Below are positions 1-48,428 of a DNA stretch of 48,428 nucleotides, one piece after another. The stretch is from a virus (Duplodnaviria; Heunggongvirae; Uroviricota; Caudoviricetes), in IMG/VR virus record IMGVR_UViG_3300045988_145381, one strand, 5' to 3'. The notes under the pieces are model-generated. The model was given only the letters and a program-made list of their open reading frames with translations. It searched no databases and was not told the origin of the DNA. The position numbers were made by a program, and so were the translations under genes. Positions within the stretch are counted from its first letter, which is position 1; each line of letters begins with the position of its first letter.

Positions 1-128
1 GTTGACACCCTCGCATAACCATATTGCATACTTTCTAAACCGCGATTGTTGCTAAAAGCGGGAAAAAATATCGTTCAGACGACACAGAGGCAATTCGCAA
101 AAACCTCGGTTTACAGGAAACGGTAAAT
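1..128. repeat. 128-bp sequence identical to 48301..48428 (circular contig overlap)
   Basis: First 128 nt of the window recur exactly at the 3' end; the boundary coincides with the invertase crossover site. Confidence 0.9.
103..127. promoter_or_regulatory. DNA-invertase crossover site, left inverted repeat (gix/cix-like)
   Basis: acctcggtttacaggaaacggtaaa is the perfect reverse complement of 3155..3179; it lies about 75 bp upstream of the invertase start (wrap-around). Confidence 0.75.
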
Positions 129-1064
129 CAGGCTTCTGGCGCATTACAGAAAAACCAGAACGGCGCAGATATTCCGGGAAAAGATACCTTCACCAAAAAT
201 ATTGGGGCCTGCCGCGCATATAGCGCATGGCTGGATATTGGTGGCGATAGTCAGGTCTGGACAACCGCGCAATTTATTTCGTGGCTGGAGAGTCAGGGAG
301 CATTTAACCATCCTTACTGGATGTGCAAAGGCTCATGGGCTTATGCAAATAATAAGGTCATTACAGATACAGGTTGCGGAAATATTTGTCTTGCAGGTGC
401 TGTGGTGGAAGTTATTGGCACTCGCGGCGCAATGACCATACGCGTTACCACGCCGAGCACGTCCAGCGGTGGAGGAATTACTAACGCTCAATTCACTTAT
501 ATTAATCATGGTGATGCTTACGCTCCTGGCTGGCGACGAGACTACAACACGAAAAATCAACAACCTGCATTTGCTTTAGGGCAAACAGGAAGCACTGTCG
601 GAAATGATAAAGCTGTTGGCTGGAACTGGAATAGCGGGGTCTATAACGCAAATATTGGTGGCGCATCGACATTAATCCTCCACTTCAATATGAATACGGG
701 GAGCTGCCCTGCTGCACAGTTCCGCGTGAATTACAGAAATGGCGGAATCTTTTATCGTTCAGCGCGTGATGGTTATGGCTTTGAAGCTGACTGGTCAGAG
801 TTTTACACCACAACCCGCAAACCCTCTGCGGGAGATGTTGGTGCATATACGCAGGCAGAATGTAACTCAAGGTTTATTACAGGTATTCGCCTTGGCGGTC
901 TGTCATCTGTTCAGACATGGAATGGTCCCGGCTGGTCTGACAGGTCAGGTTATGTCGTTACGGGTTCAGTTAACGGAAACCGTGATGAATTAATTGATAC
1001 AACTCAGGCAAGGCCAATTCAGTATTGCATTAATGGAACGTGGTATAACGCGGGGAGTATTTAA
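104..1064 (+). CDS. silent alternative tail-fibre C-terminal cassette (no own start; fused to the constant part after inversion)
   Basis: Frame is open from 39 to 1064 without an upstream ATG; encodes ...LGLQETVN..., matching residues 454-461 of the expressed 792-aa fibre; C-terminal INGTWYN motif shared with the expressed fibre. Confidence 0.65.
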
Positions 1065-1066
1065 TT

Positions 1067-1600
1067 ATGATGCACTTAAAAAATATTACTGCTGGCAACC
1101 CTAAAACAAAAGAGCAATACCAGCTAACGAAACAATTTAACATCAAATGGCTTTACTCTGAGGACGGAAAAAACTGGTATGAGGAACAAAAGAATTTCCA
1201 GCCAGACACTTTGAAAATGGTCTATGACCATAACGGCGTTATTATTTGTATTGAAAAGGATGTTTCAGCAATTAATCCGGAAGGCGCAAGCGTCGTTGAA
1301 TTACCTGATATTACAGCAAATCGCCGTGCTGACATTTCGGGTAAATGGATGTTCAAAGATGGCGTAGTGGTAAAACGAACTTATACCGAGGAAGAGCAGA
1401 GGCAACAGGCGGAAAATGAAAAGCAAAGCCTGCTACAGCTCGTCAGGGATAAAACCCAGCTATGGGACTCACAGCTACGGCTGGGCATCATTTCCGACGA
1501 GAATAAACAAAAATTAACCGAGTGGATGCTCTATGCGCAGAAAGTCGAATCTACAGACACCTCCAGCCTGCCAGTAACATTTCCCGAACAACCTGAATGA
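1067..1600 (+). CDS. tail fibre assembly chaperone (Tfa), partner of the silent cassette
   Basis: 177-aa ORF directly after the alternative cassette; clear paralog of the 175-aa ORF at 1629..2156 (MMHLKNI.AGN.KT.EQY.LTK...). Confidence 0.7.
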
Positions 1601-1603
1601 GAC

Positions 1604-1630
1604 AAGGCCCGATAGCGGGCCTTAATTTTT
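1604..1630. terminator. hairpin terminator between convergent tfa genes
   Basis: aaggccc/gggcctt stem followed by a T-run, between the two convergent tfa ORFs. Confidence 0.5.
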
Positions 1631-2156
1631 ATTCAGGCTTTTGTGGCCATTCAGGATTTGCCGTATCCACACGGCTGACCAGAACACTGTAGCGTTCCCA
1701 TGACTCCAGTCGTGCGCGCTCCTCATCCGTCGCCATATTCAGCCTGACAGCGCGTTCCAGTGGCTGAATAACGCTTTCTGCTTCGGAAAGTAACGCGGCC
1801 TTTTGTGATTCGGCCTGTTGTTGCTGTTCGTCAGCCGTATAAATCCGTTTAACCACAGCTCCGTCCTTAAACATCCACTTCCCTGAATCATCGGCACGAC
1901 GATTGGCTGTTATATCGGGAACCTCAACGACGCTAAAGCCTTCAGGGTTAAGCGTAGAGGCATCCTTGGTGATAGCGACAATAATATTATTTTCATCGTA
2001 AACAATCTTTATTGTGTCTGGCTGAAAGTTTTTCACTTCCTCATACCAGTTTTTTCCGTCCTCAGAGTAAAGCCAGATAACTCCGTGTTTCTTTGTTAAT
2101 TCGTACTGCTCAAGTGTTTTAGCGTTACCCGCTTTAATGTTCTTTAAGTGCATCAT
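1629..2156 (-). CDS. tail fibre assembly chaperone (Tfa), expressed orientation
   Basis: 175-aa ORF immediately downstream of the tail fibre gene; paralog of 1067..1600. Confidence 0.75.
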
Positions 2157-2157
2157 A

Positions 2158-4536
2158 TTAAACGCTCGCTACATTATACCAGGTGCCATTTATATACTTT
2201 TGAACGGGTCTGTAATAAACGCCCGCTATATTATCGGCAGAGTTGGACCCTGTATCCTGAACATTAATACCAGACAATACATGACCTGACGGGCACTGGA
2301 AATTCCATGTTTGCCAGTTGTTCACTCCATAATATTGCTGTGAACCAAGTCGAACATCTTTCACATATCTGGAATCAAAATTGCCATAGTTGCCGGGAAT
2401 AACTTGCGCACCGCAAAGCCAGTTTCCGTTATTATCCATGTACGCCTGACCATCGGTGCCATTGGCTGTCCTTGAATTATTAATCATGTAGATGCCAAAT
2501 TGCTTGTTCCCCAGTCCACCTATCATGAACTTGCGGTCGGCGTGATTCTGGCGAAGCAACGCCTGAGCGCTATCAGTGTTAACTATATTTTTCCCAAAGA
2601 TAGCGTTGTTATCGCGCATCTGAATCCACATACCATTACTGCTGTTAATAGCAAAACGGTCTGAAAGTGTCTCCCCTGAAACATTAAGACCACGCCCCAT
2701 CGAAACAGCGCCAGTAGCGTTATTAATCCATAATGGCCTTAATCCGTTATAAGTCCCCATGTTGTCACCGGAGTTTGTCAACATGAAGTATGTATTTGAA
2801 CCATCATTACGAATAAAGAATCCGTAATTACCATAAGCAATACGTAGGCCGTTTGCTGATTTTGATATGACTTCGCCATTTACAATGGCATTGACAAGAA
2901 CATACAAAGCATCCCATTTAAGATTCATCAGGTCTTTTGTTGTGGTACTTTGTTTGCTTCTCCATTTGAAATATTCATTGCCGTTGTCGCCTGTCTCAAA
3001 CCACATGTATGAATCAGTGTCACCATCGGCATCATTTTTAAATCCAATCTTCGCCCAGTCAGTATTTCGAATCCAGGCAAGGATTGAGTCATTTTCAAAA
3101 GTAAGCCCGCCGGACAAGGTATCGCCTGTCTTTTGAACGGCGTTACCAGCCTTGTTTACCGTTTCCTGTAAACCGAGGTATTCGATAACGGCAGCAACGG
3201 TCGATTTCGCAAGAATATCCCGCCCGACTTTTGTCAGGGTTGCCAGGCTGGCGACATCATTCCCCGTAAAATACGGAAACTTGTCTGCCGCAGTAGCAAG
3301 CCCGGCCAGCGCCGTCAGGGTGGCATCTTTCGGTTGCTTACCCGCAAGCGCGTTAGTCATGGTGGTCGCAAAATTCGGGTCGTTTCCCAGAGCCGCCGCT
3401 AACTCGTTCAGCGTATTCAGTGCGTCAGGTGACGAGTCCACGAGGGCAGCGATCGCAGCCATAACGAAAGCCGTGCTTGCGATTTGGGTATTATTCGTTC
3501 CCTGTCGCGCAGTTGGCGTTGTTGGCGTTCCGGTCAACGCAGGACTGTTTAAGGGCGCTTTCTTGTTCGTTTCATCCATTACCGCCTTGACCGCTTTCGA
3601 TGTCGCGGCCAGTGTTTCAGACGTGCTGTTGGTGGAACTACTGAGCTGAGTTATTCCCCTTACAGTCAGTGAAGCTACAGGCACATTTGTTATCTGCTCC
3701 CACGAATGCGTGTGATTGGACGGAGCCTTTCCGGCCGCAAGATCATACGCTGCCTTAACAGCCTTTGGTGTTGCTGCTAGCGTTTCAGACGTGCTGTTGG
3801 TGGCACTACTGAGCTGAACAATCCCTTTTCGCGCTGTGGTAGCGTCCTGTGCGGTGTATTTGCCATTAGCCAGGTCATATGCTGCCTTAACAGCCTTAGG
3901 CGTCGCAGCAAGCGTTTCAGACGAGCTATTGGTGGCGCTGCTAAGTTGAACAAAGCCTTTTGAGGTTAAAGTTGCATCAGGATGATTACGTGATTGTTCA
4001 TGTTTCACAATGGCTTGCTTAAGCCGCTTTGCTGAAACAGCAAGGGAATCATCTGTACCGTCATCAATTTCTTGTTCATTGGCAAATCTTGCAACCCCAA
4101 CAACAGTTTCGGTTGCGGGAGGATTAATAAACTCAATATCACCAAATGTAATATTTTTAGTATCAAGAGTCTTGATTGCTATGTCACTTGATATTAAAGC
4201 AATAGTAGATGATGCTTTATTTATTATTGCTTGTTCTTGCGAGTATACAGCAAACAACGTTCCCTTATTTGTATACAATCCTATTGTATGGACAACATAC
4301 TCATCTTTACTATCATCCTTCGCCGTTACATGAATTGTATCAGGGGAAACAACTTTGCCACCTATTGTGGTAAGTCGTTTTATTTCGTTTGTTATATTTG
4401 TTTGTGAAGTTGACGTGACATAATATCTACTACCTAAACCAACAGAAACAATCTCAACTTTATTTGTTCCTGTTTTGTTGGCATTAACCAGCTCCTGACG
4501 CCCGGCGTCAGTCATCGTAAATAATAATTTACTCAC
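2158..4536 (-). CDS. tail fibre protein (constant N-terminal part plus currently expressed variable C-terminal part)
   Basis: 792-aa ORF with three tandem ~33-aa repeats (G[IF][27 protein letters not shown]) typical of phage tail-fibre repeats; crossover site inside the ORF; followed by tfa. Confidence 0.85.
3155..3179. promoter_or_regulatory. DNA-invertase crossover site, right inverted repeat (inside tail fibre ORF)
   Basis: Perfect reverse complement of 103..127; falls at codons ~453-461 of the fibre. Confidence 0.75.
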
Positions 4537-4566
4537 GCTTAATTCCTTGAATTAACAAATTGCGAA

Positions 4567-5148
4567 TTAGCACTCGCCAATTAATCGTACATAAGACACA
4601 GGCTGACAAGCACCAACAATACCGACACCACCAGAAACATTGGCTGCTTGCGAAAATGTAAATAATGTTCTTGCCGACTTTGCGCTCTTGATACTTCTTA
4701 ACGTATCTTCCAACATCTCTTTCGAAGGAACGGCACCATCAAAAGAGTTAATCGAAGCAACAATTGAGGCTGTATATGGTTCGCCAGGTGGTGATGTTTC
4801 AAACCATTCTGTTATGTTTACCTCTCCACCCAAGCTATTTACTACATCTTCAACCGCTGCCCTTGTACCCTTTATTCGCTTTGTTCGTATTATTGATTTA
4901 AAAACAGAACGCTTTAACGATACAGGCCAACTATCCCTCCATGTATCAGCATTCCATTGCCAAGCTAAATGATCGAGAACAACTGAGTCCAGGTTATCAA
5001 CAACGCTATATATTTCTGTCTTATATATTAAATTGTTAATTGCTTGTAGTTCATCATCAATAGCTTTCGACATAGCTATCACGTTGGGATCTCTAGCTAA
5101 GTTAGGAGGTAAAACATCCAACAAGCTAACATTAAAGATATCAGCCAT
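4567..5148 (-). CDS. tail/baseplate protein (P2 gpI / Mu gp48-like)
   Basis: 193-aa ORF between the baseplate J-like gene and the tail fibre, the conserved position in P2/Mu-type tail modules. Confidence 0.5.
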   Translation of the reverse strand: MADIFNVSLLDVLPPNLARDPNVIAMSKAIDDELQAINNLIYKTEIYSVVDNLDSVVLDHLAWQWNADTWRDSWPVSLKRSVFKSIIRTKRIKGTRAAVEDVVNSLGGEVNITEWFETSPPGEPYTASIVASINSFDGAVPSKEMLEDTLRSIKSAKSARTLFTFSQAANVSGGVGIVGACQPVSYVRLIGEC

Positions 5149-6265
5149 CCTCTAACCCCGCATACTGGCAATTTATATTTCTCTCTCTGGCGACCTGCGT
5201 CTCTCCAACTACAGTAAATACAGGACTTGATATTTCTAATCTTTTAGCCCCGGCATTTTTTAAACGTTGAATAATTTCATCTGGATTTATATCTCTTCCC
5301 ATAACCGAACGTTGCCATTGTTTATACTCATCAAGAGCTTTCTCAACCTCACTTTGAATTAACGTTGTTCTGTTTTTGTCCGATGAGTTAATCCAGTATT
5401 TAATTATTATATCGTATTCAATGCTCTCTGGTTTCTTAACAAGAACTTTATCTGTGAATGGTCGAATATTAGTTGCAGAGAGAACGCTATTTATCTGCTC
5501 TAATAGTTCATCAGAAGGTATATCCCCGTTCTCTAACAAAGAACGGATTTCTACAGTTCCGGGCGATGGTGTATATACATTCACATCTTTTATATTCTGA
5601 TTGGCTGTTCTTGTCCAATATTTATAAGAATCCTCCGGCCCTGCTGTAGACAGTTTTTCCGGCGACAGTTTTATTCTTTCAGCATAATTATCATCTGACT
5701 CTGTATCAGCACCAGAATTAGATGTTGTTAGATTCCTTACGCTGGAAACATACGGCAACGGAGTCACCAACTCGTTTATTTGCCCAGGTAAAAATCCATT
5801 CCCCGATAAGCCAGGTATAACAGCATATCCTGAGACTGTACCAACTGTTTTCCCAGCTGGTATTTCCAACAAAACATCTGTTTGGAAAATAACACTATTT
5901 CCAGTTGAAATTTGAGTGCCAGCAGGTATTGTATATATCCCCGATAATTTTGTTGACAGATTAAACTCAAATGTAGTCAAGGCAGATTGAGCTTCCAGCC
6001 TAGGCGTATCCGTCAGATAGCCTATATGGTCGAGATATTCACCCCCACCATATGTAAGAAGGTTTTGTTTTGCAGAAAAATCGATAGCTTTTCTTTGCTG
6101 TATAATAATCTCACACAATGACAAGATGAATAATCTACGTGGATCAGCAGGTGCTAATGTTTCACCTGTTATACTCTCAAAAGCCCTGATTGAACGAGTT
6201 GTTATATCAGTCGGGTTAGAATCTGCGAAAGTAATATCTGGCAAACCACCGCGCGGCAACGTCAT
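5141..6265 (-). CDS. baseplate protein J-like
   Basis: 374-aa ORF, translationally coupled to its neighbours, in the J position of a P2/Mu-type baseplate cluster. Confidence 0.6.
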   Translation of the reverse strand: MTLPRGGLPDITFADSNPTDITTRSIRAFESITGETLAPADPRRLFILSLCEIIIQQRKAIDFSAKQNLLTYGGGEYLDHIGYLTDTPRLEAQSALTTFEFNLSTKLSGIYTIPAGTQISTGNSVIFQTDVLLEIPAGKTVGTVSGYAVIPGLSGNGFLPGQINELVTPLPYVSSVRNLTTSNSGADTESDDNYAERIKLSPEKLSTAGPEDSYKYWTRTANQNIKDVNVYTPSPGTVEIRSLLENGDIPSDELLEQINSVLSATNIRPFTDKVLVKKPESIEYDIIIKYWINSSDKNRTTLIQSEVEKALDEYKQWQRSVMGRDINPDEIIQRLKNAGAKRLEISSPVFTVVGETQVARERNINCQYAGLEDG

Positions 6266-6582
6266 TCTCTAACTCCTATCACAAGTTTTGGCCTAATAAA
6301 ACCATCAGAAACGTCCGTTCTTTCAAAAGTAACAGAATGGATAATCGCTCTAGGCTCAAACTCACTAATTTTTTGAATTATTTCTCGTGTTGCTGTAGCA
6401 ATAAAAATTGGGCTAGGGCTATCAACAAGACTTGAATTAACTCCTAATTTTCTGGCATATGGTACAGTGCCAATCTGAGTATTAATAATAGTAGAGACAT
6501 TTTGCAAAACTTCTTCTACAACTGTTTTGGGCGACCAATCAATCGAGTAAGAAGGTGATGATATGGTAAACGTATTATTCAT
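6262..6582 (-). CDS. baseplate protein (P2 gpW / T4 gp25-like)
   Basis: 106-aa ORF; size and position upstream of J. Confidence 0.5.
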   Translation of the reverse strand: MNNTFTISSPSYSIDWSPKTVVEEVLQNVSTIINTQIGTVPYARKLGVNSSLVDSPSPIFIATATREIIQKISEFEPRAIIHSVTFERTDVSDGFIRPKLVIGVRE

Positions 6583-7046
6583 AATAATTTACCTAACGCA
6601 CTTCTAGTTTTTGACTCTATATTGCCAGCAATATCAACTAATGCTTCTTTCAGAGAGGTCTGTCCGACTTCCTGTAATTTAATGCCGACGATAATCACTC
6701 GTGGATTCCCAGTTGGACCGAAATAAGTCCATGATTCCTCTATATCTGTAATTATAAAATTACCAAAATACTGAATACCAATTACAACAGGATTTACTTC
6801 CTGAATTGATTGCATTGTCCTAAGTAATGAAAGCGCAGCCAATGGAACAATGCCAAGTGTTGTATCCAACCGCATATTAAAACTAACTTCATCCAGATCT
6901 GGACCTATATCCTCCAGAACAGGTTTAAGCCCAATAACATCATGGCGCGCTACACGACGCTTTGACGTCCTTTTAAAATTGTTGAACGTATTCACCACTA
7001 TTGATGAGGCAACAAAAGGCATTGTACCAAGCATACCCACAATCAT
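6579..7046 (-). CDS. putative baseplate-associated protein
   Basis: 155-aa ORF coupled between the V-like and W-like genes; no recognisable motif. Confidence 0.3.
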   Translation of the reverse strand: MIVGMLGTMPFVASSIVVNTFNNFKRTSKRRVARHDVIGLKPVLEDIGPDLDEVSFNMRLDTTLGIVPLAALSLLRTMQSIQEVNPVVIGIQYFGNFIITDIEESWTYFGPTGNPRVIIVGIKLQEVGQTSLKEALVDIAGNIESKTRSALGKLL

Positions 7047-7662
7047 GCCTGAGCCTCCGTTGTCGGAGCGTATTCCCCCTGAGCCGTGTGATGGTGGCCT
7101 TTAGATTTAATCCCATCAACATCTATATCACCACCAACAACCTTAACATCCCCAGAAATTGTAGCTGCAACACCTCCAGCAGAAGATCCTTTCATTCCAC
7201 CTTTGAAGGTTAGTAATCCTTCAACTGTAGCATTTCCGGTAATGATGGTTTCTGGAGCATCAATAGTTACGGTTCCTGTAGCCTTAACGGTTACATCTCC
7301 GACAGCATCAACAAGGAGTAAATTAGATTCTCTGTCTACCTCAATACGAGTTCCGTTATTAAATCTAATGACGCGTTTATTAACAGTATTAGATGGCGGC
7401 TTCTGTGTTTCATCATAAAAACTACCAAGAATAAACCTTGTTGCGGCCCTGCGGGATGAAAGATACACAAAACTTGCTCACCAATATCTGGCATCCAGTA
7501 ATCAGCATTCTTATCCGTATTTTTCACAATAACTGATAACTTTGCCGAAGTGACGTTATCCTGATCATCGAAAGTAACTCTTGCTGTAACATCGCCATCA
7601 TCAATATCAGAAACAACGCCAACTCTTATAGTCTGACGTAATAATGTTTCTAAATCATTCAT
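7043..7662 (-). pseudogene. baseplate assembly protein V-like gene split by a frameshift
   Basis: N-terminal part (ORF 7336..7662, ...IGEQVLCIF...) and C-terminal part (ORF 7043..7468, ...VKATGTVTID...VVGGDIDVDG...) are in different frames; the break maps to a ccc run at 7447..7449. Confidence 0.55.
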
Positions 7663-7664
7663 AA

Positions 7665-8666
7665 TTAATACCCATTAATTACTCTTCGGACATCAATCGA
7701 GGTGGTATAACCACTAGCCCCAATTGAATGCACAGCTTTCGATATAAGATATTTTCCAGAAAATGAACCGAATCCGTCCAGATTTATAGTTACACCAGCT
7801 ACCAATCTGGTGTCTCCAACCAATACTAAAGATCCTGTATTTTGATATCTATTTTTAAGCCGCAAAGCAGCCTTTGCCTTACGTTTTGCTTCATCTAAAT
7901 TAGCTACCAGTTTTCTTATCTTAAGATTCGACCCTTCTTCTACGGATGGATCTACCCAAGTATACGAAAGCGACTTTCTTTTTTTAGGTACGCGATATTT
8001 GCACGTGCAACTTTTATACAAATCTGTAGATTGTGTGCTAAAGCTATATCTGATTATCTCATCAATACCTAACGTAAGCGTAGCGATAGGATCTTTTTGC
8101 TCAAACATCTCTTGAGCAAATATTATTAATTGGCTATCAGTGACCTTTAACGACAACCCTTCATCCTGGCATAGTCGATGGAGAAATTTTAAATCGCTTT
8201 CCTCCATTTGATCTTCACGCGCATAATATGGATTACTATCACCATCAATAAGAAACAACAGTTCAAGGTTAGCTAATTTAGCTATAGAGGTTGCTATATC
8301 TTTAAGAGTTGTTTTTTCCCATGCATTACTTTTTAAATCACGTCTAATGCCTGATGAAACAGGAACAGAAACAGCAGTCACCTCAACAACAGAAGGTGGT
8401 CCAGAGCAAGTTATGCCATCTACCTGGAATTTCCCGCACTCAAGGACGATTTGATTTATAGGCTTAAAGCTCAAATCAATAAAATCACCCTTTTTAGGTG
8501 TCCAGTCTCCAGACCATTTCCCATCATCATTTTTTAATATAATAGAAATATCATCGACCTGACCATCTTCATTATCTGTATAAGACATTGACAAAACATC
8601 AGGTGACATATGAGCGGTAATATTTACATTCTGATATATAACATCAAAAAGCGTTTTACGTAACAC
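7665..8666 (-). CDS. tail protein D-like (late control D family)
   Basis: 333-aa ORF directly downstream of the X-like gene and tape measure, the conserved gpD position. Confidence 0.6.
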   Translation of the reverse strand: MLRKTLFDVIYQNVNITAHMSPDVLSMSYTDNEDGQVDDISIILKNDDGKWSGDWTPKKGDFIDLSFKPINQIVLECGKFQVDGITCSGPPSVVEVTAVSVPVSSGIRRDLKSNAWEKTTLKDIATSIAKLANLELLFLIDGDSNPYYAREDQMEESDLKFLHRLCQDEGLSLKVTDSQLIIFAQEMFEQKDPIATLTLGIDEIIRYSFSTQSTDLYKSCTCKYRVPKKRKSLSYTWVDPSVEEGSNLKIRKLVANLDEAKRKAKAALRLKNRYQNTGSLVLVGDTRLVAGVTINLDGFGSFSGKYLISKAVHSIGASGYTTSIDVRRVINGY

Positions 8667-8874
8667 TATTGCGTCTCCACGGAGGCAAATTGTTTACTGA
8701 TATTGGCATAACCGGAGCATCAGGAACTTTAAGAATAATTCCCGCAGAAAAAAGCACCGTAAAGCGGTGCTCAGTATTAGCATCAATAAGAAGATAAGAC
8801 AGGTACTCATTACCATACAACTTTAACGCGATACTATCCCATGAGTCCCCTTGAACCGTTCTATAATCATCCAA
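8656..8874 (-). CDS. tail protein X-like
   Basis: 72-aa ORF overlapping the end of the tape measure gene, the typical gpX position and size. Confidence 0.5.
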   Translation of the reverse strand: MDDYRTVQGDSWDSIALKLYGNEYLSYLLIDANTEHRFTVLFSAGIILKVPDAPVMPISVNNLPPWRRNSVT

Positions 8875-11659
8875 AACTTAATCTCCGTTGTTGGAACATA
8901 TGAGCACTCAATTTCTTCTCAAAATCAGAATATCCCGCATCTAATGCTCTTTTAGCTGCCGCCTCAGTTTCCTTTGGTGAACCAGCCGGAAGATTGATTA
9001 CAGGTGAATAGGTTATTCCACCAGTCACAGCATTAACGTTCTGGCGAGGTCCAGAAGTCCCGGCGGCAGATATCCCGTGAGGTGATAAATTTGATTGCCC
9101 GAACTTGGTTGCTATTGCATTCTGTAAGCTGTTATTCCTGCTAACGCCTGATGCCAGAGTAGTCATTATTGCACCACCTGACTTTGTTAGCTGTGAGAAT
9201 GGACCTTTTTTCGCGTCAGAGAACGGTAAATACTCACGTACAGAAGAAAAAACGCCTTTCACTTCATTAATTAAAGCATTTGCTTTTGATTTTATCCCAG
9301 TGATTAACGTCTCAATTATTTTTGCGCCTGACTCACTCCAGTTTATTCCAGACAAATAAGCCGTTACAGATTGGAATGCTCTTATAAAGAGTCCAACTGG
9401 TGAAAAACGCATAAAAACAGATACCAGTGTATCTATGATTTTCTTTCCTGTTTCGCTCCAGTTAATACCAGAAAGGTAATTTGTTGTAAGTTTAAATGCT
9501 TTAATTAAGAACGGAAGCGGAGACATCCATTTAAAAGCACTAATTAATGTACTGTAAATTCTTACTCCTGCCGAACTCCAGTTTATGTTGGAAAGATAAT
9601 CCCATGCTTTACCAAACATAGATATAATCCATCCATTGAGATCAAAGTTTAAGATAAATTTTTTTATAGCTTCAAACGATTTAACTGTATATTCCTTAAC
9701 AGAAGGCCAAACTCTGACAGCATAATCTCTGATCTTATCCCAGTTCTGATAGAGCAATATTCCTGCGGCAACCAGCGCAGATATAGCCATCTGAATCCAC
9801 CCGAAGGGTGTTAGCTTTGTCGCTACAGATAAAGCCAGCATAGCTACCCTACACGCTATAACCACACTTTTCATGGTTAGAAACGCACCTGCCGCCATCA
9901 CAATCTGAGACACAAAATTGGGGTTGTTAGCTACAAATTCACTAATTTTTGTAATCAGCGGAACCAAAACACTAAGCGCGGCATTCAAAGCAGGTTGCAA
10001 GGCCTGACCAAAACTTAATGATGCATTGCTAGCCTGAATACGTAATTGTTTCAATCGCTCCGCATTGTCTTTCGTTATGTTGGCAAAATCGCGGTCAATA
10101 ACAGCACTTCCAGCACCAAGAGATGTTGCTTTGATTCTCTGGTATTCCTTCCAGTTTTGAATCATCGGACGAACAAAGTTCTGAACCTGCATATCGCCAA
10201 ATAGCTCACCAAGTAACTTCTGATCTCCGTTCTTAGTCATTTTCATGACAGAATGCATTGCAGCTTCGAATGGATTCTTCCCTTTTTTCTGCGCTGTTGT
10301 GACAATTTTATATAAATCTACACCGAAATTTTTCTTTGCTTTTTTTAGTGTTTCAGGGGAAAGTATTTTCGCCAAAAAGTTGTTCATATTATTAGCAGCC
10401 TCATCCGAAGTTGCAGCACCTTTGCGAGCTATCTGCAAAGCTGCCCCCATCGTCGCGGCGGCTTCTTTACCTCCCATTTTTAATGCCTGGAACTGAGCAC
10501 CAAGCACAGGAAGATTTTTGGCCATATCTTTAAATTCAAAGTTTCCCTCTTTCCCTGCCTGAACCAGAATCCCCATTGCAGACTTCATTTGAGATGGATC
10601 AATCTTCAATGAGTCACTTAATGTAAATGATGCTTTCGAGACATCGAGGATATCAGAGCCAGTAGCTGTAGCTGTTCGCCCAATAGTTAGTAGATTCGCC
10701 TGAGCCTCTTTATAATCCTGCCCAGCAGCGACGAGAAAACCCTGAGCGGCCTGAATATCAGATGCAAACTGGTTGGTGGCCGTTCCGGTAACAAGCATCG
10801 CCTGCCCCATCGCCTGAACTTCTTCCGGCTTCATATCTGCCGTAAGACCAATCATTTTGTTTTCACGATTGAAATTTGCTGCATTGTTAGCAGCAGCAAA
10901 TGCACCAGCCGCTACAGCACCAGTTTGTAATCCTGACCTTACAAGTTGACTCTTTGCCTCACCAAGATGCTCTCGCTTCAATTCACGCTGCCTTTCCAAC
11001 GCGCGGTTTAACTCCTCCTGAGCACGTTTTACTGCAAGAACATTTTTCCGTGCTTCAGCCAACGCATTTTTATAGCTGTTAATTTTATCAATACGTTGTT
11101 TTTCTAATGCCCGGTTAAGTTCCTCCTGCTGTTTTTTCACTTGCTGAACATTTGCTCTGGCTAAAGCCAAAGCCGTTCTGTAGCGGTTAACCTGCTCAAC
11201 GCTACGGACCTGAGCCTCACGATTACGATCAATGCTGGCTTTAAGCTCTTTCTCTCTTGAGGCCAAAGCTCTGGCAGATGTATCAGCTCCCTGATAGGCA
11301 GACTTTAAAGCGGCCAGTTCTTCACGCTGAGAACGTAGTGATGCTCGTAAATTCGATGAATGTGTTTTTGCCTTCTCAAAGTCACGAAGCATCGCTCTGG
11401 TTGGATTGGCCGTGTTTTTTATTTGCTTCTGTAACTCTTCAACGCGAGCGGCAGCTTTATGATATTCGAGGGCAGTCTGTCCAACCTTTACTTTTACAGA
11501 TTGTAGCTTTTGAATTTCCCCATGTTCTTTCGTTAATCCAGCAAGCTCGGCATTTAATTTAGCAACAGCCTGATTAGCTGTAGTAAAACTTTTGGGGAGA
11601 GAGGCGGCAACTTTGCCGCCAATTTCAAAAGCCAGCTTAAAGTTCTTATTGCTGGCCAT
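8867..11659 (-). CDS. tail tape measure protein
   Basis: 930-aa ORF, long coiled-coil N-terminal half (repeated ...QEELNRALE...), hydrophobic segments and Gly-rich C-terminus; follows the chaperone pair. Confidence 0.85.
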   Translation of the reverse strand: MASNKNFKLAFEIGGKVAASLPKSFTTANQAVAKLNAELAGLTKEHGEIQKLQSVKVKVGQTALEYHKAAARVEELQKQIKNTANPTRAMLRDFEKAKTHSSNLRASLRSQREELAALKSAYQGADTSARALASREKELKASIDRNREAQVRSVEQVNRYRTALALARANVQQVKKQQEELNRALEKQRIDKINSYKNALAEARKNVLAVKRAQEELNRALERQRELKREHLGEAKSQLVRSGLQTGAVAAGAFAAANNAANFNRENKMIGLTADMKPEEVQAMGQAMLVTGTATNQFASDIQAAQGFLVAAGQDYKEAQANLLTIGRTATATGSDILDVSKASFTLSDSLKIDPSQMKSAMGILVQAGKEGNFEFKDMAKNLPVLGAQFQALKMGGKEAAATMGAALQIARKGAATSDEAANNMNNFLAKILSPETLKKAKKNFGVDLYKIVTTAQKKGKNPFEAAMHSVMKMTKNGDQKLLGELFGDMQVQNFVRPMIQNWKEYQRIKATSLGAGSAVIDRDFANITKDNAERLKQLRIQASNASLSFGQALQPALNAALSVLVPLITKISEFVANNPNFVSQIVMAAGAFLTMKSVVIACRVAMLALSVATKLTPFGWIQMAISALVAAGILLYQNWDKIRDYAVRVWPSVKEYTVKSFEAIKKFILNFDLNGWIISMFGKAWDYLSNINWSSAGVRIYSTLISAFKWMSPLPFLIKAFKLTTNYLSGINWSETGKKIIDTLVSVFMRFSPVGLFIRAFQSVTAYLSGINWSESGAKIIETLITGIKSKANALINEVKGVFSSVREYLPFSDAKKGPFSQLTKSGGAIMTTLASGVSRNNSLQNAIATKFGQSNLSPHGISAAGTSGPRQNVNAVTGGITYSPVINLPAGSPKETEAAAKRALDAGYSDFEKKLSAHMFQQRRLSFG

Positions 11660-11664
11660 TAGTA

Positions 11665-11847
11665 TTAATCCTCATTAAACACATCAATCCATGCGACGAT
11701 TCGCCTCAACCGAAGCGAAAGCCAGTAGGATATAGGTGTTGATTGAGATGATTGAGATAGAGAACTCGCGGCCCTCATTATTTGCTTATCAATAGGTTTT
11801 TGCTCATCAAAACCTACGAGAGCAAAAAATTCTGTACCTTTTGACAA
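11665..11847 (-). CDS. frameshift extension of tail assembly chaperone (E+E'-like product)
   Basis: 60-aa ORF in the -1 frame overlapping the chaperone 3' end; minus-strand T-TTT-TTG slippery sequence at 11833..11839. Confidence 0.5.
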   Translation of the reverse strand: MSKGTEFFALVGFDEQKPIDKQIMRAASSLSQSSQSTPISYWLSLRLRRIVAWIDVFNED

Positions 11848-12095
11848 ACTTTAACAAAGTCTTTCGCTGGCAATCCATTCAGATACTCTATTGGACGGCC
11901 AATACAGCGAGCAGCCAAGGCTGCATGGACTTTATTATCAAGTGATGTTTGAACTGAAACATGCCCTTGAGATTGCAGTAAGTCCGATACCTCTAAAATA
12001 TCACTGCCTTTTAGGTTGTCTAAATCAAGGTTGAGTTCAGTCACCGGCTCAAAGTCTTCAAAACGATATTCTTTACTTAATTTAACGGTTTCCAT
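11814..12095 (-). CDS. tail assembly chaperone (P2 gpE-like)
   Basis: 93-aa ORF between tube and tape measure; slippery heptamer near its 3' end. Confidence 0.6.
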   Translation of the reverse strand: METVKLSKEYRFEDFEPVTELNLDLDNLKGSDILEVSDLLQSQGHVSVQTSLDNKVHAALAARCIGRPIEYLNGLPAKDFVKVCQKVQNFLLS

Positions 12096-12104
12096 TTTGT
12101 CACC

Positions 12105-12626
12105 TTATAAACCTAAATCATCACGAACGCTTTTTAATATATCTTCACCATCAAAGATACAAATAAAGTTCAACTTATCAATTTCCAAGACTTCTTTTCC
12201 ATCAATAAATAATTTGATATAGAGAACTTCAAATTCATTCTCTGAATCAGTAGCCTTTGCCACCTGTAGCGAACCTAAATCCAGTTTTTTAGGGTTTAGC
12301 TTCATTGAAGCCCGAATAGGAACCGTTTTATATTTTCCTGTTCCTGCATCATAAACCTGCTGGCTACCGCGAAAATCTACCTGATGCGATGAGGATAGAA
12401 ATAATTTTGTACCAGCAGAGGTCAGAGTTCGCCATTTAAGAGAGACAGTCATTGGTTTGAAATGCCCCAGCGTTCCGCTCTCAAGCTCTCCAGCGATACC
12501 TGCACCACTAACAGTTTCTGTCATCATCTCAATTGATGGCAGCTTTGCGTCAGCAACACCGATAATACGGTTTCCCTCACCGTATACTGTAAAGTTAATA
12601 AGTCTCTCAGGAATTTGATTGCTCAA
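12105..12626 (-). CDS. major tail tube protein
   Basis: 173-aa ORF immediately downstream of the sheath gene. Confidence 0.75.
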   Translation of the reverse strand: MSNQIPERLINFTVYGEGNRIIGVADAKLPSIEMMTETVSGAGIAGELESGTLGHFKPMTVSLKWRTLTSAGTKLFLSSSHQVDFRGSQQVYDAGTGKYKTVPIRASMKLNPKKLDLGSLQVAKATDSENEFEVLYIKLFIDGKEVLEIDKLNFICIFDGEDILKSVRDDLGL

Positions 12627-12642
12627 AGCAACCTCCTATTAT

Positions 12643-14106
12643 TTATTCAGAAAACAAGTTCAGCAGATAATCAGGATTATATTCCATGACGAACTCTATA
12701 TCTCTGGCAGGTGAGAATGGTGTCATTTTTACATGGAATTTAACAATCCCGTCCATCAATGACGTAATCGTGTTTTCAGATTGATCAAAGGTAACAACAC
12801 CACCTGCAATATCCTGATTACCTGTGAGGCCGTTAAGCCAAATATTCGCACTTGTAACAATCGATTCAATTAATCGACGGTTTGCAGGATTGTCTATTTT
12901 TGACCAATGCGAAAGAATTAACGTATTACCCACCCAGTTAAACATACGTCGGCAAACACGAAATGCGTCTTTGGGGTCTGTAGATGTTGGATAAATAGCA
13001 TTACGGTTTCCCCATGATTTCCAACCATCAAAATTAAGGCTTGTTACAATCCCCTGTCCATTTAAGTAGTTTGCCTGGCTAATGTTAAGCCATACTTCAC
13101 TGCCATCTTTACGTACAGCACCGTCCATCTGTAGTTTTATATTTGACGGAGAACGTGATGGAATATCACCATACTGACTATCCAGCAAGCATGTTGCGGC
13201 CGCTAAATGGGTTGAGTGATGGTAAATATTGTCACCAAGTTTCACCATCGGCCAGCACACTGTCTGGTTAGCGGCCATGTGATTATTGTTCTGTTTCCAT
13301 TCAGGAACAGCCGAGTAATCACTGATAGTAGATTTATCGGTCGGTGCATCAGTTATGGCTTCTGCTTTGAACAATTCACTAATCAACGCGGCTTTAGCCG
13401 CCATTAGCTGACCAACTTCACTATCAGAACTAAATCCAGGCGCAATCACTTGTCCAGGAACCAACTTGAAGCGGGGATACACATCAGACAGTAACTCAAG
13501 CCCTGTATTGGCTTTAGTGTTGGAATCCACACCACCGATAATGTCATTTTTAGTTACGGCACCGGGATCAAGATGCGTATAACTAACCTTAAGAGTAGCG
13601 TCTTTTTCGGTAATTTTTCCTCCGCTAATAGCGGTAATGACCGTATAGCCATTATCATCCAGCGCCAGCACATAATCGGTGTCAACCGTTAATCCTGCCG
13701 AATCACCATCTGCTTTTTTCACAACAACAGATTTATATAAGACACCATCGTTAGAGAGCGTACCTTTCCCGCCAGAAAGTTTTACTACCTCATCAGTTAC
13801 GTCTTTCTTATGCTTTGCTGGATCAAGCACATTAATAAATACAACTGGCGCAACACCATATATTCCAAATGCGACTTTAATTACTTCGCTTAAAGTATAT
13901 TTCTCGAAGTTTGTGCTATATCCTATTTTAGATACGGCCTCTGCGTATGTATAAGCAATGATAGGTTTATTTACCGCTGAGGCTGGATCTTCTAACTGAT
14001 TAACAGGAGCTGTACCAAATGCGACAATCAACCCAGCACTAACTTGTACTGGAGGAGTTATAGATGTAGCCAGCTCAGATATATAAATACCGTGGCGATA
14101 TCCCAT
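12643..14106 (-). CDS. contractile tail sheath protein
   Basis: 487-aa ORF with sheath-like N-terminus (MGYRHGIYISE...), followed by the tube gene. Confidence 0.85.
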   Translation of the reverse strand: MGYRHGIYISELATSITPPVQVSAGLIVAFGTAPVNQLEDPASAVNKPIIAYTYAEAVSKIGYSTNFEKYTLSEVIKVAFGIYGVAPVVFINVLDPAKHKKDVTDEVVKLSGGKGTLSNDGVLYKSVVVKKADGDSAGLTVDTDYVLALDDNGYTVITAISGGKITEKDATLKVSYTHLDPGAVTKNDIIGGVDSNTKANTGLELLSDVYPRFKLVPGQVIAPGFSSDSEVGQLMAAKAALISELFKAEAITDAPTDKSTISDYSAVPEWKQNNNHMAANQTVCWPMVKLGDNIYHHSTHLAAATCLLDSQYGDIPSRSPSNIKLQMDGAVRKDGSEVWLNISQANYLNGQGIVTSLNFDGWKSWGNRNAIYPTSTDPKDAFRVCRRMFNWVGNTLILSHWSKIDNPANRRLIESIVTSANIWLNGLTGNQDIAGGVVTFDQSENTITSLMDGIVKFHVKMTPFSPARDIEFVMEYNPDYLLNLFSE

Positions 14107-14396
14107 TATTTAATCTCCATGATAGAAGAAGAAACTCTAGAGTACATTACATACTCGACACTGGTTTTATCAGAAAGTCTTTTTTCTGCATCTGCAAAAT
14201 CACTGGTTGCCACAAACAAACACTTTGCACCAGGAATATGTGATATTAATTTTTTACACTCTGGAGATAAACCATTCTTAAATAGTTTATGCTTCAAAAT
14301 TGAGAGTTGAGGGATTGTTGGTCCTATATATACAAATGTTTGAGCAACATCTTCCTTCTTTTCTATATCTTCTTTACTACTTTTCTTATTAGCCAT
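14106..14396 (-). CDS. hypothetical structural protein
   Basis: 96-aa ORF coupled upstream of the sheath gene. Confidence 0.35.
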   Translation of the reverse strand: MANKKSSKEDIEKKEDVAQTFVYIGPTIPQLSILKHKLFKNGLSPECKKLISHIPGAKCLFVATSDFADAEKRLSDKTSVEYVMYSRVSSSIMEIK

Positions 14397-14846
14397 TTAG
14401 ATAAACTCCTGAGACTGAATATTCTGAGGCTTTAATACTAGCCACGTTCCAGTTGCTTCCGTTATCCAATATGGATATGGTTGATCATCAAACATTCGCC
14501 ATCTGATATCACCCTGAAAGAGAAATTTCTCTTCAAGTAAAGGCTTCTCCTGAAAATGAAACATCATCCTTTCAAGAAGAGCCATTACCCATTCATATCC
14601 AGTATGGTCCTCACAAAAACCACCTAGAAGAAACTTAACCTTAACTTCATCCGTTTCAGGCTGCATTCCTCCTTCCGTGGGCCTGATAATCACATGAGGA
14701 AATTCTGGCGGTTTATCTGGAGATGGTTGTGATTTAGGAGGCAAGTACCCTTTAAATATTGTTGGAACAAACAATTTAATATCGCTGTCTGTTTCATCAT
14801 AAGGAGGCCCCTGCACTAATAAATCATGGAAAACCTCATGTTCCAA
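14397..14846 (-). CDS. putative tail completion / head-tail joining protein
   Basis: 149-aa ORF between head and tail blocks. Confidence 0.35.
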   Translation of the reverse strand: MEHEVFHDLLVQGPPYDETDSDIKLFVPTIFKGYLPPKSQPSPDKPPEFPHVIIRPTEGGMQPETDEVKVKFLLGGFCEDHTGYEWVMALLERMMFHFQEKPLLEEKFLFQGDIRWRMFDDQPYPYWITEATGTWLVLKPQNIQSQEFI

Positions 14847-14879
14847 CCGATTTTTTCATTGCATCTATCAAAAGATTAA

Positions 14880-15224
14880 TCAAATCGGCATTCCTCTGTT
14901 AGTATTAACAGTGAGAGTTATTTCCAATACACCAACATTATCTGATACTTCATCAATAATATAATTTTTACCGTTGATTTTCATTGACTGGTCTTTGACA
15001 GGGAGAACAGGAAAATCTTTTCTTGAAACAAATAATATTATTTGCCCCTGATTTATTCCCTCTGCAAACTCAGCATATGAGCGTTTATTCCGCTCATGAA
15101 TAAGGTCTGTATCAATAACGGCAAGGATATCCTTGCCGTCTATGTTATATGTATCGGCAAACTCTTTTTCATTGAGGAATATTGCAGAAATATCTTGCGC
15201 TATAACCTCTTTGAAGGAGTTCAT
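14880..15224 (-). CDS. putative head-tail connector protein
   Basis: 114-aa ORF between head and tail blocks. Confidence 0.35.
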   Translation of the reverse strand: MNSFKEVIAQDISAIFLNEKEFADTYNIDGKDILAVIDTDLIHERNKRSYAEFAEGINQGQIILFVSRKDFPVLPVKDQSMKINGKNYIIDEVSDNVGVLEITLTVNTNRGMPI

Positions 15225-15616
15225 TACTTCTTATTACCTTTTTTTTGCGTTGATTTTTTCGCATTACTGGTATCAGAAGTAGCTACAGATTCAGATGAAT
15301 CATCAGCAACCGTTTCCTCATTGCCGCCATCATCCTCAAACTCAACCTCGAATACACAGCTACCCGCCTCCGTTCGCGTAATCAACCCCGCGTCCACAGC
15401 ATCATTAACAGCAGATGCGTATCCATGCTCAAAAGCTAACTTAGCAGCATCATAGCCCCCGGCCGATGCCAAATCACCATCCTCTTCGGTGGCAATAGCA
15501 TGTCCTGACGCAATCAGTTCGGCAATTCTGGAGTTATCCATTAGCCCATTAAGCAAACGGCCCGCTTTTAGCGAGCCGTGGCTTATCGTATCAATGTTTT
15601 TAATCAGTCTGGCCAT
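15224..15616 (-). CDS. hypothetical head-associated protein (acidic C-terminus)
   Basis: 130-aa ORF directly downstream of the major capsid gene. Confidence 0.35.
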   Translation of the reverse strand: MARLIKNIDTISHGSLKAGRLLNGLMDNSRIAELIASGHAIATEEDGDLASAGGYDAAKLAFEHGYASAVNDAVDAGLITRTEAGSCVFEVEFEDDGGNEETVADDSSESVATSDTSNAKKSTQKKGNKK

Positions 15617-16660
15617 TTAAACCACCTTAGCCACCAGATAGGCATCAGCCACACCAGGATTAGGCAGTGGAGATGACTTCATGGCAACATAACGGCCAGC
15701 CGGCTTACGAGTTACCCAGGTGTCTGGAACTCGTGGTGACTCAACAATCGTTAGAGTCTTTTCGGCGTCATCTACAAGCTCTACAGCACCATACAGCATC
15801 GTTCCTCGACCAGGAGAGCCAAAGAGGATCTTATCTTCCGGTACTAATGGTTCTGGTTTTCCTGTTTTATCATTGCGAATAAGTTCGTCGTAACCATAAA
15901 AATCGACACCTTCAAGATTGCCATAATGAGTTACGCCTTCTTCTAACTCCTTAGGCTCAATATACCCAAGCTCTTTTCGGCGATTATCAAGATATTTAGT
16001 TACTGCTTCATTTTTAACGAAAGCATCAACAACTTTTGCGCCCATTACGGCAACACGAGGTGTAAAACCTGAAGTTAGTGATACCCGACGTTTCCAGTTG
16101 CGAACATTGACCAACGGATCTGATTTTGCAGCACTCCATAAATCATCACCTGTCAGTTCAAGATATGGTTTATCTCCTTCCTCTTCAGGCCAAAAATAAA
16201 CTGTGTCATCCACACCTTCACCAACAATATCAACCTGCCCCGTAAACAAGACTTGTGCACACATCCATTCTTCACGGCGGTTAACCATTTCATCAAGCTC
16301 AAGCAAATCTTTACCTAATTGCTCGGCGGCTCGTTCTGCTGGCGATTTTGCGTTGTAAATATTCTCACCCGGAAGCCTGTTTAAAAGCAGCTCTGCTGTT
16401 GTTACCAAATCAGGTGCAACAAGTGGTGGCTCCAGAGTTCTCGTTACAAAGCCGCGTCGCTCAACGGTTTTTGAGCCAAAACCTTTACCAACAAACGGAG
16501 CCATAGTACGGCCACCGCGAACAAAATCCAGATCAACTTTCTTTGTATTAAAGGTCTGAACACCAGGAAAAAAGGTACGAAGAAGAAAACGACGAGCCTT
16601 GAAATTCTGAATAACAGGCTCAAGCATTGTACGTCGTTCAAAAATATCAATATTCGGCAT
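15617..16660 (-). CDS. major capsid protein (lambda gpE-like)
   Basis: 347-aa ORF after the decoration-like gene; size and order match lambda E. Confidence 0.7.
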   Translation of the reverse strand: MPNIDIFERRTMLEPVIQNFKARRFLLRTFFPGVQTFNTKKVDLDFVRGGRTMAPFVGKGFGSKTVERRGFVTRTLEPPLVAPDLVTTAELLLNRLPGENIYNAKSPAERAAEQLGKDLLELDEMVNRREEWMCAQVLFTGQVDIVGEGVDDTVYFWPEEEGDKPYLELTGDDLWSAAKSDPLVNVRNWKRRVSLTSGFTPRVAVMGAKVVDAFVKNEAVTKYLDNRRKELGYIEPKELEEGVTHYGNLEGVDFYGYDELIRNDKTGKPEPLVPEDKILFGSPGRGTMLYGAVELVDDAEKTLTIVESPRVPDTWVTRKPAGRYVAMKSSPLPNPGVADAYLVAKVV

Positions 16661-16680
16661 AAAAATACGACCTCTTTATA

Positions 16681-17064
16681 TTATGCAGATGGATTTTGTT
16701 GTGCGGTGTTAAGGAATATCCCAACCTTCCGGCAAGCCAGATATACATCGGCAATCTTTGCTGATTCAGGAAGGATAACCGCATGTGCATTGAACATTCC
16801 GGTCAGCCATGCTGTTCCAACTTGCGCTGAATCAGTCGCATCAATACTGTGTTGAGCGATACAATACGGTTCTTTTGCCACCCCCTCACCAGAGAGATTT
16901 ATTGGTGCTACAGTGACAACATTTGTTGTCTGATCAATACTGACAAAAGCAAGCAACTCACCTCGATTTACTTTACCGCTGGCAAGTTTAATACTTGTTG
17001 TAATTGCTGGCATACCACCAGAAATAATCAGATTATCTGGTTCAAATGAAAAAGACTCTCGCAT
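16681..17064 (-). CDS. head decoration protein (lambda gpD-like)
   Basis: 127-aa ORF between the protease and capsid genes. Confidence 0.5.
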   Translation of the reverse strand: MRESFSFEPDNLIISGGMPAITTSIKLASGKVNRGELLAFVSIDQTTNVVTVAPINLSGEGVAKEPYCIAQHSIDATDSAQVGTAWLTGMFNAHAVILPESAKIADVYLACRKVGIFLNTAQQNPSA

Positions 17065-17073
17065 AAACTCACC

Positions 17074-18162
17074 TTAATTTTTATCGCGGTTTTTAAATAC
17101 TGACCCAATAACATTTTTTACTACTTCAGCTTGTTTATCTCCGTTGTTTTCTGGTTGATTAACATCAACTGAATCATTCACCTCATTTGCGTCTTCTTGC
17201 CGTTGATTAAGAAAGTTTTTGTTACGCGCTCGCTCTGCATTCATAATTTCCAAAGCAAGTTCAGCCGCAGAAACTCCCGTTTTGAATTTTGCATTCTTAA
17301 CCAGGTCGTCATGACCTGGAATCACGCTATTCTCGATTGTTTCAATGCGCTCGCGTTCTGATTTAACGCCCTCGTCTTTACCAGCATTAAAAACCTGATT
17401 GTATAATTCTGGATGTTTATTTTTTAATTCATCAAGAGTCACAACATCGTCCTCATTTTGTTCATTTAATTCAGTAGATAATTCATTTTTATTTTGTGGC
17501 AACTTTGCGAGCGAATCAGGTAATTTTGAAAACCTTGATGCTTCAAAAGTTATTCCATTGAGCGAAAGCATCCCTTCCTTTATAGAAGCGGATAAGCGCA
17601 TTGGTTTTTCAACTTCGTCAGCAAATCCAAGCTCTACAGCCTCTTCTGCATTTAGCCATGTTTCCTGATCCATTAGTTCAATTAATTTATCCTCAGAAAG
17701 CCCTGTTTTCTCCTTATATGCAGATAAAATACTATCTCGTATCTTATCCATCATCTCAGCAATATCACGTAGTTCATCCGCATCACCAGCAGCAAATGTC
17801 CACGGATTATGGATCATCATCATAGCATTAGATGGGATAACAACTTTATCACCTGCCATTGCAATAATGGTTGCAGCCGATGCAGCAATACCATCAATAT
17901 AAACAGTAATATTAGCCTTATGACGTTTTAATGAAGAAAGAATAGCTTGAGCAGTAAAAACAGAACCACCATAACTATTAATTTTTACGTTGATAGCATT
18001 TGATGATATATCCTTTAATTTATTAACTATGTCAGAAGAAGAAACCTCATCAAATTCGCCAATATATCCGTAGATTAAAAGTTCAGCCGGAGAGTCATCT
18101 TCACCCGTGCTATTTTTTATTTCCCACCAATTAGGCATCATCTGTCTCCATATTTTGTTCAT
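17074..18162 (-). CDS. prohead protease (S49/ClpP-like) with C-terminal scaffold-like region
   Basis: 362-aa ORF; protease-like core (...INSYGGSV...) and an acidic, coiled C-terminal half; overlaps the portal gene end. Confidence 0.7.
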   Translation of the reverse strand: MNKIWRQMMPNWWEIKNSTGEDDSPAELLIYGYIGEFDEVSSSDIVNKLKDISSNAINVKINSYGGSVFTAQAILSSLKRHKANITVYIDGIAASAATIIAMAGDKVVIPSNAMMMIHNPWTFAAGDADELRDIAEMMDKIRDSILSAYKEKTGLSEDKLIELMDQETWLNAEEAVELGFADEVEKPMRLSASIKEGMLSLNGITFEASRFSKLPDSLAKLPQNKNELSTELNEQNEDDVVTLDELKNKHPELYNQVFNAGKDEGVKSERERIETIENSVIPGHDDLVKNAKFKTGVSAAELALEIMNAERARNKNFLNQRQEDANEVNDSVDVNQPENNGDKQAEVVKNVIGSVFKNRDKN

Positions 18163-19705
18163 TTACCTCAGAAACAGGAGGCGTAATCAGCCCCAACTCA
18201 CGGCGAGCATTCTCTTCTCTGCCACAAATTTGTGCGGTTTCTTCCCAGTTAAGACCTGACATTTCAGCCGCTTCCTTTTCACGGGTAGAGAATGTTTCCT
18301 CAACACGCAGTTTTGCAGCTTTGACTTCTTTAAGGGGATCTAATTGGCCTTGTGATGGGCCATACCATTGAGCGCCACTCCATGCAGCGCGATATTCAGG
18401 CCCATAAAAAAAACCAGGGGCAATAACACGACCTTTAGCAACGGCTTCGGCCAACCATTCCTCATAGATCGGTTGGCAAAATGACTGAACCATCCAGTCA
18501 CGTCGCATACGGAACATTTTCCAGGCTTCAAGTAATGCGGCCCTGCTTGCGCTATAACTTGCTGTAAAATGCTTTACCAAGAGTTCGTAAGGGAGTTCTA
18601 AAGCAGCCCCAATTTGACGGCATATGGCGACAACAAAACCATCAAATGCCGTATTTGGTCGCCCGGGATTTGCTGTATCTATCGACTCACCTTCACCCAA
18701 ACTTACTATGGAGCCATTCCCCATTTCTTGGGTGTTATCATCATGGTTATCGATCTGCTCGTACTGAGGGATACCCGATTCACCGACTGGTCCATCAGGA
18801 GCGTCTGTTTTAATAAAGACAGTAAACATCCCTGACACAACCGCAGCAACCAATTCAGCATCGGTGTATCGTCCTAACTGCTTCAATGCTTCAATAACAG
18901 GAGCAAGGACAGGAACGCCACGACGTTGCCCAGGCCTTTCAAAATCCTGCATGACATGCAGAATATTTCTTCTTCCTGTTTTACTCCCATATGCGGGAAT
19001 ACGTTCCCACTTGCGGGTTACAAAACCAGAAGTCCCGGCTGGGTGATGTTTTGCAACCCAGTACGCCACAGGCTCGCTAAATTCACCAACCTCTACGCCA
19101 CCGTAAAGATTTGGTATAAAACGATCCTCTGGATTGCAAACACGATCACCTTCAATTAAATAGACGCACAAATCATATATAACACCCTTACGCTTAATAA
19201 CTGGTAGCGCAGCAAATATATCGCCAGATGTTAACGCAGATATTTGGACCAATGATTGCAATTGTCCAAAAGTACACATTCTTGATGCATCACAATTTGG
19301 AGAATCAGCCCATAATCTAAACTCACGCTCAACATGCTTTTCCCATGCTCGCGCTTCTTCCTGCGTCATCCCCAAGAAATCGGCATCAATGTTCGCATTT
19401 AGTTTTAAACCGGAACCAACAACGTTTGTCCTGATAGTTTTTATTGCGCCAACCGATAGCGGGTTTCCCATGAAGAGATCACGAGAACGCTCACGCAATT
19501 TATCTATATTTTTAACAATATCATCATCAGGAGAACCAGCTTTACTAAACCAACCCCTTAATGATTTTTTATGAGTGCTTGCACCATGACGTGAATATCC
19601 AAGGTTATTAATACCTTCAAGTGCTTCTAACCGTTTTCTTGCCAAAGCTCGATTTAATGCCCTCTGAGGTGAAAACGGCGCAATAACTCGATCAAGAATA
19701 TTCAT
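18131..19705 (-). CDS. portal protein (lambda gpB-like)
   Basis: 524-aa ORF downstream of W-like and TerL genes. Confidence 0.75.
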   Translation of the reverse strand: MNILDRVIAPFSPQRALNRALARKRLEALEGINNLGYSRHGASTHKKSLRGWFSKAGSPDDDIVKNIDKLRERSRDLFMGNPLSVGAIKTIRTNVVGSGLKLNANIDADFLGMTQEEARAWEKHVEREFRLWADSPNCDASRMCTFGQLQSLVQISALTSGDIFAALPVIKRKGVIYDLCVYLIEGDRVCNPEDRFIPNLYGGVEVGEFSEPVAYWVAKHHPAGTSGFVTRKWERIPAYGSKTGRRNILHVMQDFERPGQRRGVPVLAPVIEALKQLGRYTDAELVAAVVSGMFTVFIKTDAPDGPVGESGIPQYEQIDNHDDNTQEMGNGSIVSLGEGESIDTANPGRPNTAFDGFVVAICRQIGAALELPYELLVKHFTASYSASRAALLEAWKMFRMRRDWMVQSFCQPIYEEWLAEAVAKGRVIAPGFFYGPEYRAAWSGAQWYGPSQGQLDPLKEVKAAKLRVEETFSTREKEAAEMSGLNWEETAQICGREENARRELGLITPPVSEVNEQNMETDDA

Positions 19706-19941
19706 AAATCTCTTATCACCACTCGTTTAATTCGTGGGCCTCGGCGTATACCTGCTGATAATCTTTCTACTTCATTACGCCAGTAATCCATCTCTTTTCT
19801 GACTTCTGATAAATCCGCACGAGTTAACTGCCGCGTACCAAATTTATATGACTGACCGCCAATAGCAATAGCGCGATATGCTTCCCGCCAGACAGATAAC
19901 ATCTCTCTGGCTTCAGTCAGAGAAAATGCTTCATTGTTCAT
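19702..19941 (-). CDS. head-tail joining protein gpW-like
   Basis: 79-aa ORF between the TerL and portal genes. Confidence 0.55.
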   Translation of the reverse strand: MNNEAFSLTEAREMLSVWREAYRAIAIGGQSYKFGTRQLTRADLSEVRKEMDYWRNEVERLSAGIRRGPRIKRVVIRDL

Positions 19942-19952
19942 TTATATTTCCT

Positions 19953-21809
19953 CTATATGGTTACGCCTTTACTTATAACTCTACGGCGTCTTCTACGTAT
20001 ACCTGACGAGTTCTGCACATACACATTACCTCGCATTTCCTGTTCGGCAAGCCAGTTAAAATTAGGGTTCAGAATTTCCATCGCGGCAGTTGCATAGTTA
20101 CGGCAATCAAGAGGCTCGTTACGCTCGTAGACTTTCACCCACTTTTCTTTTGTCTGCCCATTTTTATATTCAAATATTTTCTTCTCTGATAATAATCCTT
20201 TAAAGTATTCGGTATCATATCCTCTGTCAGAATCTAATGGGAAATGCATATAACCAGGACCAGGATCATGTAGTTTAATTCTTGCCATGATGGTCCCTTT
20301 ACCATCATCAACCCCCAAATTAAACAACATAGCACCCACACGGTTATTATTACTTGGCTTTCCTATAAATGGTAAACCTACCCCACCACGCCCCCTGATA
20401 GAGTATATTCGCCTTGATTCTCTCGGCTTAGTAAAGCGATATACCTCTGTCGTAAAATGCCCACCAGAGTCAATACAAACGGAAGAAATCTGTAATTTTC
20501 GACCGTCACGGAATGACCAGCTACGGAGTAAGTATTCATCAAGTTGTTTCCAGACAACATCTTGTGCGGGATCACCTGGGAATATTTTATATTCTATCCC
20601 CCATGACTCCTTACCTTTTCCCCAACCGACCAATTCACAAACTAAATACGTGTCCTGTACGTCAACACCAGCACTTAACAATAAAACATCATCTGGTAAA
20701 AACTCTTCAAACCTTATTCTGCGTTGCAACAAGTATTCAGGATCGATATCGTCTTTAGCATCCTCTTTCCATGGCTCACCCAGCTTAAGGTTAATAAACT
20801 CCATTAATCCATTTTTATCGCGGTTTCTGGTTGCTTCCGTAAATTCTTCAACCAGCTCTGACAATGCAACCCACGGGGAGTAAAGACTGTTAATATGAAA
20901 ACCAACAATACCTTTAACTCCAGTATGTTCAGCTATCCATACCCCCTTCGCCAACCAATCAACGTCTGGTTTACCAGATCCGCGCATAATCCCGCCGCAC
21001 TCACAGCACTCATATCTGGCCGTTTCCGGTAACGCCTCACCTGAATCGCTCTTATCCCATCTGACTTGCGACCATTTCATCACCTGCATGGTGCCACAAC
21101 ATGGGCAAGGAACATGGTAGTAACGCTGATCGGAGAGCTTAAACCACTTGTGGATTTTGCTCGTTTCCTCCAAAACAGGAGTAGAAACAAAAACTTTCTT
21201 ACGATTATGAAAGTTGGTAGTACGCTGAATACCTAGTTTTAGTGGGTCGCCCTCCTGCGTCACACCGTAACGATCAATCTCATCAGCTAACAGTATTCGA
21301 ATTGGCCTGGATGCAAGACCTGCTGGGGAATTAGCACCAACAAGTGCTATATATCCACCAGCGTAATGCTTCATACGTATAGTCGTGCTGGACTTTTTGG
21401 CTGCACCGCGCCCCTCTTTCCCTTCATGCAGCTTGTGTTTCAAACCAGGGGAATATTTGAACGTCGGATCAATACGCTCTTTTGAAAAAGCCTCAGCCGC
21501 CTCTACCGTTGGATAAATCATCAACTGAGGAGATGGCTCCTGATCTGCAAAGTAACCCATAACATTTAGCTGTAATTCGGATTTACCAATTTGCGAGCTA
21601 CATTGCATCACTACTGTTTCTGTATCAGCGTCACCAATAACATCCATTGGTTCACGCAAATATGGCACTCGGCTTGTACGCCACGGCCCTGGCTCTGGAG
21701 ACGTTCCCGGCGCTACATGACGATACTTATCAGCCCATTCGGAAACAGTTAGCCGTGATTTAGGGCGAAGCGCACGGAAAAAAGCGGTGCTCCATACTGT
21801 TTCGCCCAT
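19953..21809 (-). CDS. terminase large subunit (lambda gpA-like)
   Basis: 618-aa ORF following the small-subunit gene; lambda A-like size and order. Confidence 0.8.
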   Translation of the reverse strand: MGETVWSTAFFRALRPKSRLTVSEWADKYRHVAPGTSPEPGPWRTSRVPYLREPMDVIGDADTETVVMQCSSQIGKSELQLNVMGYFADQEPSPQLMIYPTVEAAEAFSKERIDPTFKYSPGLKHKLHEGKEGRGAAKKSSTTIRMKHYAGGYIALVGANSPAGLASRPIRILLADEIDRYGVTQEGDPLKLGIQRTTNFHNRKKVFVSTPVLEETSKIHKWFKLSDQRYYHVPCPCCGTMQVMKWSQVRWDKSDSGEALPETARYECCECGGIMRGSGKPDVDWLAKGVWIAEHTGVKGIVGFHINSLYSPWVALSELVEEFTEATRNRDKNGLMEFINLKLGEPWKEDAKDDIDPEYLLQRRIRFEEFLPDDVLLLSAGVDVQDTYLVCELVGWGKGKESWGIEYKIFPGDPAQDVVWKQLDEYLLRSWSFRDGRKLQISSVCIDSGGHFTTEVYRFTKPRESRRIYSIRGRGGVGLPFIGKPSNNNRVGAMLFNLGVDDGKGTIMARIKLHDPGPGYMHFPLDSDRGYDTEYFKGLLSEKKIFEYKNGQTKEKWVKVYERNEPLDCRNYATAAMEILNPNFNWLAEQEMRGNVYVQNSSGIRRRRRRVISKGVTI

Positions 21810-21814
21810 GAGGT

Positions 21815-22375
21815 TTATTCTTCCTGCTTAATAAATCGGGATTCCTGGAGCGCCTGAAGCGCAAAATTAATCTCGTCTTCAATAATGCGTTCGATCTCCC
21901 TGGCTGTTTTGCCTTCACAACGGGGAGCTGCTCTTGGAGCAATACTAAATAAGCGGCTACGCAATTCATTAGCTGCCAGAAATGCATCATCCCTGACCGC
22001 ATCTTTAGCGATGAGAGAGCCTTCCTTTTCTTCAAATTCAAGGCGTTTCAGCTTTGCCTGATAAATTTTTTCTGCGGTCTTAGCCTTGTTGAATTGCACC
22101 GCAACACCGGAAGTACCACCAGCTAATCCGGCATCATCAGCGGGTAACTCTGGTTGTTCCGAAGATATCCCATGCCCTCTTTTTCCATTTTCAGCAGATA
22201 CCTCACGACCAACCTGTCGGCTCGCTTCATAAGCCGCACTGGCTTTATCAAAATCCAGCTTGCCGCTTTTCAGCACTGGAATGCGACCGGAACGACAGAG
22301 CTTCGTAACCATTGCCGGAGAAATACCTTTCCGGCGAGCAAACTCTGACTTACTGACGATGGCCATTACTTGCAA
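21815..22375 (-). CDS. terminase small subunit (putative)
   Basis: 186-aa ORF with N-terminal HTH-like segment (...ARRKGISPAMVTKLCRSGRIP...) directly upstream of TerL. Confidence 0.5.
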   Translation of the reverse strand: MQVMAIVSKSEFARRKGISPAMVTKLCRSGRIPVLKSGKLDFDKASAAYEASRQVGREVSAENGKRGHGISSEQPELPADDAGLAGGTSGVAVQFNKAKTAEKIYQAKLKRLEFEEKEGSLIAKDAVRDDAFLAANELRSRLFSIAPRAAPRCEGKTAREIERIIEDEINFALQALQESRFIKQEE

Positions 22376-22956
22376 CCATTAGCAAGATACTGAACAAATC
22401 CCTCATGCGTTTCATGCGCGTCGTGGTACTGACGATAAACATCCAGCAACAATGCAATTTCCATATCCGTCGCGGGAATACGTTCTTTATCAATAGCCAG
22501 GTACTTAATTTGAACAACAGGGGAAGAATTATCGTCTTCTTCCTGCGGCTGTTCATCGCTTAACATTTCGTCAAGCTCTGCATCATTAAACCCAAGCAGA
22601 TCAATATCAAAATCATCATCCATTAACTCTTTGACTTCTTCGGCCAGAAGCTGCATATCCCAGCCAGCATTTAAGGCCAGCTTGTTATCTGCAATCCTGT
22701 AAGCCTTCTTCTGTTTTTCAGAAAGGTTACTCAACCGAATCGCCGGAACTTTATCCATTTCCAGAATTTCGGCTGCTGCAAGCCGACCATGCCCCGCAAT
22801 CAGTTCATTCTTTTCATCGATCAGCACAGGATTAGTGAAACCGAACTCACGGATACTGTTCACCAACTGTTCAACCTGCTCATCTGAATGAGTCCGTGAA
22901 TTTTTGGCGTATCTGAGCAGCTTACCGACTGGTAAATATTCGATTTTTAGAGCCAT
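22366..22956 (-). CDS. ParB-like nuclease-domain protein
   Basis: 196-aa ORF with ParB N-terminal domain pattern (...NPVLIDEKNELIAGHGRLAAA...); paralog of 25623..26246; overlaps the TerS start. Confidence 0.65.
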   Translation of the reverse strand: MALKIEYLPVGKLLRYAKNSRTHSDEQVEQLVNSIREFGFTNPVLIDEKNELIAGHGRLAAAEILEMDKVPAIRLSNLSEKQKKAYRIADNKLALNAGWDMQLLAEEVKELMDDDFDIDLLGFNDAELDEMLSDEQPQEEDDNSSPVVQIKYLAIDKERIPATDMEIALLLDVYRQYHDAHETHEGFVQYLANGCK

Positions 22957-23513
22957 TTTTTAACCGCCATAACACAACAGGTTAAAGAAAACTGTTTAAC
23001 TTATTGATACTAAAAGAGAAAAATGACGATCTTTTTACTCATAAAAAATCACACAAACCAGCATAATCATCTGATTTTATTAAGTTTTTATAAGTAAAAA
23101 GGATCTTGAGATGGTGTTTTGGTTAAAAGATTGGATGTATTTGCATGATTTATAACGATTTTTATCAGAACAACATCACATTGGTTAAAGATCTGCGCGT
23201 ATCTTGATGATCTAAAAGAAAATTTTCTACTTTCTTTTTACCAGCACAAATACAGCAAAAAATCACGTTTTCCCGATATTTTTCAATGAGATGAGTAAAT
23301 TTCTTTTACCGCAACTTTTAACCTAACTTTTTTCACGTTTAGCTAGCCGAACATCGGGGTTCGAATGACCCGCATCCAACGCTTTTGGTCAGAAGGACCC
23401 AATTCTGCCGGACGATGAAACGATGCTCGTGCTCCCCCACAGACAGCCAGCGAGCGACGCTACAGAACACAGTGAATACACTATGCATAACAACACCATC
23501 AACCACACGATGA

Positions 23514-24233
23514 TTAACGAGAGAAGGTCTTAGAAAGAATGTCATCAATAGCCTTTGTGACTTCATCAGCAAACGCATCCTCACCAGCACGCAGCGCCAC
23601 GCCATGCCAATCAAGACGCTGCGAATAGTTAGGTTGCTGGATAAACGTAAGGATCAACGTAGGACGCCGCCCAACGCGCTGCCAGACGCCTGGTTGAAGC
23701 GGGTTACTTGTACCAGGTCGAACAACAAAAAACTCCGTAGGCTTGCCCTGACGGCGATTTTGATGCGCATCTCGCTGAACTCTTAGGCCAGATAAGACCT
23801 GCTGTAATTGCCCCCGCGAAATATTCCCGTATTTGTCCAGCTTTGCGCCGGGACCAGGAGCAAGCTGCCAGCCGTTAGGCAAATATCCACCAGCCCTTAG
23901 CGCCCCTTCTGAGCGTTTGTACTGTCGTTGGCCACCTTCGATTTGCGGAGTCAACGTTACAGGGGCTGGCGTTCCTCCCCATTCACGAGCATACACAATG
24001 GCTGTAGGATCACTCTTCTTTGCGGCCAAAACGTAAGTAGAGTTCTGAATCCACGGCGTGGGCCTGTCAAATACCCGATTAATTTCATTCTTAATCGCAG
24101 CCTGAGAAGCCTTTGCCGTTCTGGTTGCCGCAAGCGCCATTGCGAACGGCAATTCGCGTTCTTCAAGGCGCTGGAGTTGTCGTTGAATATCCTGAGAAGA
24201 AAAATCCATCTTTATCTCAATTCTGTCAGCCAC
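23514..24233 (-). CDS. hypothetical protein
   Basis: 239-aa ORF downstream of the ParB-methyltransferase gene; no recognisable motif. Confidence 0.45.
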   Translation of the reverse strand: MADRIEIKMDFSSQDIQRQLQRLEERELPFAMALAATRTAKASQAAIKNEINRVFDRPTPWIQNSTYVLAAKKSDPTAIVYAREWGGTPAPVTLTPQIEGGQRQYKRSEGALRAGGYLPNGWQLAPGPGAKLDKYGNISRGQLQQVLSGLRVQRDAHQNRRQGKPTEFFVVRPGTSNPLQPGVWQRVGRRPTLILTFIQQPNYSQRLDWHGVALRAGEDAFADEVTKAIDDILSKTFSR

Positions 24234-24249
24234 CAGCGCCTCCTACACA

Positions 24250-25629
24250 CTACTTAATCAACGGCCGGAAAGCCGCCAGCACATCATCAGATCGTCCGAT
24301 TGTTGAACCACCAGGCAACGGCAACTCAAACTCAAAACGAACAGCTTTCTCCAGACTCGCCCAACTAAGGGAATCATCGTTAATGACGTGCAAATACCAG
24401 CTCTTACAGTTGAATATTGACCGCTTAATCCTGAAACCATGTACACGACACAACTGCTTCACTTCATCATCAGAGTGGAACTTCTGGTAAAACCAGTGCC
24501 CCTTCCGGTACAACGCGGTAAAACCGTTATGATCAATAAAATAAAGCCGGCTTTTGGAACTCGCCGCTTGTGTTTGCTTCAGGACTGTTTCCAGCTCTCC
24601 ACGGCTACGACCAGAAAAGAATATTGACCCACCAGCTTTACACAGGCCTTTCAGAACCGTCAGAACGGACCATTCAGCCTCGACACTGTCGACCGAGTTC
24701 AAAACGCTATCGCAAATCACGTAGTCGTAACGCCCTCGCGTTTTTAAGTCATCCACCAGCGTATCAATCATCCGGTTTGTTGCAGCCCTATCCAGAGTGT
24801 TTCCTGCGCCCTTACGGCGGAAAAGCTCGAGATCATGCAGGTTATACCCCTTTGCCCTGAGCATTCGCGCGTAGTCTCCCTGCCCCGAACCAAAATCAAT
24901 TCCTCTTGGCGTCTTGGCAATGATCGGGAGGATCAACGACTCATACAGGTTTGATTTCAGGCTGCCACCATTACGCAACCGCATAAGCTGCGCATACGTC
25001 TGGATGTATGTTGTTTTCTCCAGATGAGAATACTCAAATACACCATAAGTTTTATTCAGATAACTTTGGTATTTTTCCTTCTCAACATCAGGGATCACAA
25101 ACACCGTTAGCGGTGTGCGCGTCATCTTCGCTGCTAATGCATACTGAGCACAGTGAATAACCTCACCAGACTGAGTAGCAACACAACCACCCCACGGACC
25201 ATACTTGATAACCAGTTCCGCTATGTTCTTTCGAACATATGCCATTTTCGCGCGCATATTGCCTGAGATCTGGCTTGCCGATACCTGAACAAAACCATGC
25301 TTATCTTCCAGACCGGACACCCTGCAACGCTCATCTCCGCTATCAAAATCCGTTCCGTTATGCAGTTGGTTAAACCGTACTTCGTCGTATACCGTCGTTT
25401 CACAGGGCAACACATACACCGCAGCACGCGTTATTCCCAACTTACGTAGCGCCTTCGTCCTTTGGTGTCCCGCCACCAGCAAATCGCCGCGCACTATCAA
25501 TGGCTTCACAAGCCCCAGCTCCCTGACGCTTTCCGCCAGCCTCGCAAGATCATCCTCACCGATAAAACGCGGGTTATATTCCGCGCCGCGTAGGTGCGTT
25601 ATGTCGTAATTGAGGTGAAGCATCAGCAC
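24250..25629 (-). CDS. ParB-like N-terminal domain fused to class I SAM-dependent methyltransferase
   Basis: 459-aa ORF; N-terminus ParB-like (...LIVRGDLLVAGHQRTKALRKLG...); motif I IDFGSGQGDYARML and motif II-like YDYVICDSVLN. Confidence 0.65.
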   Translation of the reverse strand: MLMLHLNYDITHLRGAEYNPRFIGEDDLARLAESVRELGLVKPLIVRGDLLVAGHQRTKALRKLGITRAAVYVLPCETTVYDEVRFNQLHNGTDFDSGDERCRVSGLEDKHGFVQVSASQISGNMRAKMAYVRKNIAELVIKYGPWGGCVATQSGEVIHCAQYALAAKMTRTPLTVFVIPDVEKEKYQSYLNKTYGVFEYSHLEKTTYIQTYAQLMRLRNGGSLKSNLYESLILPIIAKTPRGIDFGSGQGDYARMLRAKGYNLHDLELFRRKGAGNTLDRAATNRMIDTLVDDLKTRGRYDYVICDSVLNSVDSVEAEWSVLTVLKGLCKAGGSIFFSGRSRGELETVLKQTQAASSKSRLYFIDHNGFTALYRKGHWFYQKFHSDDEVKQLCRVHGFRIKRSIFNCKSWYLHVINDDSLSWASLEKAVRFEFELPLPGGSTIGRSDDVLAAFRPLIK

Positions 25630-26246
25630 ACCTCCCCAGCCAGCAATGCGGATACAAATCCGATATAGCTGCCATTATCATCAACATAACGAGACACCGC
25701 GCAGTCAAAACGATCCGCTTCCTCATCCGTTGCCGGGATTTTATGACCTCCAAATGACAGGTACTGAACTTTTACGCCTGATTTGGCCTCATCCTTCTCA
25801 AATGGGATATCCATACCCTCTGTGTCATCGTAGACCGCCGCACTCAATAAGTTATCCAGTTCGCGCTGAGTAAAACCAATTGAGTCCAGAGCAAAATCAT
25901 CGGCCGCAAGATCTGCAAGCTCCGCGCTTAACAACTCTTCATCCCAACCAGCATTCAGCGGAATACGGTTGTCGGCCAGACGATATGCCTTCTTCTGATT
26001 CTCCGTTAGCCCAGCCAGAACAATGCAGGGAACATCATCCATCCCCAACTGAGTGGCCGCAGCAATTCGACCATGACCAGCAATTACAACGTTGTTCTCG
26101 TCTATCAGGATCGGATTAGTCCATCCGTACTCCTGTATGCTGGCAACAATCTGATCTACCTGCTCCACGGAGTGTGTGCGAGCGTTCTTTTCATAACCAA
26201 TCAACACAGAAAGTGGTAAAGAAACCACATTAAGATGTTTTGTCAT
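25623..26246 (-). CDS. ParB-like nuclease-domain protein
   Basis: 207-aa ORF, paralog of 22366..22956 (...NPILIDENNVVIAGHGRIAAA...QKKAYRLADN...); coupled to the methyltransferase gene. Confidence 0.65.
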   Translation of the reverse strand: MTKHLNVVSLPLSVLIGYEKNARTHSVEQVDQIVASIQEYGWTNPILIDENNVVIAGHGRIAAATQLGMDDVPCIVLAGLTENQKKAYRLADNRIPLNAGWDEELLSAELADLAADDFALDSIGFTQRELDNLLSAAVYDDTEGMDIPFEKDEAKSGVKVQYLSFGGHKIPATDEEADRFDCAVSRYVDDNGSYIGFVSALLAGEVC

Positions 26247-26480
26247 GCCGTTTATCCGCTAAAATCCCCTCGCTTGTGCAAGCAAGTGGGCCTCGGTTTG
26301 TATCCACGGCACCCTGTGGGTATGAATGACTGTCGTCAGGTCGCAACTGACGGCAGTCGCCCACCTTCCAGTAATAAAAAAGCCACCAGCATTAACTCCA
26401 CAGCAAGCTGGAGTTAATGAGACAGCTTTGGTTTGCGCATTATCGCAGCCCCTGATAAGCACAAGAGCTGCTGTAATGCG

Positions 26481-26891
26481 TTACGCAGGGATCAAACGGA
26501 GGCAGCCGTTATTTACCTCAATACGAGAGTATTCCGGCTTACCATCAACGATTCCGGTAATGACAAGTTCGCCATCAGACGAGCATTCTTCTTTGTCGTC
26601 TTCAAGTACCGCGCCTTCTGGCAAATCAACACAGGCAAAAACAGGGCAGCCAGGATAACGATCATCTTCCATCGCAATCAGCATCGACTCACCGAACCAC
26701 TCTGTGGTAGCACGGCCATCAGCCGCCTGATAGTGAATCAGATACTGGTTTTCGCCATTTGCATACTGAGCACGGGCTTGAACTTCTCCCCATTCGTCAC
26801 TGATACGCATTGTTACCAGTTGGGATAATTCAAACTTAAACGGAACAGACTCTGCACCAATGGCAATCGGTTTATCTTCTTTCTTTTCCAT
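26481..26891 (-). CDS. hypothetical acidic protein (start trimmed to the Met with an aggtga Shine-Dalgarno)
   Basis: ORF 26481..26960 with probable start MEKKEDKPIAIG...; an upstream hairpin terminator overlaps the longer ORF. Confidence 0.4.
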   Translation of the reverse strand: MEKKEDKPIAIGAESVPFKFELSQLVTMRISDEWGEVQARAQYANGENQYLIHYQAADGRATTEWFGESMLIAMEDDRYPGCPVFACVDLPEGAVLEDDKEECSSDGELVITGIVDGKPEYSRIEVNNGCLRLIPA

Positions 26892-26940
26892 AACATCACC
26901 TGAAAATAAAAAGCCCCGCGACACCGCGAGGCTGTAAGAG

Positions 26941-27093
26941 TTACTTTCGATAGAAATCAAGGCGCATTTGCTCCCGCTTAAGCCGAAAAGCTCTCTGCGC
27001 CACTAAGATGCGCCACAGGACACCAGCAATAACCACCAGCGAGATACAAAAACACACGGCCACAACCATCAGAAAAATGCCAACACCATTCAT
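26941..27093 (-). CDS. small hydrophobic membrane peptide (50 aa, MNGVGIFLMVVAVCFCISLVVIAGVLWRIL...)
   Basis: Read directly from the sequence (below the ORF-track size cut-off); ATGA overlap with the upstream 68-aa gene; hairpin terminator follows. Confidence 0.4.
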   Translation of the reverse strand: MNGVGIFLMVVAVCFCISLVVIAGVLWRILVAQRAFRLKREQMRLDFYRK

Positions 27094-27296
27094 GAAACTA
27101 TCCATTCTTCAATGAATATCTCCAGTAATGTCAAGAGATACGCCGTCCCCAGCGCGGTTCCTACCGATATAGCTAAGACAAACCTCAAAGATAACGAGGT
27201 GTCTTTCGCTTTTCTCCAGACGTAAGCGCCAGCCAGAAATACCAACAAATCTCTTATTGGAAGCGGAAACCAGAACAAATCACTCGGCAAGTCCAC
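27090..27296 (-). CDS. small membrane protein (68 aa, two predicted TM segments)
   Basis: Hydrophobic ORF coupled to both neighbours. Confidence 0.4.
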   Translation of the reverse strand: MDLPSDLFWFPLPIRDLLVFLAGAYVWRKAKDTSLSLRFVLAISVGTALGTAYLLTLLEIFIEEWIVS

Positions 27297-27298
27297 GG

Positions 27299-27766
27299 TT
27301 ATATCCTTCCATTCATTTTTATCGGATGACCAGATAGCCTTACGCAGTTGAGCTGTAAAGCTCCGGTATCAACTAAATAATCAACTAACATGATTAGAGA
27401 TTCATATTCAGCCAGATAGCTAACCTGACGCATTCGACCGCCGTTGTTCTCCAGAATGTCGGCCACCTTTGCAGCCAACTCGCTTAGACAGGAGAACTTA
27501 TTCCCATATATCGTTTTATACTCGCGCTTCTGGCATTCTTCTGGCATTCTTCTGGCTTGCGGCTGGTTATCGAGAGCTATCAGCGACCGATAACTATCAA
27601 GGAAGTCCACAATCTCATTCAGGCACTCTTTGGCTGCCTCATCGTGACTTTTTCCGTATGCTTCATGGAGGACTTTCATCCTCATCATTGCTCCGTCACA
27701 CATAATCGAAAGCGCGTAAAGCACATCACTAATCGCCATTTCTTTTTTGGTGCTTGTCGAAGGCAT
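27299..27766 (-). CDS. hypothetical protein (first gene of a terminator-flanked moron)
   Basis: 155-aa ORF with aggaga Shine-Dalgarno; terminator upstream; contains an 11-bp tandem repeat at 27531..27560. Confidence 0.5.
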   Translation of the reverse strand: MPSTSTKKEMAISDVLYALSIMCDGAMMRMKVLHEAYGKSHDEAAKECLNEIVDFLDSYRSLIALDNQPQARRMPEECQKREYKTIYGNKFSCLSELAAKVADILENNGGRMRQVSYLAEYESLIMLVDYLVDTGALQLNCVRLSGHPIKMNGRI

Positions 27767-27773
27767 CCCATGT

Positions 27774-27800
27774 TCTCCTTTGTCTGGATGTAAAAAAGCC
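27774..27800 (-). terminator. rho-independent terminator
   Basis: gcctcggcaattgccggggc hairpin followed by tttttt on the minus strand. Confidence 0.55.
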
Positions 27801-27840
27801 CCGGCAATTGCCGAGGCTCGTTGTTCGTTATCGTTACGGT

Positions 27841-28041
27841 TTAATGCTCGCGTCGTCCGGCGACAACTTCGGATTTGTATTTCAGGTCGCCCAGCAAGAA
27901 TTGCAGTTTAAGCATCTTTGCCGCCGTGTAGTTCCCTGATTCCACAACCTCTTTCATGAGGTCATAAACGGCCGCTACATCATCAGCCAGGAACTCTTTG
28001 CGTTGCTGCTCAGTCGCACGTTTGAAGGAAATACGCATCAC
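27841..28041 (-). CDS. hypothetical protein
   Basis: 66-aa ORF coupled to 28038..28307. Confidence 0.35.
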   Translation of the reverse strand: MMRISFKRATEQQRKEFLADDVAAVYDLMKEVVESGNYTAAKMLKLQFLLGDLKYKSEVVAGRREH

Positions 28042-28307
28042 TCATCATCTCCTGCCGCACATACAACCTCACAAAAAACATCAGCGGAATGTTTCTCCTT
28101 GAACGAATGACGCTCAAAACCGCACTCAATATCAGGCGCAAAAACATCCACCACATACGGTCTTTCAGAATGTTGGTTTTCCCAACGATAAACCGTAGTG
28201 ACGTTGAAATGTTTTAACGCTTCACGGAACTCAACGCTGCCCGTCAGGTTTTTTGAGGTCAGGTATTGCAGGAGGTTTTTTACTACTTCACGGTCTTGTA
28301 CTTTCAT
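28038..28307 (-). CDS. hypothetical protein
   Basis: 89-aa ORF directly downstream of copy 1 of the conserved promoter-leader element. Confidence 0.45.
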   Translation of the reverse strand: MKVQDREVVKNLLQYLTSKNLTGSVEFREALKHFNVTTVYRWENQHSERPYVVDVFAPDIECGFERHSFKEKHSADVFCEVVCAAGDDE

Positions 28308-28314
28308 CGGGTTA

Positions 28315-28425
28315 TCTCCGGTTTAACCAGGGCGGGTATCGCTCGGTTTCGGGTATAACCTTAGGAAATTTTTTCCCACCTGTAAAGCACTTTTTATATA
28401 AATCTATAATTATATAATTCTATGA
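28315..28425 (-). promoter_or_regulatory. conserved promoter-leader element, copy 1
   Basis: Near-identical to 34827..34940 and 44347..44457; gene-direction read gives TTTACA-17bp-TAAGGT, a -10-like TATACC, a conserved leader and ggaga Shine-Dalgarno; AT-rich palindrome upstream. Confidence 0.6.
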
Positions 28426-29007
28426 CACTTGCCAGAGAGCATCATGCAACTGGATACCTCCGTTGCACTGGTTGCCCCAGCCATGCCAGCCATCAGGTAA
28501 ATCACCGCGAGCAAATAGCTCAATACGAGGAACATCACCTAACAGTCTTACCAGCTTGTCACGAACCACATCAGGCTTCCGTGAATGTTCCAGACGAGGC
28601 GATGTAAACGACTGAATGATCCCCGCATCAAGACGTGTCGGTAGTTTGCCTTTCACTGCAAACAAGCAATCTTCACTGTTTGCACGAGTCATATGCCCCA
28701 TCCCCATCACCAGCTTATCTGGTTGTCGGCTACCACATTTGTTCCATGTGAAGCCCTTCATGGTCATAAGCCTGAATCCCCATGCTTTCACCACCAGCAA
28801 CGCTTCTTCTGGCTGAGTCGGAACCCACCACATGGCCAACAAACACGATTCAGGATTAGCAAGCTGCCAGACAGGAATACGAGCAATATCCTCAGCTTTC
28901 ATCGTTGGATACTTAAAACCAGCTCCACGATTCCCATCCTTACACTTATCTTTGTATTCCCAGGGGGGATCTGCATAAATCAGATTAAACAATGCAATTG
29001 CCTCCAT
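28420..29007 (-). CDS. MT-A70-family N6-adenine DNA methyltransferase
   Basis: 195-aa ORF with the DPPW catalytic motif (...IYADPPWEY...). Confidence 0.7.
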   Translation of the reverse strand: MEAIALFNLIYADPPWEYKDKCKDGNRGAGFKYPTMKAEDIARIPVWQLANPESCLLAMWWVPTQPEEALLVVKAWGFRLMTMKGFTWNKCGSRQPDKLVMGMGHMTRANSEDCLFAVKGKLPTRLDAGIIQSFTSPRLEHSRKPDVVRDKLVRLLGDVPRIELFARGDLPDGWHGWGNQCNGGIQLHDALWQVS

Positions 29008-29315
29008 GTTAGTTGTGCCTCCGGCGCTTATCTCCGGCAGTCATAACGCTGGCCAGCTCTACAGCAGACACAACGAAAAGGGCACTAACCAGACTGATTA
29101 ATGCCCTTGCCTGTTGTGTGCCGGATATCGCCCGACAACGCTGTTTTGGTAACACGGCTACAGTTCCGTGCCGCTCCAGCTTTTACCCCTTTGCGGATAA
29201 CAGGCCCTGCCTGTAACTTAGCCCCACGTTCGCCCGAAATGCGCACCAGGCACGCATAAAGATGAGCACGAAGGAAGTAACTCCACCGCGCTTATCTTTA
29301 TGTGTGAGAGTGAAT

Positions 29316-29391
29316 TGGTGGCCCCTACCGGATTTGAACCGATGACCGTGCGATTATGAGTCGCCTGCTCTAACCACTGAGCTAAGGGGCC
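29316..29391 (-). tRNA. tRNA, anticodon CAU (Ile2-like or Met)
   Basis: 76-nt cloverleaf GGCCCCTTAGCTCAGTGGTTAGAGCAGGCGACTCATAATCGC...GGTTCAAATCCGGTAGGGGCCACCA with encoded CCA; 5' half matches E. coli ileX-type tRNA as recalled from memory. Confidence 0.85.
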
Positions 29392-29560
29392 ATATTTGAT
29401 CTGTTTGTCTGGTGTGGCGCCGCGCACGAAAATCCCAGCCAATAAATTCAGGATTTTTGGGCGCGGCGGCATATCAGACAAACATGGTTGATGCGTGCGC
29501 CCATAAGAAAAGCGCATAGAATGTTGTAACTATATATTTATATAATTATAGAAATATATA

Positions 29561-29770
29561 TTACTTTCGGCAGTTGATTTCCCATGCCCTGTTATGAGCC
29601 AGAATATCTTTCTTTGTCTGGCGGTCCATAACATCGATGTCGTGATCAGTCAGGTAGATGGGCTTTACCCAATCACAGGCGGTATCAACCACCACCGGGA
29701 CGCTTCCACGACTCCCGCAGCTCGCGATCAACATCGTCATCAGCCATATGGTTAACACTCTGCTGTACAT
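29561..29770 (-). CDS. o-spanin (Rz1-like lipoprotein)
   Basis: 69-aa ORF with lipobox-like LIASC, out of frame inside the 3' part of the i-spanin ORF. Confidence 0.55.
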   Translation of the reverse strand: MYSRVLTIWLMTMLIASCGSRGSVPVVVDTACDWVKPIYLTDHDIDVMDRQTKKDILAHNRAWEINCRK

Positions 29771-29963
29771 TCCCCACCTCTTTTGTCACTTCTATACGCC
29801 GCTCCGCAGTGGCTTTTACGGCGGCTGCATTCTCATTAATGCGCTGCTTTTCAGCTTCATATTCGGCCTTTTCTCGCCCCTTCATACGACCAAAACCAAA
29901 TGCGCCGAATGCAACTAATATAATGGTGCCGATAAATGACAAAACGGCTTTCAAACCAGTCAT
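29685..29963 (-). CDS. i-spanin (Rz-like)
   Basis: 92-aa ORF with N-terminal TM segment and charged coiled region; immediately downstream of the endolysin. Confidence 0.55.
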   Translation of the reverse strand: MTGLKAVLSFIGTIILVAFGAFGFGRMKGREKAEYEAEKQRINENAAAVKATAERRIEVTKEVGNVQQSVNHMADDDVDRELRESWKRPGGG

Positions 29964-30502
29964 ACCACCACTCGCTCTTTCATCCAGCCATAGACAAACG
30001 ACTCATTTGCTTCGCGTTTCTCCGCCAGGTCCAGATAACGGTCGCCCTGCGTACAGTTAAGGGCCGTCAGCATTACCCGTTCGCCGTCTTTTCCCCGATT
30101 CCCAAGATAAGCACGTAATGCCGCAATGGTGCGCGGGCCGATTCGCCCATCCACATCCATATCTGGATACAACTTCCCGCCACGGTTGAAAACATTCAGC
30201 CAACGTTGAAGCATCTTCGTAGCCACAGTCGGCCCCATGTTGACGCCCGTATCGCACATCTCAGCCGCAATATCAGGGGAAAATTGCGCCACCTGGTCAA
30301 AACGAGGCCCATACCAATAATCACCTTCAAGAATCATCAGAGCCTGTTCTCGCGTCAGATCTCGCATATCGCCACGGTATCCGTGAGCACGGGCAGTATT
30401 CTGAGTGATGCCCCACATTGTTGGGCCTCCCTTGTCGTCAGGGTGATCAACATAACCGCCCTCTTTTCCAAGAATGCTGTTAAAAATCTCATCTTTGGTC
30501 AT
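29960..30502 (-). CDS. endolysin, GH108-type muramidase with C-terminal peptidoglycan-binding region
   Basis: 180-aa ORF; N-terminal ...GKEGGYVDHPDDKGGPTMWGIT... motif characteristic of GH108 lysozymes. Confidence 0.8.
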   Translation of the reverse strand: MTKDEIFNSILGKEGGYVDHPDDKGGPTMWGITQNTARAHGYRGDMRDLTREQALMILEGDYWYGPRFDQVAQFSPDIAAEMCDTGVNMGPTVATKMLQRWLNVFNRGGKLYPDMDVDGRIGPRTIAALRAYLGNRGKDGERVMLTALNCTQGDRYLDLAEKREANESFVYGWMKERVVV

Positions 30503-30785
30503 GATTAAATCCTAATGCGTCAACTATCCGCGCCAGATTGCCCCTGAAATACAGAACAACGATGCAGATAATCAGATTTCCAATAACCACCAGCCAGTGG
30601 GATTCTTGATAAAGACCGAACACATAACGGAAGGGAACATTGGCGTATACAATGACGTAGATATAAGCTAGAAAGGAAACAAATGGACGATGCCTGGAGT
30701 CTTTCCGTCGATAAAGCATCAGCGCCATTACTATTACTGTGCAAAGCACCGCATTAATCAGTGCTGACGGGTCACTGCTTACCAT
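30489..30785 (-). CDS. membrane protein, possible holin or antiholin partner
   Basis: About 3 TM segments; between the holin and the endolysin; start uncertain (ORF track 30489..30821). Confidence 0.4.
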   Translation of the reverse strand: MVSSDPSALINAVLCTVIVMALMLYRRKDSRHRPFVSFLAYIYVIVYANVPFRYVFGLYQESHWLVVIGNLIICIVVLYFRGNLARIVDALGFNHDQR

Positions 30786-31167
30786 TTGAACCCCCTCCAC
30801 GTAAGCGGGAAAGCATTCCAAAGATGCTACCGAGATCCTGGCTGTTTACGAACGTGAGGATTTTAATGGTCAATGCAGCCACAATAACCGCACCAAGCGC
30901 ATCCAGAGGACGATCGTTGTAGCTGGTCCATTTGGCAAGAAATGAGCCAACTAACGGCGCTCCAATCACTCCAACAATGAACGATGTAAAGAAATAGCCA
31001 ATCAGCTTGAGACGGCTAATATTCACCGCTGTAGCAACATAGAAAACAGCGCCAGCAAATGCCCCGAATACAACGCCGTAATCAATACCAGTTGCAATAC
31101 CAAAAACGCTGGCACCCATCAGGCCACCAGCAGCAACGGCCGTACCGGAAATTGGTTCTGCTGACAT
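30772..31167 (-). CDS. holin (putative)
   Basis: 131-aa multi-TM protein at the head of the lysis cassette; gaggat Shine-Dalgarno; terminator immediately upstream. Confidence 0.55.
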   Translation of the reverse strand: MSAEPISGTAVAAGGLMGASVFGIATGIDYGVVFGAFAGAVFYVATAVNISRLKLIGYFFTSFIVGVIGAPLVGSFLAKWTSYNDRPLDALGAVIVAALTIKILTFVNSQDLGSIFGMLSRLRGGGSNGKQ

Positions 31168-31176
31168 TGAAATCCT

Positions 31177-31212
31177 CGTTAAAAAAAAAGCCCCGCCGAA
31201 AAAGGCAGGGCT
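31177..31212 (-). terminator. terminator-like hairpin upstream of the lysis cassette
   Basis: Minus-strand GC hairpin followed by a run of 9 T. Confidence 0.5.
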
Positions 31213-31553
31213 TCATAAAGCAACAAATTACGCGGTAATCGCTTAACGCAGTTTTACTACGTTAAATGAAACACTACACCCAGTTACCACCTAAAACAAG
31301 GTTTCCCCATAAAAAAACCTTCATATCGTGGTTAATCGATCAATAAAAAAGCAATGTTCAACTTTTTACCAACCGAACATCCCGACCAGGACTTCCATAA
31401 TATTCGCCGATATGCCACTGCTTAAGTTGAGTAATCTTCTCCAACTTAACTCCCATAGAGTCCAGTTTCTGCCATGTTTTCGGTTGTATGTGCTTCATTA
31501 CCCGCTCTGAATATCTGAATACTGCTCGTAAGCGCATGGCTTCTCACTACAGC

Positions 31554-32060
31554 TTATATATGTTCACGACTGGACTTCCAGAATATCCACGCCAGATCAA
31601 CATTCGGGTCCTGGTAATTCATCCCTTCGTTGGCACGAAGCAATAATGTTTCATGGTTTTTATCACCCGCATGAAACCTGACAAGTGCTTCGAACTTTTC
31701 GCGCCCATCATCCGGCACTACCGGCTCTGGTTGGATAGTGACGTTGGCAAAGGCAGCACGCAAACCGGCCTTAATTTCCTCTACTTCATCAGCGCCTAGC
31801 GATGAATCTGACAATGCGTGATGGAATGCGTAAGCCATATCGTCGTTTACTGCAACCGGCTCTGCTTCCAGTGATGCCAGTGCAATTTCATAAGCACGGC
31901 GCTCAATATTGTCTCTAACGTCCAAGCTGCCTATGCGCTCTTTGATTTCTTTAATCATTTCTTTGTCGGTAAAAGTGGTCACATCACTCTCCTTTAGTGC
32001 GCAGATAACTGTGGTTTTTCCAGCGGTTTTGCGCCGCGCTGGGCTTTTTGCAAAAACCAC
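31554..32060 (-). CDS. hypothetical protein
   Basis: 168-aa ORF; start uncertain. Confidence 0.4.
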   Translation of the reverse strand: MVFAKSPARRKTAGKTTVICALKESDVTTFTDKEMIKEIKERIGSLDVRDNIERRAYEIALASLEAEPVAVNDDMAYAFHHALSDSSLGADEVEEIKAGLRAAFANVTIQPEPVVPDDGREKFEALVRFHAGDKNHETLLLRANEGMNYQDPNVDLAWIFWKSSREHI

Positions 32061-32164
32061 AATCCATCATCCCGTAATGTTTCATTAACCCCATCCGTCG
32101 GTTGCTGAGTCTCACCCACTGCCAGACGCCAGGAGCGTTTCTACGAACTAACAGAATCTTTGCT

Positions 32165-32452
32165 TTACGGTTTTTCATCGTTTGCCCCCTGCTTTTCTGC
32201 CCTTAACACCATGCGAGAACCATCATCCAGCTCCCAATTGATTTCACCGCCTTCTGCCATGACAAGATGCCAAACGAGTTGTGCGGCCTCGTTGGTTACA
32301 TCACGACCGCGATCATTGCCTACACGGCGTTTTGTTCCGTCACCTAAATCGCGCATTTTGGCCAACACGATGGTTTTTGATAGCGGTGAAAAACCAAGCT
32401 GTAGCCGTGCGGAATTACTCACTGGTTGCCCCCTGAATACGTTTAAACTCAA
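32165..32452 (-). CDS. hypothetical protein
   Basis: 95-aa ORF; true start probably internal (MRDLGDG...). Confidence 0.3.
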   Translation of the reverse strand: MSLNVFRGQPVSNSARLQLGFSPLSKTIVLAKMRDLGDGTKRRVGNDRGRDVTNEAAQLVWHLVMAEGGEINWELDDGSRMVLRAEKQGANDEKP

Positions 32453-33020
32453 TTACCCATACCCACGGGTTAGATAGCCAGTTCTCTTGCCCGTAAATAC
32501 CGCGCCAGATATCACCAAAGCCAACGCGATAAACCGCTTCCGGCGGTGTAATCTTGTACGTCGCCGGAGATGCGCCTTCCGCTTTAGCATCTGCCTCGCT
32601 CATGTCATGCAGCCGTTCCACACGCACGTCGGTAATTTCCAGCAAAATACGCGAAGCCCAGCGCGGCATGTGAATCGACGGGGTCCAGCCCTCAGCTGGC
32701 TTGCTACTATCTGAGTAATCAGCCTTGTAATCACACAGTTCAGAAGCCAGAGAGACACCATCTTTGATTTCCTGAATGACATCGTTATCCAGCCAAAAAG
32801 CGTTGAATGTTTCACGGACCCATATGCGATCACCAACGTTACCGAACGGGCATAAACCATGTTCCGGTGCATCCATAACGTGGGTATAGACACCATTGCG
32901 TTTCTTTGTCGGTTTACGGATAACCAGGCAGTTATCGGCCCTGACATTTTTTACAGGTCGGCGAGTCTGCGTTTTCCTTCCTTCGAGGATGGCTCTGACC
33001 ATCTCATCATTAAAAATCAT
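32415..33020 (-). CDS. ASCH/PUA-like domain protein (putative)
   Basis: ORF 32415..33107 trimmed to MIFNDEMVRAILEGRKTQTRR..., an ASCH-like N-terminal signature recalled from memory. Confidence 0.45.
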   Translation of the reverse strand: MIFNDEMVRAILEGRKTQTRRPVKNVRADNCLVIRKPTKKRNGVYTHVMDAPEHGLCPFGNVGDRIWVRETFNAFWLDNDVIQEIKDGVSLASELCDYKADYSDSSKPAEGWTPSIHMPRWASRILLEITDVRVERLHDMSEADAKAEGASPATYKITPPEAVYRVGFGDIWRGIYGQENWLSNPWVWVIEFKRIQGATSE

Positions 33021-33040
33021 GCCGCGCTCTTTCACCTTGC

Positions 33041-33406
33041 TCACTTCAACTCCTCCCGACGACGTTCCTGAAGCTCTAGCATTGCGGCTCGGAAATCCTG
33101 CCACCACTCCTCATCTGCAACGGGGGTGTTCCGCTCCAGCACCTTGTCCGCATCTGCGATCAGATTTGCCAGACTCTTGTCTGAAATCTTCGTTACCGGA
33201 GTCGTTGGTTGCTCAACCTGCCCGATAGGTTTTATCGTGCTCAAAAGGAGGCGACGGCTGGAAAGTGGCGACCCACAACGGCGCCCATCTTCCTTGCGAT
33301 ATGTTTCTTTCGGACCAACACACCAAGTTGTCGGCGTTTCGCGTAACTTCACTTTTTTCTCACCATCAATGGTGATGATTATTCCGGTATGGGTTTTGAT
33401 GCTCAT
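33041..33406 (-). CDS. hypothetical protein
   Basis: 121-aa ORF coupled to the upstream gene. Confidence 0.4.
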   Translation of the reverse strand: MSIKTHTGIIITIDGEKKVKLRETPTTWCVGPKETYRKEDGRRCGSPLSSRRLLLSTIKPIGQVEQPTTPVTKISDKSLANLIADADKVLERNTPVADEEWWQDFRAAMLELQERRREELK

Positions 33407-33684
33407 GCCACAGCCCCTCTCAACGGCTTAACTTTGGCTAATAAGGTGTTAAACAACATGGAGTTAGGGTTCATGCCAAATGGCAATTCCGGTTTAGCGG
33501 AGTAGTACAGGCAACCATTTATTTTCCTGGTTGTTATCTGTCCTTCGGCAACCATGCTTCTCAGTCTGCAACGCATAGAGTTCTGCGACACACCAATGTG
33601 CTCCGCGATTACGTCCACTTTTGAACATGGGTGATCGGTCAGGAAATTAATCACATCTTGGGGGTTAATAATTTTGCGTTTCAT
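33403..33684 (-). CDS. small winged-helix-like DNA-binding protein (putative)
   Basis: ORF 33403..33705 with probable start MKRKIINPQDV...; AT-rich palindrome motif immediately upstream. Confidence 0.4.
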   Translation of the reverse strand: MKRKIINPQDVINFLTDHPCSKVDVIAEHIGVSQNSMRCRLRSMVAEGQITTRKINGCLYYSAKPELPFGMNPNSMLFNTLLAKVKPLRGAVA

Positions 33685-33761
33685 TGTCGAGGCGTCCTTA
33701 TACATTTATATAAATATATAATTCTATATACAGCGGGAGACATCCCGCCGTATGCTTACTG

Positions 33762-34829
33762 TCAGGCTTTCAATAGCGATTCTTTCAGATATCGGGCATC
33801 AGCCAGGGCGTTTGGAGTAATCTTGCGAACCCATGCATTACGGGTTGGACTCCACTTAAAGGCGCGTGATTTAAGCAGCGAACGAATGTTTGCCTCTGGT
33901 TTGCCAGGGAAATAAAACAGGATGCGGTTATCCTCTGGATCTATCTCCATAGAAAAGCCGTCGTATTCTTCGCGCTGTGCTCCTGTTACAGACTTGACCG
34001 ATTCAAGCTCCTTAATACGGCTCTGTAGTCGTTTGATTTCGGCGTTATTGTTGCTCAGTGCGTATGAAGGGAATCCGATGCGCCCACAGAAATCTCCGGC
34101 CAGTAACTCTTTGGCTTCGCTTTCTGTAAACCTGAGATCGATTAATGCAGAAAGCTGCTGTAATTGGTCTTTTTTGTATTTGCGAATGGCCTTATTTGCG
34201 GCCTTCATTTTGACGTGTGACTTCATGCAGCCTTGCAGTTTACGAAGCAACTTAAATAGCGCATCAGGATCATCAGACGAAATTCCATTACGACCAACAC
34301 CTGCGGCTTTGCTCTCGTAGTGTGATGCTTTACTTTCGCATTCAACAAACGCTTTTCTGAATAACGCATCAGCTTTAGACAAACGGCGGCGATGGCCTTT
34401 CGCGCTATAATGGTCAACTAAAATCGGCTGGCCTAACGGGATCACATCCAACAGGTCATGCGCTCGCTTATGCGCTACCGCTCCTTCTTTTCTGGCTTTT
34501 TCTGCACGAGCAATATATCGGGCAAGACGCGCGTTCTGGCGTTCCTGATAGGTGTTTACGTAATCATCTCCGCGCTGCTGCTGTTCAAGCCATGCTTTGC
34601 GCAGATCTTCTGTTACGTCCACCAGCTCCGCAGGGATACAACCAGTTTGGGCTTCATAAGAGTAACCATCCTCATAGATGCGCCCATCGTCTTCAACAAA
34701 GAAAAAGGTTTCGTGCTCATCGCTTTTGACCATACGACCATTAACATGGCGTAATAGGTAGCCAGTATCAGTGCTTAACAGGCTGTTAGGGTTGTTGATC
34801 CAGTCAGAAATAATTACTTGTTTATTCAT
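33762..34829 (-). CDS. DUF3560-like protein
   Basis: 355-aa ORF; C-terminal ...FKWSPTRNAWVRK... resembles the DUF3560 signature recalled from memory; downstream of promoter-leader copy 2. Confidence 0.5.
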   Translation of the reverse strand: MNKQVIISDWINNPNSLLSTDTGYLLRHVNGRMVKSDEHETFFFVEDDGRIYEDGYSYEAQTGCIPAELVDVTEDLRKAWLEQQQRGDDYVNTYQERQNARLARYIARAEKARKEGAVAHKRAHDLLDVIPLGQPILVDHYSAKGHRRRLSKADALFRKAFVECESKASHYESKAAGVGRNGISSDDPDALFKLLRKLQGCMKSHVKMKAANKAIRKYKKDQLQQLSALIDLRFTESEAKELLAGDFCGRIGFPSYALSNNNAEIKRLQSRIKELESVKSVTGAQREEYDGFSMEIDPEDNRILFYFPGKPEANIRSLLKSRAFKWSPTRNAWVRKITPNALADARYLKESLLKA

Positions 34830-34940
34830 CAGATTTCTCCGGTTTAACCAGGGCGGGTATCGCTCGGTTTCGGGTATAACCTTAGGAAATTTTTTCCCAC
34901 CTGTAAAGCACTTTTTATATAAATTATATAATTATATATT
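34827..34940 (-). promoter_or_regulatory. conserved promoter-leader element, copy 2
   Basis: Near-identical to copies 1 and 3; lies between the Q-like gene and the DUF3560-like gene. Confidence 0.6.
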
Positions 34941-35000
34941 ATTAGATTTTCGATGTTCCCGATGTCTACACACCTATCAAAAAGCTCAAAATTGACACTT

Positions 35001-35378
35001 TTACTCTCTTCGCTTTTTCAAATAGTCGACAACATACGCCCTGGCTTTTGCCAACTTCCGGCGATACTGTCTGAGACTAAGAGAAAGGGCGTGGGCTTTA
35101 TCAATATGCGGTGCATTTATGTCGAGGCCCCGAATCTCCCACGCCCCGTATTCAATTCGGACAACCAGCGCCGCAGTCTCATCAACTACCGTGAGGGCCG
35201 TCACCGCTCCCTCGATACTGGTTTCCAGTGAGTCATTTGGTGCGCCGCCTCCTCCGGTAAACTGGCAACGCGTAACCATCATCATTTCTAACATCGACGC
35301 GAAACCGCTACGGGCGTTGCAGCCATTGCGCACCCACAGCGCCCATAGCTCAAACAAGCTATCCAGATCGCGTCTCAC
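35001..35378 (-). CDS. antitermination protein Q-like (putative)
   Basis: 125-aa ORF; ...LFELWALWVRNG... and C-terminal basic region resemble Q21/QuuD-type antiterminators recalled from memory; sits at the end of the cro-side operon. Confidence 0.45.
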   Translation of the reverse strand: MRRDLDSLFELWALWVRNGCNARSGFASMLEMMMVTRCQFTGGGGAPNDSLETSIEGAVTALTVVDETAALVVRIEYGAWEIRGLDINAPHIDKAHALSLSLRQYRRKLAKARAYVVDYLKKRRE

Positions 35379-35381
35379 TGT

Positions 35382-35714
35382 TCAGATCTCCCGTATCGTG
35401 ACGGGATAAAGCGCCTCTACCTGCTTTTTCTTCATGATGTAGACGTCTGTTCGCACACCTTTAGTGTCGACACAATCAATCGTCCCATCGTCATAAAACA
35501 CCATGAAATCAAGTTTATAAACGACACCACCAGGCAGATGAAAAGGCACCTGCATAAGAAACGTCACAACGCGGCCAGCTTTTCTCAGTAGCTTCAGTTC
35601 GCAGTAGTAATCAGCCTCTTTTTTGCTATCAAAAGCGATATCATCGACAACCGTTTTTTTATTGCCGTATTTGCTTTTCCTTGTCGCTGGTTTGCGAAAG
35701 CCGGTATATCTCAT
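35382..35714 (-). CDS. DUF1064-family phage protein
   Basis: 110-aa ORF MRYTGFRKP...KYGNKKTVVDDIAFDSKKEADYY... typical of the family. Confidence 0.55.
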   Translation of the reverse strand: MRYTGFRKPATRKSKYGNKKTVVDDIAFDSKKEADYYCELKLLRKAGRVVTFLMQVPFHLPGGVVYKLDFMVFYDDGTIDCVDTKGVRTDVYIMKKKQVEALYPVTIREI

Positions 35715-36115
35715 TTGGTATCCCCTGGTACTTCACCAAGACTAAGATCAAACCCAATTTCGTCTTTAACTGACTGCGGCAACAGCTCCCACGTCTGCGC
35801 ACACAAAAATTCATCGGTGCCATAACGCTCAACAAAGCGAGCACAATTACTCAGGGGAGGGTGACGAACGGCAATATGCGGAGGCACGCGCCCACCACCA
35901 GGCACAACACCGCGATGATGTGGTGCGCACAACCCAAAGCTATGGAAGTGGCAATTTTCATCAACGCTGCCGTAATCAGGATCGTGATGTAGCTCCGTCC
36001 ACAGCTCTGGATTCTCAATTTCACGGCCATCAATAATGCAAGCTATGCAACCCACGTGAGTGAGCACCGCTTGTATATAAAGTTTCTCTTTCTTCGTTGG
36101 TGTACGTCCGTTCAT
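35711..36115 (-). CDS. HNH-type nuclease, Ref-like (putative)
   Basis: 134-aa ORF with Cys/His-rich HNH-like motifs (...HVGCIACIIDG...ELHHDPD...CHFHSF...). Confidence 0.45.
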   Translation of the reverse strand: MNGRTPTKKEKLYIQAVLTHVGCIACIIDGREIENPELWTELHHDPDYGSVDENCHFHSFGLCAPHHRGVVPGGGRVPPHIAVRHPPLSNCARFVERYGTDEFLCAQTWELLPQSVKDEIGFDLSLGEVPGDTK

Positions 36116-36348
36116 CAGCGCCCCTTACCATTGATAAAGAGGTTGAACTCGTTGATTAACTGGACATACATGCTTCTGGCCGCGTAGTTCTTTGCCAGCT
36201 CTTTACGGGATGAGATCCCGCAAAACTCACGCAGAATCACAGAGGCCTCAGAACTGTTTGAAACGTTCTTCCCTGTTTTACTGGTCAGAAAGCGCCAGAA
36301 TTGGGGATTCTGGCAATGCATCGCAGCACCGCGAACATAACTACTCAT
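36115..36348 (-). CDS. hypothetical protein
   Basis: 77-aa ORF coupled in the early operon. Confidence 0.35.
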   Translation of the reverse strand: MSSYVRGAAMHCQNPQFWRFLTSKTGKNVSNSSEASVILREFCGISSRKELAKNYAARSMYVQLINEFNLFINGKGR

Positions 36349-36860
36349 TGATGGCCCCCGTCATTTCTGGTGCTTTTCACCGTGCGGCTTCTTAAAAACC
36401 TGCCATCACGAACAACAGACACTTCTCGTTTACCCAACCTCATTTCACGGCGGTAACATTCAGAAAATGCCTCGTCCGGCATCATATAAATGCGACGCTT
36501 CGCCTCCGTATCCAGAAGGGAACGGCTTGGGGTTACATATAAAAACGACTCATCAATAGGGACAAAACCACGAGCAAGAATTGCTGGCAGAATGCCAGGA
36601 AGAACGCAGAAAACAGCTCCACGATGCAGCAACATCTGGTACTCCATGACCTCCGTTATCCCCGTGACGACTGTTACGGTGTCACGTCTGTTACGGCTGG
36701 CAACCAGTCGCTGCACACGTCCAATTTTCTGATCTACAGATAGATGTTTGCTATCGTTATCAATATGATCGATAACAAATCCTTTAATCGTTTGATCAAG
36801 GTAGTGCATCACCTGCGATTGAATCTGGTGATTATCACCAAAGAAGGCCAGAATCATCAT
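36345..36860 (-). CDS. hypothetical protein
   Basis: 171-aa ORF in the early operon. Confidence 0.4.
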   Translation of the reverse strand: MMILAFFGDNHQIQSQVMHYLDQTIKGFVIDHIDNDSKHLSVDQKIGRVQRLVASRNRRDTVTVVTGITEVMEYQMLLHRGAVFCVLPGILPAILARGFVPIDESFLYVTPSRSLLDTEAKRRIYMMPDEAFSECYRREMRLGKREVSVVRDGRFLRSRTVKSTRNDGGHQ

Positions 36861-37351
36861 TCCTCAAGCCTCCCAAGTGCTGAACGCCGGGCGTTGCTAA
36901 TCTCCTTATGAATCAGCTCGATATCGCTGGAATCTTTATTCTTAAGCTCCAGCACGGCAATCGCATCACGAACCTCTGAAACGGTTACGTGTGAGTGTTT
37001 CCAGCGAGCAATGAATCGCGGACCGCGTAGATTGCAACGCTCCGCAGGCATCCCCAGCTCAGAGAAAACCGCTTTCAGCCTTGATAAGCAGTTAACAGGG
37101 AGATTCCCTTTGATCTTGTTCTGCCGAACCGATGTGCCATCGCTACGCTGGCGCTGACGTTCGGCAAAATCTGCCGCCCATTGCTGGACGTTAATCCGGC
37201 CTTCCGAATACGCCACCAGCAGCGTCAGGTTATCCGCACGAGGGAATCTCTCGAAGCGATACCAGGCACCAATCAGTGATGACGTAAAGCCAAACTTTCT
37301 GGCAACACCAATTTGGCCTCCATTTTCGTCAACCCACTCCTGAAAGGTCAT
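36857..37351 (-). CDS. Cro/CII-like HTH regulator (putative)
   Basis: 164-aa ORF divergent from the CI-like gene; N-terminal HTH-like segment (...GGQIGVARKFGFTSSLIGAW...). Confidence 0.45.
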   Translation of the reverse strand: MTFQEWVDENGGQIGVARKFGFTSSLIGAWYRFERFPRADNLTLLVAYSEGRINVQQWAADFAERQRQRSDGTSVRQNKIKGNLPVNCLSRLKAVFSELGMPAERCNLRGPRFIARWKHSHVTVSEVRDAIAVLELKNKDSSDIELIHKEISNARRSALGRLEE

Positions 37352-37370
37352 TTAACGAACTCCAGTTAAA

Positions 37371-37489
37371 ACCACGATATGTGGTATTAAAACCACATAT
37401 CGTGAGTTTTTCAATGGGCGAAACAAAAAATAACCTTCTATTTGTGGTCCACCTCTCGTCTTACCATGTGAAAACCACTAAATGTGGTA
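37371..37489. promoter_or_regulatory. immunity operator region with three ACCAC-N5-GTG(G/A)(T/G) sites
   Basis: accacgatatgtggt (37371..37385), accacatatcgtgag (37392..37406), accactaaatgtggt (37475..37489) in the divergent intergenic region; tataaat -10-like element at 37493..37499. Confidence 0.6.
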
Positions 37490-37525
37490 ATGTATAAATA
37501 ACCCACCATTCACGATTGATGAGAC

Positions 37526-38188
37526 ATGAAAAGCAACGACGAGAACATCAAGAAAGAAATAGGTCTGCGCATTCAGACTCTACGGAAACAATCCGGCATG
37601 ACTGCCGGAGATCTCCAGCAAGTCACTGGAATAGGCTTAAGCACCTTGCAGAACTATGAGGCCGGATTAAGACAACCATCTATACCTGCCATCAAGAAAA
37701 TCGCGCACGCCCTGAAAGCATCAGCGCCTTACATCGCGTGCTTAACAGATAACCCGTTCCCACCCCAGAATACTAACGCTCCTGTTATTCCTGGGCTTGT
37801 AGCTATAAAAAATGACATAGCATCGCACGCCGGAGAAAAGCCAGTGCTGGCGATAGAACAGGAGATTTTACGAAGCAAGAACATCAACCCATCGTCTCTG
37901 TCAGTTCTCCAGAGCAACGATGAGCTAAAGCTAATGTCACCAACAATATCCCCTGGCTCCCAAGTCCTGATTAATACAGACGATACAGAGATTCATGAGG
38001 GGATCTATGCCCTTGAAGACAGAAATGGCCTGGTTGTTTTGAGGCACTGTAGAGTCATACCGGGTGACAATGCTGTTATGCTGTCAACCGAAAGGGATGC
38101 TGAAATGAACACTAAGCATCTGAATAACGAGGAATTTAAGCGTTATAAAGTTCTTGGCCGCGTAGTTAGTGTTGTCAACTGGTTATGA
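37526..38188 (+). CDS. CI-like repressor (HTH domain plus S24 LexA-like peptidase domain)
   Basis: 220-aa ORF; N-terminal HTH (...QSGMTAGDLQQVTGIGLSTLQNYEAG...), Ala-Gly in HAGEK, C-terminal S24-like region. Confidence 0.75.
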   Translation: MKSNDENIKKEIGLRIQTLRKQSGMTAGDLQQVTGIGLSTLQNYEAGLRQPSIPAIKKIAHALKASAPYIACLTDNPFPPQNTNAPVIPGLVAIKNDIASHAGEKPVLAIEQEILRSKNINPSSLSVLQSNDELKLMSPTISPGSQVLINTDDTEIHEGIYALEDRNGLVVLRHCRVIPGDNAVMLSTERDAEMNTKHLNNEEFKRYKVLGRVVSVVNWL

Positions 38189-38280
38189 TACACAGCACGG
38201 CGAAAGCCGTGCATTTCTACGCTCAAAAAAACCACGCTTTGTGGTTTTGACAACATGTGAAAGTATAAAAGAGGCTACGC

Positions 38281-38655
38281 ATGGAATTACATACAGCCAA
38301 TAAAAACGAAACTCTGATCACTGCTGGAATCGAAATCCAAGCGTTGAACATAGCGATTGAGTGTATGTTATGCCAAATCATTGATAATGAGAAAGATATC
38401 GACTGGATAGAATCTATCCTTCATCTGGCATCAGAACAAAAAGTCTGCCTCAAAACGGCCTTACAATACGATGTGCCAGCGGTATCGAAGCTGTGCCAGC
38501 CATTGATGGCATATAACAGGGCTATTATTTCTGTATGCCTCATGATTCTTGATGAAAACACCCCTCTTAGCGACCGCTCAGAAGCTGCTCTAACCCTCTC
38601 ACGTAAACAGCGACAGCTAGCAAATCAACTGATATCAACGATAGCTGACCTCTGA
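38281..38655 (+). CDS. hypothetical protein downstream of the repressor gene
   Basis: 124-aa ORF followed by a hairpin at 38660..38679. Confidence 0.45.
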   Translation: MELHTANKNETLITAGIEIQALNIAIECMLCQIIDNEKDIDWIESILHLASEQKVCLKTALQYDVPAVSKLCQPLMAYNRAIISVCLMILDENTPLSDRSEAALTLSRKQRQLANQLISTIADL

Positions 38656-38683
38656 CTGCAAGCGGGCTAACGCCCGCTTATAT

Positions 38684-38790
38684 GATTATAGATTTATATA
38701 ATTATATAAAACGCTTTTCATCCGCCAAAAAGTTGGTTATGCTTACCTCGTTCTATAAATATAGATTTATAGAATTATATAACCAAACAC
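38684..38790. repeat. AT-rich palindromic repeats upstream of parF-like gene (candidate centromere/operator)
   Basis: Perfect 16-bp palindrome ttatataattatataa at 38694..38709 and related tatagatttatagaattatataa at 38764..38786; a third copy at 39458..39490. Confidence 0.5.
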
Positions 38791-39459
38791 ATGGAGTCTC
38801 GACAAATGACTATCTCTGTAGGTATTTTCAACGGAAAAGGCGGCGTAACCAAATCAACAATTGCCCGTGCTTTAGCAGTTGCTTATGCAAAGGCTGGCTG
38901 GAATGTATGCCTGATCGATATGGATGTGCTTAACGGAACGGTAACGCGTTGGGTACAACGCAGAATGGCCAACAATATCGAACCAGCAATCGCGGCGCAG
39001 CCGTGCGGCACACCATCACAAGTCCAGAAAATCATCGAATCAGAAGTATACGACCTGGTTATCGTCGATGGCGGTGCCTACGCATCTGAATCAGTACCGA
39101 AGCTCTCTGAATTTCTGGATATGGTTATTTTGCCAACCAGATTCTCTACCGATGACCTGGAAACCACCGTTAACACTGCTCACGGCATCGTTAAAAAGGG
39201 TGTACCAATCAAGAAAATTTGCATGGTGTTTTCCGGCGCGGCTGAAAACGAAGCTGACTATATTGAAGCCCAAGAGTACCTGGCTAATACGCCATACTTT
39301 GTTGTTGATAAGTACATTCCCCACAAGCCAGCTCTGAGCAAAGCTCAGGATAAGGGCTTAAGCCTCATTGAGTGCTCATACGTTGCGCCACGCAAAAAGG
39401 CAGACGACGTTATTCAGGGGATTATCAACCAGCTTGAGGCTCTGACTACTGCCGCGTAA
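38791..39459 (+). CDS. ParA/ParF-type partition ATPase
   Basis: 222-aa ORF with deviant Walker A (GIFNGKGGVTKST); start may be the second Met at 38806. Confidence 0.7.
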   Translation: MESRQMTISVGIFNGKGGVTKSTIARALAVAYAKAGWNVCLIDMDVLNGTVTRWVQRRMANNIEPAIAAQPCGTPSQVQKIIESEVYDLVIVDGGAYASESVPKLSEFLDMVILPTRFSTDDLETTVNTAHGIVKKGVPIKKICMVFSGAAENEADYIEAQEYLANTPYFVVDKYIPHKPALSKAQDKGLSLIECSYVAPRKKADDVIQGIINQLEALTTAA

Positions 39460-39502
39460 TATATAATTATAGTTTTATAGATTTATATAAGAGGGGATAC
39501 AC

Positions 39503-39751
39503 ATGGCCGCACCATCAAAACCACCAAAGAAGAACAGCAAAGGCGTACCGCCATCGATCGAACAACCGCAGGTTTTCGACCCGACTGAAACGCCAACCAG
39601 AACCAAATCAGGTGGGGCACAAATGGCGTTTAACGTCGACCCTGAATTTAAACGCGAGTACAAAACGTTCGCCAGCTCAATGGATATGTCATTGAAAGAA
39701 GTGCTGACAAAATCTTTTGAGTTACTCAAGGCTCAATACAACCAGAAGTAA
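39503..39751 (+). CDS. ParG-like small ribbon-helix-helix partition protein (putative)
   Basis: 82-aa ORF immediately after the ParA-like gene; flexible basic N-terminus and C-terminal strand-helix-helix-like segment. Confidence 0.5.
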   Translation: MAAPSKPPKKNSKGVPPSIEQPQVFDPTETPTRTKSGGAQMAFNVDPEFKREYKTFASSMDMSLKEVLTKSFELLKAQYNQK

Positions 39752-39813
39752 GAGAAGGTGACGGCCTCCAGCGCCAACTGTTGGCCGTCGCGACACAACA
39801 AGGGGAATTTGTT

Positions 39814-39963
39814 ATGTCCGAGCAACAATATACACGGTTACTAAAAACTCGTCTAATAGACCTCAAACGGCTGCAAGCTGGTCGCTTATTTGCCCTGCTA
39901 TCCACCAGGCCAGAATGGGTACGTGAAGCAGTTCTGAAAGGCTTAATGCGCTCAAGCGTTTAA
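39814..39963 (+). CDS. small hypothetical protein
   Basis: ORF 39781..39963 trimmed to MSEQQYTRLL... with aagggg Shine-Dalgarno. Confidence 0.3.
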   Translation: MSEQQYTRLLKTRLIDLKRLQAGRLFALLSTRPEWVREAVLKGLMRSSV

Positions 39964-39967
39964 ATTC

Positions 39968-39990
39968 AACCATAAAAAAGGCCCCCGAAG
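39968..39990 (-). terminator. rho-independent terminator (minus-strand orientation)
   Basis: ggcccccgaaggggcc hairpin with a T-run on the minus strand. Confidence 0.5.
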
Positions 39991-40001
39991 GGGCCTAATC
40001 G

Positions 40002-40124
40002 CTACTTGCTGCTAATGTTTATCGTCACATTTAGAGCGTTATCAGTAATCTTCCAACCCTCCCCATGTGGCGTAAACAAAGCTCCAGTAACAACGATAAA
40101 AATACACATACAGTATTTTTTCAT
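40002..40124 (-). CDS. small hydrophobic peptide (40 aa, MKKYCMCIFIVVTGALFTPHGEGW...)
   Basis: Read directly from sequence; Shine-Dalgarno-like aaggg upstream; terminator 39968..39990 immediately downstream. Confidence 0.25.
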   Translation of the reverse strand: MKKYCMCIFIVVTGALFTPHGEGWKITDNALNVTINISSK

Positions 40125-40520
40125 TGTATGGCCCTTACAGGCCGTTTCACGGCATCCCCACCGACGAAAACAACGCGAGAGCAAGCACGGCTGCTTGTGC
40201 TTGCATGTACGGCAACGGAGAATCCTCCCCTAAAGTCGGTGCCCGGGTGCGAATCGGCGGGAAGGTCCACAGGTATTTTACGATTATTTTAAGATTAGTA
40301 ATAGGAAAGAAATTAAACGAAAAAACTCGTTTATTTTCACAAAATCAGTAACCTACCCACAATCTGTGAGTTTGCAGGCACAACAAGAACCACAATTTTT
40401 TGAAGCATAATAGTGGACTATTATTACCTTTTGGGTAAAATTAACTTGCTGCTTGTGCTTGCGTGGTTGTTTATACAACAACGTAATGCTGAAAGGACCG
40501 CGAATCCGATCAGCACGAAA

Positions 40521-40549
40521 GAACCGTCCTCAATAGGGCGGTTTTTTTG
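40521..40549 (+). terminator. intrinsic terminator-like hairpin in the ant leader region
   Basis: Stem-loop followed by 7 T. Confidence 0.45.
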
Positions 40550-40690
40550 TTTCTGCCTACCAATAAACCCACGCTATGTGGTTGTCTCTGTTAAAATCCC
40601 GCCGTATTGACATGAATGCGCCATTGGTGGACACTTTCCGAGCCGTAGCAAAATCTACGGTCGGGATTGGCGTCCCGATTGCACAATGGC

Positions 40691-40716
40691 GCATACCGCG
40701 TTAGCGGTTTTTTTAT
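40691..40716 (+). terminator. intrinsic terminator-like hairpin in the ant leader region
   Basis: accgc-gtta-gcggt stem-loop followed by 7 T. Confidence 0.45.
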
Positions 40717-40876
40717 GCGTAAAGCACTGCTACACCCAAATTATGGTGGGGCGTGCGGGGGCGGAGAAATCCGCGCCGGGTTTGTCATTGTGCCGGTTAC
40801 GCCAACCCTGTACGTCTCACCACCATATTGATTGGCGTCATTGGTGGTGATAGTTCCTTTAATCGGAGATATCACA

Positions 40877-41068
40877 ATGACAAACCTACCCCATGACTAT
40901 TACGTCAACCTCGTAAAGATCCTTCTCAAGAAAGCCTCATACGCCGATAAATTCCGCCTGGCTGAAATCATCGAGCGCGAAGCTATGCGCATCGCCAGCA
41001 ACGATAACGCTGTTTCTGACGCAAAAATCTCCCTCGTAACCAAAGTAGTTATGGGAGGTGCAAAATGA
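40877..41068 (+). CDS. small protein overlapping the ant start (Icd-like position)
   Basis: 63-aa ORF (MTNLPHDYYVNL...) within ORF 40832..41068; ATGA overlap with the ant-like gene. Confidence 0.35.
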   Translation: MTNLPHDYYVNLVKILLKKASYADKFRLAEIIEREAMRIASNDNAVSDAKISLVTKVVMGGAK

Positions 41069-42246
41069 AAACGCTTCCGACCGTTAACACCCTACAGCCT
41101 ATCCTGCATAACCAGCTCCCCGTTATCACTACTGAACTACTGGCGCAATTGTATGGAACCGAGCGCCAACGTCTGACAAACAATTTCAATAGAAACAAGG
41201 AACGTTTTATAGAAGGTAAACACTTTTTTAGGATAGAAGGTAAAGAGTTACGAGAGTTGAAGAACAAAAACTCTTTAAGAGTTCCTGTGAGAGTAGTTAA
41301 CGAACCATCTTTAAGAGGGTTACAAATTCCCCCGAAAGTTCGCTCCCTCATCCTCTGGACAGAACGCGGGGCTGCACGTCACGCTAAAATGCTTGAAACT
41401 AACCAAGCGTGGGATGTGTTCGAACGGCTGGAAGACTGCTATTTCAACCAGAACGCGCAAACGGCCGCGACCGTAACCGTCTCACCAAACAATGCTCGTG
41501 AGGTTGTCGATACGCTCAACGCCAAACCGATGTTTTACATTAAAGTGTGCAACAACGAGCCACTCACAACCTCAGCCGATGTTGCCCAGGCATTCAGCAC
41601 CACAAACAATTCCATCGTTATGGCCATCGATGCGTTACGCATTCCTCGCACAGCTGCGGCGCGTCATTTCTTTAAAGAGCAACGACCGTTGGAAGGAAGC
41701 GACCGCGAAATAACAATCTATCGCATGACAAAAGACGGATTTACCTTGCTCATGGAAAGTATCGACGGTCCAGGCGTGAAGGATATCAAGCTGGCCTACA
41801 TTGAAGCCTTTAACGCTATCAGCAGCGTGTTAAAAACACAGTACGAGCGCGATCTGGCTAAACGACTGTACCAGGAAAAAACGATTATCCGCGCGGCAAC
41901 AGAGCATAATCGGCTATTAACGGAACCGAACTACAGGAAGGAACTAATCAAGGAGTTTGACAAGGCAACAGGGAAAACCAAAGCGGCGCTAAGTCTGCCA
42001 GCAATGACTCAGGAAAATGTGATATCAGCCTTACTTCTTGATCTGCTCAGAAACGCCAGAGCACTTATCAGCTTTGACGAAAACCTGAATCCTCAGCTCA
42101 AGCTACTACCACCGACAGGCAAAGTAGTCGACCAGGCTGATCACAACAGCATACTCAGCGTACTGGATGCAAACCTGCCAGCCAGGACACTACAGGATCT
42201 GATAAAAACATGTGCTGATAAGCTGGCACAGAAAAGCAGACCATAA
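41065..42246 (+). CDS. ant: antirepressor (ORF6N/KilA-N-like plus Rha/Ant-like domains)
   Basis: 393-aa ORF; N-terminal ...ITTELLAQLYGTERQRLTNNFNRNKERFIEGKHFFRIEGKELREL... and central Rha/Ant-like region; hairpin terminator at 42252..42271. Confidence 0.65.
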   Translation: MKTLPTVNTLQPILHNQLPVITTELLAQLYGTERQRLTNNFNRNKERFIEGKHFFRIEGKELRELKNKNSLRVPVRVVNEPSLRGLQIPPKVRSLILWTERGAARHAKMLETNQAWDVFERLEDCYFNQNAQTAATVTVSPNNAREVVDTLNAKPMFYIKVCNNEPLTTSADVAQAFSTTNNSIVMAIDALRIPRTAAARHFFKEQRPLEGSDREITIYRMTKDGFTLLMESIDGPGVKDIKLAYIEAFNAISSVLKTQYERDLAKRLYQEKTIIRAATEHNRLLTEPNYRKELIKEFDKATGKTKAALSLPAMTQENVISALLLDLLRNARALISFDENLNPQLKLLPPTGKVVDQADHNSILSVLDANLPARTLQDLIKTCADKLAQKSRP

Positions 42247-42983
42247 CTACAAGGGGCTACGGCCCCTTACTCTTTTCTCTCTTATCAACACCAGAGACTT
42301 TCTGAAAATCCTTTCGAATAGCGTCAGCGTCACGCGCCAAGCCCATACTCGAACGTGTCGCCATATGACGAAAATGATCAACTGCCGGAAACAAAGAAAT
42401 AATGGACCCAATAGCTTGCAGCAAACTCGCTTTTCTACGCATCATAATTCCACCATAACCGATAACCACCCTTCAGACACACCCCCCCCTCCCCCCATAC
42501 AGGGTGCCCTTTACCGGAGTTCCGGCCCCTTCTCAAAAGCATCAAAAAAAGCTCGAGATCGAGTACCGGAACTCATGCCACCAGATAGCTCCACATCGTT
42601 TCCAATGCTTCGCCGCCGTGTGCGCCCTGTGGCCCACAATCATGCCATTGGTCGTCTGATATACCTTCTTCTGCTCATAGAGCACAGGCGAGTTGTCGCA
42701 CTCCTGCCTTTCTCAGACTCGACTTAGTTTAGATCGCTGTTCCTGGCTTGCGTCAGCACACTTTCCCCTTGTACGCATACCCGCGCGCCACTTCGCCCAA
42801 AAACACCGAACCCAACGAAGTGGCAAAGACAACGACGCGAGCGTGAGTCTGAAATGGGCACCAGTAAAAAAGGGGTTGCAGGCGCAAAAAGATTTGATTA
42901 TCTTTAGACGCAAGAAAGCCGCCCCAATCAAGAGGTGTCTTTTTAAATCCAGCCTACCAAGCAAGATTTAAATTTCAGACTGA

Positions 42984-43007
42984 AAACCGCCCGGCAAGGC
43001 GGTTTTT
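42984..43007 (+). terminator. rho-independent terminator
   Basis: aaccgcc-cggcaa-ggcggtt hairpin followed by tttt. Confidence 0.5.
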
Positions 43008-43055
43008 GTCTTTCTGGCGCTTACATTACACCACCATAAAACGATCCGTAAAGGA

Positions 43056-43328
43056 TCATTTGATCCCTTGTTCCAATTCTGCCGACACTTTAACCTTTTC
43101 CCATACAAGGGTTTGCAGCCTTAACAGAATCGCATCTTTATCAAGGTGTGAAAGATCCTTAACCATATCGTCAAACGACAGAACGCGAATGGCCATCTCA
43201 ATGACCCTCGGCGGCTCCCCCTTCTCATATCGCTTATATGTAGCCAACGATATCCCAAACTCTTCGGCTGCTCGCTCCTGCGTCCAGTTCATCCCACGAC
43301 GCCATAATTTCAATTCGTAACCCGTCAT
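43056..43328 (-). CDS. XRE-family HTH transcriptional regulator
   Basis: 90-aa ORF with HTH (...WTQERAAEEFGISLATYKRYEKG...). Confidence 0.6.
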   Translation of the reverse strand: MTGYELKLWRRGMNWTQERAAEEFGISLATYKRYEKGEPPRVIEMAIRVLSFDDMVKDLSHLDKDAILLRLQTLVWEKVKVSAELEQGIK

Positions 43329-43429
43329 TACATCCTCTACCTTTCCCTAGATATTCAATAAATTAGACATAGCCACTCACGACAAAATAAGATGTATTAA
43401 CAATCCAATCTTTAGGCTTTAGGTAAAAA

Positions 43430-43855
43430 ATGAGTTCATCTGCTTTTGTCACCGTGGTCACTGGTGTAAGTGTTTTTGTTCTAGGCCAACTCATCGTCAA
43501 AGGAGCTATTGAGCCTTACATTTCATTCAGGGAACAACTAGGGAAAATATCCAATCTGTTATTATGTAACCAAGCAAAAATAGTGAATCCTGGCTCGAAC
43601 TTAAAGCCAGAAATCATTCATGATCTAAAAGATTCCGCAGCACAGTTAATGGCGAAATATTCCACTTTACCTTTCTATATCAAAAAGTTACATATCGGCT
43701 TTCGTCTTGTTCCATCAGCCACCGAGATTCTTGGGGCAGCTCAAAATTTGAACTATATAGCGTCAATACATGAAGGTAAGACTGGGGAGAATCCATCTAA
43801 GCATCTCGAAGAGATTGGCCATATGCTCAAAATACCAACTACCTATTCAAGCTAA
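43430..43855 (+). CDS. membrane-anchored hypothetical protein
   Basis: 141-aa ORF with N-terminal TM helix (SAFVTVVTGVSVFVLGQLIV); locally AT-rich coding sequence; divergent from the HTH regulator. Confidence 0.45.
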   Translation: MSSSAFVTVVTGVSVFVLGQLIVKGAIEPYISFREQLGKISNLLLCNQAKIVNPGSNLKPEIIHDLKDSAAQLMAKYSTLPFYIKKLHIGFRLVPSATEILGAAQNLNYIASIHEGKTGENPSKHLEEIGHMLKIPTTYSS

Positions 43856-43923
43856 CCCAATGTAAGTTATCGGCTTGCCCCACAATAAGTTATCTATCTT
43901 CAAACGCCCCCTATATTAACACT

Positions 43924-43950
43924 CGCAAAGTGTCAAAATGACACTTTGCG
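43924..43950. terminator. perfect 12-bp-stem palindrome between convergent genes
   Basis: cgcaaagtgtca-aaa-tgacactttgcg. Confidence 0.45.
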
Positions 43951-43958
43951 CATTGTGT

Positions 43959-44339
43959 TTACTTAACGAGGAATAAAAATGGTTTATTGTTCGGCGGTGT
44001 AATCGGGGCTGGCTCGCTTTTGCTCATGCGATCAGTGTACCAGGCCAACTCCTTGTCAAAGTAAGCCTGATTAAAATAGGCCATGAATGTAGTTTCAAAT
44101 CCATAACGACCGCTAATACGCAGCATCTGATTGCCGTTCTCTGTTTCCAGATATACCTGGGCACGTTCCTGATTCTCCTTCAGCCAGGTTAAAGCCTCAT
44201 CGCATGAGGACACACGATACTCATCATCGTAGCAGTCATCGATGCGGCTTGAGGAAGAACGGCAAATCACGCCAACAGAACCAGCCAGGATAGTTTGAAT
44301 TTTAAGGAAAGCGTTTTTGCGGATTTTAATCATGCTCAT
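43959..44339 (-). CDS. hypothetical protein
   Basis: 126-aa ORF directly downstream of promoter-leader copy 3. Confidence 0.45.
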   Translation of the reverse strand: MSMIKIRKNAFLKIQTILAGSVGVICRSSSSRIDDCYDDEYRVSSCDEALTWLKENQERAQVYLETENGNQMLRISGRYGFETTFMAYFNQAYFDKELAWYTDRMSKSEPAPITPPNNKPFLFLVK

Positions 44340-44346
44340 CGGGTTA

Positions 44347-44457
44347 TCTCCGGTTTAACCAGGGCGGGTATCGCTCGGTTTCGGGTATAACCTTAGGAAT
44401 TTTTTTCCCACCTGTAAAGCACTTTTTATATAAATATATAATTATATAATTCTATGA
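44347..44457 (-). promoter_or_regulatory. conserved promoter-leader element, copy 3
   Basis: Near-identical to copies 1 and 2, including the upstream ttatataattctatga motif. Confidence 0.6.
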
Positions 44458-44502
44458 GCACAAAAAAGCCCCTTTGCAACAGGGGCTTATCATTCGTTCT
44501 GA

Positions 44503-44802
44503 TCAGATGTTAAACGCTATTCGTTTTCCTGTGGGAAGCTCAACATCCAGGCTTAATTTGCCTCCCATAGCTTCAACGTAACGCTTTAATGTCGCCAGCT
44601 TTAAATCATTTCCGCGCTGCTCCAGCTTTGTTACTGCTGGCTGGCTTATACCCATCGCCTCAGCAACCTGTTTTTGTGATAACTGGAGTTCTTCACGCAT
44701 CATCTGCAAGCCGACCTCAAGAATCATCTCATCTGCCATTTCTTTAATTCGCGCCTGGCTTTCCGGTGAACGGCTGGCAATCGCCTCATCTAATGTTCTC
44801 AT
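44503..44802 (-). CDS. higA: HigA-like HTH antitoxin
   Basis: 99-aa ORF with XRE-type HTH (...LSQKQVAEAMGISQPAVTKLEQ...), overlapping the stop of the upstream toxin-like gene. Confidence 0.65.
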   Translation of the reverse strand: MRTLDEAIASRSPESQARIKEMADEMILEVGLQMMREELQLSQKQVAEAMGISQPAVTKLEQRGNDLKLATLKRYVEAMGGKLSLDVELPTGKRIAFNI

Positions 44803-45155
44803 TACTTGCTCTCCAGTGTGTTCAGATGTGCTGCAAACTCATCCTCAGCTATACGCACCAGTTTTTCATAAAACCGCTTATCGTTACTTTTGTCTCCTGC
44901 ACAAAGAACGATGGCCCGGCGAATCGGATCGAACGCATAAAAGGCTCTTATCGGACGGCCAGAAAACTGAACGCGAAGCTCTTTCATATTTTTGTACCGA
45001 GAACCTTTTACGGTATCGGCATATGGCCTGGGTAACTCAGGTCCGTAAACCTGTAGCTTTTTCAAATCAGCCAAAACCTTTTCCTGAAGAGCGTCTTCTT
45101 GCTCATTTAGCCAGTCGTCAAATCGCTGGCTAAAAAGTACCGTCCACATGCTCAA
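44802..45155 (-). CDS. higB: HigB/RelE-family toxin-like protein
   Basis: 117-aa ORF upstream of and coupled to the HTH antitoxin (toxin-first order); two TATAAC-N6-GTTATA-type palindromes at 45159..45204. Confidence 0.6.
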   Translation of the reverse strand: MSMWTVLFSQRFDDWLNEQEDALQEKVLADLKKLQVYGPELPRPYADTVKGSRYKNMKELRVQFSGRPIRAFYAFDPIRRAIVLCAGDKSNDKRFYEKLVRIAEDEFAAHLNTLESK

Positions 45156-45393
45156 TCCTATAACCTGTAGTTTATATCACTAACTATATAACCTGTGAGT
45201 TATAATTTCAAGAAAAACGGGGCTATTTAACATAATGGACGTTATCGGCACCACCGGATCACCGTTCATTGTCGGATCTAAAAAATCCGCTCAAAAGATC
45301 ATGTTTTCCTGGGCGTTTTCCACCGTTTTTTATGTTGCTTATTTGTTAATGAAATCTCGTTTTCAGTTTCGCCTCATTTTCGACGCGAAAGCC

Positions 45394-45684
45394 CTATTTT
45401 TGTGACTTTACTCCTGGCATATGGACTTCCCAGCGACGAATCCCCATAGCTGCGCAAAAATCAGCCACATAATTCAATCCCGCCCATTCGCGGATACCAC
45501 CACGGGCTTTTTCAATGAAAACGGCAATCCCTTTTTTATTGAGAGCAAAAAGCCGCCAGCTTTTTGTCACTTCGTCCTGGGTAGCCACAACACAAGTGAA
45601 AGCTCCCATGCGATACAGGTCCAAGAACTCTTTGCGTGTTTTGCGTACAAGTTCCATAACAAACCTCATATTTGCATGTTTCAA
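45394..45684 (-). CDS. hypothetical protein
   Basis: 96-aa ORF coupled to the upstream HTH gene. Confidence 0.4.
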   Translation of the reverse strand: MKHANMRFVMELVRKTRKEFLDLYRMGAFTCVVATQDEVTKSWRLFALNKKGIAVFIEKARGGIREWAGLNYVADFCAAMGIRRWEVHMPGVKSQK

Positions 45685-45980
45685 ACATCTGTTTTGTTAT
45701 CAATGAAGATTAACCCTAACCCAGCGAAGTAACACAGCAGCGCCCAGGCTGCATACGGAATGCTGGATCTGGATGTGGACTCCTTTAACATCTGCCAGTT
45801 GCGAACATTGCGACTATCTTTTAAGCCAAGTTTTTTGGCCAACTGCGAGCCGCTCATTCCGGTCAGGCCAATGACTGCCCGAACTTCTCCACATGTAGGA
45901 GATTCCCATTCATCCGCTTTTTTTAAACAAGCCGGATTCAACATTTTTAAAACAGTATCTTTATCCATAACCATCTCCAT
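45681..45980 (-). CDS. HTH-domain protein with hydrophobic C-terminus
   Basis: 99-aa ORF; HTH-like ...GMSGSQLAKKLGLKDSRNVRNWQ... and C-terminal ...AAWALLCYFAGLGLIF... Confidence 0.45.
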   Translation of the reverse strand: MEMVMDKDTVLKMLNPACLKKADEWESPTCGEVRAVIGLTGMSGSQLAKKLGLKDSRNVRNWQMLKESTSRSSIPYAAWALLCYFAGLGLIFIDNKTDV

Positions 45981-46379
45981 TTATTATATCTACGATGGTA
46001 GGAAATCTTTTCCTATGTGGCAATAGAAATTTACTACATTGCGTATAAGACAAGTTTTCTATGTCTAATAGGAAATGATGTTTCTTACGTTTTATCGCGT
46101 TCTGATGGCTACTGTGTGCGTATTTATCGACGTTTATTGATAAGGCTCGCCCCTTCCTCCTGCAAAGCCCGGCCGTAGGCCTTATTTCGGCCTTATATAA
46201 ATTGATTTTGTATAGTTCGAAACGCGCCGTTTCGAAAAGGATGATCAGGCTGCTCCATGCCTCCGGCAAGTGCCGGAGGAGGTATATTTGAGCGTAGCGA
46301 CTCGAACCGGCGCGAGCTTTAGCTCGCTGCAAGGGCGAACATATTCACAGGCAAAGCCTGCGTAAGTTAAATAAAGAAA

Positions 46380-46611
46380 GTTTTAATAAAAGAAAGTGAT
46401 TTTGCATTTATTTGTTTAGTGCATCTATTATAAAAAACCATTTGCATATACATATCAAAACTGTGGATAACTTTATTAGCCGATGCCTGTAAAGGCGATA
46501 TTTTTGCTGTGTTCAGGTTTAGAGAAAATTAATTTAGATTGTTTTTTGAACAGATATTTTATTGCGACGTAGATAATCCTCCGGTAAAACCGGATTCATC
46601 ATTCAGGTGGG
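46380..46611. promoter_or_regulatory. candidate replication origin (AT-rich region with DnaA box) downstream of repA
   Basis: tgtggataa (reverse complement of TTATCCACA) at 46462..46470 within an AT-rich stretch about 140 bp beyond the repA stop. Confidence 0.45.
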
Positions 46612-47451
46612 TTAATGTTGGAGTGATTTCCAGGTCTTTCTTAGCCTGTTATAACGCTGCTCAACGAGGGAGCGTAAATATGCAAGGTCAGCACCAGGAT
46701 ACATGCCATCAGCAAATTCCTGGCTAACCTCTCTAGTGATTTGATGGCGAAGTTCGGCCTCTCCCTTTTCCTGAACAAGACGCGCAGCTCTCTCCGCTGC
46801 TTTCTGTTTTGCCTTTATCTCTCTGGCCGTCTTCCTCTGACGCCATACATTCTCCATCTGCTCCTGAATAACAATACGCTTATAATCAGCCTCCGTTATC
46901 GCTTTTTTAAGCCGTTCGCTATTCTTCGCATTGAAGTAATTAAGTTTCTGGCTAACCGCACGTCTCCATGCTTGTTCAGTAATACCAACTGTTTCCAGCA
47001 GTTGATCACGAATCTCGATTTTCGCTGGCCAATACTGTTTATTCACCCGATCCCAGCGACGTTCATAATCAATAAAACCTAACTCTTTCAGTTGCGACAA
47101 CGCCCTTGTACAGCGCGTTATAGACTTGTTCCCAGCTTCGGATACGGTAGACAGGCCGCAAAAATCAGCCAACGCCTCAGCACTGGCCAGAACCCGCTTA
47201 GAAATGATGTTTACATGGTGCAAAATCGCAGCAATCACAGCATTAATCGCCCGACGACGATGCTCGTTTATCCGGCGTTTCCGCTCTGACGGTTGATTAA
47301 CGTAGAACGCAACCTCACACGTAAGATCACGACCATTAATGCGCTGTAAAGCATCAGATAACACCAGCGGCAGCTTGTGCGTATGGTGCTTTGGAGGCTG
47401 GAACTCCGGCGACAAATTACAAACGTAAGCTGAACGTAGAGACGGCATTGG
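46612..47451 (-). CDS. repA: IncFII-type replication initiator RepA
   Basis: ORF 46612..47604 trimmed to MDRPMPSLRS...; strong resemblance to R100/R1 RepA1 as recalled (...KSITRCTRALSQLKELGFIDYE...). Confidence 0.75.
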   Translation of the reverse strand, partial: PMPSLRSAYVCNLSPEFQPPKHHTHKLPLVLSDALQRINGRDLTCEVAFYVNQPSERKRRINEHRRRAINAVIAAILHHVNIISKRVLASAEALADFCGLSTVSEAGNKSITRCTRALSQLKELGFIDYERRWDRVNKQYWPAKIEIRDQLLETVGITEQAWRRAVSQKLNYFNAKNSERLKKAITEADYKRIVIQEQMENVWRQRKTAREIKAKQKAAERAARLVQEKGEAELRHQITREVSQEFADGMYPGADLAYLRSLVEQRYNRLRKTWKSLQH

Positions 47452-47494
47452 TCTATCCATATGTTCGCTCTTGCGTCCACGGAAAACCAACGTA

Positions 47495-47576
47495 TAATGG
47501 GAGTTGTCGAGGCGCCCATGGTTAGTTGTTGGTTTTCCTTTCCGTGGATGTCGCAAGAAGCCCGCAGATTTATCTG
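47495..47576 (+). ncRNA. candidate antisense RNA to the repA leader (CopA-like)
   Basis: Plus-strand TTGCGT-16bp-TATAAT promoter at 47461..47488, long imperfect stem, terminator hairpin gcccgcagatttatctgcgggc plus ttttt at 47548..47576. Confidence 0.45.
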
Positions 47577-47775
47577 CGGGCTTTTTGTTTCCATATCTGG
47601 TCACTTTTCAACCAGACACCCACAATCATAACCACGTTACGTGGTTTTAAGAGAACTCTACCACAACACTTTCGGTCATGCACGAAGTCTCTCACTGATC
47701 GAACGATAATCCACCAGTAAAAGGATCTAAATTGGATCTCGTTTTGCGAGCATCATACTACTGGCCTAACTCCAG

Positions 47776-48330
47776 TCAATGATTCCCAGCCGGAAACCTG
47801 CGGTAAAGCGTGGATAAGGTAACATCGAAGATAATCGCTATCCGCTTACGTGAAACACCATTCGCAATAAGCCTTCCGATCTGTTCCCATTGCTCTGGTG
47901 CCAATTTTGAGCGGCGTCCTCCTATCCTGCCGTTAGCCCTTGCCACCGCCAATCCTGCACGCGTTCTTTCAATCATATTTTCCCGCTCCATCTCTGCGAC
48001 TGCACTCAGCATCGTGTAGGCAAAGCGGCCAATTGAAGTGCTAATTTTTATCCCTTCCGTAATCGAAATAAACTCAATGTTGTTTGATAAAAAATAGTTT
48101 AGTAAATCAACAAGATGAATCAGAGAACGCCCCATTCGGTCCAGCTTCCAGACAATAACCGTATCGCCCGGCCGTAACACCTTCAGTAGCTTATCAAGTC
48201 CTGGTCGTTTTGATTTAGCACCGGATATTTTATCTTCAAAAATCCGGTCACATCCTGAACTCCTGAGCGCCTCCAATTGTAATTCCAAATTCTGGTCAAA
48301 AGTTGACACCCTCGCATAACCATATTGCAT
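47776..48330 (-). CDS. serine DNA invertase (Hin/Gin/Cin/Pin family)
   Basis: 184-aa ORF MQYGYARVSTFDQNLELQLEAL...DRMGRS... with catalytic Ser motif and C-terminal HTH; start wraps to window position 30; crossover site upstream. Confidence 0.9.
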   Translation of the reverse strand: MQYGYARVSTFDQNLELQLEALRSSGCDRIFEDKISGAKSKRPGLDKLLKVLRPGDTVIVWKLDRMGRSLIHLVDLLNYFLSNNIEFISITEGIKISTSIGRFAYTMLSAVAEMERENMIERTRAGLAVARANGRIGGRRSKLAPEQWEQIGRLIANGVSRKRIAIIFDVTLSTLYRRFPAGNH

Positions 48331-48428
48331 ACTTTCTAAACCGCGATTGTTGCTAAAAGCGGGAAAAAATATCGTTCAGACGACACAGAGGCAATTCGCA
48401 AAAACCTCGGTTTACAGGAAACGGTAAA

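Follow-up and report, generated by a model that had tools for sequence, protein, structure and literature searches.

A conserved predicted minus-strand terminator carrying a Chi site and a candidate plus-strand three-way-junction RNA in the spacer ahead of the ParB-like genes of an enterobacterial phage-plasmid

Gene context of the spacer

The window, that is the whole 48,428-nucleotide stretch of IMG/VR virus record IMGVR_UViG_3300045988_145381 analysed here, is on sequence grounds a phage-plasmid of ~48 kb. Its spacer region matched ~70 E. coli plasmids of 46-52 kb with 96-99% identity, including a plasmid of ATCC 25922, and also matched Escherichia phage vB_EcoM-613R2 and three Yersinia phages. 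All genes around the spacer are carried on the minus strand, in the following arrangement:

19953-21809, minus strand: large terminase of the lambda gpA type
22366-22956, minus strand: third ParB_N-domain protein
24250-25629, minus strand: ParB_N-methyltransferase fusion
25623-26246, minus strand: ParB_N gene with start codon at 26244-26246, its leader overlain by the candidate antisense RNA
26247-26480 (234 bp): spacer, bounded by the ParB start codon and by the stop codon (26481-26483) of a minus-strand open reading frame (ORF)

The upstream ORF that ends at 26481 is at most 159 aa long and has a shorter annotation in relatives, while a minor-tail-like protein and then the third ParB_N protein lie between the methyltransferase fusion and the terminase. 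One late operon here holds three separate ParB_N-domain proteins, one of them fused to a methyltransferase, and an MT-A70 methylase is encoded in addition at 28420-29007.

Folding of the whole spacer against shuffled sequences gave z-scores of -5.0 and -4.7 on the two strands, with 0/200 shuffles reaching these values. Both hairpins named in the first-pass annotation were recovered and both exceeded chance, but the count of two was too low, as the spacer holds at least five helices that belong to two elements on opposite strands. Its description as ORF-free also required qualification: mechanical ORFs of 44-67 aa span the spacer, but 1-nt loop indels between homologues disrupt every frame and the spacer is therefore regarded as non-coding. 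The ORFs at 26230-26364 (minus), 26235-26417 (plus) and 26326-26658 (plus) were rejected as small proteins for this reason, and according to ARAGORN the spacer contains neither a tRNA nor a tmRNA.

Elsewhere in the window, Rfam matches above gathering score were obtained for ryfA, isrK and C4 antisense RNA (39974-40270, minus; 40642-40714, plus; 40739-40827, plus), and these suggest a P1/P7-type (ImmI-like) immunity region beside a ryfA-like RNA. A tRNA with anticodon CAT at 29316-29391 (minus) was called tRNA-Met by ARAGORN and is given as tRNA-Ile by RefSeq in the near-identical plasmid pHN68-3.

Predicted minus-strand terminator hairpins

The half of the spacer nearer to the upstream ORF holds the following minus-strand features:

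26376-26381, minus strand: U6 tract, which reads AAAAAA on the plus strand, where it is an A-tract upstream of hairpin B
26382-26426, minus strand: hairpin B, an 11-bp stem with an outer 6-bp stem GCUGUC/GGUGGC, predicted intrinsic terminator stem
26383-26390, minus strand: Chi site GCTGGTGG, an exact match inside the 3' arm of hairpin B
26437-26479, minus strand: hairpin A, predicted in folds, starting 2 nt past the stop codon of the upstream ORF

The perfect 11-bp stem of hairpin B (cattaactcca at 26390-26400, tggagttaatg at 26409-26419, 8-nt loop) was formed in none of 2000 spacer shuffles, the longest stem being 10 bp, seen once. Read in gene sense the hairpin runs AAAGCUGUC-U-CAUUAACUCCA-loop-UGGAGUUAAUG-CU-GGUGGCUUU and then UUUAUU; on the minus strand its stem, 17 bp with interruptions, leads into U6. 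Both hallmarks of a Rho-independent terminator were found on that strand, a stable stem-loop containing G+C and a U-tract in which GGUGGC is followed by UUUUUUAUU; a simple terminator scan overlooked the hairpin because its stem is interrupted. The minus-strand fold has an energy of -17.9 kcal/mol in the window; in relatives, which carry U5 to U11 at the position of the U6 tract, the range is -12 to -27 kcal/mol. Hairpin B was stabler on the minus strand in all 24 distinct variants (mean difference 6 kcal/mol), the wobbles in its outer stem are of the kind that is G.U on this strand, and its stem sequence has been replaced several times across relatives with pairing kept. It lies 55-100 nt past a stop codon. 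These observations bear out the earlier suggestion that the 11-bp hairpin is a terminator, and the nearby T-run noted with it proved to be the U6 tract directly 3' of the hairpin on the minus strand. We therefore assign hairpin B, with high confidence for a sequence-based prediction, as a minus-strand terminator. Read on the plus strand its stem is weaker and its U-tract interrupted, and it probably terminates in both directions.

In hairpin A the outer stem is GCAUUA/UAAUGC, while the inner stem varies and covaries between the E. coli and Salmonella copies. The minus-strand fold of hairpin A was the stabler one in 20/25 variants. Judged by these comparisons, hairpins A and B together are a conserved predicted intrinsic terminator that closes the moron block on the minus strand.

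Four additional strong terminator-like hairpins with U-runs were found on the minus strand (31214-31187, 29108-29078, 27819-27796 and 26933-26912), all in the moron block between the lysis genes and the spacer, such that each moron seems to be separately insulated by its own hairpin. It follows that late transcripts must be antiterminated to extend into the packaging genes. Farther away, at 37372-37405, a perfect palindromic hairpin of 13-14 bp with T-runs on both strands sits in the divergent region between a long minus-strand operon and plus-strand genes, and could be a bidirectional terminator or an operator.

The arrangement resembles the bidirectional Rho-independent terminators that flank phage morons, in that hairpin B and U6 follow a stop codon, the hairpin stands between an A-tract and a U-rich tract, and the neighbouring morons have similar terminators beside them. 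It differs in that an invariant Chi site forms the 3' arm of the stem, which is always paired with hairpin A, and in that the two hairpins travel as a module with the candidate RNA gene and ParB.

Chi site and one-orientation Chi array

The 3' arm of hairpin B, GCUGGUGG, is the Chi sequence; it is the sole part of the hairpin that never varies and was kept in nearly all variants. The window contains 14 Chi sites in comparison to 1.1 expected by chance, and all of them are on the minus strand, the sense strand of the late genes. They span 21355-37220 and are densest just upstream of the terminase genes. In lambda, the late-gene sense strand is the active Chi orientation. The array looks like a protection against RecBCD. 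Lobocka and co-workers are said to have described in 2004 an enrichment of Chi sites with an orientation bias in the P1 genome. The likeness to phage P1 lies in the many one-orientation Chi sites on a phage-plasmid, which presumably protect DNA ends from RecBCD, and the difference in the placement of 14 one-strand sites within 16 kb beside terminase genes, one of them in a terminator stem.

A conserved structured element on the plus strand

The remaining part of the spacer contains a second element, which was found to fold on the opposite strand and comprises the following features:

26260-26265, plus strand: candidate sigma-70 -10 box TAAAAT
26272-26283, plus strand: hairpin D, 5'-terminal stem-loop GCUU GUGC AAGC
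26286-26291, plus strand: 5' arm of P1, GUGGGC, which pairs with 26359-26364 and closes the three-way junction
26296-26327, plus strand: P2 hairpin of 14 bp with five G.U pairs and a CACC loop
26328-26358, plus strand: P3 hairpin with a 7-nt loop, the 12-bp imperfect palindrome of the first-pass annotation
26359-26369, plus strand: 3' arm of P1, GCCCAC, and unpaired tail CUUCC
26427-26435, plus strand: U-rich tract UUUGGUUUG after hairpin B, candidate RNA 3' end at which termination would occur

The structure was examined in 43 distinct variants, those left once chance matches had been removed. Across these, 95.7% of pair cells were paired (33-53% in slid-partner controls) and 12 pairs showed double, compensatory changes; the observed values were matched in 0/500 shuffles. 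RNAalifold returned the same four helices unguided, with a consensus energy of -46.1 kcal/mol, and predicted P2 independently. Hairpin D was 100% paired and has two covarying pairs (U-A to C-G, and a U.G wobble that exists on the plus strand only). The arms of the palindrome, gactgtcgtcag at 26328-26339 and ctgacggcagtc at 26347-26358, stand 7 nt apart and form 11 Watson-Crick pairs and one T.G. As P3 they were 96% paired, with changes on both sides in 7/12 pairs, and the loop between them varies freely. At 26355 (plus strand) the window has an A, found otherwise only in metagenome contig L060, in place of the G of all other plasmid copies, and a U.G wobble of P3 thereby becomes U-A.

The 5' arm of P1 was identical in 43/43 variants, an invariance partly imposed by the search patterns, as most homologues were retrieved by patterns that fix parts of P1 and P2 and segments called invariant are so partly by construction. 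The tail reads CCUUCC in all variants but L139/L166 and L167, where it reads CCCUCC. The unpaired CUUCC and CUYG segments and one arm of P2 were more strictly conserved than base pairing requires. A covariance model built from 18 sequences (R1) found a single copy in the window, at 26266-26369 (plus) with 109.7 bits. Rfam 15 gave no match to the spacer at gathering thresholds, matches with E up to 10 were chance-level eukaryotic snoRNA and miRNA, and no description of the plus-strand three-way-junction RNA was found in the literature.

The assignment to the plus strand follows from several comparisons of the two strands. Cells in which a G.U pair is possible on one strand only numbered 265 for the plus and 33 for the minus strand, counts that are inflated by shared ancestry since the 43 variants represent ~4-6 independent lineages and the cells are non-independent. 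P2 was 92% paired on the plus strand in comparison to 65% on the minus strand, with 187 plus-only and 23 minus G.U cells; for P3 the wobble cells were 75 and 10, although counted at the level of pairs its non-Watson-Crick pairs favour plus over minus by only ~4 to 2. The core folded at -50.0 kcal/mol on the plus strand (z = -5.1), where 35% of the ensemble is in the minimum-energy structure, and at -36.6 kcal/mol on the minus strand (z = -2.0), and the RNAalifold consensus of the minus strand was -29.6 kcal/mol. A put-type antitermination RNA like that of HK022, which would need two sense-strand stem-loops located past the promoter of the operon, was rejected, as the conserved structure forms on the antisense strand.

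It had been proposed that the palindrome, like the 11-bp hairpin, might be a terminator, an attenuator or a protein-binding site, and for the palindrome this did not survive comparison with its homologues. Its arms change together with complementarity kept, and the intermediates are mostly G.U pairs of the plus strand. It is one arm of a three-way junction in which the second arm, P2, can form on the plus strand alone, and this strand also carries a conserved -10 box upstream. Overall, these results indicate that the spacer very probably contains a conserved structured element of the plus strand, and the comparative support for both its structure and its strand is strong, making it a candidate new phage RNA family.

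Distribution of the element and linkage to ParB_N genes

The central ~105 nt, the core, was recovered in several settings through BLAST and pattern scans. It is carried by Salmonella plasmids with 79-91% identity, by Superficieibacter and Enterobacter genomes, by ~55 IMG/VR contigs and 26 metagenome contigs, and by a lambdoid prophage of E. coli STEC384, where it immediately precedes a different ParB gene, with terS and terL next in order. The carriers of the variants include phage-plasmids of E. coli, Salmonella and Klebsiella as well as unrelated lambdoid-type prophages. For one large prophage group, searches of the phage and plasmid collections gave no match.

In each of the 33 variants whose neighbouring ORF is complete, a divergent ParB_N gene lies beside the RNA, which is antisense to the leader of that gene. 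The neighbouring ParB_N proteins are 48-64% identical over ~135 aa and differ in their C-termini and lengths (169 to 476 aa), and the RNA core is 71-91% identical across variants with such proteins. The gene upstream of the module varies and may be a moron, a lysis gene or a divergent ORF. No copy of the RNA was found with the distant ParB_N homologues of environmental viral contigs (38-56% identity). A cos or pac site was rejected as an explanation of the core, as it stands beside a lambda gpA-type terminase here and beside different terminases in STEC384 and L061.

Candidate promoter and ends of the RNA

Every intact variant has, at exactly 20 nt before P1, a TAnnAT hexamer (TAAAAT, TACTAT, TATAAT, TAGAAT or TATTAT), in which positions 3-4 alone vary and which is missing solely from the truncated copy L054. 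That copy (L054:6313-6412, Enterobacter mori) has neither hairpin D nor the -10 box nor the ParB gene, directly abuts a terminase-small-subunit-like ORF, and is probably a deletion remnant. No convincing -35 element was found for the plus-strand promoter, TTGTCA (26240-26245) being just 14 bp away, and a promoter consensus scan did not report the plus-strand candidate; with no evident -35 the promoter is probably weak or activator-dependent. A search for a minus-strand sigma-70 promoter inside the core found none. Transcription is predicted to start at G26272, 7 nt past the -10 box, which is the nucleotide that opens hairpin D in all groups.

On the plus strand the core is always followed by an A-rich tract, a strong hairpin and a U-rich tract. 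The downstream hairpin is hairpin B in most variants, and in STEC384 it is an unrelated hairpin followed by UUUAUUUG. The U-rich tract was conserved as TTTGNTT(T)G in 24/24 variants that carry hairpin B, despite their differing B stems. On this basis the predicted RNA is probably ~165 nt long and would end at hairpin B read in plus sense (~26435). Some prophage variants have a conserved insertion of ~115 nt (TTTAGAATTTTCTGCTGACC...AGAACAAAAT) between the core and the Chi-bearing terminator, which was observed in L074 (next to L074:910-1016) and about 10 other loci. A plus-strand ORF lies downstream of the RNA in L023, L103 and L054, and transcription in that direction is therefore required there.

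Proposed function and alternative explanations

The reading that we favour, with a probability a little above even, is that the spacer is a conserved composite insulator module made up of a terminator, a Chi site and a cis-antisense small RNA. In this model, hairpins A and B with U6 would end the transcripts of the moron block ahead of the operon of ParB, ParB-methyltransferase and terminase, and the 3' arm of hairpin B would double as a Chi site. A small plus-strand gene, comprising a weak sigma-70 promoter, a start at G26272, hairpin D, P1/P2/P3, CUUCC and an A-rich stretch, would be expressed in the plasmid-prophage state, and its RNA would pair with full complementarity to the 5' leader of late transcripts that read through into ParB. 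This pairing, together with convergent transcription, may limit leakage from the ParB-like, methylase and packaging genes until massive antiterminated late transcription overrides the RNA.

The RNA (26272-26369) falls inside the ParB-operon leader of any read-through transcript. It begins 26 nt upstream of the ParB AUG and leaves the ribosome-binding site uncovered, and simple translational blocking is therefore unavailable as a mechanism. A silencing role is proposed by analogy with phage antisense RNAs and STnc6030, and we hold this part of the model only tentatively, as possible yet short of an even chance. In addition, the conserved three-way junction and unpaired segments are unexplained by plain antisense pairing and suggest a protein partner or a target in trans.

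One alternative is that the plus-strand RNA is real but acts in trans as a 'moron' RNA, binds a protein, or stabilises plus-strand morons as their 5' leader, and that it overlaps the ParB leader only incidentally. In its favour are the strict conservation of CUUCC, CUYG and one P2 arm beyond the needs of pairing, the uncovered ParB ribosome-binding site, and the plus-strand ORFs after the RNA in L023, L103 and L054. Past P1 comes an A-rich sequence that contains ARN-like repeats and is followed by a hairpin and a U-rich tail, an architecture that we take to resemble Hfq class II small RNAs. However, the longest complementarity to the RNA elsewhere in the window was 11 nt, a chance-level length with none of at least 12 nt, and sites like GGAAGGTGGGC occurred at a chance rate, such that a trans target within the window was rejected; the constant ParB_N linkage argues further for a local role. 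This explanation was judged unlikely.

A different possibility, which resembles the attenuator idea of the first-pass annotation, is that only the minus strand matters and that the core is the 5' leader of ParB mRNA, acting as an attenuator or translational switch that sequesters the Shine-Dalgarno sequence and start codon. The best duplex with the ParB initiation region fell in the same leader segment in 38/41 variants (26292-26313, opposite the P2 5' arm and junction, with the ParB start region 26238-26260 on the minus strand), through group-specific matches GUGCCGU:ACGGCAU, GCCGUG:CAUGGC, GGUCAU:AUGACC, CCGA:UCGG and CCAA:UUGG. This pairing is present in the minimum-energy minus-strand fold of the window, an alternative-register 6-bp helix with G.U pairs exists there, and A/T-rich hexamers like a -10 box lie directly upstream of GGAAGG on the minus strand. 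Against this, the duplex energies reached z-scores of only -0.6 to -2.5 relative to a shuffled initiation region, and RNAalifold did not predict the helix between leader and start codon in its minus-strand consensus of higher energy. Moreover, P2 has five C.A mismatches on that strand, where mismatches are almost all of the type that is G.U on the opposite strand, and the TAnnAT box is left unexplained. A local hairpin GGYCAU...AUGRCC around the group 2 ParB start was also considered and rejected, since all four base combinations occur and covariation was unclear by eye. We regard a minus-strand leader as quite improbable.

A further reading is that the three-way-junction RNA belongs to a new class of phage non-coding RNAs and, instead of being a simple antisense silencer, has the adjacent ParB/Srx-domain protein as its partner. 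It could then serve a ParB-like nuclease or methylase module, located where the packaging operon begins, as an RNA antidote, as a decoy, or as a factor for specificity or assembly. We see little likelihood for this reading at present.

Formation of the plus-strand structure in single-stranded DNA, as a priming (ssi-type) signal or a recombination substrate near Chi, would account equally well for the strand asymmetry, since DNA hairpins tolerate G.T wobbles, and the element does adjoin a conserved Chi site within a one-orientation array. It is nevertheless very improbable given the promoter-like -10 box at a fixed distance on the same strand, the association of the element with ParB_N genes and not with replication modules or a terminase type, and the expectation that RecBCD, if it enters at the terminase side, would have digested this stretch by the time it meets Chi. 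Least credible of all is a dimeric-protein site, either parS-like for the adjacent ParB-like protein or for a late-gene activator, for although an inverted repeat does lie directly upstream of the ParB_N gene, parS sites and operators have conserved half-sites, usually in several copies, whereas here a single-copy palindrome embedded in a larger junction with P1 and P2 has 7/12 pairs doubly changed, its arms co-changing through wobble intermediates around a free loop as expected of base pairing and not of half-site recognition.

Comparison with known RNAs

In Salmonella prophage BTP1, the antisense RNA STnc6030 is directed against a late operon and is expressed in lysogeny; it is ~786 nt long, lies inside structural genes and mediates superinfection exclusion, and a conserved fold was unreported for it (PMC7067206). 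The RNA predicted here would likewise be a prophage-encoded non-coding RNA opposite a late operon, but it is ~100-165 nt long, intergenic and strongly structured, and its function is a proposed one. A likeness was also seen to lambda OOP and aQ, P22 sar and P1/P7 c4, which are small RNAs that have their own promoter and are complementary to the leader of a phage mRNA or to the end of a gene. Rfam gave the candidate RNA no match to these in sequence or structure, and they act in immunity or early regions, whereas the candidate RNA heads a packaging operon and has a three-way junction.

The pRNA of phi29 is a phage non-coding RNA organised around a three-way junction and associated with DNA packaging. 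The present RNA shares the build on a three-way junction, but has no sequence or Rfam similarity to pRNA, differs in host, phage type and terminase system, and has no feature that would suggest a part in the packaging motor.

Biological implications

If expressed, the RNA would represent a well-conserved family of structured RNAs, so far uncatalogued, in temperate phages and phage-plasmids of enterobacteria, and would add an RNA layer to the silence of late genes in lysogeny at the boundary between accessory and packaging genes. It also connects the ParB-like genes, which stand ahead of many terminases and are poorly understood, with a non-coding RNA in a way that can be tested, and one of the carrier plasmids belongs to the reference strain E. 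coli ATCC 25922. The Chi site embedded in the terminator and the one-orientation Chi array bear on the RecBCD resistance of these elements.

Follow-up and report, generated by a model that had tools for sequence, protein, structure and literature searches.

Several groups of phage genes have been described that resemble the locus analyzed here. The morons of lambdoid phages, a concept from HK97 and HK022, include the superinfection-exclusion gene gp15 of HK97; a classic moron is expected to have its own promoter and to be present sporadically among genomes. Lambda S105/S107, phage 21 S21-68, P1 LydA/LydB, and T4 T/RI/RIII are holins, antiholins, or regulators of lysis timing, and T4 Imm, T4 Sp, P22 SieA, and HK97 gp15 are small inner-membrane proteins that function in superinfection exclusion. 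The hok/mok type I toxins and the RexA/RexB pair can also be compared with this locus. A stretch of 48,428 nucleotides from a virus of the Caudoviricetes (IMG/VR record IMGVR_UViG_3300045988_145381; hereafter the window) contained a cassette of three genes, designated A, B, and C, which is best filed among the phage accessory cassettes that encode very small membrane proteins.

The 1.1-kb cassette region had matches in 69 complete E. coli genomes, at 71 places, of which 70 were on plasmids; among the matches listed, the E. coli records bearing the cassette were mostly 46-52 kb long. For a close plasmid relative, which is 98.4% identical in the cassette region, the annotation lists RepA, ParA, an XRE regulator, and a RelE/ParE toxin-antitoxin pair. 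This plasmid also has lysis, terminase, portal, and capsid genes, a contractile tail, and a tail-fibre segment that is invertible. On the basis of this gene set, the window is judged to be a circular phage-plasmid of Escherichia of about 48 kb. The Yersinia phages vB_YpM_39, 41, and 44, which are close relatives of the window and were isolated as infectious phages on Yersinia pestis, also matched the cassette region. The lineage is common: about 70 of the 5,426 complete E. coli genomes matched it, among them that of the reference strain ATCC 25922, and relatives of the element were present in Salmonella, Citrobacter, and Klebsiella. Membership in the "pSLy3" phage-plasmid group was considered and rejected, as pSLy3 is 114 kb long and related to SSU5. 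The literature on the vB_YpM phages, ESBL3215, and the ATCC 25922 phage-plasmid yielded nothing on the genes of the cassette.

All of the elements that an initial annotation of this DNA had described were found on the minus strand. Reading from the lysis side, the order was two holins, a GH108 endolysin, an i-spanin with an overlapping o-spanin, a tRNA, an MT-A70 methylase, an 89-aa gene, a 66-aa gene, a terminator (T1), A, B, C, and a second terminator (T2). These were followed, 3' of T2, by a PHROG 1935 protein, two ParB-domain proteins, and then the terminase, of which the large subunit gene was located at 19953-21809 on the same strand. The lysis genes occupied 29561-31167 (minus strand) and formed a complete set (two holin-family proteins, endolysin, i-spanin, and o-spanin); the o-spanin (29561-29770, minus strand), which has the lipobox LIASC, is encoded by an ORF that overlaps the i-spanin gene. 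The cassette had been placed between the lysis and packaging genes, and this position is right. However, A-B-C lies about 1.8 kb downstream of the o-spanin, and the tRNA, the methylase, two small genes, and two terminators intervene.

The terminator scan and folding identified T1 as the stem-loop GAGCCTCGGCAATTGCCGGGGCTT at 27819-27796, followed by TTTTTT at 27795-27790 (minus strand). It starts 22 nt past the stop of the upstream 66-aa gene (end 27841) and folds with -18.8 kcal/mol (z = -5.9), a stability reached by 0 of 200 shuffles. The terminator that had been reported before A is thus real, but its interval, 27774..27800, was set about 20 nt too far downstream and covers only the 3' end of the T1 stem, the T-run, and the Shine-Dalgarno sequence; because the stem spans 27819-27796, a cassette ending at 27800, as first delimited, cuts the hairpin. 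The second terminator, T2, was located exactly as reported, with the stem-loop AGCCTCGCGGTGTCGCGGGGCT at 26933-26912, then TTTTTATTTT (26903..26933 as a whole, minus strand; terminator scan and folding). Its folding energy was -16.6 kcal/mol (z = -5.0), and again 0 of 200 shuffles were as stable. The scan found 12 terminator-like sites in 6 kb, compared with 6.0 +/- 2.5 in shuffled sequences, and both T1 and T2 were among the three strongest. The stretch from the T1 hairpin through the Shine-Dalgarno sequence was conserved at the nucleotide level in the Salmonella and Citrobacter relatives. A terminator was also present at the position of T2 in relatives, with a different sequence.

Gene A (27766-27299, minus strand) encodes 155 aa, starts with ATG and stops with TAA, and is preceded by the Shine-Dalgarno sequence AAGGAG (27780-27775, minus strand), which was read 8 nt 5' of the ATG, in agreement with the initial annotation. 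Gene B (27296-27090, minus strand; 68 aa) follows after a gap of 2 nt and has a GTG start with GGAAGGA upstream. Its TGA stop (27092-27090) overlaps the ATG start of gene C (27093-26941, minus strand; 50 aa) in the sequence ATGA, which bears out the overlapping stop and start codons noted earlier; an alternative in-frame ATG at 27105 would extend C to 54 aa. The tight spacing and overlap of the three genes suggest translational coupling. The cassette therefore has the composition first attributed to it, namely one soluble protein and two small membrane proteins that are tightly coupled and bounded by terminators.

Protein A is soluble and helical, with an N-terminal hairpin of helices (about aa 10-60), a disordered linker, and a C-terminal domain that carries the motif YKTxYGxKFSxLSELAxKVAD...LVDTGxLxLN. 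The N-domain is acidic (pI 4.9) and the C-terminal domain is basic (pI 8.7). The family is modular and consists of the conserved N-hairpin, a variable insert, and the conserved C-terminal domain; some forms have an additional beta-strand tail of the type SITVNSPAITV, which the A of the window lacks. An in-frame 12-nt insertion, AGAAGAATGCCA (27542..27553, minus strand), is a near-tandem duplication of the adjoining GAAGAATGCCA. It accounts for the length of 155 aa rather than 151 aa and falls in the low-confidence linker of the AlphaFold model. That model had a mean pLDDT of 64.5 (about 80-87 in the N-hairpin and 55-73 in the C-terminal domain), and a long form of A with 251 aa reached a pLDDT of 59.5 and a pTM of 0.29. 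Protein B has one clear but variable membrane-spanning helix (about aa 38-62) in the hydropathy and charge map, and, in addition, a short hydrophobic segment that is conserved and precedes a basic loop (LLVFLAGAYVWRKAKDTSLSLRF). In protein C, a membrane-spanning helix at the N-terminus is combined with a C-terminal tail that is basic and conserved (R-I-x-V-x-Q...KREQ, pI 11.7), an arrangement for which the predicted topology is N-terminus out and C-terminus in.

The searches for remote homologs that the initial annotation had proposed returned only PHROG families of unknown function for the three proteins; the match of A to PHROG 14707 extended along the entire protein, and that to PHROG 8319 was limited to the N-domain. 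Pfam contained nothing above threshold for A, B, or C, and the PHROG and Pfam comparisons included no match of the lysis category (holin, antiholin, or spanin) for these proteins. PADLOC-DB yielded 0 families for A, B, C, and three neighboring proteins. A sequence search of the PDB with A gave a best match of only E = 1.4. The cassette is not linked by homology to a defence, toxin, or holin family or to a solved fold. Word-indexed searches of 5.8 billion proteins with two A queries recovered 15 and 19 clusters, and an exhaustive HMMER search of 1.84 billion representatives with an A profile recovered 12 matches. The A and C families each comprised a few dozen clusters at 90% identity, mostly on contigs in the size range of plasmids (to about 54 kb), and all three protein families appear to be confined to this phage-plasmid lineage.

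The two small ORFs could be chance frames in the 3' untranslated region of A, which would then be the sole gene of the cassette. Gene callers often skip B and C, the C frame is shifted in vB_YpM_41, and B is missing from several relatives, all of which speaks for this explanation. However, the open frames, the membrane helix, the charged motif, and the start/stop coupling have survived in comparisons in which synonymous sites are saturated, and an alignment of seven variants, taken from the window and six related loci, shows ten invariant residues in C. Conservation thus largely refutes chance ORFs, which we consider very improbable. At the level of E. coli, both B and C were intact in six of seven related loci, the exception being the frameshifted C of vB_YpM_41, and C was found in every locus spanning the site. 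The frames of B and C, their membrane pattern, and their tight coupling were kept in the Salmonella and Citrobacter relatives at 30-47% amino-acid identity, and dN/dS in the deep comparisons was 0.2-0.75 where it could be estimated. On this comparative evidence, B and C are judged to be genuine genes that are maintained as coding sequence. The initial annotation had named a lack of conservation of the small ORFs in related elements as an argument against itself; both ORFs are conserved, with B being optional. Its description of the 50-aa peptide as unannotated does not hold, as RefSeq annotates the 50/54-aa C ORF in many public relatives (e.g., WP_001014663.1); the 68-aa B ORF is annotated inconsistently. 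A role for B or C as a missing spanin was rejected, because an i-spanin and a lipobox-containing o-spanin are already present and neither B nor C has a lipobox.

The composition of the cassette differed among relatives. A plasmid of S. Weltevreden (NZ_LN890526) carried, in the same slot, the same hairpin and Shine-Dalgarno sequence, an A of 246 aa, a B of 67 aa that was 47% identical to B of the window (tblastn), a C of 50 aa, and a terminator; its A-B junction was an ATGA overlap and its B-C junction a 13-nt overlap. One further locus (L016) encoded an A of 265 aa, a B of 72 aa, and a C of 55 aa, with overlaps of 11 nt between A and B and 28 nt between B and C. The S. salamae plasmid CP053324 and Citrobacter contigs contained A (194 or 251 aa) joined by TGAATG to C (55 aa), followed by a terminator, and had no B. 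Six other loci (L028-L033) encoded an A that consisted of the N-domain only (67 aa) or of the N-domain with the tail (97 aa), then a C of 50 aa with a GTG start. The junction between A and C in the forms without B was TGAATG, TAGTG, or a 13-nt gap. The variants observed were A151/155-B-C, A99-B-C, A246-B-C, A194/251-C, A67-C, and A97-C; only the N-domain of A and C were common to every variant, and B, the C-terminal domain of A, the insert, and the tail all varied. A tblastn search of the PLSDB plasmids found A in 60 records, B in 59, and C in 59. All of the records with the cassette were non-mobilizable, and those among the matches listed were 46-52 kb long except for one record of 94 kb. Full-length A was present in 20 of the 60 records, and the N-domain-only form of 99 aa in about 38. 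The plasmid of ATCC 25922 (NZ_CP009073.1) has the A99-B-C form, and pESBL3215 the A151/155 form.

The cassette had been described as a classic moron. Its terminators and the mosaic character of the region agree with this description, but no sigma-70-like promoter was found, the GC content resembles that of the flanks (0.44-0.48 in the cassette and 0.46-0.50 in the flanks), and the cassette is near-universal and syntenic across genera. A moron is expected to be missing from some close relatives, in which the flanking genes then adjoin; here, only the content of the cassette varied. T2 provides a closing intrinsic terminator. The same slot held the cassette in the Salmonella and Citrobacter relatives, and it was found in every genus examined. 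Since every relative carries it, the cassette appears to be a long-standing part of the lineage and not a recently acquired moron. A-B-C is similar to the lambdoid morons in that its small accessory genes are alien to the neighboring modules, lie in the late region, and are closed by a terminator, and in that the slot is variable: the unrelated phage phiP27 has a homolog of the downstream gene, and the slot before it is occupied by unrelated small cargo, including a lipoprotein ORF. It is unlike them in the lack of a detected promoter of its own, in its ordinary composition, and in its near-universal, syntenic presence in E. coli, Salmonella, and Citrobacter. The proteins showed no sequence similarity to known moron products.

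Recombination junctions were mapped to about 27836, shortly before T1, and to about 26963-26968, within the 3' end of C. The cassette query had matches in 69 E. coli genomes, with an identity of 95-99% in 65 of 69 records, whereas the query with the adjoining ParB genes matched 71 genomes with an identity of at least 99% in 64 of 71. Judged by these identities, the cassette evolves faster than the flanking genes. Gene C of the window differed from that of L004 by seven nonsynonymous and no synonymous changes, and dN/dS of the cassette at the level of E. coli was 0.45-1.1 where it could be computed, with the changes concentrated in the membrane segments. These values are only suggestive of selection, as the counts are small and confounded by recombination.

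The scan for sigma-70-like sites, which could miss activator-dependent promoters, detected no such promoter on the minus strand between 25500 and 31500. On both strands, the cassette contained no sigma-70 promoter-like site, and none faced it. The interval from T1 to the start codon of A is just about 30 nt long, and the best candidate there (TTGCCG, a 17-nt spacer, and GACAAA) fails the promoter criteria. The nearest upstream promoter candidate is uncertain and below the scan threshold in the window: TTTACA at 28386-28381, a 17-nt spacer, and TAAGGT at 28363-28358 (minus strand). Its Citrobacter copy (TATGGT) passes the threshold. The genes served by this candidate would be those of 89 aa and 66 aa, which end at T1. 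Just upstream of it is an AT-rich repeat array with a period of 8 bp (28394-28425, minus strand), and arrays of the same kind recurred seven more times in the window, among others upstream of parA and next to genes of the replication region; the repeat 13-mer had 38 matches against 2.2 expected. Given this sharing with parA and the replication genes, the unit could be expressed in the plasmid state rather than lytically. A PHROG scan of ten other genes of the window, nine of them upstream of the lysis cassette, contained no recognizable late-gene antiterminator.

Such plasmid-state expression would be expected of a moron-type module that is expressed in the lysogen and protects the host-plasmid pair through exclusion, abortive infection, or a toxin-like activity. 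This explanation is consistent with the terminators on both sides of the cassette, the confinement of the A, B, and C families to the lineage, the mosaic and faster-evolving region, the equivalent slot with unrelated small cargo in phiP27, and the repeat array that the upstream promoter candidate shares with parA and other non-structural genes, which hints at regulation in the plasmid state. On the other hand, no promoter was found between T1 and A, a strong terminator lies right before A, some relatives have two terminators at this point, the cassette is near-universal in the lineage with a composition like that of its flanks, and there are no PADLOC or Pfam matches; a lysogen-expressed module is hence regarded as unlikely. 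The individual systems of this kind share some features with A-B-C. Similar to the hok/mok type I toxins, C is hydrophobic and about 50 aa long, and its start lies within the upstream frame, but there was no Hok-type match in Pfam, no promoter-like site on either strand, and no Rfam family match in the cassette; moreover, the charged domain of C is predicted to be cytoplasmic, and C always accompanies the N-domain of A. As in RexA/RexB, a gene for a soluble protein lies beside a small membrane partner in a temperate element. However, A-B-C had no PADLOC match, encodes proteins with one or two helices instead of four, lies outside the immunity region, and is not co-transcribed with the repressor. 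T4 Imm, T4 Sp, P22 SieA, and HK97 gp15 resemble the membrane proteins of the cassette in size, predicted inner-membrane location, rapid evolution, and restriction to a single lineage, but they are not homologous to them and have no counterpart of the obligatory soluble A, and T1 would hinder any expression of A-B-C in the plasmid state.

The explanation that we tentatively prefer, although we give it slightly less than an even chance, is that A-B-C is a real and long-standing lineage-specific operon, a fixed and fast-evolving accessory module whose products form a membrane-tethered complex expressed by read-through. C would be a single-pass inner-membrane protein with its basic tail facing the cytoplasm, and this tail may dock the acidic N-terminal helical hairpin of A. 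The opposite charges of the N-domain of A (pI 4.9) and the tail of C (pI 11.7), the helix of C, and the invariance of both the N-domain and C led us to infer that C anchors A. Docking would hold the variable effector parts of A at the membrane (the C-terminal domain, the beta-strand tail, or both), and B may be an optional extra membrane subunit. Transcripts would reach A-B-C only by read-through of T1, either from the candidate promoter that precedes the 89-aa and 66-aa genes or from antiterminated lytic transcription, and expression that depends on read-through alone would be low or conditional. The most speculative step is that A and C, in a complex that may also include B, would act at the inner membrane during phage development. 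The first choice for its role is to modulate the timing of lysis or the function of the holin, and the second is to block the entry of DNA from superinfecting phages. A related and more doubtful proposal is that C and the N-domain of A, possibly joined by B, constitute an undescribed membrane-tethering system, in which a tiny single-pass anchor would recruit a soluble adaptor with swappable effectors (the C-terminal domain and the beta-strand tail). Its membrane segments would be under diversifying selection, and it would serve as a device for lysis control or exclusion that has no homolog among known systems.

Homologs outside the lineage, in L025 and in L027 (described below), were counted in favor of the preferred explanation. 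An unrelated phage contig of 30.6 kb (L025) encoded a 134-aa homolog of the C-terminal domain of A. Its gene has an ATGA overlap with the preceding one, which encodes a membrane protein of 45 aa with a single pass and a basic tail. This pair directly follows the genes for a holin, a CHAP endolysin, an i-spanin, and an o-spanin, and precedes those for the small and large terminase, indicating that an A-like protein with a tiny membrane protein also occurs between lysis and terminase genes outside this lineage. The position directly after the spanins is a likeness to lysis regulators. Further likenesses of A-B-C to holin and antiholin regulators are the very small membrane proteins, the charged cytoplasmic tails, the soluble partner, and the vicinity of the lysis genes. 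B and C share with holins a small size, at least one membrane helix, and a charged C-terminal tail, which is a generic trait and not diagnostic, and the predicted topology of C (single pass, N-out, C-in) is likewise generic in a comparison with holins and antiholins. The cassette differs from these regulators in the lack of Pfam and PHROG similarity and in its place about 1.8 kb from an already complete lysis set, past two terminators. Several observations were counted against the preferred tethered complex, namely the moderate model of A, the complete lysis set about 1.8 kb away past two terminators, and the repeat array of the upstream promoter that is shared with parA and genes of the replication region.

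The same contig can be read in favor of a function in packaging or another DNA transaction, in which the C-terminal domain of A would be the part that binds DNA or the terminase region, anchored to the membrane by C (with or without B), and the cassette would act with the downstream PHROG 1935 protein and the ParB-like nuclease and methylase genes. The L025 homolog directly precedes the small and large terminase genes. In L027, a similarly distant homolog of the C-terminal domain was found two genes past a holin and adjoined a homolog of PHROG 1935, the family of the gene downstream of A-B-C in the window; the basic character of the C-terminal domain (pI 8.7) also speaks for this function. However, no DNA-binding fold or family was detected in A, and the C-terminal domain is missing from most E. 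coli copies (about 38 of the 60 plasmids have the N-domain only), so it cannot be essential for packaging. A packaging accessory is accordingly considered improbable.

A-B-C is one of the few parts of this lineage that are conserved yet fast-changing and of unknown function, and two of its three genes are routinely missed by annotation. If the cassette does control lysis timing or exclude phages, these processes would gain a new protein family, and the cassette would offer a compact and genetically tractable case of tiny membrane proteins with a modular soluble partner. Even if it has no phenotype, it would be a useful test case for the calling of very small genes through diverged relatives.

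Many relatives of the window contained an extra terminator and a non-coding spacer of about 270 nt before the T1-type hairpin, and the window lacked this spacer. The spacer was on average 86% identical per column across genera, compared with 32-60% for the flanking proteins. Its coding potential was rejected, as a 21-codon frame was not kept across relatives. An 8-codon ORF in the spacer (MFDEFDGF) was considered as a leader peptide because L004 differs there only by synonymous or stop-to-stop changes; it was rejected, as it is deleted in L029 and L030 and has no ATG in L031 and L033. In L031 and L033, the spacer sits between two T1-type hairpins, and its loss from the window could therefore have occurred by recombination between terminators.

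The intrinsic terminators that precede gene A (T1, 27818-27796) and follow gene C (T2, 26933-26912) are built with identical stem arms (AGCCTCG...CGGGGCT) and each have a T-run after the stem, and therefore form short direct repeats on both sides of the A-B-C cassette. In the related locus L028, the other of the terminator types was found at the T1 position. The region seems to have been reshuffled by exchange between terminators. A recombination junction was located at approximately 26963-26968 within the 3' end of gene C, 7-10 codons ahead of its stop codon, and recurred in L002, L003, L005, and L007; as a result, C has at least four distinct C-terminal endings, and the gene downstream of it has been exchanged as well. 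The alternatives at this downstream position included a DUF2513 gene in L005 and L007; in L003, a gene fragment there bears the annotation "tail fiber assembly protein". In Yersinia phage vB_YpM_41, which was isolated as a virion, gene C was frameshifted into pieces of 33 and 41 aa (L002:5796-5960); either this reflects a sequencing error or C is not needed for plaques to form on Y. pestis EV76.

Gene A of the window carried a 12-nt in-frame insertion, AGAAGAATGCCA (27542-27553, minus strand), that is a near-tandem duplication and places RRMP in the disordered linker of the protein, thus resulting in a length of 155 aa vs. 151 aa. A further protein cluster at 90% identity, with 77 member sequences, has the RRMP-bearing form as well. 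Distant homologs of the C-terminal domain of A were identified in unrelated phage contigs between lysis and terminase genes: that in L025 (3867-4405) was coupled to a 45-aa membrane protein, and that in L027 (4001-4708) was followed by a homolog of the PHROG 1935 gene that lies downstream of T2 in the window.

Ahead of gene A, relatives contained a non-coding spacer of approximately 270 nt, bounded by an extra terminator on one side and the T1-type hairpin on the other (L004:2227-2560, L010:1893-2230, L014:2163-2500, L016:543-880, L029:517-820, and L031:453-790). The spacer is missing from the window, where it would be expected between 27841 and 27819. Its mean column identity was 86% across Escherichia, Salmonella, and Citrobacter, a conservation far higher than that of the flanking proteins, with an invariant core of GACGACGGCGTTA..CGGTCGGGTTCCCACGGCGACGTAGTGAGGGAAAGG. 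An imperfect hairpin of approximately 24 bp was predicted in the spacer, with compensatory changes in only three of the predicted pairs. The spacer of the relatives had no match in Rfam and no conserved reading frames. The spacer might serve the A-B-C cassette as a leader or a regulatory RNA.

A 69-aa ORF (29561-29770, minus strand) probably encodes the o-spanin because it has a lipobox (LIASC) and overlaps the 92-aa i-spanin gene at that gene's end. This 69-aa ORF is unannotated in the RefSeq relative C311 p2.

In the window, an AT-rich repeat with TATAATTA-type units and a period of 8 bp occurred in eight clusters (28394-28425, 29530-29558, 33698-33729, 34924-34939, 38678-38709, 38751-38782, 39459-39490, and 44426-44457). 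Allowing up to two mismatches, the 13-mer TATAATTATATAA matched 38 times in the window vs. 2.2 expected. Genes started approximately 90 nt downstream of most clusters, and those with a cluster upstream included the 89-aa gene ahead of the cassette, the tRNA, parA, and genes of the replication region. The clusters resemble operator arrays belonging to a single global regulator. A candidate for the protein that binds them is the product of an 82-aa ORF closely following parA (39503-39751, plus strand), whose sequence, judged by eye, has a basic, disordered N-terminus and a C-terminal part resembling a ribbon-helix-helix of the ParG/omega type.

Rfam matches to ryfA (39974-40270, minus strand, 143.5 bits), isrK (40642-40714, plus strand, 67.3 bits), and C4 antisense RNA (40739-40827, plus strand, 72.3 bits), all exceeding gathering scores, indicate that this phage-plasmid carries an RNA-based immunity region like that of P1/P7, together with a ryfA-type locus.

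What the first reader, a model, noticed from the sequence alone, without database searches (positions are those of the whole stretch)
28315..28425. Three near-identical copies of a ~100-bp promoter-leader element; candidate antiterminator-responsive late promoters
The same element occurs at 28315..28425, 34827..34940 and 44347..44457, each immediately upstream of a minus-strand gene. In gene direction each has TTTACA-17bp-TAAGGT, a -10-like TATACC in the initial transcribed region (as in sigma-dependent pause sites used by Q proteins), a conserved ~45-nt leader and ggaga Shine-Dalgarno. One copy lies directly downstream of the Q-like gene. Such strict conservation suggests a shared regulatory input.
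Basis: partly seen in the sequence, partly recalled or inferred. Interest (0 to 1): 0.6.

Follow-up and report, generated by a model that had tools for sequence, protein, structure and literature searches.

The report
Repeated repressor-controlled promoter cassettes in phage-plasmid
Three near-identical 122-base promoter units in this 48-kb phage-plasmid are real, but they look like switch-off-able 'entry-phase' promoters controlled by an anti-CRISPR-associated-type repressor (plus the plasmid-partition protein), not like Q-antiterminator late promoters.

Summary
In detail: three copies of about 122 nt, 95-98% identical, each end exactly at the ATG of a minus-strand gene. The window is a circular phage-plasmid (IncFII-type RepA, ParA), found as 47-50 kb plasmids in E. 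coli.

Each cassette has five parts: 8-bp-periodic AT-rich iterons, a -35 TTTACA, a 17-bp spacer holding a 17-bp palindrome (TGGGAAA-N3-TTTCCTA), a -10 TAAGGT, and a leader with a two-tier hairpin followed by the Shine-Dalgarno.

A fourth, perfect palindrome sits in the promoter of a 95-aa HTH gene (45681-45968). That protein is homologous to the HTH domain of AcrIF24 and to Aca3. The published AcrIF24 operator is also a 17-bp TAG...CTA inverted repeat between -35 and -10.

Diverged relatives keep the architecture with clade-specific palindromes, iterons and hairpins. Lineages lacking the HTH gene lack the palindrome. The iterons match those flanking parA and co-vary with the small protein encoded next to parA (probably ribbon-helix-helix).

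The Q-like assignment of the 125-aa gene is weak.

Best reading: Aca-type repressed cassettes driving short, terminator-bounded operons of unknown, possibly anti-defence, genes. This is a new variant of a known kind.

The parts
28304..28425 (-). Cassette 1 (whole repeat). Iterons 28394-28425; -35 TTTACA 28381-28386; 17-bp palindrome 28362-28378; -10 TAAGGT 28358-28363; leader hairpin 28325-28348; SD GGAGA 28315-28319; ATG 28305-28307.
34825..34946 (-). Cassette 2. Iterons about 34915-34946; -35 34902-34907; palindrome 34883-34899; -10 34879-34884; hairpin 34846-34869; SD 34836-34840; ATG 34827-34829.
44336..44457 (-). Cassette 3. Iterons 44426-44457; -35 44413-44418; palindrome 44394-44410 (one extra mismatch); -10 44390-44395; hairpin 44357-44380; SD 44347-44351; ATG 44337-44339.
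45995..46023 (-). Promoter of the regulator gene: TTGCCA-17-TACCAT. The perfect palindrome TAGGAAAAGATTTCCTA (45999-46015) lies in the spacer. This is the fourth operator; it has no iterons and no cassette leader.
45681..45968 (-). 95-aa HTH protein, the candidate palindrome-binding repressor. It is homologous to the HTH 'body' domain of AcrIF24 and to Aca3.
39503..39751 (+). 82-aa protein downstream of parA: a basic disordered N-tail and a C-terminal segment with a ribbon-helix-helix sequence pattern. Candidate iteron-binding protein (centromere-binding and repressor).
38791..39459 (+). ParA-like Walker ATPase (222 aa). Iteron arrays flank it at 38678-38709, 38751-38790 and 39459-39498.
33690..33729 (-). 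Iteron array without a cassette core, directly upstream of the MarR/FaeA-like gene 33403-33705. It shares the parA-type ribosome-binding-site (RBS) module CTCGACAATG.
29522..29569 (-). Iteron array without a cassette core, upstream of tRNA-Met (29319-29391).
27796..28307 (-). Cargo of cassette 1: an 89-aa gene (28038-28307) and a 66-aa gene (27841-28041), both of unknown function. They are followed by a strong intrinsic terminator at 27796-27819.
33762..34829 (-). Cargo of cassette 2: a 355-aa DUF3560 protein with a primase-like C-terminal part. A GC hairpin follows it just before the 33690-33729 iterons.
43924..44339 (-). Cargo of cassette 3: a 126-aa gene of unknown function (43959-44339), followed by a bidirectional terminator at 43924-43950. 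Homologues are also cassette-driven in another clade.
35001..35378 (-). 125-aa protein in the lambdoid 'Q position', after a RusA-like gene. It has a sigma-region-4-like C-terminal HTH. It is a possible late regulator, and no link to the cassettes was shown.

Best explanation
Each copy is a self-contained promoter-operator-5'UTR cassette of a phage-plasmid.

What the sequence shows:
- A sigma-70-type promoter: an A-tract, -35 TTTACA, a 17-bp spacer and -10 TAAGGT.
- A 17-bp palindrome inside the spacer.
- 3-4 copies of an 8-bp iteron just upstream of the -35.
- A transcribed leader that forms a conserved two-tier hairpin about 17 nt before the start codon.

Inferred mechanism:
- A dimer of the 95-aa HTH protein (45681-45968) binds the palindrome. 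This protein is a relative of the Aca function of AcrIF24.
- Binding occludes RNA polymerase at all three cassettes and at the protein's own promoter.
- The cassettes therefore fire when the DNA enters a cell without repressor, and are shut off once the repressor accumulates and in the plasmid-prophage state.
- The small, probably ribbon-helix-helix protein encoded next to parA binds the iterons. This adds a second maintenance-phase input (repression and/or centromere function).
- By analogy with Aca1 and Aca2, the hairpin may be a translational operator.

The cargo consists of short, terminator-bounded operons of small proteins of unknown function. They are candidate anti-defence or establishment genes; this step is the least certain.

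The copies are kept alike within each genome by recombination or gene conversion.
For: Operator and regulator:
- TAGGAAANNNTTTCCTA with at most 2 mismatches occurs exactly 4 times in the window: the 3 cassettes plus the promoter of the HTH gene. Shuffles give 0.22.
- A profile of the HTH protein hits AcrIF24 residues 154-218 (E 1.6e-7 to 2.9e-7) and Aca3 (E 0.0024).
- Its AF2 model (pLDDT 83.7) has AcrIF24 as the top Foldseek hit (E 2.9e-3, TM 0.67, rmsd 2.7 A, 33% identity), then Aca1 and Aca2.
- The published AcrIF24 operator is a 17-bp inverted repeat, TAGCTCGATTCGAGCTA, between TTGCAT-N17-TATAGT. Binding represses, probably by blocking RNA polymerase (PMC9638941). Here there is the same length, the same position and the same outer TAG...CTA.
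- AcrIF24 DNA-binding residues R196 and R207 align with R and K/R.

Comparative evidence:
- Relatives from three clades keep the architecture with symmetric, clade-specific palindromes: TAGGAAA/TTTCCTA, TAGGACT/AGTCCTA and TAGGTC/GACCTA.
- Their HTH proteins have diverged to 30-38% identity.
- In clade B the HTH gene is the second gene of a cassette-driven operon, which is the acr-aca layout.
- Lineages without the HTH gene (L015, L018, L019, L034) have no such palindrome, although they keep the Q-position gene.

Iterons:
- There are 27 hits in 8 arrays, against 0.06 expected. They flank parA.
- Five iteron types go with five variants in the short stretch just before the predicted helices, the presumed DNA-reading beta-strand.
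- ParA plus the small protein are the only candidates present in every iteron-bearing lineage.
- 16 of 46 remote homologues match Pfam RHH_10.

Hairpin:
- 88.9-90.7% of cells are paired, against 17-42% when the partners are slid. Each alignment has two compensatory pairs.
- The shape and position match the published Aca1 RNA motif: lower stem, 1-2 unpaired bases, a 3-bp upper stem, ending about 20 nt before the ATG. The same paper predicts that Aca proteins can regulate several operons (PMC13551039).

Other:
- Terminators bound the cargo.
- Plasmid lifestyle: IncFII RepA at 5.5e-44; 52 plasmids of roughly 46-52 kb (those listed) covering at least 80% of the replication region; 214 of 217 cassette matches in E. 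coli are on plasmids.
Against: - No binding, transcription-start or expression data exist. All protein-site assignments rest on homology, co-occurrence and co-variation across few independent lineages (3 palindrome types, 5 iteron types).
- No cargo protein resembles a known anti-CRISPR or any Pfam, NCBIfam or PDB entry. The 'Aca' label is therefore by homology of the regulator only.
- The -10 (TAAGGT) is weak, so a 'strong promoter' is not shown.
- In the window the cassette palindromes are imperfect (6 of 7 arm pairs, and 5 of 7 in copy 3), while the regulator's own site is perfect.
- Hairpin covariation is modest: 7-11 of 500 shuffles reach the observed score. MFE is -9.6 kcal/mol, z about -1.9.
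- The ribbon-helix-helix assignment of the 82-aa protein is indirect. ParG is matched only at E 0.88.
- Genes after the terminators at 27796-27819 and 31187-31214 have no recognisable promoter of their own. Read-through from upstream promoters, possibly the cassettes, may matter.
Confidence: 0.62

Rival explanations
1. The cassettes are constitutive PR'-like late promoters. The 125-aa Q-like protein engages RNA polymerase there, with the palindrome acting as a Q-binding element and a sigma-dependent pause in the leader. Transcription then reads through the downstream terminators into lysis and late genes.
For: - Copy 2 lies directly downstream of the 125-aa gene, which sits after a RusA-like gene as Q does in lambdoid phages.
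- The top six Foldseek PDB hits of that protein's model are Q21, and its C-terminus resembles sigma region 4.
- It has a weak NCBIfam match to PA0613, which sits upstream of the R-pyocin lysis and tail genes.
- Strong terminators at 27796-27819 and 31187-31214 are followed within about 20-25 nt by the next gene's SD, with no promoter found.
- In lambda the Q-binding element also lies between -35 and -10 (from my own knowledge, not tested here).
Against: - The Q21 fold matches are not significant (E 0.24-0.56, TM 0.42-0.52). Only 1 of 23 homologues touches Pfam Phage_antitermQ, at E 0.074.
- TATACC abuts the -10 and is not conserved. No -10-like element is conserved in the leader in any clade.
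- The Q-position protein is present in lineages with no cassette or palindrome.
- In clade B the cassettes lie only in the plasmid region and drive the HTH regulator itself.
- The palindrome also sits in the HTH gene's own promoter and matches the AcrIF24 operator design.
- A separate promoter-like, hairpin and terminator region at about 31187-31330, just before the holin, is a better PR'/tR' candidate.
Confidence: 0.13
2. The cassettes are mainly dispersed partition or silencing sites. The par ribbon-helix-helix protein bound to the iterons is the dominant regulator, in the manner of omega of pSM19035, KorB of RK2 or the dispersed sopC sites of N15. The palindrome plays a minor or unrelated role.
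For: - Iterons are part of every cassette in all three clades and always match that genome's parA iterons.
- There are eight arrays against 0.06 expected.
- The small protein's putative DNA-reading strand co-varies with iteron type.
Against: - Iteron arrays also occur without the cassette core, and the cassette core (palindrome) occurs at the HTH gene promoter without iterons. The two elements are therefore separable.
- The iterons lie upstream of the -35 rather than over the core promoter.
- The palindrome shows its own symmetric co-variation and strict co-occurrence with the HTH gene.
Confidence: 0.15
3. The leader hairpin is a nut/put-like RNA antitermination signal or an mRNA-stability or processing element. 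The near-identity reflects recent duplication of a portable promoter, with no dedicated repressor.
For: - A conserved hairpin of different sequence sits at the same place in three clades.
- Terminators lie downstream.
- There are signs of recombination between cassettes: L005 is a hybrid and contigs break at the cassettes.
Against: - No boxA-like element is shared between the three clades' leaders, and no Rfam family matches.
- Recent duplication alone does not explain the persistence of the architecture at 30-60% protein divergence, with clade-specific palindromes.
Confidence: 0.07

Closest known systems
AcrIF24 (dual Acr-Aca) autoregulation of the acrIF23-acrIF24 promoter in a Pseudomonas aeruginosa prophage (PMC9638941)
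   Same: The HTH domains are homologous (profile E 1.6e-7; top fold hit). Both operators are 17-bp inverted repeats with outer TAG...CTA, placed between the -35 and -10 of a promoter with a 17-bp spacer. In both, the regulator's own promoter carries the site.
   Different: Here the regulator is a stand-alone 95-aa protein without the Acr 'head' and 'wing' domains. It has four sites spread over about 18 kb of a phage-plasmid. No known acr gene is present. The half-site sequence differs.
Aca1/Aca2 dual DNA and RNA control, and multi-operon Aca regulons (Feussner et al. 2026, PMC13551039; phage ZF40 Aca2)
   Same: A DNA inverted repeat in the promoter is combined with a two-tier hairpin in the 5' UTR that ends about 20 nt before the start codon. 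Several operons carry the same motif pair, and the cargo is small genes of unknown function.
   Different: Published cases are neighbouring operons. Here the units are near-identical 122-nt cassettes dispersed among early, lysis and pre-structural regions. They carry partition-type iterons, and RNA binding is untested.
Partition proteins that double as global repressors: omega of pSM19035 (heptad arrays at three promoters serving as parS1-3), ParG of TP228, KorB of RK2, dispersed sopC sites of phage-plasmid N15. Recalled from my own knowledge, not read here.
   Same: A small ParA is paired with a small protein that is probably ribbon-helix-helix. Short iterated repeats lie upstream of parA and at several other promoters.
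   Different: The repeat unit is 8 bp and AT-rich. The arrays are fused to promoters that carry a second, HTH-type operator. Binding and centromere function are not shown.
Lambdoid PR'-tR' with Q (lambda, 82, 21)
   Same: A promoter lies directly downstream of a small regulator gene in the Q position, terminators lie downstream, and a protein-binding site sits in the promoter spacer.
   Different: There are three copies. No sigma-dependent pause element is conserved. ORFs, not a short non-coding RNA, precede the terminator. The cassettes are absent from relatives that keep the Q-position gene.

Membership tests
Aca-type (anti-CRISPR-associated) repressor/operator module | Small HTH regulator homologous to a characterised Aca | tested here: met
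   Profile against PDB sequences: AcrIF24 HTH E 1.6e-7, Aca3 E 0.0024. Foldseek top hits are AcrIF24, then Aca1 and Aca2.
Aca-type (anti-CRISPR-associated) repressor/operator module | Inverted repeat overlapping or lying between -35 and -10 of the regulated promoter, also present at the regulator's own promoter | tested here: met
   A 17-bp palindrome lies in the 17-bp spacer of 3 cassettes and of the HTH gene promoter: 4 sites against 0.22 expected. Its geometry matches the published AcrIF24 operator.
Aca-type (anti-CRISPR-associated) repressor/operator module | Regulated operon encodes a known anti-CRISPR or anti-defence protein | tested here: not met
   The cargo proteins (89, 66, 126 and 355 aa, and clade-B 103, 86, 98, 191 aa) have no PDB, Pfam or NCBIfam match to an Acr. 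DUF3560 is the only hit. Absence of homology does not exclude the function.
Aca-type (anti-CRISPR-associated) repressor/operator module | Structured hairpin in the 5' UTR (Aca1/Aca2 type) | tested here: inconclusive
   The hairpin is conserved in three clades, with 89-91% of cells paired and 2 compensatory pairs in each alignment. Its energy is weak, and binding by the HTH protein cannot be tested here.
Aca-type (anti-CRISPR-associated) repressor/operator module | Protein binds the repeat and represses transcription | not testable with these tools
   Needs EMSA and reporter assays.
Q-dependent late promoter (lambdoid PR') | Q-family antiterminator gene | tested here: inconclusive
   No Pfam hit for the window protein. 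One of 23 homologues matches Phage_antitermQ at E 0.074. Q21 fold hits have E 0.24-0.56. PA0613_fam matches at E 2.5e-4, below its cut-off.
Q-dependent late promoter (lambdoid PR') | Conserved -10-like sigma-dependent pause element in the initial transcribed region | tested here: not met
   TATACC abuts the -10 and is replaced by GACAAC, AGTAAC, CTACTC or TATCTC in relatives.
Q-dependent late promoter (lambdoid PR') | Terminator between the promoter and the late genes, and co-occurrence of the promoter with the Q gene | tested here: inconclusive
   Terminators lie 0.4-0.5 kb downstream of cassettes 1 and 3. However, the cassettes are absent from four lineages that keep the Q-position gene, and in clade B they lie in the plasmid region.
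Type Ib partition locus with ribbon-helix-helix centromere-binding protein and iterated repeats | Small Walker-type ParA followed by a small centromere-binding-protein gene | tested here: met
   ParA is 222 aa (CbiA/ParA/MipZ). An 82-aa gene lies 44 nt downstream.
Type Ib partition locus with ribbon-helix-helix centromere-binding protein and iterated repeats | The centromere-binding protein has a ribbon-helix-helix fold | tested here: inconclusive
   No direct Pfam or PDB hit. Of 46 remote homologues, 16 match RHH_10 and 10 match Antitox_RHH. The ParG alignment is in register but only E 0.88. No structure model was made.
Type Ib partition locus with ribbon-helix-helix centromere-binding protein and iterated repeats | Arrays of short repeats at parA that co-vary with the centromere-binding protein | tested here: met
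   Arrays flank parA. Five iteron types go with five beta-strand variants in relatives.
Miniature mobile element (MITE-like repeat) | Terminal inverted repeats and target-site duplication, with insertion independent of gene phase | tested here: not met
   No terminal inverted repeats were found. Every copy is oriented with, and ends exactly at, the ATG of the downstream gene.

The most novel reading that the evidence does not exclude
In this phage-plasmid lineage the plasmid-partition protein and an Aca-type repressor jointly gate a set of portable, concertedly evolving 'entry' cassettes. Centromere-like iterons have been copied onto every such promoter. Establishing the plasmid state, with the par complex assembled and the repressor made, is then what silences a burst of anti-defence or establishment genes. 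The 5'-UTR hairpin adds translational control. This would directly couple plasmid partition machinery to anti-defence timing.
Probability: 0.25. Interest if true: 0.7.

Novelty: new variant of a known kind. Interest (0 to 1): 0.55.

Why it matters
If correct, the finding does four things:
- It identifies an AcrIF24/Aca-like regulon in a widespread but little-studied E. coli/Yersinia phage-plasmid, present in about 1.4% of complete E. coli genomes.
- It flags a handful of small cassette-driven genes as candidates for new anti-defence or establishment functions.
- It offers a compact natural example of three stacked control layers on one 122-nt module: an HTH operator, partition-protein iterons and an RNA hairpin.
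- It shows that such modules spread and are homogenised within genomes, which also explains why assemblies of these elements break at them.

Tried and rejected
- Rfam: no family matches the leader.
- Exact-pattern scan of GTDB genomes with the leader: 0 hits.
- Sequence searches of the Q-position protein and of the 82-aa protein against PDB: nothing.
The BFVD search for the Q-position model gave only unnamed or sigma-like hits.
- Literature on vB_YpM_39/41/44: none found. The 'pseudolysogenic' Yersinia phage HQ103 is an unrelated 32-kb peduovirus.
- CI repressor as the palindrome binder: rejected. Its operators are different palindromes next to cI.
- The MarR/FaeA-like and 124-aa proteins as iteron binders: rejected, because they are absent from most iteron-bearing lineages.
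- RNA hairpin as a mimic of the DNA half-site: suggestive only in clade C, not in the other clades, so not claimed.
- The motif GTATATTCAAAACA, conserved after the Q-position gene in clade D, is absent from the window.
- DUF3560 literature gave no functional lead.

Full report
**Observation**

The three copies exist as described. The repeat finder gives a 122-nt family at 28304-28425, 34825-34946 and 44336-44457. A MAFFT alignment shows near-identity that begins in an AT-rich tract and ends at the ATG of three unrelated minus-strand genes. The 35-nt promoter core and the 37-nt leader each occur three times with at most 1 mismatch, against 0.00 expected.

**Context**

- Bases 1-127 repeat at 48302-48428, so the window is a circular genome of 48,301 bp.
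- It is about 98% identical to the barely annotated Yersinia phages vB_YpM_39, 41 and 44.
- It encodes an IncFII-type RepA (Pfam 5.5e-44) followed by a DnaA box.
- It also encodes a ParA-like ATPase, a CI-like repressor, a P1 immI-like isrK/C4/Ant module, lysis genes, a gpA-type terminase and tail genes.
- 52 plasmids cover at least 80% of its replication region at about 98-100% identity; those listed are roughly 46-52 kb.
- The cassette occurs in 74 of 5,426 complete E. coli genomes, with a median of three copies. 214 of 217 places are on plasmids.
- The element is therefore a phage-plasmid.

The genes upstream of the copies are an MT-A70 methyltransferase (copy 1), a 125-aa protein of unknown family after a RusA-like gene (copy 2), and a HigB/HigA-like pair plus a terminator (copy 3).

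**Anatomy of a cassette, in gene direction**

1. Three to four 8-bp units of the type TTATAKAW.
2. An A-tract.
3. -35 TTTACA.
4. A 17-bp spacer.
5. -10 TAAGGT.
6. A leader of about 45 nt.
7. GGAGA, then the ATG.

The simple sigma-70 scan does not flag the promoter, because TAAGGT matches only 3 of 6 consensus positions. However, the -35, the spacing and a TAnnnT -10 are retained in diverged relatives as TATGGT, TATTAT, TACTAT or TATAAT. This supports the promoter assignment.

**The iterons**

The pattern TTATAKAWTTATAKAW with at most 1 mismatch gives 27 hits in eight arrays, against 0.06 expected. Besides the three cassettes, arrays lie in these places:
- twice upstream of parA;
- between parA and the 82-aa gene that follows it;
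- upstream of a MarR/FaeA-like gene;
- upstream of tRNA-Met.

**Relatives**

Homologues of the 125-aa protein led to diverged relatives. Multi-copy cassettes of 110-130 nt are a lineage trait. L028 has 3 copies; L029, L017, L030, L033 and L037 have 2; L031 has 3; L032 and L038 have 4.

Within a genome the copies are 94-100% identical. Between clade-A genomes they are 85-93% identical, except L017 and L029, whose cassettes are 96-97% alike. Copies within a genome share genome-specific substitutions, which indicates concerted evolution.

Three clades share the same architecture but differ in sequence:

| Element | Clade A | Clade B | Clade C |
|---|---|---|---|
| Iterons | TTATATAA type | GATATAAA type | AAAGATTT type |
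| Palindrome | TAGGAAA-ATA-TTTCCTA | TAGGACT-AAA-AGTCCTA | TAGGTC-AAAAA-GACCTA |

In every clade the last TA of the 17-bp palindrome forms the start of the -10. The window's version, TGGGAAA-AAA-TTTCCTA, is slightly degenerate.

**The regulator of the palindrome**

A scan for such palindromes found a fourth, perfect one in the window at 45999-46015. It lies inside a TTGCCA-17-TACCAT promoter just upstream of a small gene, 45681-45968. There are exactly four sites, against 0.22 expected.

A profile of that 95-aa protein (alignment A5) matches the HTH domain of AcrIF24 (E 1.6e-7) and Aca3 (E 0.0024) among PDB sequences. Its AlphaFold model (pLDDT 83.7) has AcrIF24 as its best structural match, then Aca1 and Aca2.

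The AcrIF24 paper reports that the protein represses a TTGCAT-N17-TATAGT promoter. It does so by binding a 17-bp inverted repeat, TAGCTCGATTCGAGCTA, that sits 'almost perfectly between' the hexamers (PMC9638941). This is the same design as seen here.

Homologues of the 95-aa protein occur in clades B and C at 30-38% identity. In clade B the gene is the second gene of a cassette-driven operon, the classical acr-aca layout. In clade C, as in the window, it has its own palindrome-bearing promoter.

Lineages lacking this gene (L015, L018, L019, L034) have no such palindromes, although they keep the 125-aa gene. These are few independent lineages, so the association is supportive rather than conclusive.

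**The regulator of the iterons**

The only candidate present in every iteron-bearing lineage is the ParA plus small-protein pair. Across lineages the small proteins are 31-47% identical to the window's. They differ in the short stretch just before the predicted helices: QMAFNV, QLLFRL, KLMNFNV, KPLNFNV and KLLTFNI. These five variants parallel the five iteron types.

An exhaustive HMMER search found about 60 relatives. Of the 46 aligned, 16 match Pfam RHH_10 and 10 match Antitox_RHH. The profile aligns in register with ParG, but only at E 0.88. I therefore treat 'ribbon-helix-helix partition protein binds the iterons' as likely, not shown.

**The leader**

The leader folds weakly: -9.6 kcal/mol, z about -1.9. 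Even so, a two-tier hairpin is present at the same place in all three clades with different sequence.
- Clade B, 14 sequences: 90.7% of cells are paired, against 17-42% when the partners are slid, with two compensatory pairs. One of these involves the purine of the Shine-Dalgarno.
- Clades A and C, 9 sequences: 88.9% paired against 18-39%, with two compensatory pairs.

Feussner et al. 2026 (PMC13551039) describe the Aca1 RNA motif in almost the same terms. It has a lower stem, up to two unpaired bases and a three-pair upper stem. It starts just after the transcription start and ends about 20 nt before the start codon. They show that Aca1 binds it, and that Aca proteins are predicted to control several operons. 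That paper does not mention this element or any link to partition.

- TATACC abuts the -10 and is not conserved.
- The 125-aa protein has no Pfam family.
- Its model (pLDDT 77.5) has Q21 as its top PDB hits, but at E 0.24-0.56. It also has a clear sigma-region-4-like C-terminus.
- NCBIfam gives a sub-threshold match to PA0613, a putative regulator next to the R-pyocin lysis genes.
- It may well be a late regulator, but nothing ties it to the cassettes.

One point in favour of some antitermination: the cassette-1 operon (89 aa and 66 aa) ends in a strong terminator at 27796-27819, and the next gene's ribosome-binding site follows it at once. A similar terminator at 31187-31214 immediately precedes the holin. 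The region about 31187-31330, with a possible TTGTTT-17-TAGTGT promoter, two hairpins and the terminator, looks more like a PR'/tR' unit than the cassettes do. I did not follow this up.

**Cargo**

The cassette-driven genes are small and of unknown function. They match no Pfam, NCBIfam or PDB entry apart from DUF3560. The 126-aa gene has cassette-driven homologues in clade B. 'Anti-defence' is therefore an inference from the regulator family and the operon layout.

**Verdict**

The finding is real, and it is a set of co-regulated promoters. The most likely regulator is an AcrIF24/Aca-type HTH repressor acting at a spacer palindrome, together with partition-type iterons and a 5'-UTR hairpin. 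A Q antiterminator is the less likely regulator. This is a new variant of a recently described kind of system.

Noticed in passing
window 31187-31330 (minus strand): Just upstream of the holin gene (ATG 31167) there is a possible TTGTTT-17-TAGTGT promoter, two small hairpins and a very strong terminator (31187-31214), with no room for another promoter. This is a PR'/tR'-like arrangement and may be the real target of the Q-position protein. A CI-operator-like half-site (CCACGATATG) lies nearby.
   Followed up: partly
window 39974-40827 and 41065-42246: Rfam matches to ryfA (143 bits), isrK and C4 antisense RNA lie directly upstream of a 393-aa Ant/Rha-like antirepressor gene. This is a P1 immI- or Gifsy-type antirepressor control module.
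   Followed up: no
window 37373-37404: A perfect 32-bp palindrome, CACGATATGTGGTATTAAAACCACATATCGTG, lies in the divergent region between the CI-like repressor and the early operon. It is a probable CI operator. Relative L017 has three ACCACGAATCGTGGT sites flanking cI.
   Followed up: partly
window 38783-38808 and 33700-33720; L014 6363-6388; L017 4945-4965; L037 parA upstream: The ribosome-binding region of parA (GGAGTCTCGACAAATG), preceded by iterons, recurs almost verbatim in front of an unrelated gene (MarR/FaeA-like in the window). This is a second kind of portable iteron-promoter-RBS module.
   Followed up: partly
window 45394-45684 (minus strand): A protein of about 91 aa is encoded just downstream of the HTH regulator. 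It is conserved at 43-51% identity even in lineages that lack the regulator, always near repA. It matches no known family.
   Followed up: partly
window 47776-48330 and 100-3182: A Hin-type DNA invertase lies next to long inverted repeats (1148-1423/1800-2075 and 100-151/3131-3182) within the tail-fibre region. This is probably an invertible host-range segment.
   Followed up: no
window 22366-22956, 24250-25629, 25623-26246, 28420-29007: Three ParB-N/nuclease-like genes, one fused to a methyltransferase domain, and an MT-A70 methyltransferase lie between the cassettes and the terminase. This set resembles plasmid leading-region or anti-restriction genes.
   Followed up: no
L003, L005, L010, L011 (IMG/VR contigs): Contigs of close relatives often end inside the cassette. 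L005 joins a copy-2-type 3' junction to the copy-1 gene. The cassettes therefore break assemblies and recombine with each other.
   Followed up: partly
window 3569-3961: Three diverged 93-nt direct repeats (72-83% identical) lie inside the 792-aa tail-fibre-like ORF (2158-4536).
   Followed up: no
whole window: This ~48-kb phage-plasmid (the close Yersinia phages carry myovirus-type names) does not correspond to any of the ten typed phage-plasmid groups listed in PMC12977533, none of which is a ~48-kb enterobacterial myovirus.
   Followed up: partly

Follow-up and report, generated by a model that had tools for sequence, protein, structure and literature searches.

The window, by which we mean the whole stretch of 48,428 nt analysed here, carries a single tRNA gene, which ARAGORN placed on the minus strand at 29316-29391 with the anticodon CAT at position 34. 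The Rfam tRNA model RF00005 matched 29319-29391 on the same strand at 67 bits (gathering score 29, E = 1.6e-12). Its sequence spans 76 nt, the CCA end included, and 20 of the 21 stem pairs of the cloverleaf are standard, the sole exception being G27:A43. A genuine, intact tRNA gene is thereby confirmed at this position. The original prediction of a 76-nt tRNA with the anticodon CAU was exact in its coordinates; it left the strand unstated, which is the minus strand.

Nearly all genes between ~1.6 and 37.4 kb are encoded on the minus strand, and the tRNA is oriented like the lysis and late genes (Table 1). Read in the minus-strand sense, the order is holin, holin, endolysin, i-spanin, o-spanin, 169 nt of non-coding DNA, the tRNA, 308 nt of non-coding DNA and the gene for an MT-A70 methyltransferase. 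The tRNA had been predicted to lie just downstream of the spanin genes, and it does, the 169 nt being the distance from the o-spanin stop codon (29561-29563).

Table 1. Features of the tRNA locus and related AT-rich arrays, with positions in the window
Feature	Position	Strand	Basis or detail
Holin 1	30772-31167	-	PF16931; PGAP annotation of near-identical plasmid
Holin 2	~30489-30785	-	PF05449; PGAP annotation of near-identical plasmid
Endolysin (GH108 + PG_binding_3)	29960-30502	-	Pfam PF05838, PF09374; phrog_315
i-spanin (Rz-like)	29685-29963	-	phrog_1026, E 1.7e-31; N-terminal hydrophobic segment
o-spanin (Rz1-like lipoprotein), in another frame, overlapping i-spanin	29561-29770	-	phrog_1275, E 3.5e-33; lipobox LIAS|C
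AT-rich palindrome with TATAAT hexamer (29550-29545, minus)	29531-29560	.	15-nt arms, 93% complementary, no spacer
Small GC hairpin (GCGCUUUUCUUAUGGGCGC) between the palindrome and the 83-nt hairpin	29496-29516	-	Predicted fold of 29392-29580
83-nt imperfect hairpin, ending 10 nt before tRNA nt 1	29402-29484	-	Inverted repeat, 34-nt arms, 85% complementary
tRNA-Ile2 gene, anticodon CAU (read as lysidine-AU once modified)	29316-29391	-	ARAGORN, Rfam, ileX/P7 alignment, PGAP label
Hairpin 10 nt past the tRNA 3' end	29251-29306	-	Inverted repeat, 25-nt arms
Terminator-like hairpin with T-rich tail, ~70 nt before the MT-A70 start codon	29078-29108	-	Consensus scan, pattern match only
MT-A70 family DNA methyltransferase, next gene downstream of the tRNA	28420-29007	-	PF05063, E 3.4e-23; phrog_359
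Further AT-rich arrays, all intergenic	28393-28422, 33698-33730, 34923-34940, 38677-38710, 38750-38783, 39458-39487, 44425-44454		

The two ends of the window (1-127 and 48302-48428) are 100% identical over 127 nt, which indicates that it is a complete circular replicon of ~48.3 kb whose ends overlap in the assembly. Plasmids of ~48 kb from E. coli are nearly identical to it. The annotation of one such plasmid includes repA, parA and a RelE/ParE toxin-antitoxin pair together with a contractile-tail phage set of large terminase, portal, ClpP-type protease, major capsid, sheath, tube and tape measure proteins. The element is a phage-plasmid, that is, a plasmid prophage. The tRNA with its flanks was found in 69 of 5426 complete E. 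coli genomes (best match NZ_CP080230.1, 100% over 361 nt). It is also carried by 58 PLSDB plasmids, almost all of them from Escherichia (E. coli, E. fergusonii and E. albertii among those listed) with one from Klebsiella aerogenes; one carrier, NZ_CP009073.1, resides in E. coli ATCC 25922. Yersinia phage vB_YpM_39, deposited as a phage genome, is 98.7% identical across the lysis-tRNA region. An affiliation of the element with a family through pSLy3, AnCo3 and HQ103 was considered and rejected, pSLy3 and AnCo3 being of the SSU5 type and HQ103 a 32-kb Peduovirus.

The isotype of the tRNA was examined by alignment with ileX, ileY, metT/U and metV of E. coli K-12. The anticodon CAT, and software that goes by the anticodon, would make the gene an elongator or initiator tRNA-Met. 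Identity was 68/76 (89.5%) to ileX and 66/76 to ileY, compared to 57/77 (74%) to the elongator metT/U and 47/77 (61%) to the initiator metV. Nucleotides 1-42 and 66-76 are exactly those of ileX and comprise the acceptor stem, the D arm and the anticodon arm except position 43. This bears out the close resemblance of the stems to the minor isoleucine tRNA of enterobacteria that the original prediction had noted. Hallmarks of the initiator were missing: G1-C72 is paired, so that there is no 1:72 mismatch, and the anticodon stem (GGCGA/UCGCA) does not have the three G-C pairs at 29-31:39-41. Features of elongator tRNA-Met were not found either, as the acceptor and anticodon stems differ from those of metT/U. 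The identity elements that IleRS reportedly recognises according to Nureki et al. 1994 (A73, U12:A23, C29:G41, A37 and A38) are all found in the window tRNA. Pairs 4:69 and 5:68 are both C:G, as in ileX, and the acceptor-stem determinants of E. coli TilS are therefore present; the U:A and A:U that elongator metT has at these pairs are absent. C4:G69 and C5:G68 are used by E. coli TilS to distinguish tRNA-Ile2 from tRNA-Met (PMC11947777).

The differences from ileX are limited to positions 43-44, the T stem and position 59. The T-stem changes all preserve pairing (49:65 from G-C to A-U, 50:64 from C-G to U.G and 51:63 from U-A to C-G), and position 59 is A in place of G. The acceptor stem, D arm, anticodon loop, pairs 28-31:39-42, A73 and encoded CCA of the host gene are matched; unlike ileX, the window tRNA is borne by a phage-plasmid and has a rebuilt T stem and A43 and C44 where the host has U43 and U44. 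Nucleotides 28-42 are the same as in ileX, and A43 turns the G.U of the host at 27:43 into G:A. Substitutions in the anticodon stem can impair E. coli TilS (PMC11947777), and A43, with the resulting G27:A43, is a real uncertainty for recognition by TilS. The tRNA-Ile of phage P7 also has A43 and hence G27:A43.

Public annotations of this tRNA disagree. NCBI PGAP labels the 100%-identical sequence as tRNA-Ile in RefSeq plasmids of ~48 kb, that of ATCC 25922 among them, and the RefSeq pipeline presumably calls its tRNAs with tRNAscan-SE. Isotype-specific models allow tRNAscan-SE 2.0 to separate Ile2, Met and fMet, which the anticodon alone cannot do (PMC8450103). The label tRNA-Met is given by ARAGORN and by a GenBank phage record, OR545053 (OR545053.1, L002:5497-5572). 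The same tRNA thus appears as tRNA-Met in OR545053.1 and as tRNA-Ile in RefSeq NZ_CP080230.1 (L001:20170-20245), a conflict that apparently arises from calling the isotype from the anticodon alone. ARAGORN also gives the Met label to the identical gene that RefSeq calls tRNA-Ile, and anticodon-only calling cannot split Met, fMet and Ile2; its label is therefore not a refutation of the isoleucine identity. The TilS determinants and the PGAP label both favour Ile2, and every identity feature of the sequence contradicts the tRNA-Met reading, which we regard as extremely unlikely. Collectively, these comparisons support the assignment of the window tRNA to the Ile2 type (lysidine-dependent and AUA-decoding) rather than to tRNA-Met.

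The closest phage gene is annotated as tRNA-Ile in P7 and is identical at 72 of 76 positions, the comparison being based on the GenBank annotation of P7. Derived A43, C44, A49-U65 and C51-G63 are common to both tRNAs, and in P1/P7, too, the tRNA is carried on an E. coli phage-plasmid. The settings differ. In P7, tRNA-Ile is the third tRNA, upstream of ban in an operon that also contains tRNA-Asn and tRNA-Thr and is governed by the C1 operator Op(ban). In contrast, the tRNA of the window is the only one present and lies between the lysis cassette and the MT-A70 methyltransferase gene, not in a C1-controlled tRNA-ban operon. Flanking homology to P1/P7 is zero, and only the tRNA itself is shared.

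A pattern scan of IMG/VR with the 3' half of the tRNA yielded at least 121 copies in at least 120 stretches. Among the matches listed, 9 belong to the family of the window and 112 stand in a P1/P7-like context (108 by BLAST of the flank and 4 by an identical downstream flank). In these 121 listed copies, the 5' part that the pattern left free varies only at positions 6, 13, 26, 27, 28 or 29, and positions 50 and 59, which were degenerate in the search pattern, vary as well. Changes at paired positions stay Watson-Crick or G.U, except for two single-copy changes at the mismatched 27:43. By its sequence the window tRNA belongs to the P1/P7 tRNA-Ile lineage, outside the ban-operon context of P1. 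The scan of genome contigs for the exact 3'-half pattern had no match, and a looser pattern led to one Escherichia contig; neither scan gave evidence for an origin of the tRNA as the native ileX of another genus. Another comparison is with ileZ of the Stx-converting lambdoid phages (ileZ-argN-argO), an Ile2-type CAU tRNA on a temperate coliphage that is ~83-84% identical. ileZ has classically been interpreted as supplying a rare codon for phage genes. It is accompanied by two Arg tRNAs (AGA/AGG) on an integrating lambdoid phage, whereas the element in the window has no Arg tRNA.

More distant phages whose spanin is related (49-70% identity) lack a tRNA downstream of that gene, and in the six of these that were compared, homology to the window ends at the o-spanin stop. 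Salmonella phage-plasmids of the same wider family have ~73-80% nucleotide identity at the locus. In one of them, L139, the same slot is occupied by another tRNA of the Ile2 type. This tRNA is identical to that of the window at 65 of 76 positions and has the same acceptor stem; its 31:39 pair is C-G in place of A-U, and 27:43 is unpaired here as well. L140, pAR-0407-1 and an S. salamae plasmid have no tRNA in the slot and keep 'GCCCCTTA..CAG' there (one reads GTCCATTA), a remnant of which 8 nt match the 5' end of the tRNA. The diverged tRNA of L139 and the 8-nt remnants indicate that the slot has long been occupied by an Ile2-type tRNA. The simplest reading of these sequences is that such a tRNA was ancestral in the slot and afterwards disappeared from some Salmonella lineages, and that one tRNA allele is common to the E. 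coli lineage and the P1-like elements. Within the close family (12 members), 3 of the 76 tRNA positions are variable, compared to 4-8% in the flanks; the two are about equal, and purifying selection on the tRNA is not demonstrable at this depth.

The AT-rich palindrome directly follows the stop codon of the o-spanin, and 139 nt separate its end from the first nucleotide of the tRNA. The original prediction, which had the tRNA preceded by such a palindrome, is borne out in this respect, although the palindrome has no specific tie to the tRNA and is one of a set of dispersed arrays. Similar arrays occur at eight or more other intergenic sites, and a 14-mer taken from the array had 40 matches at ≤3 mismatches where 8.6 were expected. 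The arrays are probably operator/promoter or centromere-like sites for a DNA-binding protein encoded by the element. Dispersed over the element, they contain 3-4 copies each of an AT-rich unit of ~8 bp (TTATAKAW), often with TATAAT, and three array copies flank parA. A sigma-70 scan of 28900-30100 under strict settings returned no promoter, owing to the poor -35 of the TATAAT hexamer, which by eye matches at only 3/6 positions. We tentatively regard the palindrome as a candidate promoter/operator.

A cassette of 122 nt that includes an AT array occurs three times on the minus strand, at 28304-28425, 34825-34946 and 44336-44457, with 82-98% ungapped identity to the reference copy. Each consists of the AT array, a leader of ~80 nt (GTGCTTTACAGGTGGGAAAAAATTTCC...CCGGAGATAACCCG), a Shine-Dalgarno sequence and the ATG of one of three unrelated genes. 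The cassettes look like repeated promoter/operator and 5'UTR modules. They had no match in Rfam, and the fold z-score was only -1.7.

Two predicted hairpins follow the palindrome in the direction of the tRNA. The small GC hairpin has no U tract and is thus unlike an intrinsic terminator. The 83-nt hairpin, also free of a U tract, is a probable 5' leader structure, the leader region having a predicted fold z of -5.35. Over the AT-rich element 29519-29560 and the 83-nt hairpin, none of 125 sites is variable among the 12 family members, compared to 4-8% in the flanks. Across five diverged relatives, 5 of the 33 pairs of the hairpin show compensatory double changes; equivalents lie at L139:2081-2163, L140:1963-2045, L257:3077-3159 and L258:3077-3159. 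The hairpin may act as a processing, stability or antitermination element. The palindrome region is likewise highly conserved in the Salmonella relatives. Since the AT element and the 83-nt hairpin are present in relatives that have no tRNA, they serve the locus and not the tRNA as such. A pattern search of IMG/VR for the AT motif with the hairpin led to no more than members of this family, the two relatives already identified and a chance match, L256.

Downstream of the tRNA, the 308 nt up to the methyltransferase gene (29008-29315) are strongly structured (fold z = -5.51), and most of this stretch is conserved in the Salmonella relatives. The terminator-like hairpin near its end is the first candidate stop for the tRNA transcript. 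Rfam matches near the tRNA at permissive E values (microRNA-like ones on the hairpin and a rydB-like one at 29010-29065, with 27 bits where the gathering score is 50) were dismissed as sub-threshold noise. In the Salmonella relatives, a nearly invariant non-coding block of ~130-150 nt (GAGGCGTATCCGAGCGGATTGCAGCGCCGGTCGACGCAAAGACCCGTAAATCGACTGAGCCACAGCA...GGGGTAGCGCCCCGGTGCCTCACC) lies between the hairpin and the tRNA slot (L139:~2350-2480, L257:~3180-3330 and equivalents in L258 and L140). It is far better conserved than its flanks, is absent from the window and is a candidate small RNA.

To compare the demand for AUA decoding, we counted codons with an identical greedy ORF set for every sequence and took 50 kb of K-12 as the host reference. 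AUA accounts for 16-17 per 1000 codons in the whole element (16.9 for a count of 249 AUA codons) and for 26-27% of its Ile codons, compared to 2.9 per 1000 and 5% in the K-12 sample. The difference is 5.9-fold (odds ratio 5.96, Fisher p = 4e-38). Genome-wide, AUA makes up 7% of the Ile codons of E. coli (PMC2408971). Usage is highest in the tail and baseplate genes, at 24.1 per 1000 and 35% of Ile codons, followed by 19.9 per 1000 in the plasmid and immunity genes, 15.3 in the head and packaging genes, 7.9 in the lysis genes and 7.5 in the early genes. AUA enrichment of the element genes, the check put forward with the original prediction, is therefore supported and peaks in the tail genes. 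The 35% share in the tail genes equals the expectation from third-position composition, and AUA is thus not avoided in them. The major capsid gene has no AUA among 346 codons and the tail tube gene has one among 172; the most highly expressed late genes avoid this codon.

AUA is not the only rare codon that is raised. AGA is enriched 4.2-fold and AGG 5.9-fold, and the element encodes no matching Arg tRNA. Two Salmonella plasmids without the tRNA have 13.2 and 15.1 AUA per 1000, and the idea that AUA richness depends on carriage of the tRNA was rejected on this ground. The values of these sister plasmids also indicate that the tRNA is dispensable and that codon usage is not tied to its presence. 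The element has a real and large demand for AUA decoding, and carriage of the tRNA is optional.

Taken together, we consider it likely that the gene encodes a functional tRNA-Ile2 which is lysidinylated by TilS, charged by IleRS and supplements a scarce host pool on behalf of an AUA-rich element. The gene would be transcribed from the minus strand and its transcript processed at the 5' and 3' ends of the tRNA. Host TilS would then turn C34 into lysidine, after which host IleRS would charge the modified tRNA with isoleucine, enabling it to read AUA. In this way the phage tRNA may top up the small host pool made from ileX and ileY and ease translation of AUA-rich messages, those of the tail and baseplate genes above all and also those of the plasmid-maintenance genes. 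The gene, its cloverleaf, identity elements and conservation and the AUA excess are observed here, and we infer expression, modification and charging, and likewise any fitness benefit. That the tRNA supports translation by supplying AUA decoding, as had been proposed, is plausible but unproven, because AGA and AGG are equally enriched in the absence of a tRNA for them and the tRNA-less sister plasmids are almost as rich in AUA.

Alternatively, the tRNA could be a working Ile2-type molecule but effectively neutral cargo, a hitchhiker swapped among E. coli phage-plasmids with no measurable benefit. Its loss down to an 8-nt remnant in Salmonella relatives of nearly equal AUA usage, the parallel enrichment of two Arg codons with no tRNA for either and the avoidance of AUA by the capsid and tube genes anyway all point in this direction, and the sharing of the tRNA alone, without flanks, with P1/P7-like elements fits easy horizontal movement. 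However, the gene is intact and shows only pair-preserving variation in all members of the close family examined (69/5426 E. coli genomes, 58 PLSDB plasmids and 9 IMG/VR stretches), is also retained across the P1-like elements and has a diverged Ile2-type counterpart in the same slot of L139. We think neutrality unlikely.

Counter-defence roles have also been proposed for phage tRNAs, and the gene could be a spare that keeps AUA decoding going if the host tRNA-Ile2 were depleted or cleaved by a tRNA-targeting defence or toxin. The element copy does differ from the host tRNA at positions 43-44 and in the T arm, but the anticodon loop and nucleotides 28-42 are the same, so that an anticodon nuclease would cut both. 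A defence directed at tRNA-Ile2 is not known to us, no feature of the window was linked to the idea, and we hold it to be very unlikely. The 42 nt of perfect identity with ileX might instead mark an attP-like target for recombination or integration, or a copy that compensates for a host tRNA gene disrupted by integration; phage-encoded tRNAs are reported to be required for lysogeny in some integrating mycobacteriophages (PMC10865867). Against such a role, the element, which has repA and parA, is a plasmid prophage, and no integrase is annotated among the features listed for 40 of the 48 kb, the sole recombinase being a small recombinase-family protein. All 25 of the 25 listed full-length matches are records of ~46-57 kb and not chromosomes. 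Moreover, it is in its 5' two-thirds that the gene is identical to that of the host, whereas attP sites in tRNA genes carry the 3' end. A link to integration is barely conceivable.

Returning to the supply of AUA-decoding tRNA, the most economical model of its regulation is that the AT array acts as a regulated promoter from which a structured leader and then the tRNA would be transcribed. The transcript may end at the hairpin 29108-29078 or run on into the MT-A70 gene and the late genes. A more far-reaching idea, which we rate as decidedly improbable, is that the locus is a conserved RNA slot, in which the AT-array operator/promoter (29531-29560) and the invariant, covarying 83-nt leader hairpin (29402-29484) would time the transcription or processing of whatever cargo lies downstream. 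If so, the cargo would be tRNA-Ile2 in the E. coli elements and another non-coding block in the Salmonella ones, and tRNA supply would be linked with the change to late gene expression. Cleavage by RNase P at the tRNA might then also split the lysis transcript from the downstream late transcript.

The identification itself is correct but ordinary, as phage-borne AUA-decoding tRNAs are textbook knowledge and the identical sequence is already a tRNA-Ile in RefSeq. What is modestly new is the occurrence of one allele in two unrelated families of E. coli phage-plasmids and a conserved slot with natural gain, divergence and loss. A second family, unrelated to P1, now joins the carriers of the P1-type tRNA-Ile2. 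Of small practical value is another case of a mobile-element CAU tRNA mislabelled as tRNA-Met when only the anticodon is used (ARAGORN, OR545053). Depending on the sister plasmid, the same slot holds tRNA-Ile2 of the E. coli type, holds a diverged form or has lost it, which makes the set a natural experiment. One member resides in the standard strain ATCC 25922, and the set could be used to test whether a single phage-borne rare-codon tRNA pays for itself.

Elsewhere on the element, three Rfam models matched above their gathering scores: ryfA at 39974-40270 on the minus strand (143 bits), isrK at 40642-40714 on the plus strand (67 bits) and C4 antisense RNA at 40739-40827 on the plus strand (72 bits). 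isrK and C4 are located directly upstream of a gene for an ORF6N-domain (antirepressor-like) protein, an arrangement that suggests an immunity region of the P1/P7 style under antisense-RNA control. A near-perfect palindrome of 32 nt (CACGATATGTGGTATTAAAACCACATATCGTG, 37373-37404) occupies the divergent intergenic region between the early operon, which ends at 37351 on the minus strand, and the gene for an XRE-family regulator (37526-38188, plus strand), and is likely a repressor operator.

Follow-up and report, generated by a model that had tools for sequence, protein, structure and literature searches.

It is well known that accessory genes gather in hot spots beside the lysis genes of phages, so a block of small genes at such a place is unsurprising in itself. 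One described arrangement is the Q-PR'-tR'-(cargo)-S region of lambdoid and Stx phages, which accepts foreign genes and in which a Q-family gene, a promoter and accessory genes are combined with genes for holin and endolysin. The locus analyzed here, part of a sequence of 48,428 nucleotides that we refer to as the window, has the same components. It differs from the lambdoid region in belonging to a plasmid-prophage with a contractile tail, in having three promoter-leader copies and no toxin, and in carrying its strong terminator after the accessory genes, whereas in lambdoid and Stx phages the terminator (tR') precedes them.

Genes of the lambdoid ea/b region (933W L0065-L0068, EaA, Ead/Ea22-like and DUF551) are related to the distal genes of the block by ~93% nucleotide identity or shared PHROG families, and Ea22-like genes replace distal genes in sibling plasmids. 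The lambdoid site is the early-left operon, from exo to xis, whereas the genes described here have a Q-like gene on one side and the lysis genes on the other. The establishment or leading regions of conjugative plasmids (IncW, pO157, PromA) encode proteins that share the DUF3560 core and C-terminal domain at 43-48% identity, and a long N-terminal form of the DUF3560 protein is also found in conjugative elements of Dickeya and Xenorhabdus. Unlike these plasmid proteins, the protein from the window has a small beta-rich N-terminal domain where ArdcN or LPD domains sit, and its gene, carried by a phage-plasmid, has no ssb or ardC neighbour. The element has in common with P1 a PmgT homologue (44%), c4 RNA, the Ref nuclease and plasmid maintenance genes, but its genome, half as long as that of P1, has P2-like tail genes and, where P1 uses the late activator Lpa, a Q21-like gene. 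Here we document the anatomy, homologies and variability of the block and the Q21-like nature of the gene upstream, and we weigh explanations for the arrangement.

Host element

The window represents a ~48-kb E. coli phage-plasmid (plasmid-prophage) with genes for RepA, ParA, RelE/ParE and a P2-like contractile tail, including baseplate, sheath and tube genes. Near-identical circular E. coli plasmids of ~47-52 kb encode RepA, ParA, RelE/ParE, an invertase and P2-like tail proteins. A c4 antisense RNA was identified upstream of an ORF6N antirepressor gene, the arrangement of P1-like c4/ant immunity, along with genes for a Ref nuclease, an XRE repressor and plasmid maintenance. This gene set is not that of a lambdoid temperate phage, as defined by integrase, CI/Cro and O/P-type replication. 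Judged by its gene content, the host element is a plasmid-prophage and not the lambdoid phage that a preliminary description of this DNA had taken as its setting. About 1.3% of the complete E. coli genomes carry this lineage, and ATCC 25922, a reference strain, is among them. We rejected assignment to the pSLy3 phage-plasmids, which belong to the ~100-kb SSU5 supergroup. Literature searches for DUF7446, Yersinia phages, pATCC25922 and PF12083/pmgT returned nothing.

Anatomy of the block

Eight small, tightly packed genes on the minus strand extend from promoter-leader copy 2 to the terminator before the holin gene (Table 1). Seven of them, one more than the preliminary description counted, lie within 31554-34829 and the eighth just outside. 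The boundaries and common orientation given in the preliminary description hold, as does the lysis cassette that directly follows, in which the Phage_holin_8 gene precedes a Phage_holin_3_7 gene and a gene for a GH108+PG_binding_3 endolysin. Its three unknown ORFs exist and have to be recounted, since four genes of this kind (121 aa, DUF7446, 64 aa and 142 aa) lie inside the interval and a fifth (59 aa) outside.

Table 1. Features of the accessory gene block and its flanks, with positions in the window.
Feature	Coordinates	Strand	Evidence or remark
Q21-like antiterminator gene, 125 aa	35001..35378	-	Last gene of early operon
Promoter-leader copy 2	34830..34946 (repeat copy 34825-34946)	-	AT-rich TTATATAA array and ~85-nt leader up to DUF3560 ATG
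DUF3560 protein gene, 355 aa	33762..34829	-	Pfam PF12083
GC hairpin, then AT-rich promoter-like array	33748-33733, then 33730-33690	-	DUF3560/wHTH intergenic region; sequence read directly
Winged-helix (wHTH) DNA-binding protein gene, 93 aa	33403..33684	-	phrog_1687 'MarR family', E 5e-32
121-aa gene	33041..33406	-	phrog_7520
PmgT/ASCH-like gene, 209 aa from GTG 33044	32415..33044	-	P1 PmgT homology
DUF7446 gene, 85 aa	32165..32422	-	Variable zone; Pfam PF24233, 61.9 bits, above gathering cutoff of 24.1, E 5e-17
64-aa basic protein gene	31984..32178	-	Variable zone; phrog_1380, E 7e-38; annotated in pP136-7
142-aa acidic protein gene	31554..31982	-	Variable zone; phrog_660
59-aa gene, unannotated	31358..31537	-	Outside 31554-34829; phrog_9594, E 8.6e-46, full length
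Strong intrinsic terminator	31214..31187 (feature 31177..31214)	-	11 pairs, then T-run
First holin gene of lysis cassette	30772..31167	-	Pfam Phage_holin_8, E 1.7e-37

From the wHTH gene through the 59-aa gene the intergenic gaps are -14 to +16 nt, an operon-like packing and not that of chance ORFs. Start codons were refined using Shine-Dalgarno sequences, start/stop overlaps and the annotation of relatives. The first two kinds of evidence led us to drop calls of 168-aa and 230-aa ORFs for the 142-aa and 209-aa genes; the GTG start of the latter has a GGAGGA Shine-Dalgarno sequence and a GTGA overlap.

No transmembrane segments were predicted among the block proteins. The eight products are predicted to be soluble accessory proteins, non-structural and in most cases basic. 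The toxins anticipated for this position were not borne out, as no toxin family is matched, and we rejected a toxin or membrane-protein reading because no block protein has a hydrophobic segment. Scans of all block proteins against PADLOC-DB and NCBIfam detected no known defence family, the only PADLOC-DB match being to SoFic at chance level (E 0.0063, in the wHTH region). Matches to core replication or morphogenesis families, which would have spoken against accessory genes, were likewise not detected for any block gene. The block is real and fairly ordinary, composed of accessory genes with no toxin or known defence gene.

A conserved proximal module

The DUF3560, wHTH, 121-aa and PmgT/ASCH-like genes are present in 9/9 relatives compared, in all of which the region 33036-35400 is 98-99% identical. 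The DUF3560 assignment is secure (108.2 bits against a gathering cutoff of 27.2, residues 94-216). The protein comprises a beta-rich N-terminal domain, the helical DUF3560 core and a C-terminal alpha/beta domain, modelled as a helical bundle flanked by small domains. Lacking are primase, helicase, polymerase and nuclease domains, as judged by Pfam, NCBIfam and PDB sequence searches; the C-terminal half matches phrog_19458, which is labelled 'primase'. Residue 143 is alanine here and glutamate in ~90% of relatives.

Some DUF3560 homologues are fused to ArdcN (ssDNA-binding) or to the polyvalent-protein domains LPD29/LPD30, and the 'ArdC' of a PromA plasmid is an ArdcN+DUF3560 fusion. The gene order in IncW plasmids is ardC, two small ORFs, DUF3560 and ssb, with the metalloprotease in a separate gene. 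DUF3560 adjoins ArdA and relaxase genes in Xenorhabdus and LPD29 in a Dickeya plasmid. In pO157, a DNA methylase, an antirestriction protein, DUF1380, DUF3560 and ssb are listed together, all of them ciprofloxacin-induced (PMC11125564). The protein from the window matches only DUF3560, and not the combination of ArdcN and C-terminal metalloprotease that makes up ArdC. Because DUF3560 adjoins ssb or ardC, or is fused to ArdcN, in plasmids, the conserved module may have nucleic acids as its target while the element establishes itself or takes over the host, with counter-defence as one possibility. Adjacency to ardC and ssb does not by itself establish an anti-defence role, and by analogy a role of DUF3560 in establishment or counter-defence is a reasonable, unproven guess.

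The small winged-helix-like gene is also confirmed, by its PHROG match. Weak PDB sequence matches link its product to the wHTH regulators NolR and GntR, and in relatives PGAP labels it 'helix-turn-helix domain-containing protein'. Its positional counterpart in K. aerogenes is 47% identical. The 121-aa protein has no Pfam, NCBIfam or PDB match. PDB sequence searches with the DUF3560, wHTH, 121-aa, DUF7446 and 142-aa proteins and with an ASCH-family profile gave no significant match.

The gene described earlier as ASCH/PUA-like is present, but its ASCH (PF04266) score of 17.2-17.7 bits falls below the Pfam cutoff of 21.2, as it does in 15/17 homologues; some alleles carry the PGAP name 'ASCH domain-containing protein'. 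The product is 44% identical to P1 PmgT (tblastn, 85% of query, E 1e-32), which places it among the PmgT proteins. The gene is internally mosaic (32682-32810).

A variable distal zone

Among relatives that are otherwise 98-99% identical, the region 31356-32417 is replaced cassette-wise with breakpoints at gene boundaries, which supports the hot spot that had been proposed for this position. Breakpoints at 31355 and 31530 flank the 59-aa gene. The DUF7446 gene is absent or replaced in five relatives (L002, L006, L007, L008 and L009), and Ea22-like or DUF551 genes take the position of the 142-aa gene in relatives; the 142/168-aa ORF of the window itself has no Pfam match, including to Ead/Ea22 (PF13935). 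At the nucleotide level the 64-aa gene is ~93% identical to sequence in the ea region of Stx phages, 933W among them, and the distal genes match 933W L0065-L0068, which are sited between xis and exo.

The proximal module was identified in 69/5426 complete genomes. The exact distal cassette occurs in only 8 of the 5426, and pieces of it in 1522, mostly chromosomal. These comparisons indicate that the distal alleles are common to the ea region of Stx/lambdoid prophages and are swapped gene by gene. In our reading, small genes are traded singly with the ea-type genes of lambdoid prophages and P1-like plasmids, and the distal genes would be dispensable, interchangeable accessory genes. The term cargo does not suit the lineage-conserved half formed by the DUF3560, wHTH, 121-aa and ASCH-like genes.

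Regulatory signals and expression

The promoter-leader is present in three copies (28304-28425, 34825-34946 and 44336-44457) of ~115 nt, each of which ends at an ATG. Upstream of DUF3560 in the K. aerogenes relative it is ~90% conserved, despite a DUF3560 protein identity of 70%. The conserved leader does not fold into a significant RNA structure (z -0.29), which makes a put-like RNA unlikely, and an Rfam search within the block gave no match. No terminator-like site was found in the leader of copy 2. The GC hairpin and AT-rich array between the DUF3560 and wHTH genes are both kept in K. aerogenes L010, where the flanking proteins are only 47-70% identical.

The copy 2 unit has a single strong terminator, which follows the block and is separated from the holin ATG (31167) by ~20 nt. 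This terminator is conserved in 9/9 relatives compared, and an analogous one stands ahead of the lysis genes in K. aerogenes L010. The whole architecture is kept in this relative. The same layout follows promoter-leader copy 1, with a terminator at 27819..27796, ~25 nt before the next ATG.

The gene immediately upstream of the block encodes a remote homologue of the antiterminator Q21, as the preliminary description had suspected; for this 125-aa protein a sigma region 4-like activator fold scores as high as Q21. It is 86% identical in the K. aerogenes relative. The lineage appears to use a Q21-like antiterminator, three promoter-leader copies and terminator-gated operons. The transcription starts, the constitutive or regulated nature of the promoters and antitermination itself are predictions from sequence. 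RNA polymerase would start at the AT-rich promoter of copy 2, with a second start probably at the AT-rich array ahead of the wHTH gene. The block would then be the part nearest the promoter, ahead of the terminator, in one of three units that share this promoter-leader. Since the first strong terminator lies after the block and none before it, antitermination is probably not needed to transcribe the block and probably needed for the lysis genes. The Q21-like protein may allow read-through of the terminator that abuts the holin start, and the holin and later genes would be reached only in this way. Late, Q-dependent expression of the block does not follow from this anatomy, in which the terminator lies on the opposite side of the accessory genes from tR' of lambda and Stx phages. 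The block could be kept silent in the plasmid state if the AT-rich arrays and the weak hairpin behind DUF3560 acted as operators.

Alternative explanations

With moderate confidence, we explain the locus as a pre-terminator accessory block of a phage-plasmid, made up of a conserved module and a shuffling zone, with Q21-like gating of lysis. The hypervariable distal half, a Q21-like gene immediately upstream, a lysis cassette immediately downstream and the ties of DUF3560 to antirestriction loci in plasmids would also fit late Q-dependent cargo of a lambdoid phage, stx-like, with toxins or anti-defence factors made only in lytic growth. We regard this as unlikely, given a plasmid-prophage whose tail is P2-like and whose immunity is P1-like, a conserved proximal half that does not behave as cargo, and the lack of toxin or defence-family matches; moreover, no terminator separates the promoter-leader from the block, which leaves no obvious need for Q. 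Improbable to a similar degree is a core lineage function of the DUF3560-wHTH module (perhaps including the 121-aa and ASCH-like genes) in lytic DNA replication or in plasmid establishment of the incoming genome. In its favour, DUF3560 and wHTH genes occupy the same position in the lineages of E. coli and K. aerogenes, the early operon has no further recognizable genes for lytic replication, plasmid homologues of DUF3560 adjoin ssb, and there is the 'primase' PHROG match. Against this, the modelled helical bundle contains no replicative or nuclease domain, RepA is available for replication, and DUF3560 (70%) and wHTH (47%) evolve faster than their Q-like neighbour (86%).

The AT-rich arrays have an 8-bp periodicity and occur at the three promoter-leaders, the wHTH gene, a tRNA and the parA region. 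This distribution raises the idea of a mainly regulatory block, in which the wHTH protein, and possibly DUF3560 via a MotA-CTD-like C-terminal domain, binds the arrays and coordinates development with plasmid maintenance. The argument is purely positional, however, and we consider it very unlikely to be correct: the MotA match is one among many non-specific ones, the other six block genes are left unexplained, and the arrays lie on both sides of parA and ahead of an 82-aa gene whose ParG-like product is another candidate for binding them, as in type Ib partition systems.

Our preferred reading, a pre-terminator accessory block, leaves room for a more specific and rather doubtful proposal about its first gene. 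DUF3560 might be an uncharacterized establishment or counter-defence factor common to conjugative plasmids and phage-plasmids. Here the gene has a winged-helix partner, directly follows a PR'-like promoter and precedes the first terminator. Its product would be made from the moment that promoter is active, also while the element is a plasmid, and would protect or establish incoming DNA.

Significance

The block documents a poorly described lineage of ~48-kb phage-plasmids and shows that phage-plasmids and integrated lambdoid prophages exchange genes one at a time. It also flags DUF3560, a widespread gene of plasmid establishment regions, as a testable candidate in a small, tractable replicon.

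Gene content of the block

Every gene between 31358 and 35378 lies on the minus strand, which confirms a co-oriented block between a Q-like gene and the lysis genes. The preliminary description counted six genes; seven are present inside 31554-34829, and an eighth lies just past its lower end. Start codons were refined using Shine-Dalgarno sequences, overlaps of the GTGA/ATGA type and the annotation of relatives. Intergenic gaps from the winged-helix gene to the 59-aa gene are -14 to +16 nt. As described, a lysis cassette lies downstream: two holin genes, a GH108 endolysin gene and spanin-like ORFs come after a terminator.

Coordinates of the block genes and other features of the window
Feature	Position	Strand	Length	Match or remark
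Q-like gene	35378..35001	-	125 aa	remote Q21 homology
DUF3560 gene	34829..33762	-	355 aa	PF12083, 108 bits (cutoff 27.2)
Winged-helix gene	33684..33403	-	93 aa	phrog_1687 'MarR family', E 5e-32
Gene of unassigned function	33406..33041	-	121 aa	phrog_7520
PmgT/ASCH-like gene	33044..32415	-	209 aa	ASCH sub-threshold; P1 PmgT, 44% identity
DUF7446 gene	32422..32165	-	85 aa	PF24233, 61.9 bits
64-aa gene	32178..31984	-	64 aa	phrog_1380
142-aa gene	31982..31554	-	142 aa	phrog_660
59-aa gene	31537..31358	-	59 aa	phrog_9594 full-length, E 8.6e-46; unannotated in pP136-7 and vB_YpM_39
Terminator after block	31214..31187	-		11 pairs then T-run; ~20 nt to holin ATG (31167)
Copy-1 unit, strong terminator	27819..27796	-		~25 nt ahead of next gene's ATG
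Copy-1 unit, second strong terminator	26933..26912	-		ahead of morphogenesis genes
Palindromic hairpin, copy 3	43924-43950			directly 3' of 126-aa gene
Promoter-leader copies 1, 2, 3	28304-28425, 34825-34946, 44336-44457		~115 nt
AT-rich arrays, first four	28394-28425, 29522-29569, 33690-33729, 34915-34946
AT-rich arrays, last four	38678-38709, 38751-38790, 39459-39498, 44418-44465
ryfA	39974-40270	-		Rfam
isrK	40642-40714	+		Rfam
C4 antisense RNA	40739-40827	+		Rfam
393-aa ORF	41065-42246	+	393 aa	downstream of Rfam RNAs; pP136-7 counterpart annotated ORF6N domain-containing
tRNA, anticodon CAT	29316-29391	-
Inverted repeats	100-151 / 3131-3182			bracket ~3-kb segment
Recombinase gene	47776-48330		184 aa	adjoins ~3-kb segment

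The block proteins are mostly basic, and no hydrophobic segment was found in any of them. They matched no replication, morphogenesis, toxin or PADLOC defence family, and PDB sequence searches with them were empty. Thus, core replication or morphogenesis homology, which would have spoken against cargo, was not found, and no toxin or known defence gene is present. We conclude that the block is an accessory (moron-type) region of an already-known sort.

The ASCH match of the 209-aa protein (17.2-17.7 bits, cutoff 21.2) is below threshold, as it is in 15 of 17 homologues. This PmgT/ASCH-like protein is widespread, occurring in phages of many phyla. ASCH domains are predicted binders of RNA or modified nucleic acids.

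The upstream Q-like gene

Alone, the 125-aa protein has no Pfam or PDB sequence match; NCBIfam gives just one, a weak match over the full length with the PA0613 family (E 2.5e-4). PA0613 is the uncharacterised gene that immediately precedes the holin gene of the R-pyocin cluster in P. aeruginosa; the PA0613 and Q21-like families may be linked through this match. The close family of the protein comprises 31 sequences, and an exhaustive profile search recovered 128 cluster representatives. In a set of 114 of them, Phage_antitermQ is the Pfam family matched most often (10 members, best E 1e-4), ahead of ECF sigma and sigma region 4. The profile of the 114 finds one significant PDB protein, antiterminator Q21 (6jnx/6p18, E 2.9e-5), in an alignment that takes in the LELWxxW motif. 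Q21 is also the best Foldseek match of the AF2 model (pLDDT 77; TM ~0.5, probability 0.91), at an E of 0.38 that is not significant by itself. The designation Q-like is accepted as remote homology.

The host element

The position of the block had been compared with a cargo hot spot of lambdoid phages. The window as a whole is not lambdoid; the element is a phage-plasmid, as indicated by RepA, ParA, a P2-like tail and P1-type immI. Because positions 1-127 equal 48302-48428 exactly (127 nt), the window is interpreted as a circular assembly; the duplication agrees with an overlap from circular assembly and with relatives being recorded as circular plasmids. The nearest relatives are ~47-52-kb circular E. 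coli plasmids and three Yersinia phages. The PGAP annotation of one such plasmid, pP136-7, includes RepA, ParA, a RelE/ParE pair, an XRE repressor, P2-like baseplate, sheath, tube and gpD tail genes, a recombinase beside an invertible tail-fibre region, a Ref nuclease, two ParB-like genes and two methyltransferases. Upstream of the ORF6N antirepressor gene, Rfam identified isrK and a c4 antisense RNA, and the c4 RNA with this gene is assigned to P1-type immI immunity. A P1/P7-type immI (c4-ant) module is housed in a 48-kb element having a P2-like tail. Of 5426 complete E. coli genomes, 69 carry the proximal part of the block (DUF3560 to PmgT/ASCH-like genes), nearly always on plasmids of the ~47-52-kb type, including pATCC25922_1.

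The ~3-kb inverted-repeat segment carries tail-fibre and tail-fibre-assembly genes in opposite orientations (1061-2162) and, with the adjoining recombinase, resembles an invertible host-range switch of the Gin/Cin type. The CAT tRNA, which has the lysis genes on one side and an MT-A70 methyltransferase gene on the other, is tRNA-Met according to ARAGORN; PGAP names the pP136-7 orthologue tRNA-Ile, which would imply the lysidine-modified type.

Conserved and variable parts

When 31100-35400 was compared by BLAST with nine relatives, 33036-35400 proved 98-99% identical in all of them, and 31100-31355 (terminator and holin gene start) was likewise conserved in all nine. The ASCH-like gene is also present in 9/9, with an internal mosaic at 32682-32810, and some relatives have extra small genes (159 or 249 nt) at 33035/33036. 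In most, 31356-32417 is swapped for Ea22-like, DUF551 or 345-nt genes or pseudogene fragments. Exchange breakpoints are gene boundaries (31355, 31530, 31734, 31887, 31980-84, 32418-32 and 33035-40). Thus, the proposed hot spot holds for the variable zone but not for the conserved half.

The exact distal cassette, nearest the holin, was found in 8 genomes, and pieces of it in 1522, where they occupy 1760 chromosomal places. Part is ~93% identical to L0065-L0068 of 933W, genes of the non-essential ea region with xis on one side and exo on the other. The K. aerogenes lineage keeps just the DUF3560 and winged-helix genes; after them stand other small genes, along with Ea22-like ones.

Transcriptional organization

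Each of the three promoter-leader copies runs exactly up to the ATG of a gene on the minus strand; copy 2 precedes the DUF3560 gene. After copies 1 and 2, one or several genes are followed by a strong terminator abutting the start of the next gene; the sole strong one in the copy-2 unit is the canonical intrinsic terminator after the block. Copy 3 is associated with a long hairpin. In the K. aerogenes relative, a strong terminator directly precedes its different lysis genes.

From this anatomy, genes ~20-25 nt behind strong terminators would require read-through, a layout in line with the Q21-like protein acting as a processive antiterminator, and the three promoter-leaders look like a multi-copy PR'-type system for it. 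In lambda and Stx phages tR' lies ahead of the cargo, whereas here the strong terminator follows the block. Strictly late, Q-dependent expression is argued against by this position; because the block precedes the first terminator of its unit, its transcription should be possible without Q.

The leader upstream of DUF3560 is ~90% identical in the K. aerogenes relative, in which the Q-like, DUF3560 and winged-helix proteins are 86%, 70% and 47% identical; this non-coding element is therefore more conserved than the neighbouring DUF3560 and winged-helix proteins. The leader folds no better than shuffled sequence, which makes action at the DNA level, for instance by an element for Q binding or pausing, more likely than a put-like RNA.

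The gap between DUF3560 and the winged-helix gene contains, besides a GC hairpin at 33748-33733, an AT-rich array like those of the three promoters. Both are kept in K. aerogenes, and the block may therefore be split into two transcription units. Arrays of this kind, with an 8-bp period (TTATATAA / TATAGAWT units), occur at eight intergenic places in the window: three lie in the promoter-leaders, two precede parA, and one each precedes the winged-helix gene, the tRNA and an 82-aa gene located after parA. Possible functions are those of promoters, operators or centromere-like sites.

DUF3560 proteins and their settings

The DUF3560 protein is modelled (pLDDT 90) as a three-part structure. A small N-terminal domain rich in beta structure (~residues 1-65) is followed by long helical hairpins, whose loops (IPxGQPIL..H.S, GGISSDDPDA and FCGR.GF.SYALSNNNA) are highly conserved, and then by a C-terminal alpha/beta domain. 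The usual family form (~265 aa) is without the N-terminal domain, and other members have ArdcN, or LPD30 and LPD29, in its place.

Homologues were identified in 433 PLSDB records (232 conjugative), and in plasmids the genes are located in establishment regions. The IncW order is ardC, two small ORFs, DUF3560 and ssb; the PromA 'ArdC' is an ArdcN-DUF3560 fusion near kfrA and ssb. DUF3560 is near ArdA and the TrwC relaxase in Xenorhabdus, and adjoins LPD29 in Dickeya. On pO157, genes for a DNA methylase, an antirestriction protein, DUF1380, DUF3560 and ssb are tabulated together, all ciprofloxacin-induced (PMC11125564). Such neighbours and fusions hint at a function on incoming DNA or in counter-defence. 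DUF3560 is the most interesting lead in the block.

Follow-up and report, generated by a model that had tools for sequence, protein, structure and literature searches.

A p-p47 family phage-plasmid without recognisable phage-type replication genes may use its IncFII-type RepA replicon for lytic replication

This locus raises the question of how a phage-plasmid amplifies its DNA in lytic growth when the early operon beside its repressor gene offers no recognisable means of doing so. The window, by which we mean the whole 48,428-nt stretch that was analysed (IMG/VR record IMGVR_UViG_3300045988_145381), had been described in a sequence-only reading as encoding, from a cro-like gene towards a Q-like gene, only small early proteins (164, 171, 77, 134 and 110 aa), with no initiator, helicase loader, helicase or primase among them and with a plasmid-type RepA as the sole initiator. 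The ORFs are arranged as described, all on the minus strand (Table 1), and adjacent ones overlap by 1–4 nt, which fits a single operon. An HMM search of the early ORFs, the check which that reading had proposed, returned zero replication initiator, helicase or primase domains. Pfam, PHROGs, NCBIfam and PADLOC all gave no initiator, loader, helicase or primase match for them, and PADLOC found zero defence systems among them. RepA is indeed the only initiator in the window (PF02387 and NCBIfam RepA_IncFII_LM). Judged from its sequence, the element is a phage-plasmid without phage-type DNA replication genes, with RepA/oriR as its sole replicon. We put a probability of roughly 0.55 on lytic replication through derepressed RepA/oriR, as in N15, with an early operon that is not a replication module. 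Upkeep of the quiet plasmid and supply of the lytic burst would then probably fall to a single replicon.

Table 1. Features of the window discussed in the text (positions count from the first nucleotide of the window)
Feature	Position	Strand	Evidence and remarks
Q-like candidate late regulator, 125 aa, last early-operon gene	35001–35378	−	phrog_5285; role from position
DUF1064 protein, 110 aa	35382–35714	−	PF06356, E = 6.8e-19; phrog_190, E = 9.4e-38, PHROGs label 'Holliday junction resolvase'
Ref-type RecA-dependent HNH nuclease, 134 aa	35711–36115	−	PF16786, E = 1.6e-11
77-aa ORF, third of conserved trio	36115–36348	−	phrog_5358; no assigned function
171-aa ORF	36345–36860	−	Three-layer alpha/beta fold, weakly P-loop-kinase-like; no assigned function
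164-aa ORF, early operon gene 1	36857–37351	−	N-terminal Cro/YdaS-type helix-turn-helix; ~90 C-terminal residues without assigned function
Three predicted operators, AACCAC-N5-GTGGT type, between cro-like and cI-like genes	37370–37386, 37391–37407, 37473–37489		Motif
cI-like repressor, 220 aa	37526–38188	+	HTH_3 (PF01381); phrog_4 over full length; phrog_6201 'CI-like repressor' over C-terminus
Perfect predicted operator between cI-like gene and 124-aa/ParA operon	38230–38246		Motif
Predicted operator upstream of isrK-like and C4 antisense RNAs and ORF6N/Rha antirepressor gene (P1-like module)	40567–40583		Motif
Putative oriR downstream of repA	46360–46475	−	DnaA box TTATCCACA (46462–46470), three ATGCA-containing repeats, A+T-rich stretch
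repA, IncFII-family initiator	46612–47460	−	Listed ORF extends to 47604; conserved protein start near 47460 or 47448
CopA-like antisense RNA gene	47471–47597	+	Promoter TTGCGT-16-TATAAT (47471–47498); ~95-nt transcript (47503–47597)
Perfect predicted operator AACCACGTAACGTGGTT in repA leader	47630–47646		Motif and conservation
Promoter-like site TTGACT-16-TATGAT, directed at repA	47752–47779	−	Conserved in five lineages

Elsewhere in the window, Pfam, PHROGs and NCBIfam found no replication domain in the other non-structural ORFs (21.8–33 kb and 38–46 kb), the structural genes having been assigned through the annotation of relatives. The same three resources found no protelomerase, primase or helicase domain in the window, and no ORF in it matched RepL or another Rep family; a second replicon was not detectable. 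A 355-aa DUF3560 protein encoded downstream of the Q-like gene matches phrog_19458, labelled 'primase', over its C-terminal half. Pfam, NCBIfam and a PDB sequence search found no primase domain in it, and we rejected it as a primase because the label is uncorroborated by any domain model; the literature on DUF3560 was uninformative on function. Within the early operon, the 134-aa protein is named 'Ref family recombination enhancement nuclease' in RefSeq. The 125-aa protein has a single NCBIfam-type match, full-length and weak, to the PA0613 family (E = 2.5e-4, below the cut-off), and only its position makes it a candidate Q-like late regulator. On the RepA/oriR reading the early operon comprises a Cro-like regulator, two small orphan proteins, Ref, a DUF1064 nuclease and a late-gene regulator, and is not a replication module.

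The homologues recovered for the 164-, 171- and 77-aa proteins form narrow unannotated families only, and PDB sequence searches with the 164- and 171-aa proteins, as with the 355-aa protein, gave nothing meaningful. The label 'cro-like' fits the first of the three weakly: over its first ~55 residues it can be superposed on structures of Cro and YdaS. For this N-terminal domain Foldseek ranked Cro of Xfaso 1, Cro of N15 and YdaS highest, with target TM-scores of ~0.6 and non-significant E-values. The protein matches phrog_7452 and, over residues 1–53, phrog_35 ('transcriptional repressor'); its AF2 model is poor (pLDDT 66), and only 15 clusters of homologues were found. The 171-aa protein, which has no Pfam, NCBIfam or PADLOC match, gave an AF2 model with a pLDDT of 82 over residues 1–145. 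Its fold resembles (d)NMP, adenylate or shikimate kinases, with TM-scores to kinases of 0.3–0.57 when compared with PDB and BFVD by Foldseek. The family amounts to 23 clusters among 1.84 billion representatives, all of them stand-alone proteins of ~145–155 aa and always encoded in the same cassette. For the 77-aa protein only 11 close homologues were found, none annotated.

A phage initiator or an initiator–loader pair could be hidden in this trio, with a lytic origin in or near it and RepA restricted to plasmid maintenance as in P1, but we think this unlikely. The gene order is that of lambda (cI, cro, the O and P position, nin-type nucleases, Q), and all the relatives examined, including those with as little as 22% identity and a siphovirus background, strictly keep the succession of cro-like, 14x-aa and ~77-aa genes beside the repressor gene. 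The 171-aa fold is P-loop-NTPase-like, and the gene contains two 16-nt direct repeats (36664–36696). However, no HMM or sequence match connects the trio with any initiator, loader or helicase. Walker A is absent from the 171-aa protein (FFGDNHQ) and from its whole family, and what the fold matches, with low TM-scores, are small-molecule kinases. The search for iterons, which covered the early operon and its surroundings, found only short two-copy repeats, with no iteron array and no A+T-rich tract, and distant relatives have a gene 1 product of only 77–82 aa, in which the 164-aa C-terminal domain is missing. Among phage records the trio was seen only in Yersinia phages, three in number and near-identical. 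Of the 75 copies of the early region in complete E. coli genomes, 74 are on plasmids, whereas a self-sufficient replication module would be expected in integrating prophages too. As modelled, the 171-aa protein lacks initiator features; a role for it in replication is still conceivable because the trio is so strictly conserved beside the repressor gene.

Three conserved early proteins without an assigned function could hide a replication role. Also unlikely, in our view, is the suggestion that the trio, with its P-loop-fold member of about 145–170 aa, forms a new lytic replication switch acting on the IncFII replicon, whether by neutralising the antisense RNA, by modifying RepA or by a change from theta to rolling-circle replication, or else that it represents an unrecognised class of initiator.

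The RepA replicon, as far as its sequence can be read, is complete, with an IncFII-type RepA, an antisense RNA and an oriR with a DnaA box. RepA matches PF02387 (IncFII_repA; E = 5.5e-44, residues 57–323 of the listed ORF) and NCBIfam NF040977 (RepA_IncFII_LM; 232 bits, cut-off 70). It is a protein of ~280 aa with the IncFII_repA domain only; orthologues in Salmonella, Citrobacter and Serratia, annotated or called, have 277–278 aa, and the nearest PLSDB RepA proteins outside the p-p47 family are only ~37% identical. The predicted antisense RNA has a 5' stem-loop and a terminator hairpin (fold −40.6 kcal/mol, z = −6.2) and falls below threshold with the Rfam CopA model. Copy-up mutations published for the p-p47 family, 58–86 nt upstream of repA, would map to its gene, depending on the repA start chosen. 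A conserved hairpin with two GATC sites (47723–47738) follows the repA promoter-like site. Downstream of repA, the DnaA box and repeats of the putative oriR are invariant in the E. coli, Salmonella, Citrobacter, Enterobacter and Serratia elements, and by analogy with the IncFII oriR this segment would act as the origin. There is no copB-size ORF between the invertase gene and repA; the conserved element upstream of repA, at the place where transcriptional control would be expected to act, is a predicted phage operator.

By its relatives, the window belongs to the p-p47 phage-plasmid family. It matches the 48.5-kb plasmid of ATCC 25922 with 97% identity over 95% of 15.4 kb, and CP032086.1 (ATCC 25922 pL25922_3), which is among the members of the family (bioRxiv 10.64898/2026.08.19.745698), carries the same proteins. 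Members are about 47–49 kb, found mostly in E. coli, and have no typeable replicon or relaxase (bioRxiv 10.64898/2026.08.19.745698). The matching plasmids are typed as non-mobilizable in PLSDB, the 171-aa gene and the repA region having 63 plasmid matches there each, all non-mobilizable. The early cassette and the RepA replicon are confined to one and the same kind of record. We also considered and rejected placing the element as a 'p0111'-type or pSLy3-type phage-plasmid; the literature has p0111 as P1-like and pSLy3 in the SSU5 supergroup. Copy number in the p-p47 family is raised up to 404-fold, from 1.2–2.6, by CopA/CopT mutations, and this rise leads to piperacillin-tazobactam heteroresistance; in 1 of 15 high-copy mutants (DA81419) the SNP lay instead in a putative transcriptional regulator encoded by the phage-plasmid (bioRxiv 10.64898/2026.08.19.745698).

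A connection between this replicon and phage immunity is suggested by the predicted operators, whose full consensus is AACCAC-N5-GTGGTT. Over both strands the window holds 11 matches to the motif where 0.42 would be expected, and 0 of 100 shuffles reached 11; the sites that are exact or have one mismatch are all intergenic except that at 8385 (one mismatch), which is within a tail gene. Its presence at OR, after the cI-like gene, at the antirepressor module and in the repA leader is a new observation here. The site after the cI-like gene is conserved in the Salmonella, Citrobacter, Enterobacter and Yokenella relatives. At the repA site, Salmonella (L002 27461), Citrobacter (L005 1401) and Enterobacter (L006 511) have unchanged half-sites around a variable spacer; the half-sites remain perfect although spacer and flanks diverge, in relatives of ~75% identity. 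A distant metagenomic element (L010; 35% G+C, 171-aa homologue with 22% identity) has no strong CCAC-N5-GTGG sites beyond a pair at OR and a third upstream of the IncFII repA that it carries. In the Serratia relative only a half-site is found at the position homologous to the repA operator, and its OR sites differ. A joint change of operator specificity at OR and at the repA site could not be demonstrated, as the enteric relatives and L010 share the CCAC-N5-GTGG half-sites. From the motif and its conservation we infer that the repressor binds the repA-leader site.

The sequence-only reading had left lytic replication to RepA or to a protein such as that of the 171-aa ORF. Its first alternative gains from the complete replicon, the conserved leader operator and the high-copy mutants, while the second gains nothing, since the 171-aa protein offers a weak fold match and neither Walker A, iterons nor a large family.

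Under the proposed mechanism, replication would need host DnaA, DnaB/DnaC and DnaG at the IncFII-type oriR. In the lysogen, the cI-like repressor on the repA-leader operator and the antisense RNA limiting RepA translation would hold copy number near 1–3. Once the repressor is inactivated, repA transcription would rise and outrun the antisense RNA, and the same RepA/oriR would enter runaway theta replication that feeds the lytic burst. Inactivation would come most likely through the ORF6N/Rha antirepressor (41065–42246) under C4-RNA control, because the repressor has no self-cleavage site: its S24-like C-terminal domain, aligned with relatives, lacks the Ser/Lys catalytic pair and has Leu and Arg there. 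Derepression-driven amplification of this kind, and a part for the nucleases in it, is what we infer; Ref and the DUF1064 protein may help to convert circular monomers into packageable concatemers.

The repA operator does not clearly overlap a good −35/−10 pair. The best promoter-like site is ~105 nt upstream of it and the antisense-RNA target region ~35 nt downstream, which may limit the operator to a roadblock action or to an effect on a weak promoter. It also speaks against the proposal that in the p-p47 family high-copy mutants gave no more lysogenisation, with some giving 100- to 10,000-fold less, and that neither mitomycin C nor ciprofloxacin brought about lysis (bioRxiv 10.64898/2026.08.19.745698).

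The closest parallels for derepressed RepA/oriR are N15 and phiKO2, in which binding of CB, the prophage repressor, to operators at the repA promoter reduces repA transcription and copy number (PMC4997575). The element shares with them a single repA for the plasmid prophage, three operators between the repressor gene and cro together with operators upstream of repA, a repressor without self-cleavage residues and an antirepressor. It differs in being circular and myovirus-type, whereas they have a linear genome with a protelomerase. The RepA of N15 is large, of phage type and built of several domains; that of the present element is instead a ~280-aa IncFII-type protein, which would depend wholly on host helicase and primase and be controlled by an antisense RNA as well, with repressor binding at the repA site as a prediction. 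With IncFII plasmids R1 and NR1 the element shares the PF02387 RepA, a countertranscript RNA with stem-loop and terminator in the leader, a downstream origin with a DnaA box, and copy-up mutations in the antisense loop, but it has no copB gene, carries a phage operator in the leader, and its replicon is confined to phage-plasmids. Engineered R1 vectors, in which a lambda promoter and cI857 are placed upstream of repA, amplify on derepression, and the design proposed here matches that of these runaway vectors.

P1 is likewise a phage-plasmid with a myovirus-type virion. Its repressor operators, too, are dispersed over the genome and include one at a replication function, its immunity involves a C4 antisense RNA and an antirepressor, and it also carries Ref and a tail-fibre segment that can invert. 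It has two replicons, the iteron-type RepA/oriR for the plasmid state and, controlled by C1, RepL/oriL for the lytic phase, whereas no RepL or second replicon is detectable in the window. The early operon recalls lambda in having genes at the O and P position, with cro on one side and nin-type nucleases and Q on the other, but it shows neither an O-like nor a P-like domain, and its genes contain no iterons.

IncFII theta replication gives monomer circles, and packaging in tailed phages needs concatemers. The RepA model leaves their source unexplained. Lytic synthesis might instead be recombination-dependent or of the rolling-circle type, with Ref cutting at RecA filaments, the DUF1064 protein processing the products and RepA giving the first templates only. 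Every relative examined keeps a Ref-type nuclease and a DUF1064 protein in its early operon, and the concatemers required are not a product of RepA theta replication. Yet P1 carries Ref, as an accessory recombination enhancer, and has a dedicated lytic replicon all the same; no phage-origin recombinase, SSB or helicase is found in the window; and the idea is less a replacement for the RepA model than an addition to it. We consider it improbable as an explanation of its own.

We give as little credence to an absence of any dedicated lytic amplification, with few virions drawn from the plasmid pool and a repA operator that only tunes lysogenic copy number: p-p49 gives low phage titres, mitomycin C or ciprofloxacin induced no lysis, and transfer was not raised at high copy number (bioRxiv 10.64898/2026.08.19.745698), but near-identical elements have been deposited as phages with Yersinia pestis EV76-CN as the recorded host, the genome carries a full lysis cassette and late operon, and a copy number of 1–3 is too low for a normal burst.

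Lytic replication through derepressed RepA/oriR would bear on phage-plasmids more widely, whose part in carrying resistance genes is gaining recognition. To our knowledge it would be the first case of a host-dependent, antisense-controlled plasmid replicon serving as the lytic replicon of a phage. Repressor control of repA, if true, would provide a testable explanation for the one p-p47 high-copy mutant that maps to a regulator gene and not to repA. If the immunity repressor does directly gate an IncFII-type replicon, a single switch would govern copy number, gene dosage and the start of the lytic cycle.

The sequence-only reading had held that the operon from the cro-like to the Q-like gene encodes small proteins (164, 171, 77, 134 and 110 aa) with no initiator, helicase loader, helicase or primase among them. 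The sizes and places of these ORFs are as it described; all lie on the minus strand, and neighbors overlap by 1-4 nt. Searches with Pfam, PHROGs, NCBIfam and PADLOC recognized only two of the six early-operon ORFs, as a Ref nuclease (134 aa) and a DUF1064 protein (110 aa), and matched no initiator, loader, helicase or primase in any of the six. Replication domains were also absent from the window's other non-structural ORFs, and plasmid-type RepA was confirmed as the sole initiator in the window (PF02387, E = 5.5e-44; 232 bits against NCBIfam RepA_IncFII_LM, cut-off 70). Just past the Q-like gene, a 355-aa DUF3560 protein is encoded whose C-terminal half matches a PHROG with the label 'primase' (2e-37); Pfam, NCBIfam and PDB sequence searches found no primase domain in this protein, and the label is unverified.

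Features of the phage-plasmid discussed in the text
Feature	Position	Strand	Remarks
Structural genes	left 22 kb		myovirus-type
Late region	after structural genes	-	together with methylase and ParB-like genes and lysis genes, all on the minus strand
Immunity, partition, addiction and replication genes	right 11 kb
Tail-fibre-assembly genes	1067-2156		two, oppositely oriented
ParB_N-domain proteins	22366-26246		three
MT-A70 methylase	28420-29007
tRNA gene	29319-29391		late region
DUF3560 protein	33762-34829		355 aa
Q-like	35001-35378	-	125 aa
DUF1064	35382-35714	-	110 aa
Ref-type RecA-dependent nuclease	35711-36115	-	134 aa
77-aa ORF	36115-36348	-
171-aa ORF	36345-36860	-
16-nt direct copies	36664-36696		inside 171-aa gene
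cro-like	36857-37351	-	164 aa
Three operators	37370, 37391, 37473		AACCAC-N5-GTGGT; between cI-like and cro-like genes
cI-like repressor	37526-38188
Perfect operator	38230-38246		after cI-like gene, upstream of 124-aa/ParA operon
ryfA RNA match	39974-40270	-	143 bits (Rfam)
P1-immI-like antirepressor module	40567-42246		operator, then RNAs and two ORFs
Operator, one mismatch	40567-40583		upstream of isrK-like RNA, C4 RNA and ORF6N/Rha antirepressor gene
isrK-like RNA	40642-40714	+
C4 antisense RNA	40739-40827	+
78-aa ORF	40832-41068		antirepressor module
ORF6N+Rha protein	41065-42246
HigB/HigA-type pair	44503-45155		117 + 99 aa
DnaA box	46462-46470		TTATCCACA; downstream of repA, with three ATGCA-containing repeats and an A+T-rich stretch
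RepA	46612-47604		from GTG at 47604
Antisense RNA promoter	47471-47498	opposite repA	TTGCGT-16-TATAAT; in leader
Perfect operator	47630-47646		repA leader
Hairpin	47723-47738		GATCCAATTTAGATCC
Promoter-like site	47779-47752		TTGACT-16-TATGAT; upstream of repA, conserved
Hin-like serine invertase	47776-48330

An initiator of unfamiliar type might be hidden in the early operon, and the 171-aa ORF had been named as a candidate. We consider this unlikely, since the three genes adjoining the cI-like repressor gene (cro-like, 171-aa and 77-aa; the trio) gave no initiator match, and neither an iteron array nor an A+T-rich tract was found in or near them. The best repeat there is two 16-nt direct copies 17 nt apart (GTGACGACTGTTACGG / GTCACGTCTGTTACGG), which sit in different reading frames and so are not explained by an amino-acid repeat. 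The 164-aa protein has an N-terminal helix-turn-helix whose best structural matches, with non-significant E-values, were Cro (Xfaso 1, N15) and YdaS. Its model is poor overall (pLDDT 66) and its C-terminal ~90 residues had no match; this domain lies outside the conserved core, because the first gene of the trio encodes merely 77-82 aa in distant relatives. The 171-aa protein models well (pLDDT 82, residues 1-145) as a three-layer alpha/beta sandwich, nearest, at low TM-scores (0.3-0.57), to small-molecule kinases of the P-loop type and to a handful of unnamed viral proteins. The Walker A motif is absent throughout its family, for which 1.84 billion representatives, searched exhaustively with a profile, yielded just 23 clusters, all stand-alone and ~145-155 aa. 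Homologs of the 77-aa protein are all close and unannotated. Nothing in the trio proteins or their DNA speaks for an initiator.

The window is a nearly complete phage-plasmid of 48.4 kb. Yersinia phages vB_YpM_39, 41 and 44 are 97-98% identical to it, as are (at ~97-99%) dozens of E. coli plasmids that are non-mobilizable and 47-50 kb long, including the 48.5-kb plasmid of ATCC 25922. The p-p47 family of phage-plasmids, defined in 2026, lists CP032086.1 among its members (bioRxiv 10.64898/2026.08.19.745698); since that record, ATCC 25922 pL25922_3, has the same protein set as the window-matching plasmid, the window is a p-p47 element. The family is already described, in a preprint whose text does not mention 'lytic', 'repressor' or 'helicase'. 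Several other loci were noted along the window. One of the three ParB_N-domain proteins encoded upstream of the terminase genes is fused to a methyltransferase, an MT-A70 methylase gene is present, and the tRNA gene is annotated as tRNA-Ile or tRNA-Met in relatives. The plasmid part carries a HigB/HigA-type toxin-antitoxin pair, and the strong ryfA match, which comes directly after the ParA/82-aa partition pair, may mark an sRNA locus or a toxin-antitoxin locus of type I. The invertase gene adjoins the tail-fibre-assembly genes, a layout that suggests a Mu/P1-type invertible host-range segment spanning the window ends.

The start of RepA is most likely near 47460 or 47448 rather than at the GTG, because orthologs are annotated or called at 277-278 aa. 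The predicted antisense RNA, ~95 nt, has a stem-loop at its 5' end and a strong hairpin as terminator (-40.6 kcal/mol, z = -6.2), by sequence the layout of a CopA/RNAI countertranscript. Copy-up mutations of p-p47 were reported 58-86 nt upstream of repA, in what the preprint text calls "CopA loop II" (bioRxiv 10.64898/2026.08.19.745698); their window coordinates depend on the repA start chosen. The DnaA box and ATGCA repeats are invariant from E. coli through Serratia. By RepA, antisense RNA and origin the replicon belongs to the IncFII family, from which it differs in lacking copB, no CopB-sized ORF having been found upstream of repA; in PLSDB the nearest RepA proteins outside this family have just ~37% identity. 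The hairpin directly after the promoter-like site bears two GATC (Dam) sites, both invariant in E. coli, Salmonella, Citrobacter, Enterobacter and Serratia elements.

With both strands counted, the operator motif has 11 matches versus 0.42 expected, a count reached by 0 of 100 shuffles. The copy in the repA leader, to our reading a new candidate repressor site, lies ~105 nt downstream of the promoter-like site and ~35 nt upstream of the antisense target region, and overlaps no obvious promoter. Its half-sites are unchanged in Salmonella, Citrobacter and Enterobacter relatives, in which the 5-nt spacers differ (GTAAC, GTTGT, GATGT) and the sequence immediately downstream is poorly conserved. 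A distant metagenomic element (35% G+C) has only three strong CCAC-N5-GTGG sites, two at its immunity operator region (OR) and one upstream of its IncFII repA, and its repressor shares the recognition-helix motif with that of the window. The Serratia element is the exception: its OR sites differ somewhat in their left half, and the homologous place upstream of repA retains no more than a half-site. Repressor binding at the repA site, and the way it would act there, are inferred.

We put at roughly 55% the probability that derepressed RepA, acting at its own origin, supplies lytic replication; reliance on RepA was the other suggestion of the sequence-only reading, and it gains from the full replicon and the operator at repA. 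In the lysogen, repressor on the leader operator, together with antisense RNA limiting translation, would hold copy number at 1.2-2.6, the range reported for p-p47 (bioRxiv 10.64898/2026.08.19.745698). Loss of repressor would let repA transcription rise until it outstrips titration by the antisense RNA, and replication from oriR would then run away and supply the lytic burst. R1 vectors built with cI857 and a lambda promoter ahead of repA amplify once derepressed, a hand-built version of the proposed wiring. The prophage repressors of N15 and phiKO2 reduce copy number by binding to operators at the promoter of repA (PMC4997575). The p-p47 replicon can amplify far enough, since copy number rises as much as 404-fold in CopA/CopT mutants; in one of the 15 mutants with high copy number, the SNP instead fell outside the repA region, in a 'potential transcriptional regulator' of the phage-plasmid, which would fit derepression of RepA, the gene being unnamed in the preprint text (bioRxiv 10.64898/2026.08.19.745698). 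More speculatively, the Ref and DUF1064 nucleases may help turn circles into concatemers.

Weak points temper this estimate and leave some weight to the alternatives: the Serratia half-site, the lack of promoter overlap, and the finding, in the preprint text, that high copy number alone gave no rise in phage transfer (bioRxiv 10.64898/2026.08.19.745698). Mainly recombination-driven lytic replication and the lack of any real lytic amplification are each improbable next to a RepA-driven burst.

The cI-like repressor has an S24-like C-terminal domain in which Leu and Arg replace the catalytic Ser and Lys, and is probably not self-cleaving; the distant metagenomic homolog keeps the DDSM Ser motif. 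These replacements fit the non-induction by mitomycin C or ciprofloxacin stated in the preprint text (bioRxiv 10.64898/2026.08.19.745698), and point to the P1-like C4-RNA/antirepressor module as the probable route of induction.

Like N15, the element has a single replicon, with operators for the repressor at repA. It falls outside the N15 group: the large RepA and the protelomerase are absent, and its genome is circular. Its parallels with P1 are the virion type of the gene set, operators that are dispersed, immunity through C4 and an antirepressor, Ref, and an invertase adjoining tail-fibre genes; the difference is that it has no second, lytic replicon.

The 171-aa gene and the repA region each occur in 63 PLSDB plasmids, all typed non-mobilizable; across 5,426 complete E. 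coli genomes, plasmids carry 74 of the 75 copies of the early region, and in the phage collection matches to the 171-aa protein are limited to three Yersinia phages. Records that carry the early cassette and those that carry this repA region are all of one kind. The cassette (cI-like repressor, cro-like, 14x-aa and ~77-aa genes, usually followed by Ref and DUF1064) is kept in Salmonella, Citrobacter, Enterobacter and Yokenella elements at ~75% protein identity and in metagenomic contigs at identities down to 22%, with IncFII_repA and ParA genes within a few kb wherever the sequence is long enough. It also accompanies IncFII RepA and ParA on the 44-kb Serratia element pJSRIV006_2 (NZ_CP074139.1), whose head and tail genes are of lambda-like siphovirus type, which indicates that the immunity-replication module has moved between virion types.
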